This document shows positions 1 through 43,269 of a DNA stretch of 43,269 bases, piece by piece (positions within the stretch are counted from its first letter, which is position 1; every line of letters starts with the position of its first letter). The translations under genes were made by a program, and so were the position numbers. Where the stretch lies: NCBI GenBank assembly GCA_045586995.1, contig JAZNBI010000017.1, forward strand, positions 1-43,269, written 5' to 3'. The notes beneath the pieces are model-generated. The model searched no databases, was not told where the DNA came from, and was given only the letters and a program-made list of their open reading frames with translations. Source of the stretch: Eubacteriales bacterium. GTDB taxonomy: Bacteria; Bacillota; Clostridia; Oscillospirales; CAG-272.

Positions 1-155
1 TTGCATTCCTCGTTAAATTTTCTGATTTTCTCGTCTTCCACTTCGAATAACACACGAATGAAAATCTCGCGGTTCTCTTTTGACATACCCGTAAAAAAAT
101 CATCATCTTCTGTATTTTCATCATATTGATTTGTTATTTTATCGTAATCTTTCAT
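1..155 (-). CDS. hypothetical protein, 5' part only (runs off left edge; MKDYDKITNQYDENTEDDDFF...)
   Basis: ATG at complement(153..155) preceded by GGGGA. The frame stays open to position 1. It is below the ORF-track size cutoff and has no recognisable motif. Confidence 0.3.
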   Translation of the reverse strand, partial: MKDYDKITNQYDENTEDDDFFTGMSKENREIFIRVLFEVEDEKIRKFNEEC

Positions 156-186
156 TTTTCCCCATATATCGGTGAACTGCTTAAAG

Positions 187-219
187 ATAAAAAAAGGTGC
201 GCAACCGAAGCCACGCACC
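187..219 (-). terminator. intrinsic terminator (GGUGCG..UUCG tetraloop..CGCACC + U6)
   Basis: On the minus strand the stem 219..196 encloses a cUUCGg loop and is followed by TTTTTTAT (195..187). Confidence 0.6.
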
Positions 220-396
220 GAAAAACGCGAACTCCGATTGCCGCTACGCAAACTTAAATAGATCAAGTATAAACTGTAATACTACTTAATGGATTTCGCA
301 TTTTTGCCAAATTTAAAAATAGTATTACAGAAAAAAGGTACAGTATTCCCTTGGTTGGGAATATATCCGATCTGCATAATATTAAGTTTGCGTAGC
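188..396 (-). ncRNA. candidate ~210-nt structured small RNA (class unknown)
   Basis: It lies between a consensus promoter (403..431) and the terminator (187..219). A 15-bp closing helix pairs 243-257 with 382-396. Nested inside are an 11-bp helix (CTGTAATACTA/TAGTATTACAG) and a 7-bp hairpin (TATTCCC/GGGAATA). There is no RBS-led ORF. Confidence 0.35.
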
Positions 397-402
397 TTGA
401 TT

Positions 403-431
403 ATTATACCACAGTTTTTGAGTTTTGTAAA
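403..431 (-). promoter_or_regulatory. sigma-A type promoter TTTACA-17-TGgTATAAT
   Basis: Reverse complement: -35 TTTACA (431..426), 17-nt spacer, extended -10 TGGTATAAT (411..403). Confidence 0.5.
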
Positions 432-528
432 CACATTTCGTAAATTTTAAAAAACACCTCCCGAAAAACGAACAAACCCAAGAATATCGTTTTTCTTGAC
501 AAGAACTGATTTAGTTAAAGACAACAAA

Positions 529-627
529 CGGGAGGAGCAAGCCCCTCCCCTACGATGTAAGGGGGATGTTTGCGAAGAAAGGAATGTATTTCACCGTTTG
601 CGGTAGGGGAGGGGCTTGCTCCTCCCG
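529..627. repeat. perfect 25-bp inverted repeat (CGGGAGGAGCAAGCCCCTCCCCTAC) with 49-nt spacer, then T-rich tract
   Basis: Arms 529-553 and 603-627 are exact reverse complements. Each arm is also internally self-complementary (GGGAGG/CCTCCC). Confidence 0.85.
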
Positions 628-873
628 TGTTTTATTTTTTAATTTAATTAACAAGCATAGCAAACGTGGCTACACACGATTGTGTTTTTATGTAAACGGA
701 CAGGAAGCGCACAGTCATAAAAACAATATTGTTTATCCGTGGGGACGTTCTGTGAACGCCCGCAAAGCAATGAATGTTCTCATCGCAAGGCGGGCGAATA
801 CTGTTCGCCCCTACAAATAAAATTTGGTAGATAGACAATATCTTTGCCAATTTATGTAACGGCAGGATTTTTT

Positions 874-983
874 CATAAAGTGCATACTTTTAAAACACGT
901 ATTGAAAAGCGCTTCGGAATATGATATAATAAAAAGCGTCGAAACAAGGTCTTGTAAATTAAGACTTTTCAACGCTTTTTGTG
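874..983 (+). repeat. 110-bp unit, copy 1 (promoter + long hairpin); paralog of 15248-15357
   Basis: It aligns by eye with 15248-15357 at roughly 85-90 percent identity. Several differences in the hairpin stem preserve base pairing. Confidence 0.8.
902..930 (+). promoter_or_regulatory. sigma-A type promoter TTGAAA-17-TGaTATAAT
   Basis: -35 at 902-907, 17-nt spacer, extended -10 at 922-930. It is conserved in the second copy (15276-15304). Confidence 0.5.
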
Positions 984-1148
984 TGTTGGTAGCTTTTGCG
1001 GCGCTTGGTAATGTGCAGGTGTACGCACCTTTACTTCTTCACTTTTCACTATTACCTATTACTTAAATTCCGTGCGCTGATTTAGTTAAAAGTGAATAGT
1101 GAAGAGGTAATAAGTAAAAATTCCGCACGCTCTCGCGCACGGAATTTT

Positions 1149-1192
1149 TGGCACCCGCAACGGGAATCGAACCCATAACTAACCCTTAGGAG
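1149..1192 (-). pseudogene. orphan 3' half of a tRNA-Arg(CCU) gene (anticodon loop to CCA); island attachment-site repeat
   Basis: 41 of 44 positions are identical to 15356-15399. There is no tRNA 5' half beside it. Its acceptor 3' strand TGCGGGT pairs with the orphan 5' half at 15493-15533. Confidence 0.8.
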
Positions 1193-1454
1193 TATGATTG
1201 AGGCGATTTCAGTCACCTTTATATAGCTTTAACAAATCCCCGTTAATCCCTTGTAATATAAGGAGTTAACGGGGATTACTTGTTAAGTGTTCACTTTTAG
1301 TGTTATTTAGTTTTTACCATATTCATTTTTTCTTTTGTAGGCAAAAATGTTGGCAAATGTTTTTGTTTATCAAAAATGAATATAGAAATTGATATACAAT
1401 GCATTTACTTAGATTAATTTATATTTAATTAGTCCCCATTTTAAGGAAAAAGTC

Positions 1455-1483
1455 TTGAATTTTTCAGTCGAATATGGTAAAAT
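1455..1483 (+). promoter_or_regulatory. promoter TTGAAT-17-TGgTAAAAT for the TM/GTPase operon
   Basis: -35 at 1455-1460, 17-nt spacer, extended -10 at 1475-1483. It lies about 30 nt upstream of the AAGGAGG RBS. Confidence 0.55.
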
Positions 1484-1511
1484 AATGTTGACAGTATAAG
1501 GAGGTAATTTC

Positions 1512-1742
1512 ATGGTACCCTTTGATCATAATGAAAAAAACAGACATGAATGGTTAAAAAAAGAAAAAATGCTACGCAAAACTATTATATCGATTATTTT
1601 AATTACTATTTTGCTTGTTGCAATCATTATCTGTGATGTTTTTCTTTTTCAATCTGTAATTCTGAGTATTATCTCTGCCTGTGGTTCGATTGCTTCAGTT
1701 GTAGGAATAATACTTCAACTGAAAAACAAATCTAAAGATTGA
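1512..1742 (+). CDS. small membrane protein, 76 aa, two predicted TM helices
   Basis: AAGGAGG RBS 7 nt upstream. Two hydrophobic stretches (IISIILITILLVAIIICDVFLF and VILSIISACGSIASVVGIIL). It is the first gene of a three-gene operon. Confidence 0.7.
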   Translation: MVPFDHNEKNRHEWLKKEKMLRKTIISIILITILLVAIIICDVFLFQSVILSIISACGSIASVVGIILQLKNKSKD

Positions 1743-1754
1743 TGGGAGGTTTTT

Positions 1755-2771
1755 ATGAAAATTACAATGTTGGGATTTACTTCCAGTGGAAAAACTACAT
1801 ATCTTTCTGCATTATTGGGATTATTCTATCAAGGCTCAGTTGATGGATTTTCATTTCGTGTTCCAAATAATAGAAGCGCCGAGGTTAATAAAGTAATTGA
1901 CAGAATTGATACTCTTAACAAATTTGGCGTTTTCCCAGATGCCACCGTAGGTGATATTACAAAATTAAGTCTTGAATTATATAAAAACAATAATCATTTA
2001 ATTGATTTTGAGTTTATTGATTATAGAGGCGGTGCCTTAAATGATATTGCAAAAAATGAAAATACAGATGCTACAATAGAATTGGAGACAACCATTTTAG
2101 CTAGCGATGTAGTATTAGTTTTCGTCGATGCCGTAAAACTTAACGAATGCAGAAATGATAATGTTGCTAGAAACTATTTAGGAGTTTTACCGATAACTAC
2201 TGTTCTTTCGCGCGCTAAAGAAGAAGCTGCAAAATCTAACAAAAAAATTCGTATAGTTTTTGTTCTTACAAAAACAGATGCTAGTACACTTATAAACACA
2301 AGTATCCAAAGTTTGAAAACAAGAGTAAAATCTCTTTATTCTAATCTATATTTGCGTTTTGGGCAAGAAGCAGACGAATTCAAAATTTATGATATCGGAA
2401 CAGTTGGAAAACACTGTGTTCAAACCAACACTCAATGGAAGATTGAAAATGGTATTCGAACTCTAATTTGCGATAATCAAATAACGGACATGAACTTTAG
2501 ACCCTTTAATATTGCCGCAGTTTTTGCCCAAGCTTTATTAGAAAGTATTAACAATTCTGAATATAGTTCGGAAATACTTTCAAACCTGTTAATAGCCAAA
2601 GAATCTAATTTTGGGAAATTAAGGCAGTTGTTTGATATACTATTTAATAAGAGTTCTCGCCGATTAGAAATTCGAGATATAAAAGCAACTCTTGAAGAAA
2701 GCAGAAGAAACCTTGCAAGATTAAAATCTTACAATTTAGAGTTAATAAGAATTACACGAAGTGGGCGATAA
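1755..2771 (+). CDS. P-loop GTPase (TRAFAC-like: G1 GFTSSGKT, G3 DYRGG, G4 TKTD) with helical C-terminal tail
   Basis: GGGAGG RBS. The G motifs are in canonical order. There are no Era/Der/Obg-type accessory domains. Confidence 0.75.
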   Translation: MKITMLGFTSSGKTTYLSALLGLFYQGSVDGFSFRVPNNRSAEVNKVIDRIDTLNKFGVFPDATVGDITKLSLELYKNNNHLIDFEFIDYRGGALNDIAKNENTDATIELETTILASDVVLVFVDAVKLNECRNDNVARNYLGVLPITTVLSRAKEEAAKSNKKIRIVFVLTKTDASTLINTSIQSLKTRVKSLYSNLYLRFGQEADEFKIYDIGTVGKHCVQTNTQWKIENGIRTLICDNQITDMNFRPFNIAAVFAQALLESINNSEYSSEILSNLLIAKESNFGKLRQLFDILFNKSSRRLEIRDIKATLEESRRNLARLKSYNLELIRITRSGR

Positions 2772-2775
2772 TGAA

Positions 2776-3453
2776 ATGAAAAAAATTATTTCATCAAATA
2801 TTTTATTCACGCGAACTCTTCAACTCGATTATCGTTGGATATATTGGGATGAGAACATATCTGACATTGATAAGTATGTTTTTAATCAAGAAATTAAAAA
2901 GTTTGAAAATGATAAATTTTTTTTCCTACAAAACAATCATTTGTTTTGTAGGAAATTAACCAATGGAATTGCATTATACAAATTTTTTGATACACAAAAA
3001 TTTGATTCAAACATGAGAAAAATATATGCACTTTCTGGTTTTTTATTCTTAGGCAAACAATGTGATATAGCATATGATGTGTTAAGTTCCATTACGGCGG
3101 ATGCTTTTTTGAACCTTGAATGCAACAGTGAAGAGATATATGATAATACACAAAAGCAAAATAAATTTTCAGACTATCCAATACAATCGTTGTATAATAA
3201 GCTTTTTTTAGAGAATCAAACATCTTTATTGAACGTAAAAAAAGAGATAGAAATGTTTCTTATGTGTCATGAAAATAAGAATGGTTTTCTTATTTTTGAA
3301 AGGAATGAGCAATTGAACTTTTCCGAATTTGAAGATTTAGATTTATCTTCTCGAACAAACCAGCCAACATCAACTGCTACGGGCATCAAAGATAATAAAA
3401 AGAGTAAAGTATCCAAAAGAAAAAAGAAACGATTTTTTCTTTTAGGAAAATGA
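2776..3453 (+). CDS. hypothetical protein, 225 aa, Lys-rich C-terminus, no recognised domain
   Basis: The ATG is 4 nt after the GTPase stop (the track's GTG at 2761 overlaps that gene). It is the last gene before a 20-bp terminator hairpin. Confidence 0.65.
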   Translation: MKKIISSNILFTRTLQLDYRWIYWDENISDIDKYVFNQEIKKFENDKFFFLQNNHLFCRKLTNGIALYKFFDTQKFDSNMRKIYALSGFLFLGKQCDIAYDVLSSITADAFLNLECNSEEIYDNTQKQNKFSDYPIQSLYNKLFLENQTSLLNVKKEIEMFLMCHENKNGFLIFERNEQLNFSEFEDLDLSSRTNQPTSTATGIKDNKKSKVSKRKKKRFFLLGK

Positions 3454-3511
3454 ATAATAGAATTAAATAAGATTCTATGTTTTCAAAATGAATATTAAAT
3501 GAAATCAATAC

Positions 3512-3557
3512 AAAACACCTATTTGATATCTGGTTTTAGATATCAAATAGGTGTTTT
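3512..3557. terminator. bidirectional terminator, perfect 20-bp stem (AAAACACCTATTTGATATCT/AGATATCAAATAGGTGTTTT)
   Basis: It lies between convergent operons. The A/T runs that supply the U-tracts on both strands lie within the stem ends. Confidence 0.8.
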
Positions 3558-3603
3558 GGTTATTATTTTCTTTGGTGCTTTAATTGCTATTTTGGTTGTT
3601 TAA

Positions 3604-3939
3604 TTATTTCAATGTTGCTCCCGTAGCATCCACATTAATTTTTTGGGTCAAAATCATAATACCTTCTATAAGTCCCCAAATACTTCCTACTCCACAACAG
3701 AATACAGATAAAAGAATCTGTATAATAGCTTTAACGTGGAATCCGAGATAGAAGTTATGTACTCCGAAACCACCGAGGAAGATTCCCAACAATCCTGCAG
3801 TAACGCGCTTCTTAGCACCGACTCTTACATTTGCTTGGGGGGCAGCCGCCTCCGGCATAGGCTGCTTTTCTCCGCATTCATCACAGAAAACGGCAGAATC
3901 CTCTAATTCTACACCACATTTTACACATCTTTTACTCAT
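3604..3939 (-). CDS. zinc-ribbon + TM2-domain membrane protein (111 aa)
   Basis: N-terminal CVKCG...FCDECG zinc ribbon. TM2-like motif GIFLGGFGVHNFYLG. GAGAGG RBS. Confidence 0.75.
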   Translation of the reverse strand: MSKRCVKCGVELEDSAVFCDECGEKQPMPEAAAPQANVRVGAKKRVTAGLLGIFLGGFGVHNFYLGFHVKAIIQILLSVFCCGVGSIWGLIEGIMILTQKINVDATGATLK

Positions 3940-3954
3940 TGTTTTTTTTACCTC

Positions 3955-6252
3955 TCAATCGTTAATTTTTGTTCCGCATTTACTGCAAAATTTCTTTCCT
4001 TCTTTGATGATGCCACCGCACTTTTTGCATATAAGAGCCGAAGCTGTGTTTTCGGCTTTTTTATCTGTAAATGCTTTCTTTTTTGCGGTAGAGCTGTTTG
4101 TTGGTGTTCCACAGTGTTGACAGAATTTTTTTGTTGATATTATTTTTTGATGACAATTACTGCATTCAATCCAAACATCTTCACTTTCCTGCGTCGTAAT
4201 TTCTTGTGCGGTTGTCTTCGTTTTTTCTGACTCAGTAAAGCTATGACCGCATACTGTGCAGAATTTTGATGATGGCTTCAAATGGCTCTGGCATATAGGA
4301 CAAATTATAGATTCAACAAATGTGCCGTCAGACTGCATAAATCTATGACACTTAGGACAACTCAATTCGTTTGGCAACAGGTACGTGCCGCATATACAAA
4401 TAACGCTATCTTTATAAATTCGATCTATTTGGGTGAGTTTTTCTTTGTCAATATTTTGAATTGTGAATATAAGCTTAGTCAATAACTCAGCCATTTGGTT
4501 TTGAAGGTTGATTGACAAATTCATACCTAAAGTGAAACGATGTACCCGCTTATTATTAACATTACCTTCCGTACCGCACAATCCAGATATGGCATTTATA
4601 AAATGAAGTTCATATTTGTCTTGTCCTAAGCATTCAACAGATTTAATATTGTACAAGTCAAATATAACATTTTCCTTTGACATAAATGAGCCATTATAAA
4701 TTCTTATATTTTTATTTGTAATTACAAATCCCGATTTTCCATCTCGTTTTTCTGTAAGAACTCCAGACGGACGTCCATAAAATAGTATTATAACCTCATT
4801 TTCTGACAAGCCGCTATATTCTTTGACTAATGAATATTTATTTCGTATTCCATTATTGATTCTCTCAATTTCTATATAAGTGCGGAAATTACTCGGGTAG
4901 TTTGTATCACATAAAATCTGATTTAAATTGTCAAACAGTAAGTATGGCGTACGCAGAACAAATTCTTTTTCTATACGAGTTTCCAAGCTTTCTTTAAAAT
5001 GTTGCGATTTGTATATTTGACTACGTATCAATGTTAACGTGGCTTCACGATCGGATATATCACATTTATTGAATGCGGTATAGAAAATATCAATATCGTG
5101 GTGTACCGCTTGTGCTTCATCAATCGTATCATATGTTATACCTTCTACTGTTCGTTTGGATCTATCAACAAGCTCTAAGATGTCACAATATTTTTTATAA
5201 TATTTCGTAGTCGTATATGAAATTGTATGTGAATCACAAAATTCTTTGAGATTTTTTAATGCTTCCTTAATATCTTCCTCACATACAATCGCCGCCTTGA
5301 TAGGATTATTAGAAGAATTATAAGTGCCACAATACCTACTATCATTTTCTTCCGCAAAATCTTCGCAATATCTTGATATATATTCTTTTAATCCCGTATG
5401 GAAATCGACGGACATTCTTACCAAATCACCACTGTGATCTCCGTAATCAAACCAAATCTCTCGATATACGTCCTTATTGTATGGATCTAATTTTAATATT
5501 TCCAACAAAAAAGACAGCTTTTCTTTGATCGGAATAGCTCTAAGATTATTCATCATAGCTTTGGCTTTTGCGGCTTCTTCGTCAGAAACTGTGCGAAAAT
5601 CAAACGGACCTTCATCGCGCATTGATTCCATCAATGCAAATTGTACACATAATACTGTACATTTAGTACAATCAGATAATTCTGATTTATAATAATCATA
5701 AACCTTCGATTTTTGGCTTGATGCTGCAATAGAACTGCCGATATTTCCGAAAGCGTTAACCACACTGTGTCCAAGCCCAGAAACAGCATTCATTGCCCCT
5801 GCACCCATTGCTCCCTTGATTGCCCCACTCATTCCAAAGCCTCCGCCAACCCAACGTCCACGAGAGTCTTTTCGAGCACGCCGATAGTTTGCCGCTGCTT
5901 GCTGATCTCCTTCTATTTCTGCAATCTTATGCATCATTTCGGCACTCATATCGTCAAGATCATCAAAAACATCCGTCAAATATTTTTTCTTAAACAAAGT
6001 TCTATCAATTGAATAAATTTTATTGTTTGTTAAAGTTGAGATACATTCATCAAGCAGTGGCGAAAGAATCTTGTATTTTATTTCATCAAGATTTTGATAA
6101 ACAGCTTTACAACCATATTGCTCAGAATACCACTCTCTAAACTGACTTGGAATAGAATCAAAGAAGGGCAAAAACATATTTTCGATATATCTATAATTCT
6201 CCATATCAGTTTGAATGGTAATAGTCGTTCCGTGTATATCATAAGTTGTCAA
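3955..6252 (-). CDS. 765-aa protein: unknown N-terminal region, Gly/Ala glycine-zipper-like segment, PH-like segment, four C-terminal zinc ribbons
   Basis: TTG start with an AAAGGTGG RBS. It contains GGGFGMSGAIKGAMGAGAMNAVSGLG and four CxxC..CxxC units (CICG..CPKC, CPIC..CTVC, CSNC..CQHC, CKKC..CSKC). Confidence 0.7.
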   Translation of the reverse strand: MTTYDIHGTTITIQTDMENYRYIENMFLPFFDSIPSQFREWYSEQYGCKAVYQNLDEIKYKILSPLLDECISTLTNNKIYSIDRTLFKKKYLTDVFDDLDDMSAEMMHKIAEIEGDQQAAANYRRARKDSRGRWVGGGFGMSGAIKGAMGAGAMNAVSGLGHSVVNAFGNIGSSIAASSQKSKVYDYYKSELSDCTKCTVLCVQFALMESMRDEGPFDFRTVSDEEAAKAKAMMNNLRAIPIKEKLSFLLEILKLDPYNKDVYREIWFDYGDHSGDLVRMSVDFHTGLKEYISRYCEDFAEENDSRYCGTYNSSNNPIKAAIVCEEDIKEALKNLKEFCDSHTISYTTTKYYKKYCDILELVDRSKRTVEGITYDTIDEAQAVHHDIDIFYTAFNKCDISDREATLTLIRSQIYKSQHFKESLETRIEKEFVLRTPYLLFDNLNQILCDTNYPSNFRTYIEIERINNGIRNKYSLVKEYSGLSENEVIILFYGRPSGVLTEKRDGKSGFVITNKNIRIYNGSFMSKENVIFDLYNIKSVECLGQDKYELHFINAISGLCGTEGNVNNKRVHRFTLGMNLSINLQNQMAELLTKLIFTIQNIDKEKLTQIDRIYKDSVICICGTYLLPNELSCPKCHRFMQSDGTFVESIICPICQSHLKPSSKFCTVCGHSFTESEKTKTTAQEITTQESEDVWIECSNCHQKIISTKKFCQHCGTPTNSSTAKKKAFTDKKAENTASALICKKCGGIIKEGKKFCSKCGTKIND

Positions 6253-6324
6253 GATTATTTACCACCTTTCTAACGGACAAATACAAATAATGCACGTTTA
6301 ATTACATTTTTATATCTAACAGAT

Positions 6325-6353
6325 ATTATATCATATTTTTTCGCTCATGTCAA
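6325..6353 (-). promoter_or_regulatory. consensus promoter TTGACA-17-TGaTATAAT for the 765-aa/TM2 operon, back-to-back with the XRE promoter
   Basis: Reverse complement of 6325-6353. The plus-strand -10 TATAAT at 6371-6376 probably serves the XRE gene. Confidence 0.6.
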
Positions 6354-6400
6354 TATCTTTTCTTTTGGGGTATAATATTACTATGGAAAGAGGTGAAGAC

Positions 6401-6637
6401 ATGAAGCTGATATATGAATCGGAATATATGCAACTTGGGCTTAAAATTGCGTATTACAGAAAGCTACGGGGATTGACACAGGAGCAGTTGGCGGAGAAAA
6501 TCGACCGCACTCCCGCGTTTATCGGTCATGTCGAAGCACCGAACATCAATAAAGCGGTGTCTCTTGATACTCTATTCGATATCGCTCACGTTTTGGATAT
6601 TCCCGTATATAAATTCCTTATGTTTGACGAAACGTAA
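6401..6637 (+). CDS. XRE-family HTH transcriptional regulator (78 aa)
   Basis: HTH_3-like YYRKLRGLTQEQLAEKIDRTPAFIGHVE. GAAAGAGGTGA RBS before ATG 6401; the track start at 6347 lacks an RBS. Confidence 0.8.
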   Translation: MKLIYESEYMQLGLKIAYYRKLRGLTQEQLAEKIDRTPAFIGHVEAPNINKAVSLDTLFDIAHVLDIPVYKFLMFDET

Positions 6638-6686
6638 AAATCGTACTCCGAAAATCCTTGAATTACATACTATTTCTATGATATTA

Positions 6687-6720
6687 ACCTGTGGCTACGG
6701 TCACAGGTATTTTTTATTTT
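6687..6720 (+). terminator. intrinsic terminator (ACCTGTG/CACAGGT + T-run)
   Basis: 7-bp stem at 6687-6708 followed by ATTTTTTATTTTT. Confidence 0.6.
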
Positions 6721-6731
6721 TGGAGGATTTT

Positions 6732-7826
6732 ATGAAAGAAAACATTTGCGCCATCTGCAACAGGCCGTTTGCAGAACACGAACTGACCGAATTTGACGAC
6801 CATTTGTTTTGTAAGAGTTGTCTCGCAGAACAGACCGTCCTTTGTCACGAATGCGGTGATCGAATCTACCGTAGTCAGAATGAAGGAACAAGCGATATCC
6901 CTCTCTGTCAAGATTGTTATGATGACCACTACACGCATTGCGAACGTTGCGGTAGGATGATTCATAACGATGCGGCTCACTACATCGACGATAGTGATTA
7001 TCCCTATTGCCGCTCCTGCTATGAGATTGAATGTGACCGCAGTATCAAGGAGTACAATTACAAACCCGATCCGATTTTCTATGGTGACGGTAACAGATTC
7101 TTCGGTGTGGAGCTTGAGATCGACGAGGGCGGTGAGGACGATTCCTCGGCAGAGGATGTGATGTACGCCGGCAACCGCTCAGACGAGCATATTTACTGTA
7201 AGCACGACGGTTCTTTGCAGGACGGATTTGAGATCGTCACACACCCTATGACGTTGGAATATCATATGGCAATTATGCCATGGAAGGACATTACCGACAA
7301 GGCGCGTAAGCTCGGCTATACTTCACATCAAGCTGAGACGTGCGGCTTACATATCCACGTCAACCGCACAAGCTTTGGCGAGAACGCAGAAGCACAGGAC
7401 GAGGCAATCGGGCGCATCTTGTATTTTGTAGAGCGTAATTGGAACGAGCTTTTGATCTTTTCACGCAGAACACAGGAGCAGCTTAACAGTTGGGCGCGCC
7501 GCTACGGATATAAGGATCAGCCGAAGGAAATGCTTGAACACGCCAAGAAAGGCTATGACGGCAGATATACCTGTGTCAACCTTACAAACTATTCTACAAT
7601 CGAATTTCGCATCTTCCGAGGCACTTTGAAATCAAATACCATTCTCGCCACCCTGCAGTTGGTCAACCACATCTGCGAGGTGGCTGTTTCTTTGTCAGAC
7701 GAGGAAGTACGCCACCTCTCTTGGAGTCGTTTCGTAGATCTGATTACCGAGCCGGAGCTGATTCAGTACCTCAAAGAACGCCGCATTTATATCAACGAAT
7801 CAATAGAAACGGAGGAAGAAATATAA
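6732..7826 (+). CDS. amidoligase-family enzyme (glutamine-synthetase-like fold) with N-terminal Cys-rich zinc-finger array
   Basis: GGAGG RBS at ATG 6732. Six CxxC pairs lie in the first ~95 aa. Amidoligase_2-like motifs follow: FGVELEIDEGG, HDGSL..GFEIVTHP, CGLHIHVNR, EFRIFRGT. Confidence 0.75.
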   Translation: MKENICAICNRPFAEHELTEFDDHLFCKSCLAEQTVLCHECGDRIYRSQNEGTSDIPLCQDCYDDHYTHCERCGRMIHNDAAHYIDDSDYPYCRSCYEIECDRSIKEYNYKPDPIFYGDGNRFFGVELEIDEGGEDDSSAEDVMYAGNRSDEHIYCKHDGSLQDGFEIVTHPMTLEYHMAIMPWKDITDKARKLGYTSHQAETCGLHIHVNRTSFGENAEAQDEAIGRILYFVERNWNELLIFSRRTQEQLNSWARRYGYKDQPKEMLEHAKKGYDGRYTCVNLTNYSTIEFRIFRGTLKSNTILATLQLVNHICEVAVSLSDEEVRHLSWSRFVDLITEPELIQYLKERRIYINESIETEEEI

Positions 7827-8764
7827 TGTGCTGTCTGTTTGGAATCTTGGATTACGGAAACACTTTGACCGTCCGACAGCGGACAAAAATCTTGTCAATA
7901 CTTGCATCATCTTGCGAGGTCAGAGGCACGGATGCAACGGGAATCGCTTACAATACCGATTCGCATTTGACTATCTACAAACGCCCAAAAACCGCTCACA
8001 AAATGTGGTTTCGTCTACCTGTGGATGCCAACGTCATTATGGGACACACCCGCATGACAACACAGGGCAACGAAAAATTCAATCAGAACAACCATCCCTT
8101 TTATGGGAGGGTCGGAAATACGCCCTTTGCCCTTGCGCATAACGGAATGCTGATGAATGACGACGAGCTTCAAAAGAAATACCGTCTGCCCAAAACCAAC
8201 ATTGAAACCGATTCCTACGTGGCGGTTCAGCTATTGGAAAGGCAGACGGATCTGTCATTTGAAAGTATGGCAAAGGTCGCAGAGGAGTTGGAAGGCTCGT
8301 TCACGTTGTCGATGCTTGACAACACGAACAACGTCTATTTCGTCAAGGGCAACAATCCGCTCTGCCTTTATTATTGGCGTGAACGGAATTTGTATATCTA
8401 TGCCTCAACAGAAGAAATATTGAAGTCAGCACTCGCTCGTATCCCCTATAATTTCGGCATTGCGGAGAGCATTGAGATCAATGAGGGAGATATGATGAAG
8501 ATATCCCCAAGCGGTTCGCGTGAGACGTCGCAGTTCTCTTTGCAGAATCTTTACGCATACGGATATTATGGATATCCGTATAGATATTTTCTTGATGAAT
8601 GGGATGATGTTGAGCCAAAGGAAACAGGGCGGTCATACAAGGACATTCTAAAATCTATGGCACACACCTTCGGCTACACCGCCGAGGACGTGGACGCTTT
8701 GCTCGCGGAAGGATTCACCTTGCAGGACATTGAAGATTTCTTCTATGAAGGAGTGTACTGTTAG
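7826..8764 (+). CDS. class-II (Ntn, N-terminal Cys) glutamine amidotransferase-like protein
   Basis: The start overlaps the upstream stop (TAATG). The N-terminus is MCCLFGIL. Other motifs: GTDATGIAY, GHTRMTTQG, NNHPF, AHNGML.N. Confidence 0.75.
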   Translation: MCCLFGILDYGNTLTVRQRTKILSILASSCEVRGTDATGIAYNTDSHLTIYKRPKTAHKMWFRLPVDANVIMGHTRMTTQGNEKFNQNNHPFYGRVGNTPFALAHNGMLMNDDELQKKYRLPKTNIETDSYVAVQLLERQTDLSFESMAKVAEELEGSFTLSMLDNTNNVYFVKGNNPLCLYYWRERNLYIYASTEEILKSALARIPYNFGIAESIEINEGDMMKISPSGSRETSQFSLQNLYAYGYYGYPYRYFLDEWDDVEPKETGRSYKDILKSMAHTFGYTAEDVDALLAEGFTLQDIEDFFYEGVYC

Positions 8765-8914
8765 GGTACACCCTATTGAGAGAATCACAAAGTATGCTAA
8801 TAGAGTCGGTTTCGGCATTTTGGAATATGCCATTTGTAAGACCAACCCTATTGAGAATTTGGATTTTTGAGCGTTGCAGTCGTTGGATGATTTCGATTTC
8901 CGCCAAGGCGTAAT

Positions 8915-8945
8915 ATTACTGTTCACGCATCGTGTGAACAGTAAT
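8915..8945. repeat. perfect 12-bp inverted repeat ATTACTGTTCAC-n7-GTGAACAGTAAT upstream of the recombinase gene
   Basis: Exact palindrome arms at 8915-8926 and 8934-8945. No T-run follows, so it is more likely a protein-binding site than a terminator. Confidence 0.6.
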
Positions 8946-9009
8946 TGCGGAAAGCGAAATCAGACGACGATCTGCAGGAGCGAAAAAATCATTATGAAAG
9001 GAAAGAATT

Positions 9010-9558
9010 ATGAAAATCGGATATATACGAATCAGCACCACGGATCAGAATACCTCTCGACAGGAGGTGTTGATGAAAGAACTTGGTGTAGAACAGGTCT
9101 ATATTGACCGTATGAGCGGCAAGAACACCGACCGCCCGGAGTTAAAGCGGATGATGAATTTTGTGCGCGAGGGTGACGAGGTAATTGTGGAATCCATAAG
9201 CCGCTTTGCAAGGAACACCCGTGACCTTTTGGATCTCGTTGAGCAGCTTACGGCAAAAGGCGTTGAGTTCATATCTAAAAAGGAAGCTATTGACACGACA
9301 ACGCCCACTGGCAAATTTATGCTTACCGTCTTTGGCGCGGTTGCCGAACTTGAACGTGAATACACGTTGCAGAGGCAAAAGGAAGGTATTGCGATCGCAA
9401 AGGAAAACGGCATTTACAAGGGACGAAAGCCAATTGAGCGTGATAACTTCGCTTCAGTCGTTTCTCTTTGGAAACAAGAAAAAATCACGGCTGTGGAGGC
9501 AATGAAGCGGCTGAATATGAAACCGAGTACATTTTACAGAAAGGTAAAATCATTATGA
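9010..9558 (+). CDS. small serine recombinase (resolvase/invertase family, 182 aa)
   Basis: N-terminal MKIGYIRISTTDQ with the catalytic Ser context. Also VESISRFARNTRD and a C-terminal HTH. Confidence 0.85.
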   Translation: MKIGYIRISTTDQNTSRQEVLMKELGVEQVYIDRMSGKNTDRPELKRMMNFVREGDEVIVESISRFARNTRDLLDLVEQLTAKGVEFISKKEAIDTTTPTGKFMLTVFGAVAELEREYTLQRQKEGIAIAKENGIYKGRKPIERDNFASVVSLWKQEKITAVEAMKRLNMKPSTFYRKVKSL

Positions 9559-9899
9559 GAGTAATTATTGTTGAACCATACAAAGAGCCATACGAAAAAG
9601 AAATCAACGGAAAGCTGAAAACCTTGCAAGGCTTCGTGGGCGGCTTGATACAAGTGCTATATCCATTTGAGGACGAGCATATTGCCCTCATTTGCAACGA
9701 CGAAGGAAAGCTGCTCGGATTACCGCTTAACCGCGCTCTACGCAATAAGCGCGGCGAGATATATGACATTGTGAGCGGCACGTTCCTGCTTTGCTCTGCA
9801 CCGCCTACAAGTCCACACTTTGAAAGTCTGTCGGACGAGCAGATACAGAAATACATTCAGAAATTCAAAAATATAGAAATTTATATTCGGAGGAAATAA
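9555..9899 (+). CDS. DUF3846-like protein (114 aa)
   Basis: ATGA overlap with the recombinase stop. The motif run VIIVEP..LQ..VGG.I..VYPF.D..ALICNDEGKL.GLPLNRAL is typical of DUF3846. Confidence 0.6.
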   Translation: MRVIIVEPYKEPYEKEINGKLKTLQGFVGGLIQVLYPFEDEHIALICNDEGKLLGLPLNRALRNKRGEIYDIVSGTFLLCSAPPTSPHFESLSDEQIQKYIQKFKNIEIYIRRK

Positions 9900-9901
9900 T
9901 T

Positions 9902-10000
9902 ATGCATTGGACATTACTTGGATTTGTAGTCACCTTGGCGGTACTCTGTGTAATGGAGTTCTGCGGCTCACGCCGCAGAAAGAAAGGGTGCTGCTGTTGA
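9902..10000 (+). CDS. mini hydrophobic peptide, 32 aa (MHWTLLGFVVTLAVLCVMEFCGSRRRKKGCCC)
   Basis: GGAGG RBS 8 nt upstream. One TM-like helix and a basic, Cys-rich tail. Below the track cutoff. Confidence 0.4.
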   Translation: MHWTLLGFVVTLAVLCVMEFCGSRRRKKGCCC

Positions 10001-10118
10001 GAGACTGCCGCACCAATACCGCCTCGTGCTTTGGCGACCACAAATAACGGGAAAGCGTGACCGCTTTCCCGTTAGATAAACAAAAAATAAAATTTAATTT
10101 TTGAAAGGAGACAAAACT

Positions 10119-10244
10119 ATGCCTATTATTTTCGCAGTTGTCGGAACACCGCTCGCATCCTTTGCTGAGGGCGCGATCCTCGCCGCATCCGTGTACCTTG
10201 TAAGCAGAGGCGCAAAGAATCCGTTGAAGAACAAGAAGAAGTAA
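10119..10244 (+). CDS. mini hydrophobic peptide, 41 aa, Lys-rich tail (MPIIFAVVGTPLASFAEGAILAASVYLVSRGAKNPLKNKKK)
   Basis: AAAGGAG RBS 8 nt upstream. It is preceded by a 12-bp hairpin (10046-10073). Below the track cutoff. Confidence 0.45.
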   Translation: MPIIFAVVGTPLASFAEGAILAASVYLVSRGAKNPLKNKKK

Positions 10245-10249
10245 TATTC

Positions 10250-10365
10250 TGTGTCAATGTGTCAGTGTCACAGGATATTTTCTTTTTATCCTTATATATT
10301 TCTCGTCAAAAATATGCTATAATAGAGGAAAATAAAAGTATGTGTGACACTGACACATTGACACA
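10250..10365. repeat. perfect 23-bp inverted repeat (TGTGTCAATGTGTCAGTGTCACA) bracketing a 70-bp promoter-bearing segment
   Basis: Arms 10250-10272 and 10343-10365 are exact reverse complements. Each arm contains three GTGTCA units. Confidence 0.9.
10315..10323 (+). promoter_or_regulatory. extended -10 element TGcTATAAT inside the IR-bracketed segment, facing the 490-aa gene
   Basis: TG at 10315-10316 and TATAAT at 10318-10323. The -35 is weak (TATATT, 17-nt spacing). The RBS AAGGAG (10365-10370) lies just outside the right arm. Confidence 0.45.
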
Positions 10366-10377
10366 AGGAGAAAAGCA

Positions 10378-11850
10378 ATGGATAAACGGATGAAATATTA
10401 TGATATGGATTGTCAATATCCATCTAATGATGCTAATTTCAAATTAACGCTATCAAGCTTGTGCGAAGAGATAATTAAAGATTGTTATACTGATGAAAAA
10501 ATAATAATTGAGTCCTCGGTTAGAGATAAAATCAAAAATTCTAAAAAATCTGGTTTGATTGATAGGTTAAAAAAACAACTTAACTTTGATGTTGAGGCAA
10601 TATCTAAAGGAAACAAGAATGAGATCTTTGACGAATATAAGCTCTTGAAGTTATTGTACTTAATAGAACATAAAGGCTTTTCATATAATGAAAAAGAATA
10701 TGGTAAATTTCCAGTTATAGATTTGCTTTCTAATCCTCGACTTGAAAATGTTCATACTGTTTTTTCTGTCAATGACCATTATGGGGACACATATGAGTAT
10801 TTGTGCAATTCTATTGCGCCATTCGTAAAAGATATTGAAAAACGATGTAAGTTAATACAGCAAGTATCTTCCGACTGGGAGAAAACAGTACTCAATTTTT
10901 TGTATTTCTTTGTTTCTGATATAGCGATAGATTCTTTATGGAGTAATATTTTTTTACTTGACCGTGTTTACTACTATTTGAAAGAAATAATTGAACCTCT
11001 ATTGAAAACAAATATAGAAGAAAATCATAATTGTTATAAAGAAGGGGTATTAAACACTTTTTATAATATTTTGATTTGCTATTATTTCAAGTGCAATGAA
11101 AACGATCGGATTATTAATGCGAGTAACGTTCAATATGTTCTTATGGACTTAAATTACATTGAAAAATATAAAATGTATGATAATATATTTATCCCAATGG
11201 AATTTATTGAAGATGTAAAAAAGTTCTTGTTAGGAAAACACATAAACAACTCCAATGTTAATAAATTTATGGAATTAATTTTCTATAAGAAGGAATTTAC
11301 CGATGATTATGTAAAAAACGTTCTATATGCATTGGATCATGTTGAATCTTATTGGGAAATAGTAAAAAAAGCCAAAAATGCAAGTGATACTGAAATGTGC
11401 TTGGGTATACTTGTTTCTATTGTTCAAGAAATAATATATATGAAAGAAACTAAACCCCAAATAATCAATACTTTTTTAGGACATGAGAACGCACAAAAAT
11501 CGTTATTGAGAATCATATCCTCTCCGAATAAAGAAAATGGGATTGGCTTTCAAATATTGAGAGATCGATTGGAAAACAGGGTAAGCATCAATACGGGCGG
11601 ACGAGAATTGATTGTTCGTGCGAGGATAATACAGAAAGAAATATATAGAATCAAGAAACTCATATTCAGCTATCAAAATATCGAAGATATTATCGAAATT
11701 CACAATATTATACACACCACTGTTGTTAATTTATTTAAAATGGGACGAATAGATACAAATATATTAAAAATGGATTTAGAAAATCAACTTAGTGCTTTTT
11801 TCGAAAAAACAAAAAACTACCATTCAAAACCCAAAGAAAAAACAGAATAG
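10378..11850 (+). CDS. hypothetical protein, 490 aa, very AT-rich, no recognised domain
   Basis: Long ORF with an AAGGAG RBS, followed by a strong terminator. It looks predominantly helical by composition. Confidence 0.7.
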   Translation: MDKRMKYYDMDCQYPSNDANFKLTLSSLCEEIIKDCYTDEKIIIESSVRDKIKNSKKSGLIDRLKKQLNFDVEAISKGNKNEIFDEYKLLKLLYLIEHKGFSYNEKEYGKFPVIDLLSNPRLENVHTVFSVNDHYGDTYEYLCNSIAPFVKDIEKRCKLIQQVSSDWEKTVLNFLYFFVSDIAIDSLWSNIFLLDRVYYYLKEIIEPLLKTNIEENHNCYKEGVLNTFYNILICYYFKCNENDRIINASNVQYVLMDLNYIEKYKMYDNIFIPMEFIEDVKKFLLGKHINNSNVNKFMELIFYKKEFTDDYVKNVLYALDHVESYWEIVKKAKNASDTEMCLGILVSIVQEIIYMKETKPQIINTFLGHENAQKSLLRIISSPNKENGIGFQILRDRLENRVSINTGGRELIVRARIIQKEIYRIKKLIFSYQNIEDIIEIHNIIHTTVVNLFKMGRIDTNILKMDLENQLSAFFEKTKNYHSKPKEKTE

Positions 11851-11859
11851 AAGTGGTAG

Positions 11860-11906
11860 AATAATACCGTAAGGAGCCGGCGACCTTGCGGTATTATTTT
11901 ATTTTT
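11860..11906 (+). terminator. intrinsic terminator, 15-bp stem + T-run
   Basis: AATAATACCGTAAGG / CCTTGCGGTATTATT (one G-U pair), followed by TTTATTTTT. Confidence 0.8.
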
Positions 11907-11916
11907 GGAGGAAAAT

Positions 11917-13533
11917 ATGAAAAACAAAGAAACTCATAATCCTAATATGGATTTAAAAGTTATGGAAGAACCAATGATCTTTTATGATGACTATGGCACA
12001 CCTTTAAAATCACCAATGATTTTCTATAATGGTCCTTTAAATCCAGATTATCCCTTACCACCCATACCCACATTGGGTAAAGAGTACTATAAAAATCTCT
12101 TTTCATATGATAAAGCAGAGCAAAAGAGCAAACCACCGCTGATTGTAAAAGCTCAAATAGTGACAGGAACAGAATCAACCTCAAATATTCAAACGACCGA
12201 TGCGAAGAAGAATTCAAAAAAAGGAAAAGAGGGTGACAACTCTGAAACTGTAACTATTTCAGCACAGTATGCATTGGTGCAAGAGTTTCTGCAAAAGAAA
12301 AGCGTTCGTATTGTAAACGAAGTAATATTTATGTACTTTGATAATTCTTATTATGAAATATCTTTTATTAATCTTAAGCGTGAGCTTTTTGATTGTTTAC
12401 GCAACAAATTAAAATACTATCCCAGTAGCTATGTAGATTCAGTTGCAAATTTTATGCTAAAAGAAAAAAGAATATGCTTTAAACAAAAAGATATTTCAAA
12501 AGAGTATATTGCCTTTAACAATTGTCTCTTAAATATTGCAACTGGACAATGCTTACCACATACACCTAATATTTTTACAACATATAAAATCGAAGCGGAT
12601 TATTATAAGTACGAATCACCCACCCCTCTTTTTGATAATTTTCTATGGAAATCAACTGGTGGGGATCGTGTTTTAATTGAAAGAATTTGGCAAGTGATCG
12701 GATATATTTTAACACCAGATGTTTCTGCCAAAAAATATTTTCTCTTGCAAGGAGTTAGAGACTCAGGAAAAAGTGTTTTGGTTCGTGTCCTGGAAGGATT
12801 ATTTAATGATGATGCAGTAACAGGATTAGACATATCTGAATACGGTCAAAGATTTTCTATGGCAAGTATTATTGGAAAAGCCTTGTGCACAAGCGCAGAT
12901 ATGGAAGGCAAAATAATTGATCTAACATCTGCAAGCAAAATAAAACAACTTACTGGAAACGATACCACAACAACCGATGTTAAATATGGCAAACGAGAAA
13001 AATTTGTTTGTTCAGCTAAACTAATTTTTGCCACAAATCATCCATTTAGAGTTTCCGTTCCAGATCCCGCATTCTTTTCACGGTGCGTAGCAATCCCATT
13101 TTACTATTCTATTCCAAACGAAAAGAAAGATGTTCATCTGGATATAAAGTTATTACAAGAACGTAACGGCATTGTTTTTAAGGCAATTGCAGCTTATAGG
13201 AGATTGGTGGCAAGGAATTATGTTTTTGAAGGTCACTATAGTAAGGATGAAATATTTGCTATGGATGCGGATGACAAAGAAACATATCAAATGTCAATTT
13301 CAAAATTTGCTAAATATTATTTTACAAATGACGAAAACGGTATTGTTTTTATTGAAGATGCCCATCAATTATTTCTGCAAAAATATGGATATGCACCACT
13401 CAACGACTTTTCATATCTGTTTCAAGAATTTGTTAGAGAAAATTATAACGCGCAAAAGGCGAGGAAACGAAAAGCTGGTAATCCTAATGCTCAGAGTTGC
13501 ATTTTGGGGATTTCACTAAAAGAGAGGTGCTAA
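11917..13533 (+). CDS. phage/plasmid primase P4-family C-terminal domain / D5-like SF3 helicase protein
   Basis: GGAGG RBS at ATG 11917. Walker A FLLQGVRDSGKS. Also KQLTGNDTTTTDVKYGK...KLIFATNHPF...FFSRCVAIPF, which is typical of the family. Confidence 0.8.
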   Translation: MKNKETHNPNMDLKVMEEPMIFYDDYGTPLKSPMIFYNGPLNPDYPLPPIPTLGKEYYKNLFSYDKAEQKSKPPLIVKAQIVTGTESTSNIQTTDAKKNSKKGKEGDNSETVTISAQYALVQEFLQKKSVRIVNEVIFMYFDNSYYEISFINLKRELFDCLRNKLKYYPSSYVDSVANFMLKEKRICFKQKDISKEYIAFNNCLLNIATGQCLPHTPNIFTTYKIEADYYKYESPTPLFDNFLWKSTGGDRVLIERIWQVIGYILTPDVSAKKYFLLQGVRDSGKSVLVRVLEGLFNDDAVTGLDISEYGQRFSMASIIGKALCTSADMEGKIIDLTSASKIKQLTGNDTTTTDVKYGKREKFVCSAKLIFATNHPFRVSVPDPAFFSRCVAIPFYYSIPNEKKDVHLDIKLLQERNGIVFKAIAAYRRLVARNYVFEGHYSKDEIFAMDADDKETYQMSISKFAKYYFTNDENGIVFIEDAHQLFLQKYGYAPLNDFSYLFQEFVRENYNAQKARKRKAGNPNAQSCILGISLKERC

Positions 13534-13535
13534 AA

Positions 13536-13745
13536 ATGACATACATGAATTTTGAATCAATGCCTCTTGTAATTGATGTTGTAGATGTGGCAGATACACT
13601 CAAAATTGGTCGCAACAAAGCATATGAGCTTATACAAGAAGGCAAATTGAGAAGTGTAAAGATCGGCAATCAATATCGTATCCCGAGAGAGTCATTTATA
13701 GACTTTTTGATGGGTGAAGTAAGAACAGAAGCCGCTCGTCCTTAA
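13536..13745 (+). CDS. xis: excisionase-family HTH DNA-binding protein
   Basis: AGAGAGG RBS. The motif LKIGRNKAYELIQEGKLRSVKIGNQYRIPRESFIDFL. It lies immediately upstream of int. Confidence 0.7.
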   Translation: MTYMNFESMPLVIDVVDVADTLKIGRNKAYELIQEGKLRSVKIGNQYRIPRESFIDFLMGEVRTEAARP

Positions 13746-13777
13746 AGGGTGAGCGGAAGTAAAAAGGAGGAAATATT

Positions 13778-15169
13778 ATGTCAATCAGACAAAGGGGTAA
13801 CCGCTATCAAGTGAGCTATCGTTGCCCCGGGGAAAGCTCGCCCCGTACAGAAACATTCAAAACCGAGGAAGAGGCTTTGATACGCGAAGCACAGATTCGT
13901 CTTGCCAAGAAAAACGGCTCGTTTGAGCCGCCTACAAGGCTTTCTAAAAACATAATCAAGCAAGTGAAAGATATTACTGTAAGCGACTTCTTAAAGGAAT
14001 TTATAGAGGAATACGGGTTGAAGAAATGGGGCAATTCTTATTATTCCACCAATCTCGGACTCATTAAGAATTATATTGATCCGTTTATCGGGGAACGGTA
14101 CGTGCGTTCGATCACCGTTCGTGATATAGATTCCTACTACACAATGTTGCTTGGTGTTTCTGCGGTTCTACCCGCAGGACACAAGGACACGGGAGAAAAG
14201 GTTACGGCAAGTACGATCGCTCGCATACATAAGCTACTGAAAAGCGCATTCGGCAAGGCGGTAGTATGGGAGTACACCAAGATCAATCCTACACTTGGAG
14301 CAACGCTACCACAGCAACGCACACAGGAGAGGGCGGTATGGTCTGATTCCGAAGCTCTACAGGCTTTGAATCTTTGTGAGCATCCCACGCTAAAAATTTG
14401 TCTGTATCTTGCACTCGGATGCAGTATGCGCCTCGGTGAAATATTGGGATTACAATGGAAAAACGTGCATATGTCTCCCTCTGATATTGGATCGGGAGAG
14501 CCGTATTTGAAAGTAGATCGTGAGCTTCAAAGATGCCGTAATGACAGCATCGAGGTTTTGGAGAGGGTGAACCGCAGTACGATCATCACAAAATTTCCCG
14601 CAGTAATGCCTAAAAAATCTACTACAACATTGGTATTGAAAGCACCAAAGACCGAGAGCAGTAACCGCACAATATATTTACCAAATGCGGTGATTGCAGA
14701 GTTGCAGAAAGTGAAAGCCGAGCAAGAAAAATACAAAGCTATGCTTGGCAACGAATTTCGGGACTATGATTTAGTCATAGCACAGATTAACGGTCGTCCG
14801 TTTGAGATTCGCACGATCGACCGTTGGTTTTATGAACTGATTGAGAAACACTCCTTACGTCCCGTTGTATTTCACAGTTTGCGCCACAGTAGCACGTCTT
14901 TGAAGCTAAAACTAAGCCGTGGTAATATTAAGGCGGTTCAAGGTGACACAGGACACGCCGAGGCTCGTATGGTTACGGACACATACGCCCACGGATTTGA
15001 CGAGGATAGAAAGCTGATCGCAAAGGAAATGGATTCGGGATTTTTCTCTAAAGTTGGCGACAAAATGGCTACTACTCCGCTTACAGATGATACGTTAGAA
15101 AAGCTCAAATTATTGATTCAAGAGCGTCCCGAGCTCTTGAATGAACTGTTGGAAAAGTCAAGTAGATAA
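13778..15169 (+). CDS. int: tyrosine-type site-specific integrase
   Basis: AAGGAGG RBS. N-terminal arm-binding-like domain. Catalytic context MRLGEILGL, FHSLRHSSTS and GHAEARMVTDTYAH. Confidence 0.9.
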   Translation: MSIRQRGNRYQVSYRCPGESSPRTETFKTEEEALIREAQIRLAKKNGSFEPPTRLSKNIIKQVKDITVSDFLKEFIEEYGLKKWGNSYYSTNLGLIKNYIDPFIGERYVRSITVRDIDSYYTMLLGVSAVLPAGHKDTGEKVTASTIARIHKLLKSAFGKAVVWEYTKINPTLGATLPQQRTQERAVWSDSEALQALNLCEHPTLKICLYLALGCSMRLGEILGLQWKNVHMSPSDIGSGEPYLKVDRELQRCRNDSIEVLERVNRSTIITKFPAVMPKKSTTTLVLKAPKTESSNRTIYLPNAVIAELQKVKAEQEKYKAMLGNEFRDYDLVIAQINGRPFEIRTIDRWFYELIEKHSLRPVVFHSLRHSSTSLKLKLSRGNIKAVQGDTGHAEARMVTDTYAHGFDEDRKLIAKEMDSGFFSKVGDKMATTPLTDDTLEKLKLLIQERPELLNELLEKSSR

Positions 15170-15175
15170 TCGGTT

Positions 15176-15237
15176 TTGTAGGCATTTGTAGGCAAAAAGG
15201 CTTGATTTCATTGAAATTGAGCCTTTTTCTGTAGGCA
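15176..15237 (+). repeat. three direct copies of TTGTAGGCA/TGTAGGCA (putative integrase arm-type sites); a fourth copy at 1335-1343
   Basis: Copies at 15176-15184, 15186-15194 and 15230-15237. The same 9-mer occurs at 1335-1343 near the other island end. Confidence 0.55.
15195..15229 (+). terminator. terminator after int (AAAAAGGCT/AGCCTTTTT)
   Basis: A 9-bp stem with an internal ATTTCA/TGAAAT pairing. The 3' arm ends in T5. Confidence 0.55.
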
Positions 15238-15247
15238 GAATTTGTTG

Positions 15248-15357
15248 CATAAATTGCATACTTTTTAAACACATATTGAAAACTGTTCTGAAATATGATA
15301 TAATAAAAAGCGTCGATAAAAGTCTTGTAAATTTAAGGCTTTTCGACGCTTTTTATG
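15248..15357 (+). repeat. 110-bp unit, copy 2 (promoter TTGAAA-17-TGaTATAAT at 15276-15304 + hairpin 15309-15350), abutting the tRNA 3' end
   Basis: Paralog of 874-983. On the minus strand the hairpin plus T-run doubles as the tRNA terminator. Confidence 0.8.
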
Positions 15358-15430
15358 GCACTCCCAACGGGAATCGAACCCATATCTAACCCTTAGGAGG
15401 GGTTTATTCTATCCATTAAACTATGGGAGC
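15356..15430 (-). tRNA. tRNA-Arg (anticodon CCU), CCA encoded
   Basis: Cloverleaf drawn by hand. Acceptor GCTCCCA/TGGGAGT, D-arm GTTT..GAAT, anticodon arm AACCC-CTCCTAA-GGGTT, T-arm ATGGG-TTCGATT-CCCGT. Confidence 0.85.
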
Positions 15431-15492
15431 AGTTTGGCTTATATTCAGTTTTTATGCAGTGGAATATTCGCATTGGCGGATGTTCCTCCTTC

Positions 15493-15533
15493 CCCTTAGG
15501 AGGGGTTTATTATATCCATTTAACTATGCAGGC
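15493..15533 (-). pseudogene. orphan 5' half of a second tRNA-Arg(CCU) gene (acceptor 5' strand to anticodon loop)
   Basis: GCCTGCATAGTTAAATGGATATAATAAACCCCTCCTAAGGG. The D-stem shows a compensatory change (GTTA/TAAT). tRNA similarity ends at CTCCTAAGGG, the same point where the 1149-1192 fragment begins. Confidence 0.7.
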
Positions 15534-15649
15534 GTATTATTTAAATTTGATTTTTTGCGAATTGCAAAAGTATATAAATCCGACAACGGAACAAGTATAT
15601 CACAAATAGATTCAAAAATCAATGCTTTTTTAAAAAGGAGGCGACACAA

Positions 15650-16093
15650 TTGAAAGGTATATATAAGGAACGGCTGATTTTGGCGGTTATGATCATATTG
15701 ACGTTGGCTTGGACGGTTTTTATATGGTCTAACTCGATGATGGACGGCGAGGAGTCAACCGAAATGAGCGACAGCTTTTCGGATCGTGTCGAGGATATTT
15801 TGGAAAATGTAGGCGTGGAAGTGGAAATGGATTCTCATACCACACGAAAACTCGCGCATTTTTTTGAGTTTGCCGTGCACGGGATTTTGATGTTTATAAC
15901 CCTTAAAACCGCAAAAATTGCACACTTGACAGGATGGGCGGGCGCAGGGTCGTTTTTGACCGCCGTCATCGACGAATGTATACAGCTTTTCTCAAACGGG
16001 CGGTCGGGTAATATTGTTGATGTATGTATTGATTGCGGCGGCGCGTTGTGCGGAATTCTTTTAATGTGGCTTATTTGCAGAAAGCGTATTTGA
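15650..16093 (+). CDS. VanZ-like family membrane protein
   Basis: TTG start with an AAGGAGG RBS. Motifs RKLAHFFEFAVHG and DECIQLFSNGRSGNIVDV. Multiple TM segments. Confidence 0.7.
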   Translation: MKGIYKERLILAVMIILTLAWTVFIWSNSMMDGEESTEMSDSFSDRVEDILENVGVEVEMDSHTTRKLAHFFEFAVHGILMFITLKTAKIAHLTGWAGAGSFLTAVIDECIQLFSNGRSGNIVDVCIDCGGALCGILLMWLICRKRI

Positions 16094-16690
16094 GCTCGTT
16101 TTCAACTCTTTGAAGCGCCGTTTGATATAACTATCTCTAAGGTCGTCGAAAATTTCACAAGACGTTGAATATTTGCTTTTGAAAAAATATTCGCAATCAA
16201 GCTCGGACGAGAGAAATTTTATATTTTTCTTTAATTCGTCAAGATATTTTTGCTCGTCGGAGAATACGGCAACCGCTAAAACCCGAGGAGCTAAAGAATA
16301 GTCGATAGCGCCGAGTGCTTTGCACAAAAGCTTCTGGATCTGTTCCTCGGAGGTGGAGAAAATATCGTCTATTTCATATTTTGCAATGTGAGATACGTCG
16401 GTGCAGATTCCCGAGCAAAAAACATCAAAGCTTCGATTTTTGACAATAAACGCAACAAATATGCGGTCACGGCGAATGGCACACGCAAGCGGGGTTCTAC
16501 CTTGCTTACCCGTCGAAACCGTTCGCTGAGAGATAACGTCAATATTTTCTAAAAAGCTTATCGCTTTGCATATTGACGAATAGCTTTTGCCCGAACGCTT
16601 GACTATCAATGAACGGTGAATACGGCAAGGAGAACGCAATATTTCATCCAAAACAGCAAATATGTTATCTATTTTGAAAGAAATACTCAT
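16061..16690 (-). CDS. hypothetical protein, possible N-terminal winged-HTH (ROK-repressor-like N-terminus)
   Basis: A 209-aa ORF whose 3' end overlaps the vanZ-like 3' end by 33 nt. Similarity is weak (SICKAISFLENIDVI..GKQGRTP). Confidence 0.5.
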   Translation of the reverse strand: MSISFKIDNIFAVLDEILRSPCRIHRSLIVKRSGKSYSSICKAISFLENIDVISQRTVSTGKQGRTPLACAIRRDRIFVAFIVKNRSFDVFCSGICTDVSHIAKYEIDDIFSTSEEQIQKLLCKALGAIDYSLAPRVLAVAVFSDEQKYLDELKKNIKFLSSELDCEYFFKSKYSTSCEIFDDLRDSYIKRRFKELKTSSNTLSANKPH

Positions 16691-16771
16691 TACAAGGTCC
16701 TCTTACTTCAAAAATGATGGCATAATTATAGCAAAACGAGCATATATTGTCAATATTTTTAAAAAAAGTTA

Positions 16772-16888
16772 TTGACAAAGCGCCTCTATAATGTTATAAT
16801 AATATGCCGCTTAAAAGCGGGCTTTTTAAGTGTTGCTTTTGCAATCGCCCGATTTAGCGAGTCTATATATGAAAGAGAGGTGCTTTTC
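16772..16888 (+). promoter_or_regulatory. rplU promoter (TTGACA-17-TGtTATAAT, 16772-16800) and L21-type leader with attenuator hairpin CCGCTT/AGCGGG + T5
   Basis: Consensus promoter hexamers. A leader hairpin plus T-run lies before the rplU RBS, as in Firmicutes L21 leaders. Confidence 0.6.
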
Positions 16889-17200
16889 GTGTTTGCAGTT
16901 ATCGAAACCGGCGGAAAGCAGTATAAGGTTAACGAGGGAGATGTAATTTTCGTAGAAAAGCTCGACGTTAACGAAGGTGATACGGTTGTATTCGACCGTG
17001 TAATGGCATTATCCATCGGCGAAAATTTCCAGATTGGAGCTCCTGTTGTTGATGGAGCAAAGGTCACTGCCAACGTTGTTAAAAACGGCAAGGGCAAAAA
17101 GATTTATGTAATGAAGTACAAGTCAAAAAAGAACGAGAAGAAAAAGATCGGTCACAGACAGCCCTACACAAAGCTTCAGATCGTTTCTATCGAGGGCTGA
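16889..17200 (+). CDS. rplU: 50S ribosomal protein L21
   Basis: GTG start with an AGAGAGG RBS. (M)[13 protein letters not shown] is the canonical L21 N-terminus. Confidence 0.95.
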
Positions 17201-17215
17201 GTTTTACTTGACAAC

Positions 17216-17575
17216 ATGACAAAAATCATTTTTTACAGAAGCGACGGAATTTTTTACGGCTTCGAGGAGCAAGGGCACACCGGATACGGCGATGCCGGAG
17301 ATGATATTCTTTGTTCGGCGCTTTCCGCAATGACAATGCTTATCGTAAACACAATAGAGGTTGCCTATGCTTCCGATGTTGATTACTTTGTTGACGAGGG
17401 CGCGACGAATATTAAGGTTCGCTCCAAGGCGGCTCTTCCCGAATTTGAGTCGGACGAAAAAAAACGATATGCTGTTTCGGGAATATTTATGTCGTATTTT
17501 TATCAGCTTAACGATATGCTTGAGGAGTATTGCGACTATCTCGACGTGAGTGTCGTTGATAAGGATTATAATTAA
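17216..17575 (+). CDS. prp: ribosomal-processing cysteine protease Prp (YsxB family)
   Basis: It lies between rplU and rpmA. Motifs GHTGYGDAGDDILCSALSAM. Confidence 0.9.
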   Translation: MTKIIFYRSDGIFYGFEEQGHTGYGDAGDDILCSALSAMTMLIVNTIEVAYASDVDYFVDEGATNIKVRSKAALPEFESDEKKRYAVSGIFMSYFYQLNDMLEEYCDYLDVSVVDKDYN

Positions 17576-17656
17576 CGCGTTTCTGTCCTGCGGCTTGACC
17601 GTGGATTTCCCTTTCGGGGAAAACTTTTCACAAAATAATTTATGGAGGTGCTGATA

Positions 17657-17935
17657 ATGTTGAAGATCAGTTTACAATTCTTTGCTCATAAAAAAGGTGT
17701 TGGTTCAACAAAGAATGGTCGTGACAGTGAGTCTAAACGTCTTGGCGTTAAAAAGGCAGACGGACAGCCCGTTGTTGCAGGTAACATCATTATAAGACAA
17801 AGAGGAACAGCTATTCATCCGGGTAATAACGTCGGTATGGGTAAGGATCATACTTTGTTTGCTTTGATTGACGGAAATGTTAAGTTTGAGCAAAAGACAA
17901 AAGATAAGAAGCAGGTAAGCGTTTACGCTAACTGA
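17657..17935 (+). CDS. rpmA: 50S ribosomal protein L27 with N-terminal propeptide
   Basis: [32 protein letters not shown]; the FA/HKKG junction is the Prp cleavage context. Confidence 0.95.
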
Positions 17936-17947
17936 TTTAATTCGAAT

Positions 17948-17981
17948 AAAAAAATCACCTGAAAATTTCAGGTGATTTTTT
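17948..17981. terminator. bidirectional terminator (ATCACCTGAAA/TTTCAGGTGAT flanked by A and T runs)
   Basis: Perfect 11-bp stem between the convergent rpmA and the RHH gene. Confidence 0.8.
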
Positions 17982-18174
17982 ATTCGCGGGTTTGCTTTAC
18001 ATTTACGTCGGGATTTATGTTTCCTTGAATCACGCCGTTCTTCTCTTCAAACGTTTTTATATTTTCTCTGATTAAAACAAGAATGTGACTGTTAACGCTT
18101 CTGCTCTCATAATCGGCAACATAGGCAATTTTATTTAACATTTCTTGAAACACTCTTAATAGCAATAAAATCAC
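17980..18174 (-). CDS. Arc/CopG-like ribbon-helix-helix protein (64 aa)
   Basis: LLLRV..EMLNKIAYVADYESRSVNSHILVLIRE fits the beta-strand/helix/RS.N..I pattern of Arc-family proteins. Confidence 0.45.
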   Translation of the reverse strand: MILLLLRVFQEMLNKIAYVADYESRSVNSHILVLIRENIKTFEEKNGVIQGNINPDVNVKQTRE

Positions 18175-18274
18175 TCCATAATAAATATATTGTGTATTTA
18201 TTTTATTTGAAGTATGTGTTATAAGGTTGTAAATAGGTATACATTATATCTATAATATTTTTTGTGGTGACATT

Positions 18275-19153
18275 ATGGAAGATATAAACTTATATACTTG
18301 TTGCTTCTTTTTTTCAAAATCTGTAAATGGGTTGAATAACAATGACTTTTGTAGTATAATATTAGAGTTATTTGATTATTACAAACAAAAGGGACTTTAC
18401 CGTATGAAAAACGACAAGATTCGTATATCCAAAACAAGAGGAATATATTTTCTGCGGCTCGTCGGCAGAATTTTAATATTCCTTATTGCAATTTTGATAT
18501 ATATATTTGACAGAGAAAAATTTAATATTGCCGACGGATGGAATTTCTTTAGCGAATTTTCGCCTTTGCATATTTTATGGATAATTTGGATGTGGGATAT
18601 GGTTTTACAGCTCATTCCCGTAAAAGCACACATATCCATAGGTTCGCAGAAGGTGTTTGAGTCATTGTTCAAGCCGATAAAAGAGAAGATCAACTATCAG
18701 AACCTTAAGAAGTATATAAAAGACACGACTGCCGCGGCGTACAAGGTTATGGTAATATGGATTTTACTGACGGCGGTAATAAGCATATTACATCTTAACG
18801 GGATTATAGACACGGGCGTGATGATACTGCTGTCAACATTTTTCTACGTGTGTGATTTGATATGCGTTCTTATATGGTGTCCGTTTAGACTTATAATGAA
18901 GAACAAGTGCTGTACTACCTGCCGAATATTTAATTGGGACCATCTGATGATGTTCTTGCCGATAATATCGGTTAACAGTATTTATTCGTGGTCACTCGTC
19001 ATATTTTCATTTCTCATATGGCTCATATGGGAGGTGTGTGTATTCACATACCCCGAAAGATTTTGGGAAAACAGCAATATGGCACTCAGATGCTCCGAGT
19101 GCACCGATAAGCTCTGCACGCAGTATTGCAGAAGACTGAGAAGTAAAAAATAA
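18275..19153 (+). CDS. polytopic membrane protein with Cys-rich segments, unknown function
   Basis: Several TM stretches, plus CCTTCRIFNWDH and CSECTDKLCTQYC. The start is uncertain (alternative ATG at 18404). Confidence 0.55.
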   Translation: MEDINLYTCCFFFSKSVNGLNNNDFCSIILELFDYYKQKGLYRMKNDKIRISKTRGIYFLRLVGRILIFLIAILIYIFDREKFNIADGWNFFSEFSPLHILWIIWMWDMVLQLIPVKAHISIGSQKVFESLFKPIKEKINYQNLKKYIKDTTAAAYKVMVIWILLTAVISILHLNGIIDTGVMILLSTFFYVCDLICVLIWCPFRLIMKNKCCTTCRIFNWDHLMMFLPIISVNSIYSWSLVIFSFLIWLIWEVCVFTYPERFWENSNMALRCSECTDKLCTQYCRRLRSKK

Positions 19154-19166
19154 AATTCGAAAAAAA

Positions 19167-19199
19167 GCGATGCAAACTTGGCAGTTGCACCGCTTTTTC
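19167..19199 (+). terminator. intrinsic terminator (GCGATGCAA/TTGCACCGC, one mismatch, + T5)
   Basis: Hairpin followed by TTTTT, directly after the stop at 19153. Confidence 0.5.
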
Positions 19200-19225
19200 T
19201 ATTTAACGCTTTTAGGGGGAGCTTT

Positions 19226-19657
19226 TTAATTGAGTTTTATTTTGTTTAATTCTTTAAAAAGACAATCAAATGCCTCTTGGGGAGATGTTGCATTTTTCAC
19301 TGCGATCTCCATAGGACACATACCGTCGCCGCGACGGTTGACGATATATTTTGTAAGAATATTGTATTTATACTCAATTTTATATTCCTCAAGCACGGAT
19401 ATGGCGCTTTCGGAAATCACCTCGGCATAAACGCTTTTGATGCCGAGCAAAACAAACAGATATGCGGCGGCTTTTCCGACGATCTTGTCGGCAGCGGCAC
19501 CGTTTTTAAAAATTATCTTTTCCTGCGCCCTGCCAAAAAGAAACGAAATTCCTTTTGCATCCGAAGTGAGTGTAACACCGTCGCCTACACATACACATTC
19601 GTGCTTTTCTTCGCAGAAGATTTTAATTGCTTTTGATAGATTTTCACTTTTTATCAT
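19226..19657 (-). CDS. DUF1893-like protein
   Basis: 143 aa. DKIVGKAAAYL and NRRGDGMCPME resemble DUF1893 family motifs. Confidence 0.55.
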   Translation of the reverse strand: MIKSENLSKAIKIFCEEKHECVCVGDGVTLTSDAKGISFLFGRAQEKIIFKNGAAADKIVGKAAAYLFVLLGIKSVYAEVISESAISVLEEYKIEYKYNILTKYIVNRRGDGMCPMEIAVKNATSPQEAFDCLFKELNKIKLN

Positions 19658-19844
19658 AACTTATATTTATTTTTTGCCGATACAATGAACGCTTCGTTAG
19701 AGAAACATTCGAATTCCACAACAACTCCGTTTTTATTATAGCTTTTTCTGTAAAATTACAGCTTTCTATGAGGTCATTATACAATATATTTTTTGTTATT
19801 GCAACAGCTTTTTCCATTTTATTAAAATAGTATGATAAAAAATC

Positions 19845-19873
19845 TTGTAAAAAACAAAGAAATAGTTTATAAT
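19845..19873 (+). promoter_or_regulatory. lepA promoter TTGTAA-17-TATAAT
   Basis: Hexamers at 19845-19850 and 19868-19873. Confidence 0.5.
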
Positions 19874-19908
19874 ATAGATGATAAATTTCAAGGAGCAATA
19901 TTTAGAAG

Positions 19909-21726
19909 ATGCAAAAGAGCGAAAAGCAAAAACATATAAGGAATTTTTCAATTATAGCACATATCGACCATGGCAAATCCACGCTCGCCGACCGTATTCT
20001 TGAAAGCACTCAAGCGGTATCAAAGCGCGAGATGGAAGAACAGGTCTTGGACAACATGGATCTTGAGCGTGAACGCGGAATTACAATCAAGGCGCGCGCG
20101 GTGCGTCTTGAGTATACCGCAAATGACGGCGAAAAATATGAATTTAACCTTATCGATACCCCCGGTCACGTTGACTTTAACTATGAGGTTTCGCGTTCGT
20201 TAAACGCATGCGAGGGTGCGTTGCTCGTTGTCGATGCGACTCAGGGAATAGAAGCGCAAACGCTTGCAAACGCTTATTTGGCGGTCGATTCGAATCTTGA
20301 AATAGTTCCCGTCATAAATAAAATAGACCTTCCGTCAGCCGACGTTGAAAGGGTTCGTTCTGAGATTGAGGATATAATCGGTATACCTGCGGAGGGCTGT
20401 CCCGCAGTTTCGGCGAAAAGCGGACTGAATATTGAGCAGGTGCTTGAAAAAATCGTCAGGGATATTCCGTCGCCCACAGGTGATGAAAACGCACCCTTAA
20501 AGTGTCTTATTTTTGACTCGTATTATGACAGCTATCTCGGAGTCGTCGTATACGTCAAGGTGGTTGACGGTAGTGTTAAGAGCGGAGATACCATTCAGCT
20601 TATGAGTACGGGCAAGACCTTCGAGGTGGTGGACGTCGGTACGATGGAGGCGTTTGGGCTTCATAAGACCGAACGGCTAAGCGCGGGGGAGGTAGGATAT
20701 ATCACCGCGTCTATAAAAAACGTGGGCGATACGCGCGTGGGAGATACTATTACACATGCAAATGCGCCTGCCGACGAAGCGTTGCCCGGATTTAAAACCG
20801 TTCACCCTATGGTTTATGCGGGAATTTATCCCGCCGACGGCGCAAGATACGGCGATTTGCGCGATGCGCTTGAAAAGCTTCGTCTTAACGATGCCGCTCT
20901 TTCCTTTGAGCCCGAAACCTCAATAGCGCTCGGCTTTGGCTTTAGATGCGGTTTTCTCGGACTTCTTCATATGGAAATTATTGAAGAACGTCTTGAAAGA
21001 GAATTCAATCTTGACCTTATAACGACAGCGCCAAGCGTTATATACGAGATAACCAAACGCGGCGGAGAAAAAATATTTATAGATAATCCGTCAAATTATC
21101 CTACGGCAGATGAAATTGAAGTCGCCGCCGAACCGTTGGTGAAAGCAAATATTATTACTCCCACGGCGTACGTCGGAGGGCTTATGGATCTGTGCCAGGA
21201 CAGACGTGGGGTATTCCACGATATGAAATATATAGATTCGGAACGCGTTGAGCTTCATTACGATCTTCCGCTCAATGAGATCATTTATGACTTCTTCGAC
21301 GCGCTTAAAAGCCGTTCGAGAGGTTATGCGTCGCTTGATTATGAGTTTTCCGAATATGTGCCGAGTAAGCTCGTAAAGCTTGATTTCTTGCTCAACGGTG
21401 AGCAGGTGGACGCGCTTTCCTTTATAGTACACGAGGAAAAGGCATATACACGTGCGCGCAGAATTGCGGAAAAGCTTAAGGAGAACATACCGAGGCAGCT
21501 TTTTGAAATTCCGATACAAGCGACTGTCGGATCGAGAGTAATTGCGCGTGAAACCGTTAAAGCACTTCGTAAGGACGTGCTTGCGAAATGCTATGGTGGA
21601 GATATAACACGTAAAAAGAAGCTTCTCGAAAAGCAAAAAGAAGGAAAAAAGAAGATGCGTCAGCTCGGTTCGGTGCAGGTATCGCCCGAGGCGTTTATGG
21701 CGGTGCTTAAGCTTGATGATAATTGA
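19909..21726 (+). CDS. lepA: translation elongation factor 4 (LepA)
   Basis: [33 protein letters not shown] and the LepA C-terminal domain. 605 aa. Confidence 0.97.
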
Positions 21727-21727
21727 G

Positions 21728-22885
21728 ATGAACGAAAAGGCTGAAAATAAAAATCTCGGTATCTATATCCACATACCGTTTTGCGTACAAAAATGTCGTT
21801 ATTGCGATTTTTGTTCCTTTCCGCACAACAGAAATACGCCGAGGGATCTTGAATTTGCCGATAAATACGTAGACGAGCTTTGCTCGGATATCAAAAAAGC
21901 GGCAAGTGCCATGAGCGCATATAATGTAGATACTGTATATTTGGGCGGCGGAACACCGACATTACTTTCGCCGATACAATTTGAGAAGCTTTTCAAGGAG
22001 CTTTCAGAAAGTGCGAATATACTGCCCGATGCCGAAATAAGTATTGAATGTAACCCTGCAACGGCAGATGAGGAATATCTGAAAACGCTGCGCGGTATGG
22101 GGGTGAACCGTTTAAGCATAGGATTTCAAAGCGCAAATGAGAGGGAGCTTTGTGCTCTCGGAAGGGTCCATACGTTTTACGATGCCCAAAAGGTTTTTGA
22201 CGATGCCAGAAACGCCGGCTTTGATAACGTAAGCGTAGACGTTATGTACGGTATACCCGAGCAAACCGAAAAATCATTTTCCGAAACCTTGAATTCAATA
22301 ATTGCCCTTGCTCCCGAGCACATATCTTCATATTGCTTGAAGCTTGAGGAGGGAACACCGCTTTTTTGCGAAAAAAACCGCTTGTCGCTTCCGAGTGACG
22401 ATGCTGTGTTCGAAATGTATTCGAATATGGCGGAAAAGCTTGCGAGCGTTCAATATGAGCGTTATGAAATAAGCAATTTTGCAAAACGCGGATATAAATC
22501 AAGGCATAATTTAAAATATTGGACGGGGGGAGATTATCTCGGATTTGGAATGTCGGCACATTCCTATTTCCAAGGAGAGCGTTTTTCTGTTTCTTCGGAC
22601 GCCGAGGACTTTTTTAAGCCGAATAAGATTTGCGACAGATATTTCATTGAGCCGAATGAAAAAATGCGCGAATATATTATGCTTCGTATGCGTCTTGAAG
22701 AAGGAATAGATGCAGATGATTTCGAAAAGCGTTTCGGGGCGAATTTCTGTGAGCTGTACGGAAATGCCTTGAAGTCATACGGAGAAAAATACGTAAAATC
22801 TTTTGGCAAACGTATATCTTTTACAACCGAGGGAATGTATGTCAGTAATTATATCCTTTCGGAAATTATTGACTTTGATACATAA
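21728..22885 (+). CDS. hemW: radical SAM heme chaperone HemW / HemN-like oxygen-independent coproporphyrinogen oxidase family
   Basis: HIPFCVQKCRYCDF (CxxxCxxC). Conserved position downstream of lepA. The start could be 21713 or 21728. Confidence 0.85.
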   Translation: MNEKAENKNLGIYIHIPFCVQKCRYCDFCSFPHNRNTPRDLEFADKYVDELCSDIKKAASAMSAYNVDTVYLGGGTPTLLSPIQFEKLFKELSESANILPDAEISIECNPATADEEYLKTLRGMGVNRLSIGFQSANERELCALGRVHTFYDAQKVFDDARNAGFDNVSVDVMYGIPEQTEKSFSETLNSIIALAPEHISSYCLKLEEGTPLFCEKNRLSLPSDDAVFEMYSNMAEKLASVQYERYEISNFAKRGYKSRHNLKYWTGGDYLGFGMSAHSYFQGERFSVSSDAEDFFKPNKICDRYFIEPNEKMREYIMLRMRLEEGIDADDFEKRFGANFCELYGNALKSYGEKYVKSFGKRISFTTEGMYVSNYILSEIIDFDT

Positions 22886-22968
22886 TAAAAAATTTTTAAT
22901 TTTATTGACAACACGATGAAAATAAGATACAATATAAGTAATAAAAGAATTTGGGAGTAGTTAATATT

Positions 22969-23274
22969 ATGGATGAAAATATGCTTGGTAACGAATACTA
23001 TACATTGACCGACGAGGACGGTAACGAAAGTGAGTTTGAGCTTATCGGTCGTTGTGAGCTTAAAGGGTGCGAGTATTTGGCACTCATTCCTGCGGAGACA
23101 GATGGAAAAGAAACGGTTGAATTCAGCGAATACGTAATTTTAAAAGCGGTTAAAGAAGACGGAGAAGATGTTTTTGTCACCATTGATGATGACGACGAGT
23201 TCGATATGGTCGCCGACTATTTTGACGATGCTTTTTCACAGGAAATCGATTACGATGGAGAAGATGACGAATAA
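22969..23274 (+). CDS. DUF1292-like acidic protein
   Basis: GGGAG RBS. YTLTDEDGNESEFELIG..EYLALIP and an acidic tail. Confidence 0.65.
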   Translation: MDENMLGNEYYTLTDEDGNESEFELIGRCELKGCEYLALIPAETDGKETVEFSEYVILKAVKEDGEDVFVTIDDDDEFDMVADYFDDAFSQEIDYDGEDDE

Positions 23275-23334
23275 TTTTTAAGTATCACTCCTGCTTAGTG
23301 CGTGATAATCGTGTATAAAACCCACAAAACAGAA

Positions 23335-23547
23335 AAGGAGCTCGAAATAAATTCCGAGGTGGTTTGCAGACCTCCCTTTCTCCTTCGCGATTGACTTGTC
23401 TCGGTTGGAAAAAGGACGTTGGGAGCAGTAAAGTCAAGGATAGAGCACCGCCCTTGCATATGCAGGGTTTCAAATCGCGGTTACACGGCTCGGCGGGAAT
23501 ACATACAAGAGAGCTCCTTCGTTTTTACGAAGGAGTTTGTTTTTTTT
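23335..23547 (+). promoter_or_regulatory. structured 5' leader with intrinsic terminator (riboswitch/antitermination-like, class not identified)
   Basis: The closing helix pairs 23335-23343 with 23511-23519. It overlaps the 5' arm of the terminator CTCCTTCG/CGAAGGAG (23514-23535), which is followed by a T-run. Several internal helices are present. Confidence 0.45.
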
Positions 23548-23577
23548 GAAAAATAATTTTTCGGAGGTATAATAAAA

Positions 23578-24873
23578 ATGGGAATTATCAGAGCTACACT
23601 TAATGCCATAGGCGGTGGATTCGGAGATCAATGGGAAGAGGTTATTGAAGCGGATTCGATGAGCGATACCTCGGTTTTTGTAAAGGGAGTTAAGGTCCGC
23701 GCAAACGATAAGAGAAACACAAATAAAAAGGGAACTGCCGACGTTATTTCAAACGGTTCTATTATACACGTTTATCCAAATCAGTTTATGATACTCGTCG
23801 ACGGCGGTAAAATTGTAGACTATACAGCCGAAGAGGGATACTTTAAGGTTGACAACAGCAGCGCGCCCTCGCTTTTTAACGGTCAGTTCGGAGATTCTAT
23901 TGCCGATGCATTCAGACGTATTAAGTATTCGGGAGTTCCGTCCTATTCGCAAAAGGTTTTTTATATTAATCTTCAAGAGATAAAGGGAATTAAATTCGGA
24001 ACAAGAGCGCCTGTTAATTATTTCGATAATTTTTATAATTCCGAGCTGTTTTTGAGAGCTCACGGTACATATTCAATAAAGATTACCGATCCCATCAAAT
24101 TTTATGCCGAAGCAATACCGAAAAACAAGGATTACGTTGATATAAATGATATTAACGAGCAATATCTTTCGGAATTTTTAGAGGCGTTTCAGGCGGCAAT
24201 CAATCAGATGTCGGTTGACAACATCAGAATTTCTCAGGTCGCAAGTAAATCCCGCGAGCTTTCGAAATATATGGCTAACGAGCTTGACGAGGATTGGAAG
24301 CGTATGCGCGGATTTGAGGTTCAATCGGTAGGAATTGCAAGCGTTTCTTATGATGACGAGTCCAAGAAGCTCATAAATATGAGAAATCAAGGAGCAATGC
24401 TTGGCGACGCTGCTGTACGCGAAGGATACGTTCAGGGCTCTATCGCGCGCGGTATGGAAGCGGCAGGCAGCAATGCAAACGGAAGCGCGGCGGCGTTTAT
24501 GGGTATGGGTATCGGAATGAATACCGCGGGCAATTTTATGGGCGCGGCATCACAGTCAAATCAAGCGCAAATGCAGCAGCAGGCAGAGGCAAAGAGAGCC
24601 GAAGCCGAAAGAGCTGCCGCCGAGGGCGCTTGGGTGTGTGCGTGCGGTTCTAAAAACAGCGGCAATTTCTGTGCTAATTGCGGAAAGCAAAAGCCGATTT
24701 CAATCGTTGCTTGGAAATGCGAGTGCGGGGCTGAAAACTCGGGAAAATTCTGCTCCGAATGTGGAAAACCGAAGCCGCAAGCCGTTGAGAATAAGGATTG
24801 GTTCTGCACACAGTGCGGAAAGAAAAATTCGGGAAAATTCTGCGCGGAGTGCGGTACGAAACGCCCCGAATAA
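23578..24873 (+). CDS. SPFH/band-7-like protein (YdjI / COG4260-like) with three tandem C-terminal zinc ribbons
   Basis: GGAGG RBS. N-terminal MGIIRATLNAIGGGFGDQWEEVI. Three repeats of W.C.CG..NSG.FC..CG. Confidence 0.7.
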   Translation: MGIIRATLNAIGGGFGDQWEEVIEADSMSDTSVFVKGVKVRANDKRNTNKKGTADVISNGSIIHVYPNQFMILVDGGKIVDYTAEEGYFKVDNSSAPSLFNGQFGDSIADAFRRIKYSGVPSYSQKVFYINLQEIKGIKFGTRAPVNYFDNFYNSELFLRAHGTYSIKITDPIKFYAEAIPKNKDYVDINDINEQYLSEFLEAFQAAINQMSVDNIRISQVASKSRELSKYMANELDEDWKRMRGFEVQSVGIASVSYDDESKKLINMRNQGAMLGDAAVREGYVQGSIARGMEAAGSNANGSAAAFMGMGIGMNTAGNFMGAASQSNQAQMQQQAEAKRAEAERAAAEGAWVCACGSKNSGNFCANCGKQKPISIVAWKCECGAENSGKFCSECGKPKPQAVENKDWFCTQCGKKNSGKFCAECGTKRPE

Positions 24874-24906
24874 ATCGATATTGCAAACTGATCGGAGGAT
24901 TTCAAT

Positions 24907-25968
24907 ATGAATAATGCTACCGTAGTATATCAATGTCCGAATTGCGGTGCAGGTCTTATGTTCGATCCGGAAAAACAGAAGTTTTGTTGCGATTTTTGCA
25001 TATCGGAGTTTACCGAAGCCGAGCTGATTGAGGACGGCGCCGAGGACAGAGCCCGCGCCGAAGAAGAAGCCGACAAGGATTTTTGTGAGCAGATGAATGA
25101 ATACCTCTGCCCGAACTGCGGTGCGGCGGTCGTTGCGGATGAAAGCACTGCGGCGGATTTTTGCTATTTTTGTCACAACCCTATCGTACTTTCGGGCAAG
25201 CTCTCGGGGCAAATGAAGCCGCATAAGATCATTCCCTTTAAGTACAATAAAGAAATGGCAGAAAACGAGTTTATCAATTTTGCCAAAAAGAAATGGTTTG
25301 TTCCGCGCAGATTTTTTGCAAAGGATCAAGCCGATAAAATTTCGGGAATTTATTTTCCTTTTTGGGTAACGGATGCGGATACACGCGGCTTATATAACGC
25401 CACAGCAACCAAAATAAGAGTGTGGCGAGTGGGAAACGTTCAATATACCGAAACTTCAAAATATAAAATTCAACGCTCGGGCGACATACACTTTGAGGAT
25501 ATTGTTACATCGGCGCTCTCCGAAGCCGATAAAACCATGCTCGAGGCGATACTTCCTTTTCCCTCGGATTCTCTTATAGATTTTTCGATGCCCTATCTTT
25601 CCGGATTTGTGGCTAAAAAAAGAGATATAGACAGAGAATCGCTTTCGGGCGAGATCAAGCACAGAATGAAGAATTACGCAAACGAAATTTTCAGAGGTAC
25701 AGTACAAAACGGATACAATTCGGTTGTTACAAATTCATGTAACGTCGATATATTGTCAAGTCATTGGGAATATACACTGATGCCTATCTGGGTGCTTACC
25801 TATAAGGGAAAGAAAAATAAGGTATATACATACGCTATGAATGGCTATACAGGTAAAATATACGGAGAAATACCTATCGATTGGAAGCGGCTGTTCGCAT
25901 TTTTCGGCGGTATCGCTTGCGGCGCGGCTGCATTGCTTTCCATGTTGGGAGGTGTTCTGTTTTGCTGA
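24907..25968 (+). CDS. double zinc-ribbon membrane-anchored protein (YdjG-like)
   Basis: CPNCGAG..CDFC and CPNCGAA..CYFC, plus a C-terminal TM helix. Confidence 0.6.
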   Translation: MNNATVVYQCPNCGAGLMFDPEKQKFCCDFCISEFTEAELIEDGAEDRARAEEEADKDFCEQMNEYLCPNCGAAVVADESTAADFCYFCHNPIVLSGKLSGQMKPHKIIPFKYNKEMAENEFINFAKKKWFVPRRFFAKDQADKISGIYFPFWVTDADTRGLYNATATKIRVWRVGNVQYTETSKYKIQRSGDIHFEDIVTSALSEADKTMLEAILPFPSDSLIDFSMPYLSGFVAKKRDIDRESLSGEIKHRMKNYANEIFRGTVQNGYNSVVTNSCNVDILSSHWEYTLMPIWVLTYKGKKNKVYTYAMNGYTGKIYGEIPIDWKRLFAFFGGIACGAAALLSMLGGVLFC

Positions 25969-26720
25969 AAACAAAAGGTGTTTTATCGCTTTTGTTGGCT
26001 TTATTGCTTTCGATACCGATATTTATATTCGGTATCTCGGCATCCGGCGCCGATACTGCCTTTTCGGAACAGCGCATATACGACATGGCAGGGCTTTTTA
26101 ATGCCGATGAAATTGCAAAAATCAATTCGCTTTGCTTGAGTAAAACCGAAAAATCGGGTGCGGGATATTTTGTCGCTACTACCGACGGTTACTATAACGG
26201 TGAACATTTCCTTTATGATTTCGGATATAGCAGCAACGATGATATCATACTGCTTGTTATCACTAAAGAGGGTTCGACCGTATATTACGATATGTATACA
26301 TACGGCAATGCTTGGGATAAAATCAGTGATAATGAGGTTGATGCTATTCTCGATTCGGATGATGTTTACGACAATTTAAAGGGTTGGAATCTTGAAGAGG
26401 GAACGCTTGCGTTTATAAATTATTCCGAACGCGCCTACAGCGGTTGGTTCGGATTTGGCAGAGTCGTTATCTGGTCTTTAATAATTGCACTTGTTATAGC
26501 GGCTATCTGCGCGGGCTCGGTCGTCGCGCAGTATAAAATGAAGACACGACCTACGAATTATCCCTTGGAGCATTATACAAAGCTTTCTCTTAAAGAAAGC
26601 GACGATATATTTATCGGAAAGAACGTGACAAGAGTGGTTATTTCCTCATCCTCCGGCGGTAGTCGCGGAGGTGGGGGCGGTGGACGCGGAGGTGGCGGAG
26701 GTCATCGCGGCGGCAGATAA
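25962..26720 (+). CDS. TPM-domain protein (YdjH/YgcG-like) with signal/TM segment and Gly/Arg-rich tail
   Basis: TTG start 7 nt after GGAGGTG, overlapping the upstream stop. IYDMAGLFNADE is TPM-like. One TM segment and a GGSRGGGGGGRGGGGGHRGGR tail. Confidence 0.6.
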   Translation: MLKTKGVLSLLLALLLSIPIFIFGISASGADTAFSEQRIYDMAGLFNADEIAKINSLCLSKTEKSGAGYFVATTDGYYNGEHFLYDFGYSSNDDIILLVITKEGSTVYYDMYTYGNAWDKISDNEVDAILDSDDVYDNLKGWNLEEGTLAFINYSERAYSGWFGFGRVVIWSLIIALVIAAICAGSVVAQYKMKTRPTNYPLEHYTKLSLKESDDIFIGKNVTRVVISSSSGGSRGGGGGGRGGGGGHRGGR

Positions 26721-26731
26721 TATAAAAACAA

Positions 26732-26766
26732 ATCAAACCCCGCAGAATCGTTCTGCGGGGTTTGAT
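26732..26766. terminator. bidirectional terminator, 16-bp perfect stem (ATCAAACCCCGCAGAA/TTCTGCGGGGTTTGAT)
   Basis: It lies between the convergent TPM gene and secG. Confidence 0.8.
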
Positions 26767-26789
26767 CTGTATATTTCGTCAATCAAAAA

Positions 26790-27035
26790 TTATTTTGAAA
26801 CAACAATATACATAACAATGACGAGTATTGTGAAAATAACCGATACAACCGTTGTTGCCTTGGACAAAATTTTATCCCAAGCGCTTGCTTTGGATTTTCC
26901 GAAAAATGTTTCGGCACCGCCTGCGATAGCACCGGAAAGCTTTTTATCTTTACCGGATTGCATAAGAACAGCGATTATAAGGAAAACAGACATTATCATC
27001 AATATAATGCCGATTACAAGCTCCAATGTTTCCAT
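26790..27035 (-). CDS. secG: preprotein translocase subunit SecG
   Basis: 81 aa with two TM segments. LMQSGKDKKLSGAIAGGAETFFG is the SecG signature region. Confidence 0.85.
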   Translation of the reverse strand: METLELVIGIILMIMSVFLIIAVLMQSGKDKKLSGAIAGGAETFFGKSKASAWDKILSKATTVVSVIFTILVIVMYIVVSK

Positions 27036-27252
27036 TTTAACCCTCCGTAATAAATATATCCATTCCTTTAGTGAAAAAAGAAATTTAAATTCTATAATAT
27101 ATTACCATAAATAAAAGGAAAAATCAATACAAAAACCAAAAAAATTTTTATAAGTGTTTTTTTGTCTGCACAATATTTTAAAATCTATTGACAAAGTGCT
27201 TTTATAGTATATAATTTGTAGTAGGATCATTATACCTGCGTGAGGTGAAAAC

Positions 27253-28641
27253 ATGCCAAGCTCCACAAAATTATTGCGTAAAAATATGACCGAAGGTAAA
27301 ATATTTTCGCCAATGCTTATATTTACACTTTCGGTTATGGCAACCGCTTTATTACAAAAATTATACAGCACTGCCGATATTATTGTAGTAGGGCAATTTT
27401 TGGGCGGCGACGCCGTAGCGAGTATAGGCGCGACCTCGAGTATCGAAGGGCTTACGATAGGGCTCTTCTTCGGTCTTTCGATGGGCGCGGCTGTTTCTGT
27501 TTCGCATAAGTACGGCGCGCGGGATTATGAAGAGGTCGGAGAATATATAAATACGATTTTTACGCTCGCCACAGTTCTTGGAATCGTAACGGGAATATTC
27601 GGATTTTGTACCGCGCGTACATTTCTCGAATTGATGAAGACTCCCGATGACATTATCGATGCATCGACTCTGTATTTGAAAATAGTATATATAGGTATTC
27701 CGGGGTCTTTTATAAATAACTACGCAGCGGCTACAATGCGCGCTATGGGAGATTCCAAGCATCCCTTTATATTCTTTTCGATTTCCGGACTTCTTAATTT
27801 TGTTCTTAATATTATAAGCGTTGCTATTTTCAAAATGGGCGTTGATGGTGTGGCGATAGCCACCGTGATCTCGGTTTATTTTTCGACGTTCTTGATATTC
27901 AGATATTTTTTAAAGCTTAAAGCGCCCTTGAATTTTGATTTTAAAAAGATGAATTTAAATAAAAAACGCGTTATGCAGATATTGCGTTACGGCGTGCCGA
28001 GCGCCATTCAATCAATGATGTTTTCGCTTTCAAATGTTTTGATACAATCATCTATAAACTCGTTCGGCACGGTTGCCATTTCGGCAAACGCCGCGGCATC
28101 TAATATTGAAGGGTTTTTGAATCTTGCTTGCAATTCCTCGCATCAGGCGGCATTGACCTACGTCGGTCAAAATATCGGAGCTAAAAAATATGATCGAATC
28201 AAAAAAATCGTTGCGTACAACCTGATTATCGTAACAGTAACGGGTATGCTGTTTTCGTATATGTCGATCTTTTTCGGAAGACCGCTGTTGGCGTTGTTTC
28301 TGCCCGGGGACTACGAAGCTATTGAAGCGGGTATGATTCGTATAATTATAAACGGTATTCCGTACTTTATATTCGGTCTTATGGACACTATGGGCGGAAT
28401 TATGAGAGGACTTGGAAGGTCGGTTTTCCCAACGGTAGTGGCGTTTATAGGTATTTGCGTTTTCAGAGTGGTTTGGATATATACGGTCTTTGCCGCATAT
28501 CCGACGCTCGAGGTCTTGTATTATTCCTATCCCATATCCTGGGCAATGACCTTTATCGCGCATTTTATAAGCTTTGTTTTTGTATTTCGCGGCATGTTAA
28601 AAAGACAGGAAAAGCAATTGAAGTTATCAATCGATACATAA
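27253..28641 (+). CDS. MATE-family efflux transporter
   Basis: 462 aa and about 12 TM segments. The N-terminus (LLRKNMTEGKIFSPMLIFTLSVM..LLQ.LY..AD..VVGQFLG) is typical of MATE. Promoter TTGACA-16-TATAAT at 27188-27215. Confidence 0.85.
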   Translation: MPSSTKLLRKNMTEGKIFSPMLIFTLSVMATALLQKLYSTADIIVVGQFLGGDAVASIGATSSIEGLTIGLFFGLSMGAAVSVSHKYGARDYEEVGEYINTIFTLATVLGIVTGIFGFCTARTFLELMKTPDDIIDASTLYLKIVYIGIPGSFINNYAAATMRAMGDSKHPFIFFSISGLLNFVLNIISVAIFKMGVDGVAIATVISVYFSTFLIFRYFLKLKAPLNFDFKKMNLNKKRVMQILRYGVPSAIQSMMFSLSNVLIQSSINSFGTVAISANAAASNIEGFLNLACNSSHQAALTYVGQNIGAKKYDRIKKIVAYNLIIVTVTGMLFSYMSIFFGRPLLALFLPGDYEAIEAGMIRIIINGIPYFIFGLMDTMGGIMRGLGRSVFPTVVAFIGICVFRVVWIYTVFAAYPTLEVLYYSYPISWAMTFIAHFISFVFVFRGMLKRQEKQLKLSIDT

Positions 28642-28650
28642 GGAGTATTT

Positions 28651-29226
28651 ATGACAAACAAAGAGAGATTTATAAAAATATTTGAAGAAACCATAAAAAG
28701 AGAGGGCGCAGATAAGCTGCTTGCATATTTGTGCTCGGATTCCTGCGATTTTTTCACCGCCCCCGCAAGCACTCGCTATCACGGCGCTTATCCTGGCGGC
28801 TTGCTTGAACATTCTTTGAATGTATACGATTGCCTTTGCGACTATCTTGCACGTCCGCGTGTTATTGAAAAATATGGGCTTTCCTTTTCAAACGAAACTA
28901 TTGCCATCGCGGCGCTGTTCCATGATTTTTGCAAGATCAATTTCTATGTTGAGGGAACGAGAAACGTTAAGGAAAACGGAGTTTGGAAAACCGTTCCTAC
29001 GTATAATATAGATGACCGTTTGCCGTACGGTCACGGTGAAAAGTCGGTTTACATAGTTTCGGGATATATGCGTCTTACAAGAGATGAGGCGTTTGCAATA
29101 CGTTATCATATGGGCTTTTCGGGACTTGAGGATAAAAATACCGTCGGCTCCGTTATGGAACAGTTTCCGCTTGCCTTTGCGCTTTCGGTTGCGGATATGG
29201 AAGCGGCATTTTTAATCGAAAAATAA
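28651..29226 (+). CDS. HD-domain phosphohydrolase
   Basis: STRYHGAYPGGLLEHS, FHDFCK and GHGEKS motifs. Confidence 0.7.
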   Translation: MTNKERFIKIFEETIKREGADKLLAYLCSDSCDFFTAPASTRYHGAYPGGLLEHSLNVYDCLCDYLARPRVIEKYGLSFSNETIAIAALFHDFCKINFYVEGTRNVKENGVWKTVPTYNIDDRLPYGHGEKSVYIVSGYMRLTRDEAFAIRYHMGFSGLEDKNTVGSVMEQFPLAFALSVADMEAAFLIEK

Positions 29227-29307
29227 TATATTATCTATATTTCAATGCAAGAAACGCTTTAAAAACGTATATAATAGTATTACGTTTCAAAATAAGCGTT
29301 TCGGAGG

Positions 29308-30447
29308 ATGGGCAAATGCTTTTTGGCGTTTGCCCTTTGTTTTTTTATGACGGGAATAAATTGGCAAAGATATGCTTGTGTAATATTTTGCGTGATTGCG
29401 GCCGTCGCAGCTTTCTATTTCTTTATAAAATATGTCCTTGTGATACTTTTACCGTTTTTAATAGGATGGGGAGTTTCTTTACTTATAAGACCCTTGGCAA
29501 AAAAGCTTTCCGCAAAAACTTCCGCAAGCGAGAAGTTTTGGTCTGTATTTATTATGTTGGTATTGGTTTTAATTACGGCTTTGGGGATTTTACTGCTTGT
29601 GGATCGATTTATTGACGAACTTAAAAATTTCTTTTCGGGTATCTCGGACAATCCTGAGATAGTCGGGGTATATATGGAGAATATATCGGACTATATACAA
29701 AAGTTCAGAGAAAAGCTGCCGTTTTCCGAATTTTTCGGTCAAAACGAGAATTTACAGCTTGTTCGGGAAAGGTTATCGGAAATGCTTGAATCAAGTGTAA
29801 AAGAGCTGGCTTTAAGCATTACGTCGACAATTTCCGAATATGCGGGCGCTTTTGTAAAGGCGTTGCCTGCGGTATTTATTTTTTTATTCGTTTCGCTGAT
29901 CTCCTGTTTCTATTTTTGTATGGATCTTGATTTTGTTCAGACCGCGCTGAAAAATTTGTTTCCAAGCAGCTTTACGGAAAAGCTCCGCTCTTTTAAAGAG
30001 CGCGCATTTGATGCGGCGAAAAAATATTTCAGAGCATATTTGATTATTTTTTTGCTTACGTTTTGTGAGCTTTTCGTAGGATTTTGCGTTTTACGGATAG
30101 AATATGCGCTTTTGCTTGCGTTTTTGATTGCCTTGCTTGATATTCTTCCGGTTTTCGGAGCAGGCACTGCGCTGATACCGTGGGGGATAATATCGCTTAT
30201 TATGGGAGAGTATTACGTCGGCTTCGGATTGCTTATCTTATATTTACTGATAACTCTCGTTCGTCAGGTCGCGGAACCGAAAATTATAGGAGAAAGTCTT
30301 GGTTTGCACCCGCTTTTGACATTATTCGCGATCTATATAGGTTTTAAGCTTTTCGGAATAATGGGTATGCTTATCGGACCGTTTGTTTTGATTATGGCAA
30401 AAGCACTTTTAAGCTCAAAAAAAGCCAACGGTTCCGTTGGCTTTTGA
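29308..30447 (+). CDS. AI-2E family transporter / YtvI-like sporulation integral membrane protein
   Basis: Polytopic protein. LLPFLIGWGVSLLIRPLAKKL and C-terminal PKIIGESLGLHPLLTLF are typical of the family. The start codon is uncertain. Confidence 0.65.
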   Translation: MGKCFLAFALCFFMTGINWQRYACVIFCVIAAVAAFYFFIKYVLVILLPFLIGWGVSLLIRPLAKKLSAKTSASEKFWSVFIMLVLVLITALGILLLVDRFIDELKNFFSGISDNPEIVGVYMENISDYIQKFREKLPFSEFFGQNENLQLVRERLSEMLESSVKELALSITSTISEYAGAFVKALPAVFIFLFVSLISCFYFCMDLDFVQTALKNLFPSSFTEKLRSFKERAFDAAKKYFRAYLIIFLLTFCELFVGFCVLRIEYALLLAFLIALLDILPVFGAGTALIPWGIISLIMGEYYVGFGLLILYLLITLVRQVAEPKIIGESLGLHPLLTLFAIYIGFKLFGIMGMLIGPFVLIMAKALLSSKKANGSVGF

Positions 30448-30449
30448 AT

Positions 30450-31376
30450 TTATTCGAAAAGTGAGGTCGATAGATATCTATCTCCGTTGTCAGGCAGTAA
30501 TACGACGATATTTTTCTCAAAATTCTTTGGATCTGCCGCTACCGAGCATGCGGCGAAAAGTACCGCTCCCGAGGACATGCCGACGAGTAATCCTTCGCTG
30601 TGAGCAAAATCGCGCGCGGTGGAATACGCATCATTTTCGCTAACCGCGATTACATTATCATATATATCGGTGTTTAAAACGCGCGGTATGAAATTTGCTC
30701 CGATGCCCTGAATACCGTGAGCTCCCGAATATCCCTTGGAAAGCAACGGAGAGTCGGAGGGCTCGACTGCTATTATTTCAATAGAGCTGTTTTTTTCTTT
30801 CAGATATTCGCCAATACCGCTTATCGTTCCGCCGGTGCCGACCGATGCTATAAAAATATCGATTTTCCCGTCGGTGTCGTCCCAAATCTCTGCGGCAGTA
30901 GTTAGTTTGTGCGCTTCGGGGTTTGCTCGGTTTTCAAATTGAGAGGGGATAAAGCTGTTTTCTGTAGACGCGGCAATCTCCTCTGCTTTTGCGATAGCGC
31001 CCTTCATACCCTCGGCTGCGCTTGTGAGTACTATTTTGGCTCCGTATGCCTTCAATAATTTTATTCGTTCGGCGCTCATGCTTTCGGGCATGGTGAGTAT
31101 TACGTCATATCCCTTCGACGCGCCTATCGATGCCAAACCTATTCCCGTATTGCCGCTTGTCGGCTCGATTATAACAGAACCGCTTTTTAACAATCCGCTT
31201 TTTTCGGCGGCATCTATCATATTTTTTGCGACTCGGTCCTTTGAGCTTCCCGCAGGATTGAAATATTCCAGCTTGCAAAAGAGATTGGCTCTAAGATTTT
31301 TTATTTCTGAAAATCTTTGCGGCATAAGAAGCGGGGTGCGTCCCACAAGCTCGGAAACGTTTTTGTATATTTTCAT
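30450..31376 (-). CDS. cysK: cysteine synthase A (O-acetylserine sulfhydrylase)
   Basis: Start at MKIYKN with an AAAGGA RBS. Motifs GSSKDR, TSGNTG and GTGGTISG. Confidence 0.9.
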   Translation of the reverse strand: MKIYKNVSELVGRTPLLMPQRFSEIKNLRANLFCKLEYFNPAGSSKDRVAKNMIDAAEKSGLLKSGSVIIEPTSGNTGIGLASIGASKGYDVILTMPESMSAERIKLLKAYGAKIVLTSAAEGMKGAIAKAEEIAASTENSFIPSQFENRANPEAHKLTTAAEIWDDTDGKIDIFIASVGTGGTISGIGEYLKEKNSSIEIIAVEPSDSPLLSKGYSGAHGIQGIGANFIPRVLNTDIYDNVIAVSENDAYSTARDFAHSEGLLVGMSSGAVLFAACSVAADPKNFEKNIVVLLPDNGDRYLSTSLFE

Positions 31377-31481
31377 AAAGAAATCCTTTCTCTCGTATAA
31401 GTAGGTGAAAGAAAAGGATGCACACATAATAAAATGCGAGCATCCTTGCTTTCGCAATTATAAACGCATGGGTTAAGTGCG

Positions 31482-31745
31482 TTAGCCAATTGCGTTGAGT
31501 TTCTTTGTAAACTGGCTTTTTTTGTGAGCAGCGTTGTTCTTATGAATTATTCCGCGAGCTACTGCCTGGTCAAGCTTCTTAACAGTTGCCTTGTATGTTT
31601 CCTGAGCGAGAGCTACATCGCCTGCTGCGAGAGCGGCCTCATACTTTTTAATGTCTGTTTTGAGCTGTGTGCGGAAAATTTTGTTTCTAAGAGTTTTAAC
31701 TTTGATAATCTTAACGCGCTTTTTTGCAGATTTGATATTAGGCAA
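31482..31745 (-). CDS. rpsT: 30S ribosomal protein S20
   Basis: TTG start after GGAGGTGA. (M)PNIKSAKKRVK is the canonical S20 N-terminus. Confidence 0.9.
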   Translation of the reverse strand: MPNIKSAKKRVKIIKVKTLRNKIFRTQLKTDIKKYEAALAAGDVALAQETYKATVKKLDQAVARGIIHKNNAAHKKSQFTKKLNAIG

Positions 31746-31933
31746 ATCATTCACCTCCCCTAAAATTTTAAAATTCAGTCTAAACGGTTGCACCTGAGAG
31801 GGTGTGCTACCGTATTCGTCCATACAGCTATATATATTATCACACAAAATCAAAAAATGCAATAGTTTTTTGAAAAAATATTAAAAATAAATCGATTGTT
31901 TTTCAAAATTAAAATATTTATCGAAAAAATGTA

Positions 31934-31962
31934 TTGACAAGCATTGACTTTTATGCTAAAAT
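31934..31962 (+). promoter_or_regulatory. rpoB promoter TTGACA-17-TGcTAAAAT
   Basis: Hexamers at 31934-31939 and 31957-31962. Confidence 0.5.
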
Positions 31963-32132
31963 TATACACTGCATTATAATGCTAAATTTGCCCAAATGAT
32001 ATTAACTCGGTTGTTTTGTACAGTTGATATTAAGCGAATTTATATAATGTGACTAATTCGAGAATACCGTTTACCATTTTCCTATGCGTCACGAGTGCGC
32101 GATTTATAATTTTGAATGGAGTGATTATTTTA

Positions 32133-35100
32133 ATGGTCAATGTAAGCAATCTTGTAAAAGAGCAGCGACTTGGCAAAAATGTCAGAATGAGCTTTTCAAA
32201 AGTTGATTCGGCTATCGATTTACCAAATCTTGTGGAGATTCAAACAAAGTCATTTAAATGGTTTTTGGAGGAAGGACTTGCAGAGGTTCTGAGGGATGTT
32301 TCTCCTATATCCGATTATTCGGGTAAATTGCTTATTGAATTCGTTTCTTATTCCATCGATGAAAAAACAAGATACACTGTTGAGGAGTGCAAGGAAAGAG
32401 ATGCAAACTACGCCGCACCCTTAAAGGTTAACGTTCGCCTGACGAACAAAGAAACCGGCGAAGTAAAGCAGTCGGATATCTTTATGGGAGAGTTCCCGAT
32501 TATGACAGACACAGGTACGTTTGTTATAAACGGCGCAGAACGTGTTATCGTTTCGCAAATTGTACGCTCGCCCGGTATGTATTATGCATCTGATATCGAT
32601 AAGTCCGGTAAAAAAACCTTTACATCAACGGTTATTCCTTATCGCGGTGCATGGCTCGAATACGAAATCGATGCAAACGGTATTGCATATGTAAGAATAG
32701 ATAAAAACCGCAAGGTTCCGATGACAATGCTCATCAGAGCTCTCGGTGTTGTTCAGGTCGAAAAGGAATCTCAGAACAGAAGCGCCGAGTATAAGTCATA
32801 CTTGGAAACCAAGGAAGACGTATATGAGCTTTTCGGAGAGGATCCGCGACTTGTTGCTACATTTGAAAAGGACGAGTGCGAAGCTCTCGCTATGCAAAAC
32901 GGCACAAGTGCCGGAATTGAGGCGTTAAAGGAAATCTATAAAAAGCTTCGTCCGGGCGAACCACCGGCAGTTGATGCCGCATATTCGCTTATCAATAATT
33001 ATTTCTTTGATCCTAAGAGATATGATATCGCTCCCGTCGGAAGATATAAATATGATAAGAAAATGGATATACGTGACCGTATTGCAGGTCATAAGCTTGC
33101 CGAGGATGTTGTTAATACAATAACCGGAGAGCTTCTTTTTGAGGCGGGAACAATTCTCACCGATAAGACTGCTGACGATATTGAGCGTGCCGGAATCAAC
33201 AAGGTTTCGCTCGAGCTCGATAACGGTACGGTTATAAAGGTATTTTCAAATAATACTATTGAGCCGGAATGTATTCTCGGCTTTGACCTTAAGGATTGCG
33301 GAATTAACGAGAAGGTAAGAATCGACGCGCTCAACGACATTCTTAAGGAGTGCGAGGGTGATTTGGATGCCGTTAAGAATATGGTTAAGAACCGTATGGC
33401 ACAGCTTTGCCCCAAGCACATTACAAAGGACGATATTTTCGCATCCATCAACTATCTTTTGAACTTTGCTTATGATATAGGCAGAGCAGATGATATCGAC
33501 CACCTCGGAAACCGTCGTATTCGTTCGGTTGGCGAACAGCTTCAGAATCAGCTTCGTATCGGTTTTTCGAGAATGGACAAAATAATAAAAGAAAGAATGA
33601 CCACTCAGGATAACGAAAGTCTTACTCCTCAGGCGCTTATCAATATTCGCCCGATAGTAACGGTTATCAGAGAGTTTTTCGGTTCTTCTCAGCTCTCTCA
33701 GTTTATGGATCAGGCTAACCCGTTGTCAGAGCTTACACATAAACGCCGTCTGTCTGCGCTCGGACCGGGTGGATTGTCAAGAGACAGAGCTTCCTTTGAC
33801 GTTCGTGACGTACATTATACACACTACGGAAGAATGTGTCCGATAGAAACTCCGGAAGGTCCTAACATCGGTCTTATTTCCTATTTGGCTACTTATGCTC
33901 GCATCAGCGATTACGGCTTTATTGAAGCTCCCTACAAGAAGGTTGATAAAGCTACGGGAAGAGTTACCGACGAGGTCGTTTATATGACCGCCGACGAGGA
34001 GGATCAATATATCGTTGCTCAGGCGAATGAGCCGCTTGACAAAGACGGATATTTTGTAAACAAGCGCGTTACAGTGCGTGACAAGGCCGAAATTCTTGAG
34101 GTTGACGTTACCGATGTCGACTTTATGGACGTTTCGCCGAAAATGGTCGTTTCGGTCGCAACGGCAATGATCCCGTTCCTTGAAAATGACGATAACTCGC
34201 GTGCGCTTATGGGTTCGAACATGCAGAAGCAAGCAGTTCCGCTTATGGTTACCGACTCTCCTATCGTCGGTACAGGTATGGAATATAAGGCAGCGATCGA
34301 TTCGGGTGTCGTTGTAGTCGCTAAAAATTCCGGAGTTGCCGAGCACGTTGAGTCCAACAAGATCATTATTACTCGCGATAACGGTCAGAAGGATATTTAT
34401 AATCTTATAAAGTTCAAGCGTACAAACCAGGGTACTTGTTTCAATCAGCGTCCTATTATTACTCAGGGCGAGTATATTGAGGCAGGTCAGGTTATTGCCG
34501 ACGGTCCCGCTACTTCTTTGGGCGAGGTCGCATTAGGTAAAAACGCTCTCATCGGATTTATGACTTGGGAGGGTTACAACTACGAGGACGCTGTCCTGCT
34601 TAATGAAAAGCTTGTACGTGACGATGTTTATACATCCTTGCATATAGAAGAATATACACATGAAGCAAGAGATACAAAGCTTGGTCCGGAAGAAATAACA
34701 CGCGAGATCCCCAACGTCGGCGAAGATGCTCTTAAGGATCTTAATGCAGACGGTATCGTTAAGAAGGGAACAGAGGTTCGCGCGGGTGATATTCTCGTCG
34801 GAAAAATTACTCCCAAGGGAGAAACAGAGCTTACGGCAGAGGAAAGATTGCTTCGTGCTATTTTCGGAGAAAAGGCAAGAGAGGTAAGAGATACCTCTTT
34901 GCGCGTTCCTCACGGAGAATCGGGTATAGTCGTTGACGTTAAGGTGTTCTCACACGACCAGGGCGACGATCTTCCTACCGGAGTGAACAAGCAGGTTCGC
35001 GTATATATTGCACAAAAGAGAAAGATCTCTGTCGGAGATAAAATGGCAGGCCGTCACGGTAATAAGGGTGTTGTATCGAGAATACTTCCGCCCGAAGATA

Positions 35101-36113
35101 TGCCTTTTTTGCCCGACGGAACTCCGCTTGATATCGTGCTTAATCCTTTGGGCGTTCCTTCGCGTATGAATATAGGTCAGGTGCTCGAGGTGCATCTCGG
35201 TATTGCCGCACGTAAGCTCGGTTGGAAGATAATGACTCCCGTGTTCGACGGCGCAAACGAAAAGGATATTCTTGAGTGTCTTAAAAACGCAGGCGTTTAC
35301 CGCGATGTTTTCCCGTGTGAAAATATCGACGGCAAAGAGCTCATGATCGTTGATAAGGATGCCGAAACCGGCGAAATTAAAGTCAGCGAGCTTGACGAGG
35401 ACAGCAAAAACAATCCCGAAGTGCTTGCCGAGCTTATCGCCGAAAAGAAATTGAAGGTGGTTGACGGTAAGACCGTGCTTTATGACGGACGTACCGGTGA
35501 GCCCTTTGACAATCCCGTTACCGTAGGTATTATGTATTACCTTAAATTGCATCACCTTGTTGATGATAAAATTCACGCGCGCTCCAACGGCCCGTACTCT
35601 CTCGTTACTCAGCAGCCGCTCGGCGGTAAAGCCCAGTTCGGCGGTCAGCGTTTCGGAGAAATGGAGGTTTGGGCACTCGAGGCATACGGCGCTGCTTATA
35701 CGCTTCAGGAAATTCTTACGGTTAAATCCGACGATATTACCGGACGCCGTAAGGCATACGAAGCAATCATCAAGGGACAGAACATTCCTACACCGGGTGT
35801 TCCCGAATCCTTCAAGGTGCTTGTGAAAGAATTGCAGTCGTTGGCGCTCGATATTCGTGTGCTTGACAGCAACGGTGAAGAAATTCAGCTTTCGAGCTTG
35901 TGCAATGACGATGATACGACACCGTATTCGAACAAAGCCGATGCCGCTGCTATTGAAGAAGCGGTAGGACAGAAGGTTGAAACAGATGATATCGGCGATT
36001 CTTTCTTGATTGAAAACGTCGATGACGAAGAAGACGATGATGATGACCTTTTCAACGCATCGTTTGATGACGAGGATTCTGATGAAGATTTCCTTGATGA
36101 TGATAATATTTAA
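32133..36113 (+). CDS. rpoB: DNA-directed RNA polymerase subunit beta
   Basis: Canonical motifs throughout ([55 protein letters not shown]). ATG 32133 is preferred over the track's GTG 32049. Confidence 0.97.
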
Positions 36114-36133
36114 TTATAGTGAGGAGAACAGTT

Positions 36134-39100
36134 GTGGAGTATAATGAATTTGATTCAATAAAAATAGGCCTGGCGTCTCCCGAAATGATAAGAGAGTGGT
36201 CTTATGGAGAGGTTACAAAGCCCGAAACCATAAACTATCGCACACTTAAAGCGGAAATCGGCGGTTTATTCTGCGAACGGATTTTCGGTCCGACGAAGGA
36301 CGGTGCCTGCTTGTGCGGAAAATATAAGAATGCACATGTTACCAATCGCGACGGAAAACCTCACAAATGCGAAAAGTGCGGTGTTGAAATCACAACTAAA
36401 AAGGTTCGCCGCGAACGCATGGGACATATAGAATTGGCAGCTCCCGTTTCGCATATTTGGTATTTTAAAGCTATTCCTTCGCGTATGTCGCTTATTCTTG
36501 ACATATCACCGAAGCAGCTCGAGAACGTGCTCTATTTTGCAGAAAGCGTAGTTCTTGATCCCGGCACGACACCTCTCGCTAAGGGTATGGTGCTCAGTGA
36601 AAAGCAATATTCCGAGTATATCGAGCTTTATGAAAATGAGTTCAGAGTCGGAATGGGCGCAGAGGCAATTAAAGAGCTTCTTCAAGGCATAGATATTGAG
36701 GAGCTTTGCGCTAAGCTTAAGGAAGAGCTTGAAAAATCTACGGGTCAGAAAAAGATACGTGTTATAAAACGTCTTGAGGTTGCCGAGGCATTCAGAAAAT
36801 CCGGCAATAAGCTTGATTGGATGATACTCGACGTTATTCCGGTCATTCCTCCGGATATTCGACCGATGGTACAGCTCGACGGCGGACGCTTTGCTTCCTC
36901 CGACCTCAATGAGCTTTATCGCAGAGTTATAAGCCGTAATAACCGTCTTAAAAAGCTTATGGAGATACGCACACCGGATATAGTTATTCGAAATGAAAAG
37001 CGTATGCTTCAAGAGGCAGTTGACGCCTTGATAGATAACGGACGCAGAGGAAAGCCGGTTACAGGACCTTCCAACAGACCGTTGAAATCGCTTTCCGAGA
37101 TGCTCAGAGGTAAGCAGGGACGTTTCCGTCAGAACCTGCTCGGAAAACGTGTTGACTATTCGGGACGTTCGGTTATCGTTGTCGGACCTAATCTCAAGAT
37201 ATATCAATGCGGCCTGCCGAGAGAAATGGCTCTCGAGCTTTTCAAGCCCTTTATTGTAAAGCGTCTTGTTGAAATGCAAAAGGCAACAAACGTAAAAGAC
37301 GCACAGAAAAAGATTGATAAGGCGTATATATATCCCGAAGTTTGGGATGCGCTTGAAAATGTTATAAAGGAGCATCCGGTGCTTTTGAACCGCGCTCCGA
37401 CATTGCACCGTCTTTCTATTCAGGCGTTTGAGCCGGTTTTGGTTGACGGACGTGCGATTAAGCTTCACCCGTTGGTATGTACAGCATTTAATGCAGACTT
37501 TGACGGTGACCAGATGCCTGTACACGTTCCGCTTTCCGCAGAAGCTCAGGCAGAAGCGCGCTTCTTGATGCTTTCCGCAAATAACCTTTTGAAGCCGGTG
37601 GACGGTTGTGCTGTTGCCGTACCTTCACAGGATATGGTGCTCGGTTCTTACTATCTCACTATGGAAAAGCAGGGTGAGCCGGGAGAGGGAAGATGCTTCA
37701 GAGATCTCAACGAAGCTATTATGGCTTATGAAAATCACCAGCTGGGGCTTCATGCAAAGATCAGAATAAGAATTAAGAAGGTTATCGACGGCGTAGAAAA
37801 GTCAGCCGTTATAGAAACAACCCTTGGACGTATGATTTTTAACGATCCGATTCCTCAGGATCTCGGATTTGTTGACAGAAGTATTCCGGGAAACGAATTT
37901 TTACTTGAGATTGATTTCGTTACCAAGAAAAAAGACCTCGGTAAGATCATAGACAGATGCATTAAAAAGCACGGCTCAACGGTTTGCGCCAATATGCTTG
38001 ACGAAATCAAGGCGCTCGGATATAAATATTCGACTCAGGCGTCCTTCTCGATTTCGGTTTATGATATGACGATTCCGAAGGAAAAATCAACGCTTATTGC
38101 TCAAGCGCAGAAAAACGTTGATAAAATTGCAGGATTCTATAAGAGCGGTTTGCTTTCGGAAAATGAGCGTTATGCAAATGTAATTAAAATCTGGGAAGAT
38201 ACCACAAAGCAGGTTGTCGATGCGCTTCAGGATAGCTTCGACGCTTACAACCCGATAAAGATAATGAGTGACTCCGGAGCCCGTGGTTCTATCGCTCAGA
38301 TGCGTCAGCTTGCCGGTATGCGCGGACTTATGTTTGCTACGAACGGTAAAACTATCGAGCTTCCCATTAAGTCCAACTTCCGTGAAGGTCTTAATATATT
38401 GGAGTATTTCATGGGAGCGCGCGGATCTCGTAAATCGCTTTCGGATACAGCGCTTCGTACAGCAGACTCGGGTTACCTTACCCGTCGTCTTGTTGACGTT
38501 TCTCAGGACGTTATCATCAGAGAAGAAAAGTGCGATACTACAAAGGGCGAATGGGTCAGCGAAATTATCGACGAAAAAGACAAAAACGTACTTGAGCCGC
38601 TTGCAGACAGAATTCTCGGACGTTATACGATAGGTCCTGTTGTACATCCCGAAACAGGCGAGATTCTCGTTGAGGATGATACAATGATTTCCGATGACGA
38701 TGCTAAGAAGATTATTGCGGCGGGAATCGATAAGGTCTATATCAGAACAGCGCTTCAATGTCATTCGAAGCACGGTATATGTGCACATTGTTACGGTGCT
38801 GACCTTGCATCGGGCAAGCAGGTTAACGTCGGTGAAGCGGTCGGTATCATTGCCGCGCAGTCAATCGGTGAGCCGGGTACACAGCTTACGATGAGAACCT
38901 TCCACTCGGGCGGTGTTGCAGGTTCCGATATTACTCAGGGTCTTCCCAGAGTTGAAGAACTGTTTGAGGCAAGACAGCCGAAGAAGGTTGCTATTATGAC
39001 CGAGCATTCTGGAATCGCTCATATCGTTCCGGGCGAAACCTCGAGTGTAAGTGACATTATGATAACCTCCGAGGAAACAGGAGAAACCATCAAATATGCA

Positions 39101-39709
39101 GTGCCGTACGGTATCCGTATTTCCATAAATGACGGTCAGCACGTTGTAAAGGGTCAGGCGCTTACCGAAGGTAATAAGAGCCCTGCCGACATTATGAGAA
39201 TCCTTGGTATTGACGCGGTTTACGAATATTTGATCAAGGAAATTCAGAGAGTTTACCGCTCGCAGTCGGTTAACGTAAACGATAAGCACATTGAAATTAT
39301 CGCTCGTCAGATGACAAGAAAGATCTTTGTCGAGGATTCCGGAAGCACTGAGTTGTTGCTTAACGCAATGGTTGATGTCGGAGATTTCGAAGCCGAGAAT
39401 AAAGCTATTGAGCAGAGAATTCAAGCGGGCGAAAGCAATCTTGTGCTTGCGCAAGGATCTCCTGTGCTGCTTGGTATTACCAAGGCATCGCTTATGACAG
39501 AATCCTTCCTTTCCGCAGCGTCCTTCCAGGAAACCACGAAGGTCCTTACCGAGGCGGCAGTCAAGGGTAAGGTTGACCACCTGCTCGGACTTAAGGAAAA
39601 CGTCATTATCGGTAAGCTTATTCCTGCCGGAACAGGTATGGCTTGTTACAGAGATGTCGAGATAGTTTCGAACAAGGAAGAGGATAACAAATACGTGCAA
39701 ACAATGTAA
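36134..39709 (+). CDS. rpoC: DNA-directed RNA polymerase subunit beta'
   Basis: Zn-binding CLCGKY..CEKCG and [12 protein letters not shown] 36134 follows a GAGGAG RBS; the track start is 36119. Confidence 0.97.
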
Positions 39710-39802
39710 GTTGTTTGGTTATAACAAAAGTTTGCAAAGATTTTCATTTAACTTTTTACGATTTGTGTAAAACGTAGAAAAAAAGATGTATAAATAATGC
39801 AT

Positions 39803-39831
39803 CTTGACAAAATTATAGTAAAATGCTATAA
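39803..39831 (+). promoter_or_regulatory. str-operon promoter TTGACA-17-TGcTATAAT
   Basis: Hexamers at 39803-39808 and 39826-39831. Confidence 0.55.
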
Positions 39832-39987
39832 TATGATGAATTGTCTTGTAGCAGACAAAAAAATTGTTACAAACGTTTATCGGTTTGTTGTATATTTATT
39901 GAAATATGTCAGAATATTTGATTTTTATATTACCTCCGATGTACGTCTGTTATATAAACATTAAAATATTAAAGAAGGAGGAAGAAA

Positions 39988-40401
39988 ATGCCAACCTTTA
40001 ATCAGCTTGTCAGACAAGGTCGCAGCGATAAGATTTATAAATCCAAAGCTCCGGTTCTCCAGAGTGGATTCAATACTCTTAAAAATTCGTCAATCGACCA
40101 AAGCTCTCCGCAAAAAAGAGGAGTTTGCACAAAGGTTTCTACGGTAAGCCCGAAGAAGCCGAACTCTGCTCTTCGTAAAATTGCCAGAGTAAGACTTACC
40201 AACGGTTTTGAAGCGACAACCTACATTCCCGGTATCGGCCACAATCTTCAGGAACACTCTGTTGTTCTTATCAGAGGCGGAAGAGTACGTGACCTGCCCG
40301 GTGTACGTTATCACATCATCCGTGGTACTCTTGATGCACAAGGCGTTGCAAACCGTAAACAGAGCCGTTCTAAATACGGCGCTAAAGCTCCGAAGAAATA
40401 A
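39988..40401 (+). CDS. rpsL: 30S ribosomal protein S12
   Basis: [12 protein letters not shown]...[10 protein letters not shown]. Confidence 0.97.
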
Positions 40402-40553
40402 TACGGAGCGTCAATTAAAGGTATAAAGCAAACAGCTCGTCTGATATGTTATTGTAAATTTTAATGTTTATTTGATAACTTTGACGCGCGCATACAGAAG
40501 AATTGCTTTTGAGTACCTGTGAATTCATAATATTAATGAAGGAGGGAAGTACA

Positions 40554-41024
40554 GTGCCGAGAAGAGGACGTATATCCAAAAGAGATGTATTGCCGGATCC
40601 GTTGTATAATTCCAAGCTTGTAACAAAGCTTATCAATAATATAATGTATGACGGCAAAAAGGGTGTTGCCCAGAAAATAGTATATGATGCATTCGAAATC
40701 ATAGAAAAGAACCAGGGACAAAACCCGTTGGAGCTTTTCCAAGAAGCTCTTGAAAATGTTATGCCGGTTCTTGAGGTTAAAGCCCGCCGTGTAGGTGGTT
40801 CAACGTATCAAGTGCCGATGGAAGTTAGAGCAGAAAGACGCCAGACACTTGGTCTCAGATGGCTTGTTAATTATTCAAGAAGCCGTGGCGAACGTACAAT
40901 GGCAGACCGTCTTGCAGCAGAAATTACTGATGCAAAGAACAGCGCCGGCGGAGCGTTTAAGAAGAAAGAAGAGACACACAGAATGGCAGAAGCAAACAAA
41001 GCGTTTGCACATTACAGATATTGA
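40554..41024 (+). CDS. rpsG: 30S ribosomal protein S7
   Basis: GTG start after GAAGGAGGG. (M)[19 protein letters not shown]. Confidence 0.95.
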
Positions 41025-41043
41025 TTTAAAGGAGACCTGATTA

Positions 41044-43122
41044 ATGCCAAGGGAATATCCGTTGGACCGTATTCGCAATATCGGTATCATGGCACACATT
41101 GATGCCGGAAAGACAACTACGACCGAAAGAATTTTGTTTTACACAGGCAAAACTCATAAGCTCGGTGAAACACACGAGGGTTCTGCCACTATGGACTGGA
41201 TGGAGCAAGAGCAGGAAAGAGGTATTACGATAACCTCGGCTGCTACAACTTGCTTTTGGAAAGACAATCGTATTAATATAATTGATACTCCCGGACACGT
41301 TGACTTCACAGTAGAAGTTGAGCGTTCGTTGAGAGTTCTTGATGGCTCTGTAACCGTCTTTTGTGCAAAAGGCGGAGTTGAACCGCAATCCGAAACTGTA
41401 TGGAGACAAGCGAACAAGTATAGAGTTCCGAGAATGGCTTATGTAAATAAGATGGACATTACCGGAGCAAATTTCTATCGCGTTGTTGATATGATAAGGG
41501 ATAGATTGCATGCGGTTCCTGTTCCGATTCAGCTTCCTATTGGTCAAGAAGATACCTTTAGAGGTATCATAGACCTCATAAATATGGAAGCGGATATATA
41601 TTACGATGAGCTTGGTAAGGATATGAGGGTTGAACCTATCCCGGAAGATATGCTTGATAAAGCTAACGAATATAGACAGGCGATGATAGAGGCAATTGCT
41701 GAAAATGATGATGCCTTGCTTGAAAAATTCCTTGCAGATGAAGAAATTTCCAAGGACGAAATCAAACAAGCACTCCGTAAAGCAACTATTGACAACACTG
41801 TTGTTCCTGTAGTTTGCGGAACCTCTTATAGAAATAAGGGCGTTCAAAAGCTGCTTGATGCAATCGTTGACTATATGCCGTCACCGCTTGATGTTCCTGC
41901 TATTAAGGGCATAGACCCCGATACAAATGAAGAATGCGAGAGAAAGTCTGATGACAATGAACCGTTCTCAGCACTTGCATTTAAAATTATGACTGACCCG
42001 TATGTTGGAAGACTCTGCTTCTTCAGAGTTTATTCCGGTTCTATTGAAGCCGGTTCTACAGCGTATAACTCAACCAAGGGTGCAAGAGAGCGTTTTGGAC
42101 GTATTCTGCAGATGCACGCCAACGACAGAAAAGATATCAGCTGCTGTTACAGCGGTGATATTGCAGCTGTTGTCGGAACGAAGAATACAACCACAGGAGA
42201 TACCTTCTGTGATGAAAAGAAACCCGTTATTCTTGAATCTATGGTATTCCCTGAACCTGTTATTCGTTTGGCTATTGAGCCAAAAACTCGTGCAGGTCAG
42301 GAAAAGATGGGAATTGCGCTTTCGAAGCTTGCAGAAGAGGACCCGACCTTCCGCACATATACCGATGACGAAACCGGACAAACTATTATTGCCGGTATGG
42401 GTGAGCTTCACCTTGAAATAATCGTTGACAGACTTCTTAGAGAGTTTAAGATCGAGGCAAATATCGGTAAGCCGCAGGTTGCTTATAAGGAAACCATTCG
42501 CAAAAAGGTTGACCAAGAAACAAAATATGCACGTCAGTCCGGCGGTAAAGGACAGTACGGTCATGTTAAGATCATCGTAGAACCTAACGAAGCAGGCAAG
42601 GGATATGAATTTATCAACTCTGTTACAGGCGGAGCAATTCCGAAGGAATATATAGGACCTGTCGATGCAGGTATCCAAGGAGCAATGCAAAGCGGTGTTC
42701 TTGCAGGATATAATGTTGTTGACGTAAAGGTTACACTTTACGACGGTTCTTATCACGAAGTTGACTCTTCGGAAATGGCATTCAAGATTGCTGCATCGAT
42801 GGCATTCAAGGAAGCTATGAGAAAAGCCGATCCCGTGCTTACCGAGCCGATCATGAAGGTTGTTGTTATTACACCCGATGAATATATGGGTGATATAATA
42901 GGCGACCTCAATTCAAGACGCGGTCAGATTCAGTCGATGGAAGCGCAAGCGGGCGCTCAGGAGATTTTTGCCTTTGTTCCGTTGTCTGAGATGTTCGGTT
43001 ACGCAACCGAATTGCGCTCCAAATCACAAGGACGCGCACAGTATACTATGGAGCCGAGTCATTTTGCTGAGGTTCCGAAGTCTATTCAGGAAAATATAGT
43101 AACAGCCAGAGCAAAAGGCTGA
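41044..43122 (+). CDS. fusA: translation elongation factor G
   Basis: [30 protein letters not shown] and NKMD. 692 aa. Confidence 0.97.
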
Positions 43123-43144
43123 TACAAAATTATTTTAAAATTAA

Positions 43145-43269
<125 letters not shown>

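Follow-up and report, generated by a model that had tools for sequence, protein, structure and literature searches.

A 14.3-kb island in the analysed stretch of DNA (the window, 43,269 nt) has very probably split a resident tRNA-Arg(CCU) gene by means of its integrase and a short core, and has supplied a complete cognate gene, as judged from the sequence. The window contains three tRNA pieces, all on the minus strand. The complete island tRNA-Arg(CCU) with the anticodon CCT (15356..15430) was found by ARAGORN and by Rfam RF00005 (62.2 bits) and has a self-consistent acceptor pairing, GCTCCCA/TGGGAGT. An orphan 3' half of the resident gene, reaching from the anticodon loop to CCA, lies on the host side of the left junction (1149..1192) and is identical to 15356-15399 at 41 of 44 positions. 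The orphan 5' half (15493..15533), whose first 10 bp (15493-15502) are the right core copy, matches the 5' half of the island tRNA at 36 of 41 positions and stops at CTCCTAAGGG, precisely where the 3' half starts. Both orphans begin or end at CTCCTAA(G), i.e., the anticodon loop, which is the canonical tRNA sublocation for crossover. An earlier note on this DNA had described these three pieces correctly and had proposed, as the simplest reading, a second gene split in two with the intact copy inside the insert; this proposal was borne out by an empty site (L106), by eight contigs carrying the joined gene, by covariation (seen also in L022) and by the island boundary in L107/L108.

The acceptor strands of the two orphans, GCCTGCA/TGCGGGT, form five Watson-Crick and two G-U pairs, whereas the 5' strand of the island tRNA gives a C-C mismatch at 5:68 with the orphan 3' half, as had been claimed and as is seen in the ARAGORN drawing. 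The D-stem change noticed before was also found, the 13:22 pair being A:T in the orphan 5' half and T:G in the island tRNA. Common to both orphans is G5:C68, a derived compensatory acceptor pair, which is C:G in the island tRNA and in the syntenic genes of L001, L002 and L004; at six of the eight positions differing from the island tRNA the orphans match these syntenic genes. Joined in silico, the orphans are 100% identical to uninterrupted genes in eight metagenome contigs, which rules out a chance origin of the pieces. The 3' half agrees at every position with the 3' part of the uninterrupted genes of eight contigs, and GCCTGCA co-occurs with TGCGGGT in nine of nine natural genes. The rejoined gene, a check suggested in the earlier note, was accepted by the Rfam covariance model with 57.9 bits; the isolated halves, scored singly, gave no significant covariance-model score, which is uninformative, and neither junction scored as a tRNA (ARAGORN, Rfam). 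These comparisons identify 1149-1192 and 15493-15533 as the two halves of one resident tRNA-Arg(CCU) gene cut at its anticodon loop.

The resident gene sits upstream of VanZ-rplU. A promoter-like site (TTGATT-17-TATACT with a TG; 15594..15622, minus strand), which was found by a scan and is kept in the alignment with L106, would serve its transcription. Its native downstream region (986..1148, minus strand), recognised by inverted repeats and by similar sequence in L070, L073 and L087, contains a hairpin with 39-nt arms (1030-1118, minus strand) and a terminator hairpin (1116-1149, minus strand), and the left-flank segment 1030-1148 adjoins an uninterrupted gene in L070, L073 and L087. Next to it, repeat search, alignment and scans revealed a host segment (868..985) with 80% homology to the downstream flank of the island tRNA, containing a promoter-like site (902-930, plus strand) and a hairpin terminator (931-980). 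The counterpart in the island, i.e., the downstream flank of the island tRNA with its terminator (15242..15355, minus strand), is homologous to host 868-985 and also holds a promoter-like site found by a scan (15276-15304, plus strand). A stretch of 116 nt (15242-15357) downstream of the island tRNA is 80% identical to 868-983, beyond the orphan 3' half, a likeness which was absent from the earlier account.

An empty site was found in L106, a relative of another strain, whose contig stops at the tRNA 3' end and so covers the VanZ side only (VanZ 86% alike in amino acids, flank and VanZ DNA 86%). It carries a single uninterrupted gene of the orphan-join type abutting the same flank by VanZ, which is identical to the orphan join at 72/75 positions vs 64/75 for the island tRNA, and it has neither the spacer nor an extra 5' half. 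No empty site with two intact tandem tRNA-Arg genes was seen among the relatives compared, which carry a single tRNA gene at the site. An ancestral tandem duplication with decay of the upstream copy, in which the island would be unrelated to 15493-15533, is scarcely credible: some contigs (L046, L102) do have tandem tRNA-like repeats, but the extra copies in L046 are fragments, 15493-15533 is 41/41 identical to intact natural genes and thus shows no decay, and both the L106 site, with the single genes of the relatives, and the coincidence of the breakpoints, with 15493-15533 stopping exactly at the anticodon loop where 1149-1192 starts, contradict it.

The inserted island comprises 14,300 bp (1193..15492), starts with TATGAT... 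and finishes with ...TCCTCCTTC; its extent was obtained by comparing its junctions with those in L022, L016, L020, L107/L108 and L110 and from the GC mosaic. It encodes a tyrosine integrase of 463 aa (13778..15169, plus strand; Pfam PF00589 and PF14659, about 2000 homologs) and an excisionase-like HTH protein (13497..13745, plus strand; NCBIfam TIGR01764 and PHROG 66, HTH_17 in sister islands), the true start of which is probably internal, its homologs having 65-67 aa. A repressor-like HTH protein and a P4/D5-family primase-helicase are encoded as well, and several ORFs are without a match. Structural, packaging or lysis genes were not recognised in the island by Pfam, PHROGs and NCBIfam; as it has no virion, packaging or lysis genes, it was classed as not a phage. 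By its gene content it is a non-phage element, to which the term lysogeny is inapplicable though the integration logic is common.

The complete tRNA gene lies 62 bp inside the integrase-proximal island end, in the same orientation as the split gene and with its own terminator. It is separated from the core by an island spacer (15431..15492, minus strand) ending in the conserved ...TCCTTCC; spacers of 41-64 nt to CTTAGGAG were found in six lineages, and islands from different hosts share the conserved spacer end. L107 and L108 represent one identical island in two host backgrounds: they are identical over 4,714 nt through tRNA, spacer and core and split 3 nt past CTTAGGAG, and the island boundary was placed at the core because they diverge just beyond it. 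Since L107 equals L108 straight through the tRNA and the diagnostic bases differ from the host lineage, the intact tRNA-Arg(CCU) gene is assigned wholly to the island, spacer included.

The alternative given in the earlier note is classical anticodon-loop integration using the 44-bp repeat (1149-1192 / 15356-15399). The island would then give only the 3' half of the intact tRNA, the 5' half of which would be chromosomal, and 15493-15533 would be an unrelated older remnant. The repeat with its 41/44 identity, the canonical configuration with the integrase beside the intact gene and arm-type sites at 120-180 bp from the repeat are consistent with this, and in phage HP1 the attP/attB homology likewise extends past the tRNA gene. 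However, it requires that the gene had a C-C mismatch at 5:68 before integration; the 5' half of the intact tRNA differs from the host lineage at four of the five positions where 15493-15533 matches it; at the L106 site both the spacer and an additional 5' half are missing; the identity of L107 with L108 extends over the entire tRNA and spacer and breaks off only beyond the distal core; and the end of the spacer is conserved in islands from different hosts. The classical 44-bp core, which was rejected on these points, is highly improbable.

The short core of the preferred reading lies in a 10-bp direct repeat, CCCTTAGGAG, present at 1183-1192 (left core copy) and 15493-15502 as noticed earlier. 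The proposed core length of 10 bp was not upheld: comparison across the family, whose conserved part is CTTAGGAG at 1185-1192, identifies the 7-8-bp anticodon loop (C)TTAGGAG as the core and the 10 bp of the window as a chance extension. The motif TGTAGGCA has four copies in the 43 kb against 0.68 expected; they lie at 1336, 15177, 15187 and 15230, on the same strand and at the island ends only. Three copies (at 15177, 15187 and 15230) make up putative arm-type sites in the interval from the integrase gene to the island tRNA (15177..15237, plus strand), and the putative far-arm site or sites (1336..1355, plus strand) consist of TGTAGGCA at 1336-1343 and ATGTTGGCA at 1347-1355, about 145-160 bp from the core. 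Equivalent arm repeats were found in L016, L020, L021, L107 and L110. The arm-type sites of the earlier note are thus present at the island ends, 120-180 bp from the 44-bp repeat, but they do not favour the rejected alternative.

The same layout was found in six of the seven sampled lineages of the integrase family (65-97% identity), in the order integrase, arm repeats, terminator, complete tRNA, 41-64-nt spacer, CTTAGGAG, orphan 5' half and host DNA. This order is present in L016/L018, L020, L021/L022, L107/L108 and L110-112; the exception is the integrase relative L109, which has no tRNA beside the integrase. L022, sister to the window island, is a second complete island with both ends visible; its orphans pair mutually (AACCC/GGGTT), whereas AGCCC/GGGCT is the pairing in its island tRNA. 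The same strategy is seen in a second integrase lineage, which is unrelated (23% identity). Compared across these contigs, the splitting of the gene together with an element-borne tRNA is a family trait, widespread among gut Clostridia islands. Tandem tRNA-like repeats, or scar-like arrays of 5' fragments, were observed in L046 and L102.

Mis-joining of a metagenome contig at the repeated tRNA sequence is extremely improbable as a source of the layout: the window is apparently a metagenome-type assembly, public runs hold only ~95% relatives and assemblies do break at tRNA repeats (the L106 contig stops at its tRNA), but independent NCBI, ENA, JGI and Logan assemblies from different hosts show this junction layout too. 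Very unlikely is also a two-step history, in which an earlier like island was lost by recombination, leaving the 5' orphan and the spacer as a scar ahead of a replaced tRNA, and the present island then integrated classically into that gene. Scar-like arrays elsewhere (L046, L102) would fit, and 44-bp repeats could support homologous deletion; however, 1149-1192 is purely host-type and pairs with 15493-15533 and not with the island tRNA, the spacer shares the conservation of the island and is inherited together with it, and six lineages would each need the identical two steps.

For the splitting of the resident gene at the short core, the following mechanism is proposed. The tyrosine integrase would have recombined via (C)TTAGGAG, the anticodon loop of 7 nt with one further base, leaving the resident gene as a 5' half and a 3' half 14.3 kb apart. 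Neither junction rebuilds a tRNA because the island attachment site has no tRNA 3' half beside the core. The predicted attP of ~480 bp would comprise arm sites, terminator, tRNA, spacer, core, TATGAT... and far-arm sites. The island tRNA would replace the lost function and, once integrated, would be transcribed from the resident tRNA promoter with the orphan 5' half and the spacer as precursor leader; integrase and excisionase could reverse the integration. An excised circle or attP junction was looked for and none was found, and therefore current mobility and the exact crossover are inferred. AGG is often readable also by tRNA-Arg(UCU), and given such reading the split gene may be dispensable to the host.

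The novelty assumed in the earlier note does not hold, as the phenomenon is already described as tRNA-dependent lysogeny of actinobacteriophages (Fionnbharth K4, Cluster L, Gaia and others; Guerrero-Bustamante and Hatfull, mBio 2024, PMC10865867); new is a member in a non-phage Clostridia island. Both systems have a tyrosine integrase with arm-type sites, an attB in a tRNA gene around the anticodon loop and a common core (8-17 bp in the phages, 8-10 bp in the island) so short that no tRNA is rebuilt at either junction, and in both the close relatives of the integrases include classical, reconstituting systems (PMC10865867). The island also carries an element-borne cognate tRNA, tRNA-Arg(CCT) at 15356-15430, by which tRNA-dependent lysogeny is recognised. 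It differs as a 14-kb element without virion, packaging and lysis genes, in its gut Clostridia host and in its target, tRNA-Arg(CCU). Its replacement tRNA lies inside the predicted attP, 41-64 bp from the core and co-oriented with the target, whereas that of Fionnbharth lies elsewhere in the genome, overlapping gene 37, and has its own promoter (PMC10865867). Dependence on the element tRNA is experimentally established in the actinobacteriophages (PMC10865867) and hypothetical for the island. By the statements of two papers, Lactobacillus johnsonii prophage Lj965 is likewise a Firmicute element that disrupts a tRNA gene without rebuilding it and whose own tRNAs could complement; unlike the island, it is a prophage with four tRNA genes (PMC10865867, PMC3714127).

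Classical tRNA islands and prophages (Williams 2002; Islander, PMC4383910) share with the island the tyrosine integrase, the anticodon-loop crossover, the integrase beside an intact tRNA and, at the opposite end, a displaced 3' fragment. In a classical attP the tRNA fragment is contiguous with the core, resulting in one hybrid functional gene and one displaced fragment, whereas in the present case there are two displaced fragments, and all of the intact gene belongs to the island. The classical reconstituting type was rejected for the island on the island-borne gene and spacer, the C-C mismatch that a hybrid would have and the empty site without spacer. Working from the 44-bp repeat, Islander logic would set the island end 103 bp away from its true place, and its filters would drop the 5' fragment, the interval being shorter than 2 kb (PMC4383910). 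Phage satellites and PICI-like islands resemble the island in small size, integrase, excisionase-like HTH, repressor-like HTH and P4/D5-family primase-helicase; packaging or capsid-redirection genes of PICI type were not recognised in it (PHROGs), several ORFs being without a match.

With its full tRNA at 41-64 bp from the core, the layout may be intermediate between attP sites with a 3' half and phages with the tRNA elsewhere. It is conceivable, though rather doubtful, that a large non-phage family with the replacement tRNA inside attP drives tRNA-gene turnover and allele replacement and evolved at least two times, the latter because the integrase lineages are only 23% identical. The replacement tRNA would lie between the arm-type sites and the core of attP, and integration would swap the host tRNA-Arg(CCU) allele for that of the island under the resident tRNA promoter. 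The island tRNA would regenerate a clean attB-like anticodon stem-loop, so that further rounds of integration could follow, and if an island were lost through recombination with the displaced 3' half, tandem scars of 5' fragments such as those of L046 and L102 would remain.

Mapping by an intact tRNA plus displaced 3' fragment sets the island boundary 103 bp too far in and calls the host tRNA intact though the functional gene is foreign. The compact attP-tRNA-integrase module is a candidate integration tool for hard-to-engineer gut Clostridia. Disruption of a tRNA gene with replacement was so far demonstrated only in actinobacteriophages, a possible wider reach being predicted by the discoverers of the strategy (PMC10865867), and would now extend to non-viral islands in abundant gut Firmicutes.

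On the minus strand, as the earlier note had described, lie three tRNA-related pieces: a complete tRNA-Arg(CCT) at 15356-15430, the single one found with ARAGORN and Rfam (62.2 bits), an orphan 3' half at 1149-1192 that is identical to the 3' half of the complete gene at 41 of 44 positions, and an orphan 5' half at 15493-15533 (36/41 identical to the 5' half) that ends at CTCCTAAGGG, the point where the orphan 3' half starts. The 10-bp repeat (1183-1192 and 15493-15502) and the acceptor pairings were likewise found as reported, as was the C-C mismatch in a chimera of the complete gene's 5' half and the orphan 3' half, and all four copies of the putative integrase-binding repeat TGTAGGCA in the 43-kb window sit at the two ends of the island (0.68 expected). 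ARAGORN accepts all four constructs, both chimeras included, and alone does not discriminate between them; MFE folding, which is weak on cloverleaves, was applied to the acceptor helix only. With the halves alone, Rfam gave a non-significant 12 bits (E = 7.8) for the 3' half and no match for the 5' half, and this was taken as uninformative, not as evidence against them, since a model of the whole tRNA is not designed to score internal halves.

The earlier note had read the two orphans as one gene split at its anticodon loop by DNA that includes the intact copy, and had set against this a classical integration through the 44-bp repeat (1149-1192 / 15356-15399). The first reading is correct, albeit with a smaller core, and the second is contradicted by the C-C mismatch and by the relatives. 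The window's VanZ has only one close relative, the protein P0242 (86% at the amino acid level), encoded on the contig L106. In this contig a single uninterrupted tRNA-Arg(CCT) directly adjoins the upstream flank and VanZ known from the window (86% DNA identity). This tRNA has the acceptor GCCTGCA/TGCGGGT and is identical to the in-silico join of the orphans at 72/75 positions versus only 64/75 for the island gene, and neither a spacer nor a second tRNA copy is found at the site. L106 stops at the 3' end of the tRNA, and both flanks never occur on one contig; for the opposite flank, three further contigs (L070, L073, L087) have host segment 1030-1148 beside the uninterrupted gene. That 986-1148 might be a foreign insertion was rejected, since other contigs have this segment next to the intact gene.

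An exact-protein look-up of the window's VanZ returned no record and a search of reference genomes only relatives of at most 41% identity, which were still usable for synteny: a single tRNA-Arg(CCT) beside VanZ is kept in three of them (L001, L002, L004). Their genes match the orphans at 6 of the 8 positions that distinguish these from the island gene; at the one pair left over, 5:68, the orphans alone have G:C, a derived compensatory change common to both. Uninterrupted genes of this type were compared in 78 metagenome contigs: wherever the 5' strand is GCCTGCA (nine of nine cases), its partner is TGCGGGT; in eight contigs the gene is 100% identical to the join, and in none is the island gene present. 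With Rfam, the natural gene identical to the join reaches 57.9 bits. Traced base by base, the lineage of the island gene's 5' half also contradicts the classical reading.

About 2000 integrase homologs were found, for the most part in gut metagenomes, and six of seven sampled integrase lineages (97, 76, 74, 72 and 65% identity and the window itself) share one layout: integrase, arm repeats, terminator, complete tRNA-Arg(CCT), a spacer of 41-64 nt, CTTAGGAG, orphan 5' half and host DNA. It is kept even with a host tRNA of a different, GC-rich type. The exception is L109 (3001-4392), where HTH genes and no tRNA lie downstream of an integrase 70% identical to that of the window. In the complete sister island L022 (about 14.5 kb) the orphans pair mutually, in the acceptor (GCTCCCA/TGGGAGT) and in the anticodon stem (AACCC/GGGTT), while its own island tRNA has AGCCC/GGGCT; no empty sites for the sister hosts were found by comparing the sister-island flanks with the 78 contigs. 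A stretch of 4,714 nt, running through tRNA, spacer and core, is identical between the contigs L107 and L108, which diverge 3 nt past CTTAGGAG; one island is therefore present in two hosts and its boundary lies at the core, a further contradiction of integration through the 44-bp repeat. The four closest islands share a conserved island sequence next to the core (...TCCTTCC(a/c)C-TTAGGAG-TATGAT...). Together with the L107/L108 boundary this defines a family-wide core of 7-8 bp in the anticodon loop; thus the 10-bp repeat proposed earlier as a core exists, but its additional length in the window is a chance extension. A two-step scar, a tandem duplication or a misassembly as origin of the pieces is contradicted by the host-type identity of the orphan 3' half, the exact coincidence of the breakpoints, the single gene in relatives and the recurrence across independent assemblies. 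The split tRNA gene and the island-borne complete copy are real.

A second element lineage (L104, L059, L064) repeats this design at tRNA-Arg(CCT) and has an integrase only 23% identical to that of the window. In these contigs (L104 7664-9534) and in L002 (88-340), an orphan 5' half ending CTCCTAAG is followed by a spacer of 135-147 nt and the intact gene, after which L104 encodes the tyrosine integrase and a LexA-like repressor. In L046 (680-1020) and L102, one intact tRNA-Arg(CCT) comes after a tandem pair of 133-bp units, each made up of a 76-nt spacer and the 5' two-thirds of a tRNA broken in the T arm; the units look like accumulated 5'-fragment scars of elements crossing over at the T loop. 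L049 (10728-13510) and L033 (about 5348) carry an intact tRNA-Arg(CCT) and, a few kb downstream of it, an additional displaced 3' half; they may represent small classical islands, or remnants, that sit at this gene.

Along the direction of the tRNA, the locus begins with the resident promoter-like site (15622-15594), the orphan 5' half, a 62-bp spacer and the complete gene, followed by its terminator and flank (15355-15242), three arm-type repeats and the convergent tyrosine integrase (13778-15169). The 116 nt downstream of the complete gene are 80% identical to host 868-983, a feature absent from the earlier note, so that the island brings a whole tRNA locus, gene and terminator flank, and no fragment. 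Both flanks (902-985 and 15276-15355) contain a near-consensus promoter-like site (TTGAAA-17-TG-TATAAT, plus strand), antisense to the tRNA, with a bidirectional terminator hairpin directly after it. Next to the integrase are encoded an excisionase-like HTH protein and a P4/D5-type primase-helicase, then a 490-aa protein without assignment, DUF3846 and a small serine resolvase, then a GATase/amidoligase pair and an HTH repressor-like protein. The stretch 6732-9899, with amidoligase (PF12224), class-II GATase, resolvase and DUF3846, is a conserved island core of higher GC (45-48%) common to L016, L021 and L023-L027; in L023 it lies in another context beside a type I R-M system. The variable, AT-rich cargo that follows (1512-6252, 30-34% GC) encodes a 765-aa multi-zinc-ribbon protein, a TM2 and zinc-ribbon protein, a Double-GTPase (PF19993), a 76-aa protein and a 230-aa protein of no assigned family, and is replaced in sister islands by WYL-domain and other genes; a defence role is possible, and PADLOC returned nothing convincing for these genes. 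The far-arm repeats (1336-1355), TATGAT, the core, the orphan 3' half and the host terminator region complete the order. In the non-coding left flank lies a long hairpin (517-639; 37-nt arms, 89% complementary, 49-nt loop) without an Rfam match, whose loop or whole length is skipped in metagenome contig variants (joints 553->603, 535->652) and whose read depth is very high in some runs. To the right of the island, VanZ, rplU, prp and rpmA are core-chromosome genes of a Firmicute. Upstream of rplU, L106 has an L21 leader (1326-1402; Rfam 37 bits, threshold 36), for which the equivalent region of the window (about 16700-16780) gives no match at the Rfam gathering score.

The resident gene is split at its anticodon loop, neither junction is a tRNA, and a complete cognate tRNA gene arrives with the island, which would complement the lost resident tRNA. 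As no promoter-like site was found in the island spacer and the resident one is conserved in L106, the island tRNA is probably transcribed from the resident promoter; the orphan 5' half and the spacer would then form a leader removed by RNase P. In reconstruction, attP would cover ~480 bp, and the tRNA gene would lie between near-arm sites and core; in the predicted circle 15492 would be joined via one core copy to 1193 (...TCCTCCTTC-CCCTTAGGAG-TATGATTG...), keeping 15356-15492. Neither a circular junction nor excision was seen in read layouts of eight metagenome runs, whose contigs had insufficient length and depth and were mixed with tRNAs of other organisms; joints 1181->15492 in those labelled X4 and X12 were discarded because the tRNA is slightly different and the sides are only 30 nt. 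Searches of IMG/VR returned no matches to the attP and junction patterns and no integrase relatives, and the faecal records named 'Bacteriophage sp.', whose integrases are ~40% identical, have neither a tRNA nor terminal overlap.

In tRNA-dependent lysogeny, a tyrosine integrase uses an 8-17-bp core in a tRNA gene, no tRNA is rebuilt, and viable lysogens need a phage-encoded cognate tRNA, as shown in actinobacteriophages (PMC10865867); passages of PMC10865867 and PMC3714127 cite Lj965 as a possible Firmicute case. The island follows the same logic and has the four defining features tested, but it is not a temperate phage because it lacks virion genes. Nor is it a classical reconstituting island, as its intact gene is not a host/element hybrid. 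In the Islander survey 3,760 islands have 3' fragments and 159 have 5' fragments (PMC4383910), and its filters would mis-map the island of the window. The strategy itself was described recently; what is new here is the type of element and the host group.

Follow-up and report, generated by a model that had tools for sequence, protein, structure and literature searches.

The DO-GTPases ("double-GTPases") were defined computationally by Kaur, Burroughs, Iyer and Aravind (2020; eLife 9:e52696, PMC7159879), as a family with the hallmarks of biological conflict systems. In their "System 2: GTPase-centric systems", a DO-GTPase is accompanied by a downstream partner and by transmembrane (TM) or effector components, and the systems were predicted to be elaborate, often with 5-10 genes (PMC7159879). 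Tandem paralogous GTPases occur in 38% of the systems, and the N-termini of the GTPases carry zinc ribbons (60%) or TM segments (13%), i.e., these traits are frequent in the family without being shared by all of its members (PMC7159879). The partner encoded downstream of the GTPase is GAP1, made of GAP1-N1 or -N2, GAP1-M and GAP1-C, and effectors have been found fused to its C-terminus (PMC7159879). A third conserved component is GASH, a helical protein, in the N1 type and a protein with FNIII repeats in the N2 type (PMC7159879). TM components are present in 67% of the systems, and include two-TM (2TM) effectors of the SLATT type (PMC7159879), whose domains were described by Burroughs et al. 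(2015) and are represented in Pfam by SLATT_1 to SLATT_6. We found no experimental study of the DO-GTPase family in the literature searched.

We analysed a contig of a Eubacteriales bacterium (JAZNBI010000017.1), hereafter the window, i.e., the whole stretch of 43,269 nucleotides. It includes a block of three co-directional and tightly packed open reading frames (1512-3453; 76, 338 and 225 aa) that we regard as a minimal variant of these predicted systems, with a single GTPase. The variant and its uncatalogued partner are new; the predicted conflict family to which the GTPase belongs is known. An earlier, sequence-only reading of this DNA had proposed an undescribed GTPase-centred system, which was an overstatement, since the family, and the association of a partner with TM or effector components, had already been put forward on computational grounds in 2020 (PMC7159879). 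The features of the locus are the following:

1145-1192, minus strand: left island boundary (att repeat), partial copy (48 nt) of tRNA-Arg, from its 3' part
1455-1483, plus strand: candidate sigma-70-type promoter, TTGAAT-17-TG-n-TAAAAT, with 9 of 12 matches and a TG before the -10
1498-1504, plus strand: ribosome-binding site AAGGAGG, read directly, 7 nt 5' of the ORF1 ATG
1512-1742, plus strand: ORF1, 76-aa two-TM hairpin protein, from its translation, its hydropathy and its homologues in other trios
1755-2771, plus strand: ORF2, 338-aa single-copy TRAFAC GTPase of the DO-GTPase family, by Pfam, motifs, AF2 model and Foldseek
2776-3453, plus strand: ORF3, 225-aa partner of the DO-GTPase, by its family, AF2 model, Foldseek and gene position
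3511-3558, no strand: hairpin with a perfect 21-bp stem and a 6-nt loop, candidate bidirectional intrinsic terminator
13778-15169, plus strand: tyrosine integrase of the island (Pfam Phage_integrase and Phage_int_SAM_3)
15356-15430, minus strand: tRNA-Arg(CCT), the integration target (ARAGORN; Rfam, 62 bits), overlapped by repeat D3

The block lies on a mobile island of 14.2 kb integrated in the tRNA-Arg(CCT) gene. The island is flanked by the 48-nt direct repeats D3 (1145-1192 and 15352-15399, 92% identical, the latter being the right att repeat), which match the 3' part of the tRNA. The three genes lie around 260 nt inside the int-distal end. Given the att repeats and an integrase at the opposite end, they form the terminal cargo on the int-distal side, which bears out the self-contained three-ORF unit placed there by the sequence-only reading. 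The same reading noted that the block is much richer in AT than the int/xis and amidoligase blocks. GC content is 0.30-0.32 over 1001-4000 but rises to 0.45-0.48 at 7001-10000, and is 0.46 at the integrase.

The intergenic gaps are of 12 nt (ORF1-ORF2) and 4 nt (ORF2-ORF3), and the block 1455-3558 is consistent with a single transcription unit delimited by a candidate promoter and a candidate terminator. The extended -10 promoter proposed earlier is present in the sequence, as is the ribosome-binding site, but promoter-like sites in this AT-rich stretch occur at chance density (17 observed, 15.7 +/- 3.6 expected), so that the candidate is plausible without statistical support. Terminator-like sites numbered 10 for 1.2 expected. 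The hairpin, previously described with a 20-bp stem, is perfect over 21 bp: its arms (3511-3531 and 3538-3558, 21 nt each, separated by 6 nt) are 100% complementary, and the corresponding RNA would fold at -33 kcal/mol (z = -9.8 relative to shuffled sequences). It sits between convergent genes and, as a terminator, would be shared with those at 3604-6252 on the minus strand.

Sequence comparison assigns ORF2 to the DO-GTPase family, with intact guanine-nucleotide motifs. It was matched by the Pfam profiles DO-GTPase2 (PF19993, 56.0 bits) and DO-GTPase1 (PF19975, 30.6 bits), both with a cutoff of 27, and most of its homologues have the same precomputed matches. The link to the conflict GTPases of Kaur et al., which the sequence-only reading had suggested, was therefore correct. 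So were its G1, G3 and G4 motifs (G7-x4-G12-K13-T14, D89-Y-R-G92 and T172-K173-T-D175): G7, G12-K13-T14, the switch-I T64, D89-x-x-G92 and K173-x-D175 do not vary among 20 homologues. Kaur et al. describe a glutamate that is conserved within the Walker B motif of DO-GTPases (PMC7159879). The Walker B aspartate of ORF2 is the invariant D89, and there are acidic residues nearby at positions 87 (E here, mostly D in homologues) and 97 (D here, mostly E).

Housekeeping GTPases such as Era, Der/EngA, Obg and EF-Tu were considered and ruled out, in agreement with the earlier reading, as no NCBIfam equivalog or Pfam family of this kind passed its threshold. The generic profiles scored well below theirs (small_GTP 19 bits, cutoff 42.5; MMR_HSR1 14.5 bits, cutoff 21.9), NCBIfam and PHROGs gave nothing usable, and a profile of the GTPase family retrieved only noise from the PDB. 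PADLOC-DB v2.0.0 contains no model matching either ORF2 or ORF3, i.e., the core proteins of the trio do not correspond to a named defence system of that database.

The AF2 model of ORF2 (pLDDT 87.9, pTM 0.90) has a G domain, a beta-hairpin insert (222-243) and a C-terminal helical or coiled-coil region (253-336). The latter spans around 85 aa, rather than the 110 aa of the helical tail initially described. The protein starts directly at strand 1 and the P-loop, with neither an N-terminal zinc ribbon nor a TM segment. A glycine occupies the position of Ras Gln61 and a near-invariant arginine lies within G3 (DYRGG); taken with the coiled coil at the C-terminus, these residues suggest that ORF2 is activated through dimerisation or a partner and not by intrinsic catalysis. 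Foldseek searches with the model retrieved the G domains of EF-Tu, a Loki RagA-like protein, EngA, YcjX and LeoA. LeoA and YcjX were among the matches with higher TM-scores (0.41-0.42). Like ORF2, YcjX and the dynamin-like defence GTPases LeoA/LeoBC ("Eleos") are TRAFAC GTPases of large size that have helical extensions and are linked to membranes, and pairs of dynamins adjoin the tandem DO-GTPase operons at two of the loci we compared (L010 and L011). Yet, ORF2 lacks matches to Pfam Dynamin_N or DUF463 and to any PADLOC model, is much shorter than the dynamin-like proteins, and has no stalk or paddle.

The third protein, taken earlier for an orphan, belongs to a family that numbers 107 cluster representatives and whose genes are tied to those of DO-GTPases. 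We took its start as the ATG at 2776, where its homologues begin; a GTG in the same frame at 2761 could also serve. The AF2 model (pLDDT 78.5, pTM 0.75) shows an N-terminal alpha/beta domain (around 1-113) with the motif SRT..DYRW, a small second alpha/beta domain (around 125-190), and a disordered polybasic tail that ends in RFFLLGK (pLDDT < 50 from residue 191). R13, D18, Y19, R20, W21, D77, R81 and G88 are near-invariant. Profiles of Pfam, PADLOC-DB v2.0.0, NCBIfam and PHROGs did not match ORF3, those of PADLOC-DB v2.0.0 did not match two further homologues either, the family profile had zero matches in the PDB, and the model had no significant Foldseek match among the viral structures of BFVD.

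Members of the ORF3 family are always encoded directly downstream of a DO-GTPase gene, and the genes of remoter ORF3-like proteins (322-430 aa) invariably come after that of a single DO-GTPase. The N-terminal motif recurs in the partner of the tandem GTPases of L011 (hhalign E = 1.5e-4, hmmsearch 4e-7) and in that of a tandem-GTPase operon on a Calothrix plasmid (L021). The N-terminal domain of ORF3 is thus a conserved genomic partner of DO-GTPases, both single and tandem. The C-termini of its relatives are hypervariable, one having a domain resembling Uma2 nucleases, which mirrors the published fusions of effectors to GAP1, and another a zinc-ribbon-like end.

The best Foldseek match to the ORF3 model was TagF (PDB 9t0n, 6iz8; E = 7.4e-4, probability 0.99). 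Each of the two proteins has two alpha/beta domains, and the conserved one at the N-terminus is, or may be, a regulatory surface for protein binding. The similarity is weak (TM-score 0.37, 11% identity), and TagF is a post-translational regulator of type VI secretion whereas no T6SS is encoded beside ORF3. Another resemblance is to longin and roadblock domains, the classic GAP, GEF and platform modules of small GTPases (PMC3521125, PMC3747258), found for instance in MglB, DENN, GATOR1 Nprl2/3 and Ragulator. The N-terminal domain of ORF3 has their order of strands and helices (b-b-a-b-b-b-a-a), and is likewise tied, by gene order, to a small GTPase. The corresponding Foldseek matches (AP sigma, Nprl, Loki roadblock-longin) were not significant (E 0.3-0.6, probability < 0.3) and no sequence similarity was found, so that the analogy is functional only. 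The literature searched did not support TagF as a longin or DENN fold; the longin-type reading of ORF3 hence draws on the order of strands and helices and on these weak structural matches.

ORF1 has two hydrophobic helices by hydropathy (around 25-46 and 49-70), as first reported, separated by a loop of two residues and flanked by basic residues on both sides. Its N-terminal stretch, predicted to be cytoplasmic, carries a W-x3-E-x3-R motif in which E18 and R22 are invariant among homologues. We propose that it is a membrane effector or anchor. It resembles the SLATT proteins in being a two-TM hairpin with a short N-terminal helix predicted to be cytoplasmic, and in sharing an operon with an NTPase switch, but its 76 aa fall short of the length of the SLATT_1 and SLATT_5 models (132 and 192 positions). 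Matches to these profiles were below threshold (E = 0.067 and 0.24, respectively), and two of seven homologues were weakly matched by SLATT_4 instead. The PADLOC CARF_TM profile matched ORF1 in the TM region only (E = 1.2e-5), and other profile searches gave weak holin-like matches. The SLATT matches occur in a minority of the homologues, differ among them and are mixed with those of many unrelated TM families, as is typical of TM bias; judged from such profile matches, the link to SLATT is unproven.

The trio is not specific to this genome. We identified the same colinear arrangement of an ORF1-like protein, a GTPase and an ORF3-like protein in nine independent contexts (the window, L001, L003, L006-L009, L013 and L015), all in Clostridia or in unassigned metagenome contigs. 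A homologue of ORF1 (74-90 aa) is directly upstream of the GTPase in nine out of nine, and the genes overlap in L006 and L008. The flanking genes are all different, and every context is a mobile element or the edge of one. One trio is at the end of a prophage, after two serine recombinases; another comes directly after the genes of a caspase and of two ThsB-like TIR proteins, ahead of an integrase. In L003 a Rep gene precedes the trio and a mad3-like ABC ATPase (PADLOC E = 1e-30) follows it. The trio of L015 is between an 87-aa ORF that is MobC-like and a 471-aa ORF that is relaxase-like, both judged by eye. In L013, an 87-aa ORF around 470 nt downstream was judged by eye to resemble Phd/YefM-type antitoxins. 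Known defence genes adjoin the trio in only two of the nine contexts. ORF1, ORF2 and ORF3 therefore form a conserved colinear cassette that moves among unrelated mobile-element contexts. More distant relatives also keep TM components, e.g., L020 has a 106-aa 2-TM protein upstream, and L018 a TM protein on the downstream side.

The trio has several traits of the published DO-GTPase/GAP1 systems. ORF2 scores above both Pfam cutoffs, the conserved partner gene is immediately downstream in the position of GAP1, the trio has a TM component (2TM effectors being a described theme), the neighbourhoods are mobile and variable, and the partner has a variable C-terminus and an N-terminal motif common to the partners of tandem operons. 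It also differs from them. There is a single GTPase gene, with its bare N-terminus and a beta-hairpin insert absent from the aligned tandem DO-GTPases. ORF3 has only 225 aa and no match in Pfam, including any models of GAP1-N, -M or -C that are present. We presume that Pfam holds GAP1 models; a Pfam scan of 108 relatives of ORF3 revealed no GAP1, GASH or FNIII domain, and neither these relatives nor the partner proteins at L010 and L011 matched GAP1 at any threshold. A GASH or FNIII-repeat protein is likewise absent from the trio, from the adjacent genes of the window (Pfam) and from the neighbouring genes called in L001-L009. Hence, two components that define the published systems went undetected in the trio and in these relatives. 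Accessory genes for tubulin, HSP70, kinases or nucleotide signalling are also lacking, and the hosts seen for the trio are gut- or anaerobe-type Clostridia, in which it is carried by small mobile elements.

We consider it somewhat more probable than not that the trio, the terminal cargo of the island, is a minimal conflict system of the DO-GTPase type, comprising a switch, its partner and an effector in the membrane. As it recurs on other mobile elements, we see it as a small candidate anti-phage module rather than as a wholly new kind of system. ORF2 would act as a nucleotide-dependent switch. ORF3 would bind it through the conserved SRT..DYRW / D..R.IY..G surface and serve as regulator or sensor, being the counterpart of the published GAP1, while its variable C-terminal half and basic-hydrophobic tail could provide specificity and proximity to the membrane. 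Upon a trigger, e.g., phage infection or the entry of a competing element, the complex of GTPase and partner would license the oligomerisation of the two-TM hairpins of ORF1, which may then permeabilise or depolarise the membrane and abort the infection. Both the defence role and the step with a membrane effector are hypothetical, and a function in defence or abortive infection is suggested by the genomic context only. Several observations speak against this reading: no PADLOC model matches ORF2 or ORF3, GAP1, GASH and FNIII domains went undetected, few of the trios adjoin known defence genes, the GTPase is very rare and had no relatives in the phage genomes and viral contigs searched, and the resemblances to SLATT, TagF and longin domains are weak. 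A bolder version, which we hold to be rather improbable, is that the SRT..DYRW domain is an unrecognised and widespread prokaryotic regulator of DO-GTPases (a longin/DENN/TagF-like GAP or GEF) and that, together with a single GTPase and a two-TM hairpin, it makes up the smallest self-sufficient membrane-killing immune module known to be switched by a GTPase.

Mobility itself is compatible with a different role. As every context of the trio is a mobile element or its edge, and since it follows Rep in L003 and lies between the putative mobilisation genes judged by eye in L015, it could serve the element in entry or superinfection exclusion, maintenance or stress signalling, with ORF1 as an anchor and not a toxin. 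GTPases do pair with membrane proteins outside defence: YcjX, which matches ORF2 structurally (TMq 0.42), pairs with the membrane protein YcjF. We find this role rather unlikely, because the surroundings of the trio are entirely different from one context to the next, as is usual for exchangeable cargo and not for a core function of an element, two trios adjoin caspase and TIR genes or a mad3-like ATPase, and the GTPase family was defined by hallmarks of conflict systems (PMC7159879). The nature of ORF1, whose 76 aa form a two-TM hairpin and which weakly matched holin-like and SLATT-like profiles, also suggests an addiction module of the toxin-antitoxin kind, in which a holin- or Hok-like toxin would be kept in check by the GTPase and ORF3, stabilising the island without sensing phages. 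The tight coupling of the genes, separated by a few nucleotides here and overlapping in L006 and L008, and the antitoxin-like ORF (by eye) downstream of the trio in L013 would fit. But a 338-aa GTPase and a 225-aa partner far exceed the needs of known antitoxins, and distant relatives replace or move the TM protein while the pair of GTPase and partner stays, which argues that the conserved core is the switch and not a toxin-antidote pair. We therefore give this module little credence.

In this family, the effector might alternatively reside in the variable C-terminal half of ORF3, with ORF1 merely tethering the complex to the membrane. Hypervariable C-termini, including those that are Uma2-like and zinc-ribbon-like, and the effectors that Kaur et al. 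report at the C-terminus of GAP1 (PMC7159879) are in line with this idea. We nonetheless find it unlikely, as the ORF3 of the window has no enzymatic domain in its C-terminal part and ends in a disordered polybasic tail, and ORF1 is retained in all nine close trios.

Under the favoured reading, that of a minimal conflict system, the cassette reduces the predicted DO-GTPase systems to 2.1 kb, with three small proteins, a candidate promoter and one terminator, and this small size makes it a practical experimental entry point. It opens to direct tests whether DO-GTPases confer immunity to phages or plasmids, whether the partner is a GAP, a GEF or a sensor, and whether the two-TM hairpin is the executioner. 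A profile of the ORF3 family, which has no counterpart in the copies of Pfam, NCBIfam, PADLOC and PHROGs that we searched, would improve the annotation of DO-GTPase systems. If ORF3 were indeed a regulator domain of the longin type, the trio would be a bacterial, mobile-element analogue of the eukaryotic logic of small GTPase, longin regulator and membrane.

The GTPase of the trio is very rare: we found 20 close clusters among 5.8 billion, and a pattern-limited scan detected it in three of 185,579 species genomes. Neither the GTPase nor the whole block had relatives in the viral contigs of IMG/VR, in GenBank phages (tblastn) or in plasmids (blastn). The tblastn search of plasmids returned only distant tandem-GTPase operons, encoded on three cyanobacterial plasmids.

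The region 1455-3558 encodes three co-directional ORFs, separated by gaps of 12 nt (ORF1/ORF2) and 4 nt (ORF2/ORF3):

Features of the three-gene unit
1455-1483, candidate extended -10 promoter (TTGAAT-17-TAAAAT with TG upstream)
7 nt 5' of the ORF1 start, AAGGAGG
1512-1742 (+), ORF1, small two-TM protein, 76 aa
1755-2771 (+), ORF2, GTPase, 338 aa
2776-3453 (+), ORF3, partner protein, 225 aa counted from ATG
3511-3531 and 3538-3558, arms of the closing hairpin, 21 nt each and perfectly complementary

The ATG of ORF3 is the start used by its homologues, rather than the GTG upstream at 2761. Promoter-like matches around the trio occur at the chance density of such AT-rich DNA (17 versus 15.7 +/- 3.6 by chance). 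The closing hairpin, which separates the trio from a convergent gene pair at 3604-6252 (-), is real and exceptional (-33 kcal/mol, z = -9.8). Between the left att copy and the promoter there is also a 21-nt inverted repeat (1235-1277; arms 86% complementary and 1 nt apart), perhaps a terminator with an insulating role or an arm site for a recombinase.

ORF2 scored above the Pfam gathering thresholds of DO-GTPase2 (56 bits) and DO-GTPase1 (30.6 bits; both cutoffs 27), whereas no housekeeping GTPase model was matched above threshold; nor was there a match in PADLOC. The sequence-only reading had likened ORF2 to the GTPases of Kaur, Burroughs, Iyer and Aravind, and had called the system a candidate undescribed one. 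Kaur et al. 2020 (PMC7159879) defined the DO-GTPase family and place it at the centre of the conflict systems that they predict, thus the likeness pointed the right way and this GTPase belongs to a described family. In 20 homologues the P-loop G7 and G12-K13-T14, the switch-I T64, D89-x-x-G92 and K173-x-D175 are invariant. The position equivalent to Ras Gln61 is a Gly (G93), and the G3 motif DYRGG contains an Arg. AF2 gave a confident model (pLDDT 87.9, pTM 0.90), in which a G domain is accompanied by a beta-hairpin insert (222-243) and, at the C-terminus, by helices that take up about 85 aa, the last being long (309-336). Its Foldseek matches are GTPase G domains (EF-Tu, aIF2-gamma, an Asgard RagA-like protein, EngA), with the top TM-scores for YcjX and LeoA.

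Close ORF2-type GTPases are rare. We found 20 clusters (336-346 aa) among 5.8 billion, and a pattern-limited scan retrieved only three carriers in 185,579 species genomes, all Clostridia (an Acutalibacteraceae MAG, a Defluviitaleaceae MAG and a "Clostridia bacterium" MAG). At every locus with enough flank, the GTPase gene is immediately preceded by one for a two-TM protein of 74-90 aa and immediately followed by an ORF3 homologue of 214-281 aa. This order was counted in the window and in L001, L003, L006, L007, L008, L009, L013 and L015, and confirmed at all nine loci by a local HMM table. The three genes therefore do recur together outside this genome, at eight further loci, as the sequence-only reading had proposed to check. 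Their flanks are wholly different from locus to locus, e.g.:

Flanks of the trio at other loci
L001, prophage end, with a holin and two serine recombinases ahead of the trio
L003, the trio follows a Rep_ORF2-G2P gene, then an ABC ATPase matching PADLOC mad3 (1e-30)
L006, immediately preceded by genes for a caspase and two ThsB-like TIR proteins, with an integrase next
L007, an adjoining transposase
L013, the trio is upstream of an ORF judged by eye to be a Phd/YefM-like antitoxin
L015, two ORFs, one on either side, judged by eye to be MobC-like and relaxase-like

This is the pattern of exchangeable cargo on mobile elements.

ORF3 and its relatives had no match in Pfam, PADLOC, NCBIfam, PHROG or PDB sequences. 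Among 1.84 billion cluster representatives, 107 relatives were retrieved by profile search. The near-invariant residues (R13, D18, Y19, R20, W21, D77, R81 and G88) all lie in the first ~90 residues, past which the family is hypervariable. Longer and more distant relatives (322-430 aa) are encoded directly 3' of a single DO-GTPase-like gene (L016, L017, L018/L019 and L020). L020 also has a two-TM protein upstream, and L018 a TM protein downstream. The N-terminal motif, (Y/F)(S/G)RT..D(Y/F)R followed by D..R.(I/V)Y..G, recurs in partners from classical tandem-GTPase operons: proteins of 397 and 464 aa in the HSP70-containing operon of L011 (hhalign E = 1.5e-4, hmmsearch 4e-7), and of 375 and 486 aa on a Calothrix plasmid (L021). 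ORF3 is the conserved DO-GTPase partner, in the position that Kaur et al. give to GAP1 and probably in its role, because its relatives follow DO-GTPases and the motif is common to the tandem-operon partners. Pfam GAP1 models matched neither ORF3, nor its relatives, nor these partners, in a scan run without a positive control. One family member from a JGI metagenome (P0086, 426 aa) has a C-terminal Uma2-like domain with a restriction-endonuclease fold (E = 4e-5, below the Pfam cutoff), a putative case of a partner protein with an effector joined to it.

The AF2 model of ORF3 (pLDDT 78.5, pTM 0.75) begins with a b-b-a-b-b-b-a-a domain, continues with a second, small alpha/beta domain and ends in a tail disordered from residue 191. 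Its top PDB structure match was the T6SS regulator TagF (E = 7.4e-4, with a TM-score of only 0.37), followed by non-significant matches to longin/roadblock GTPase-platform proteins. Longin and roadblock domains classically serve small GTPases as GAP, GEF and platform modules (PMC3521125, PMC3747258), and we hypothesise from the model that ORF3 might be a regulator of this type. In most members of the family the C-terminus is a short basic-hydrophobic peptide (KRKKKRFFLLGK in ORF3, GFFARLFRKK in L001), possibly for membrane targeting or partner docking.

ORF1 has two hydrophobic helices, linked by a loop of 2 residues and flanked on both sides by basic residues. Its cytoplasmic N-terminal stretch has a conserved W-x3-E-x3-R motif in which E18 and R22 are invariant. 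Membership of SLATT is unproven, because matches to SLATT, as those to CARF_TM and holins, were all sub-threshold and inconsistent between homologues. A role as two-TM effector would fit the published DO-GTPase theme, in which the variable effectors include SLATT 2TM domains (Kaur et al. 2020, PMC7159879).

The trio thus comprises a DO-GTPase whose nucleotide motifs are intact, a partner domain dedicated to it and a two-TM protein, and the three move together on mobile elements. ORF2 probably cycles by dimerisation or via its partner, because it has no catalytic Gln and ends in a coiled coil. ORF3 would be the regulator or sensor, acting through its surface of invariant Arg, Asp and aromatic residues, and the activated complex would license ORF1 to oligomerise, breaching the membrane and causing abortive infection. 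We give slightly better than even chances to this reading of a DO-GTPase switch, an ORF3 regulator and an ORF1 membrane effector. It is unlikely that the trio is instead a module for maintenance of the element or for exclusion. An exchange of roles, with ORF3 as the effector and ORF1 merely as anchor, seems less probable again, and a toxin-antitoxin-like addiction module ranks marginally below it.

The GTPase family and the concept of the system are already known, as computational predictions only; in our literature search, the family was treated as a system in the defining study alone. In the systems described there (Kaur et al. 2020, PMC7159879), the DO-GTPase is accompanied by a downstream "GAP1" protein, by either a GASH or an FNIII component, and by variable effectors. 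The trio differs from them in its single GTPase without zinc ribbons, its short partner matching no profile, the absence of GASH and FNIII, and the 2TM protein being a separate gene. What is new is this compact architecture, its restriction, among the loci found, to small mobile elements of Clostridia, and the ORF3 partner family defined here. The trio is an unusually tractable handle on a predicted, experimentally unproven class of immune systems.

Classical tandem DO-GTPase operons with MreB/HSP70-like genes were observed on two unrelated metagenome contigs (L010, 8819-12494; L011, 10680-12984). Both adjoin pairs of dynamin-like GTPase genes, which may be a recurrent GTPase-GTPase defence neighbourhood. 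Three cyanobacterial plasmids, from Calothrix sp. PCC 6303 (pCAL6303.02; L021, 103-5773), Anabaena sp. 90 and Geminocystis, also have multi-GTPase operons. Their genes run GTPase, partner, GTPase, GTPase, partner, and the partners carry the ORF3-type N-terminal motif. DO-GTPase systems were reported to be nearly absent from cyanobacteria (PMC7159879).

The trio lies ~260 nt from the int-distal att copy of an island whose two repeats are ~14.2 kb apart:

Other features of the island
1145-1192, copy of the 3' part of tRNA-Arg (48 nt, 92% identical)
3604-6252 (-), two zinc-ribbon proteins
6347-6637, HTH regulator
6735-8764 (+), amidoligase and class-II glutamine amidotransferase pair
9010-9558, small resolvase
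11905-13533, D5_N/DUF5906 primase-helicase-like gene
13778-15169, tyrosine integrase, adjoining the tRNA
15356-15430 (-), tRNA-Arg(CCT)

The GC content is 0.30-0.32 in the trio, versus 0.45-0.48 in the amidoligase block and 0.46 in the integrase. This layout and the GC contrast therefore bear out the earlier description of the setting as the int-distal end of a tRNA island.

The amidoligase block is a second cargo pair of much higher GC, encoding an Amidoligase_2 protein with an N-terminal Cys-rich (LIM-like) region and then the amidotransferase; neither matches PADLOC. The two-gene unit convergent with the trio (3604-3939 (-) and 3955-6252 (-)), which shares its hairpin terminator, may also be conflict cargo. 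Its products are a 111-aa membrane protein with a zinc ribbon and a TM2 domain, and a 765-aa protein with at least four C-terminal zinc ribbons and no recognisable domain at the N-terminus.

A 116-nt stretch 3' of the tRNA, terminator hairpin included (15242-15357), is duplicated outside the left att copy (868-983, 80% identity), from which it is separated by ~160 nt of unrelated sequence (983-1145). This suggests an older integration or a recombination scar at a tRNA hotspot. The 5' half of tRNA-Arg recurs ~100 nt past the intact gene in a 75-nt direct repeat (15390-15464 and 15493-15567, 72% identical); the second copy is a degenerate fragment, since ARAGORN and Rfam call one tRNA only at the site. 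Finally, a TGTCA/TGACA-rich 37-nt inverted repeat (10250-10365, 84% complementary, 42 nt between arms), just 5' of an unannotatable 490-aa ORF (10378-11850) and the primase gene, is a candidate for the island's origin or for an operator.
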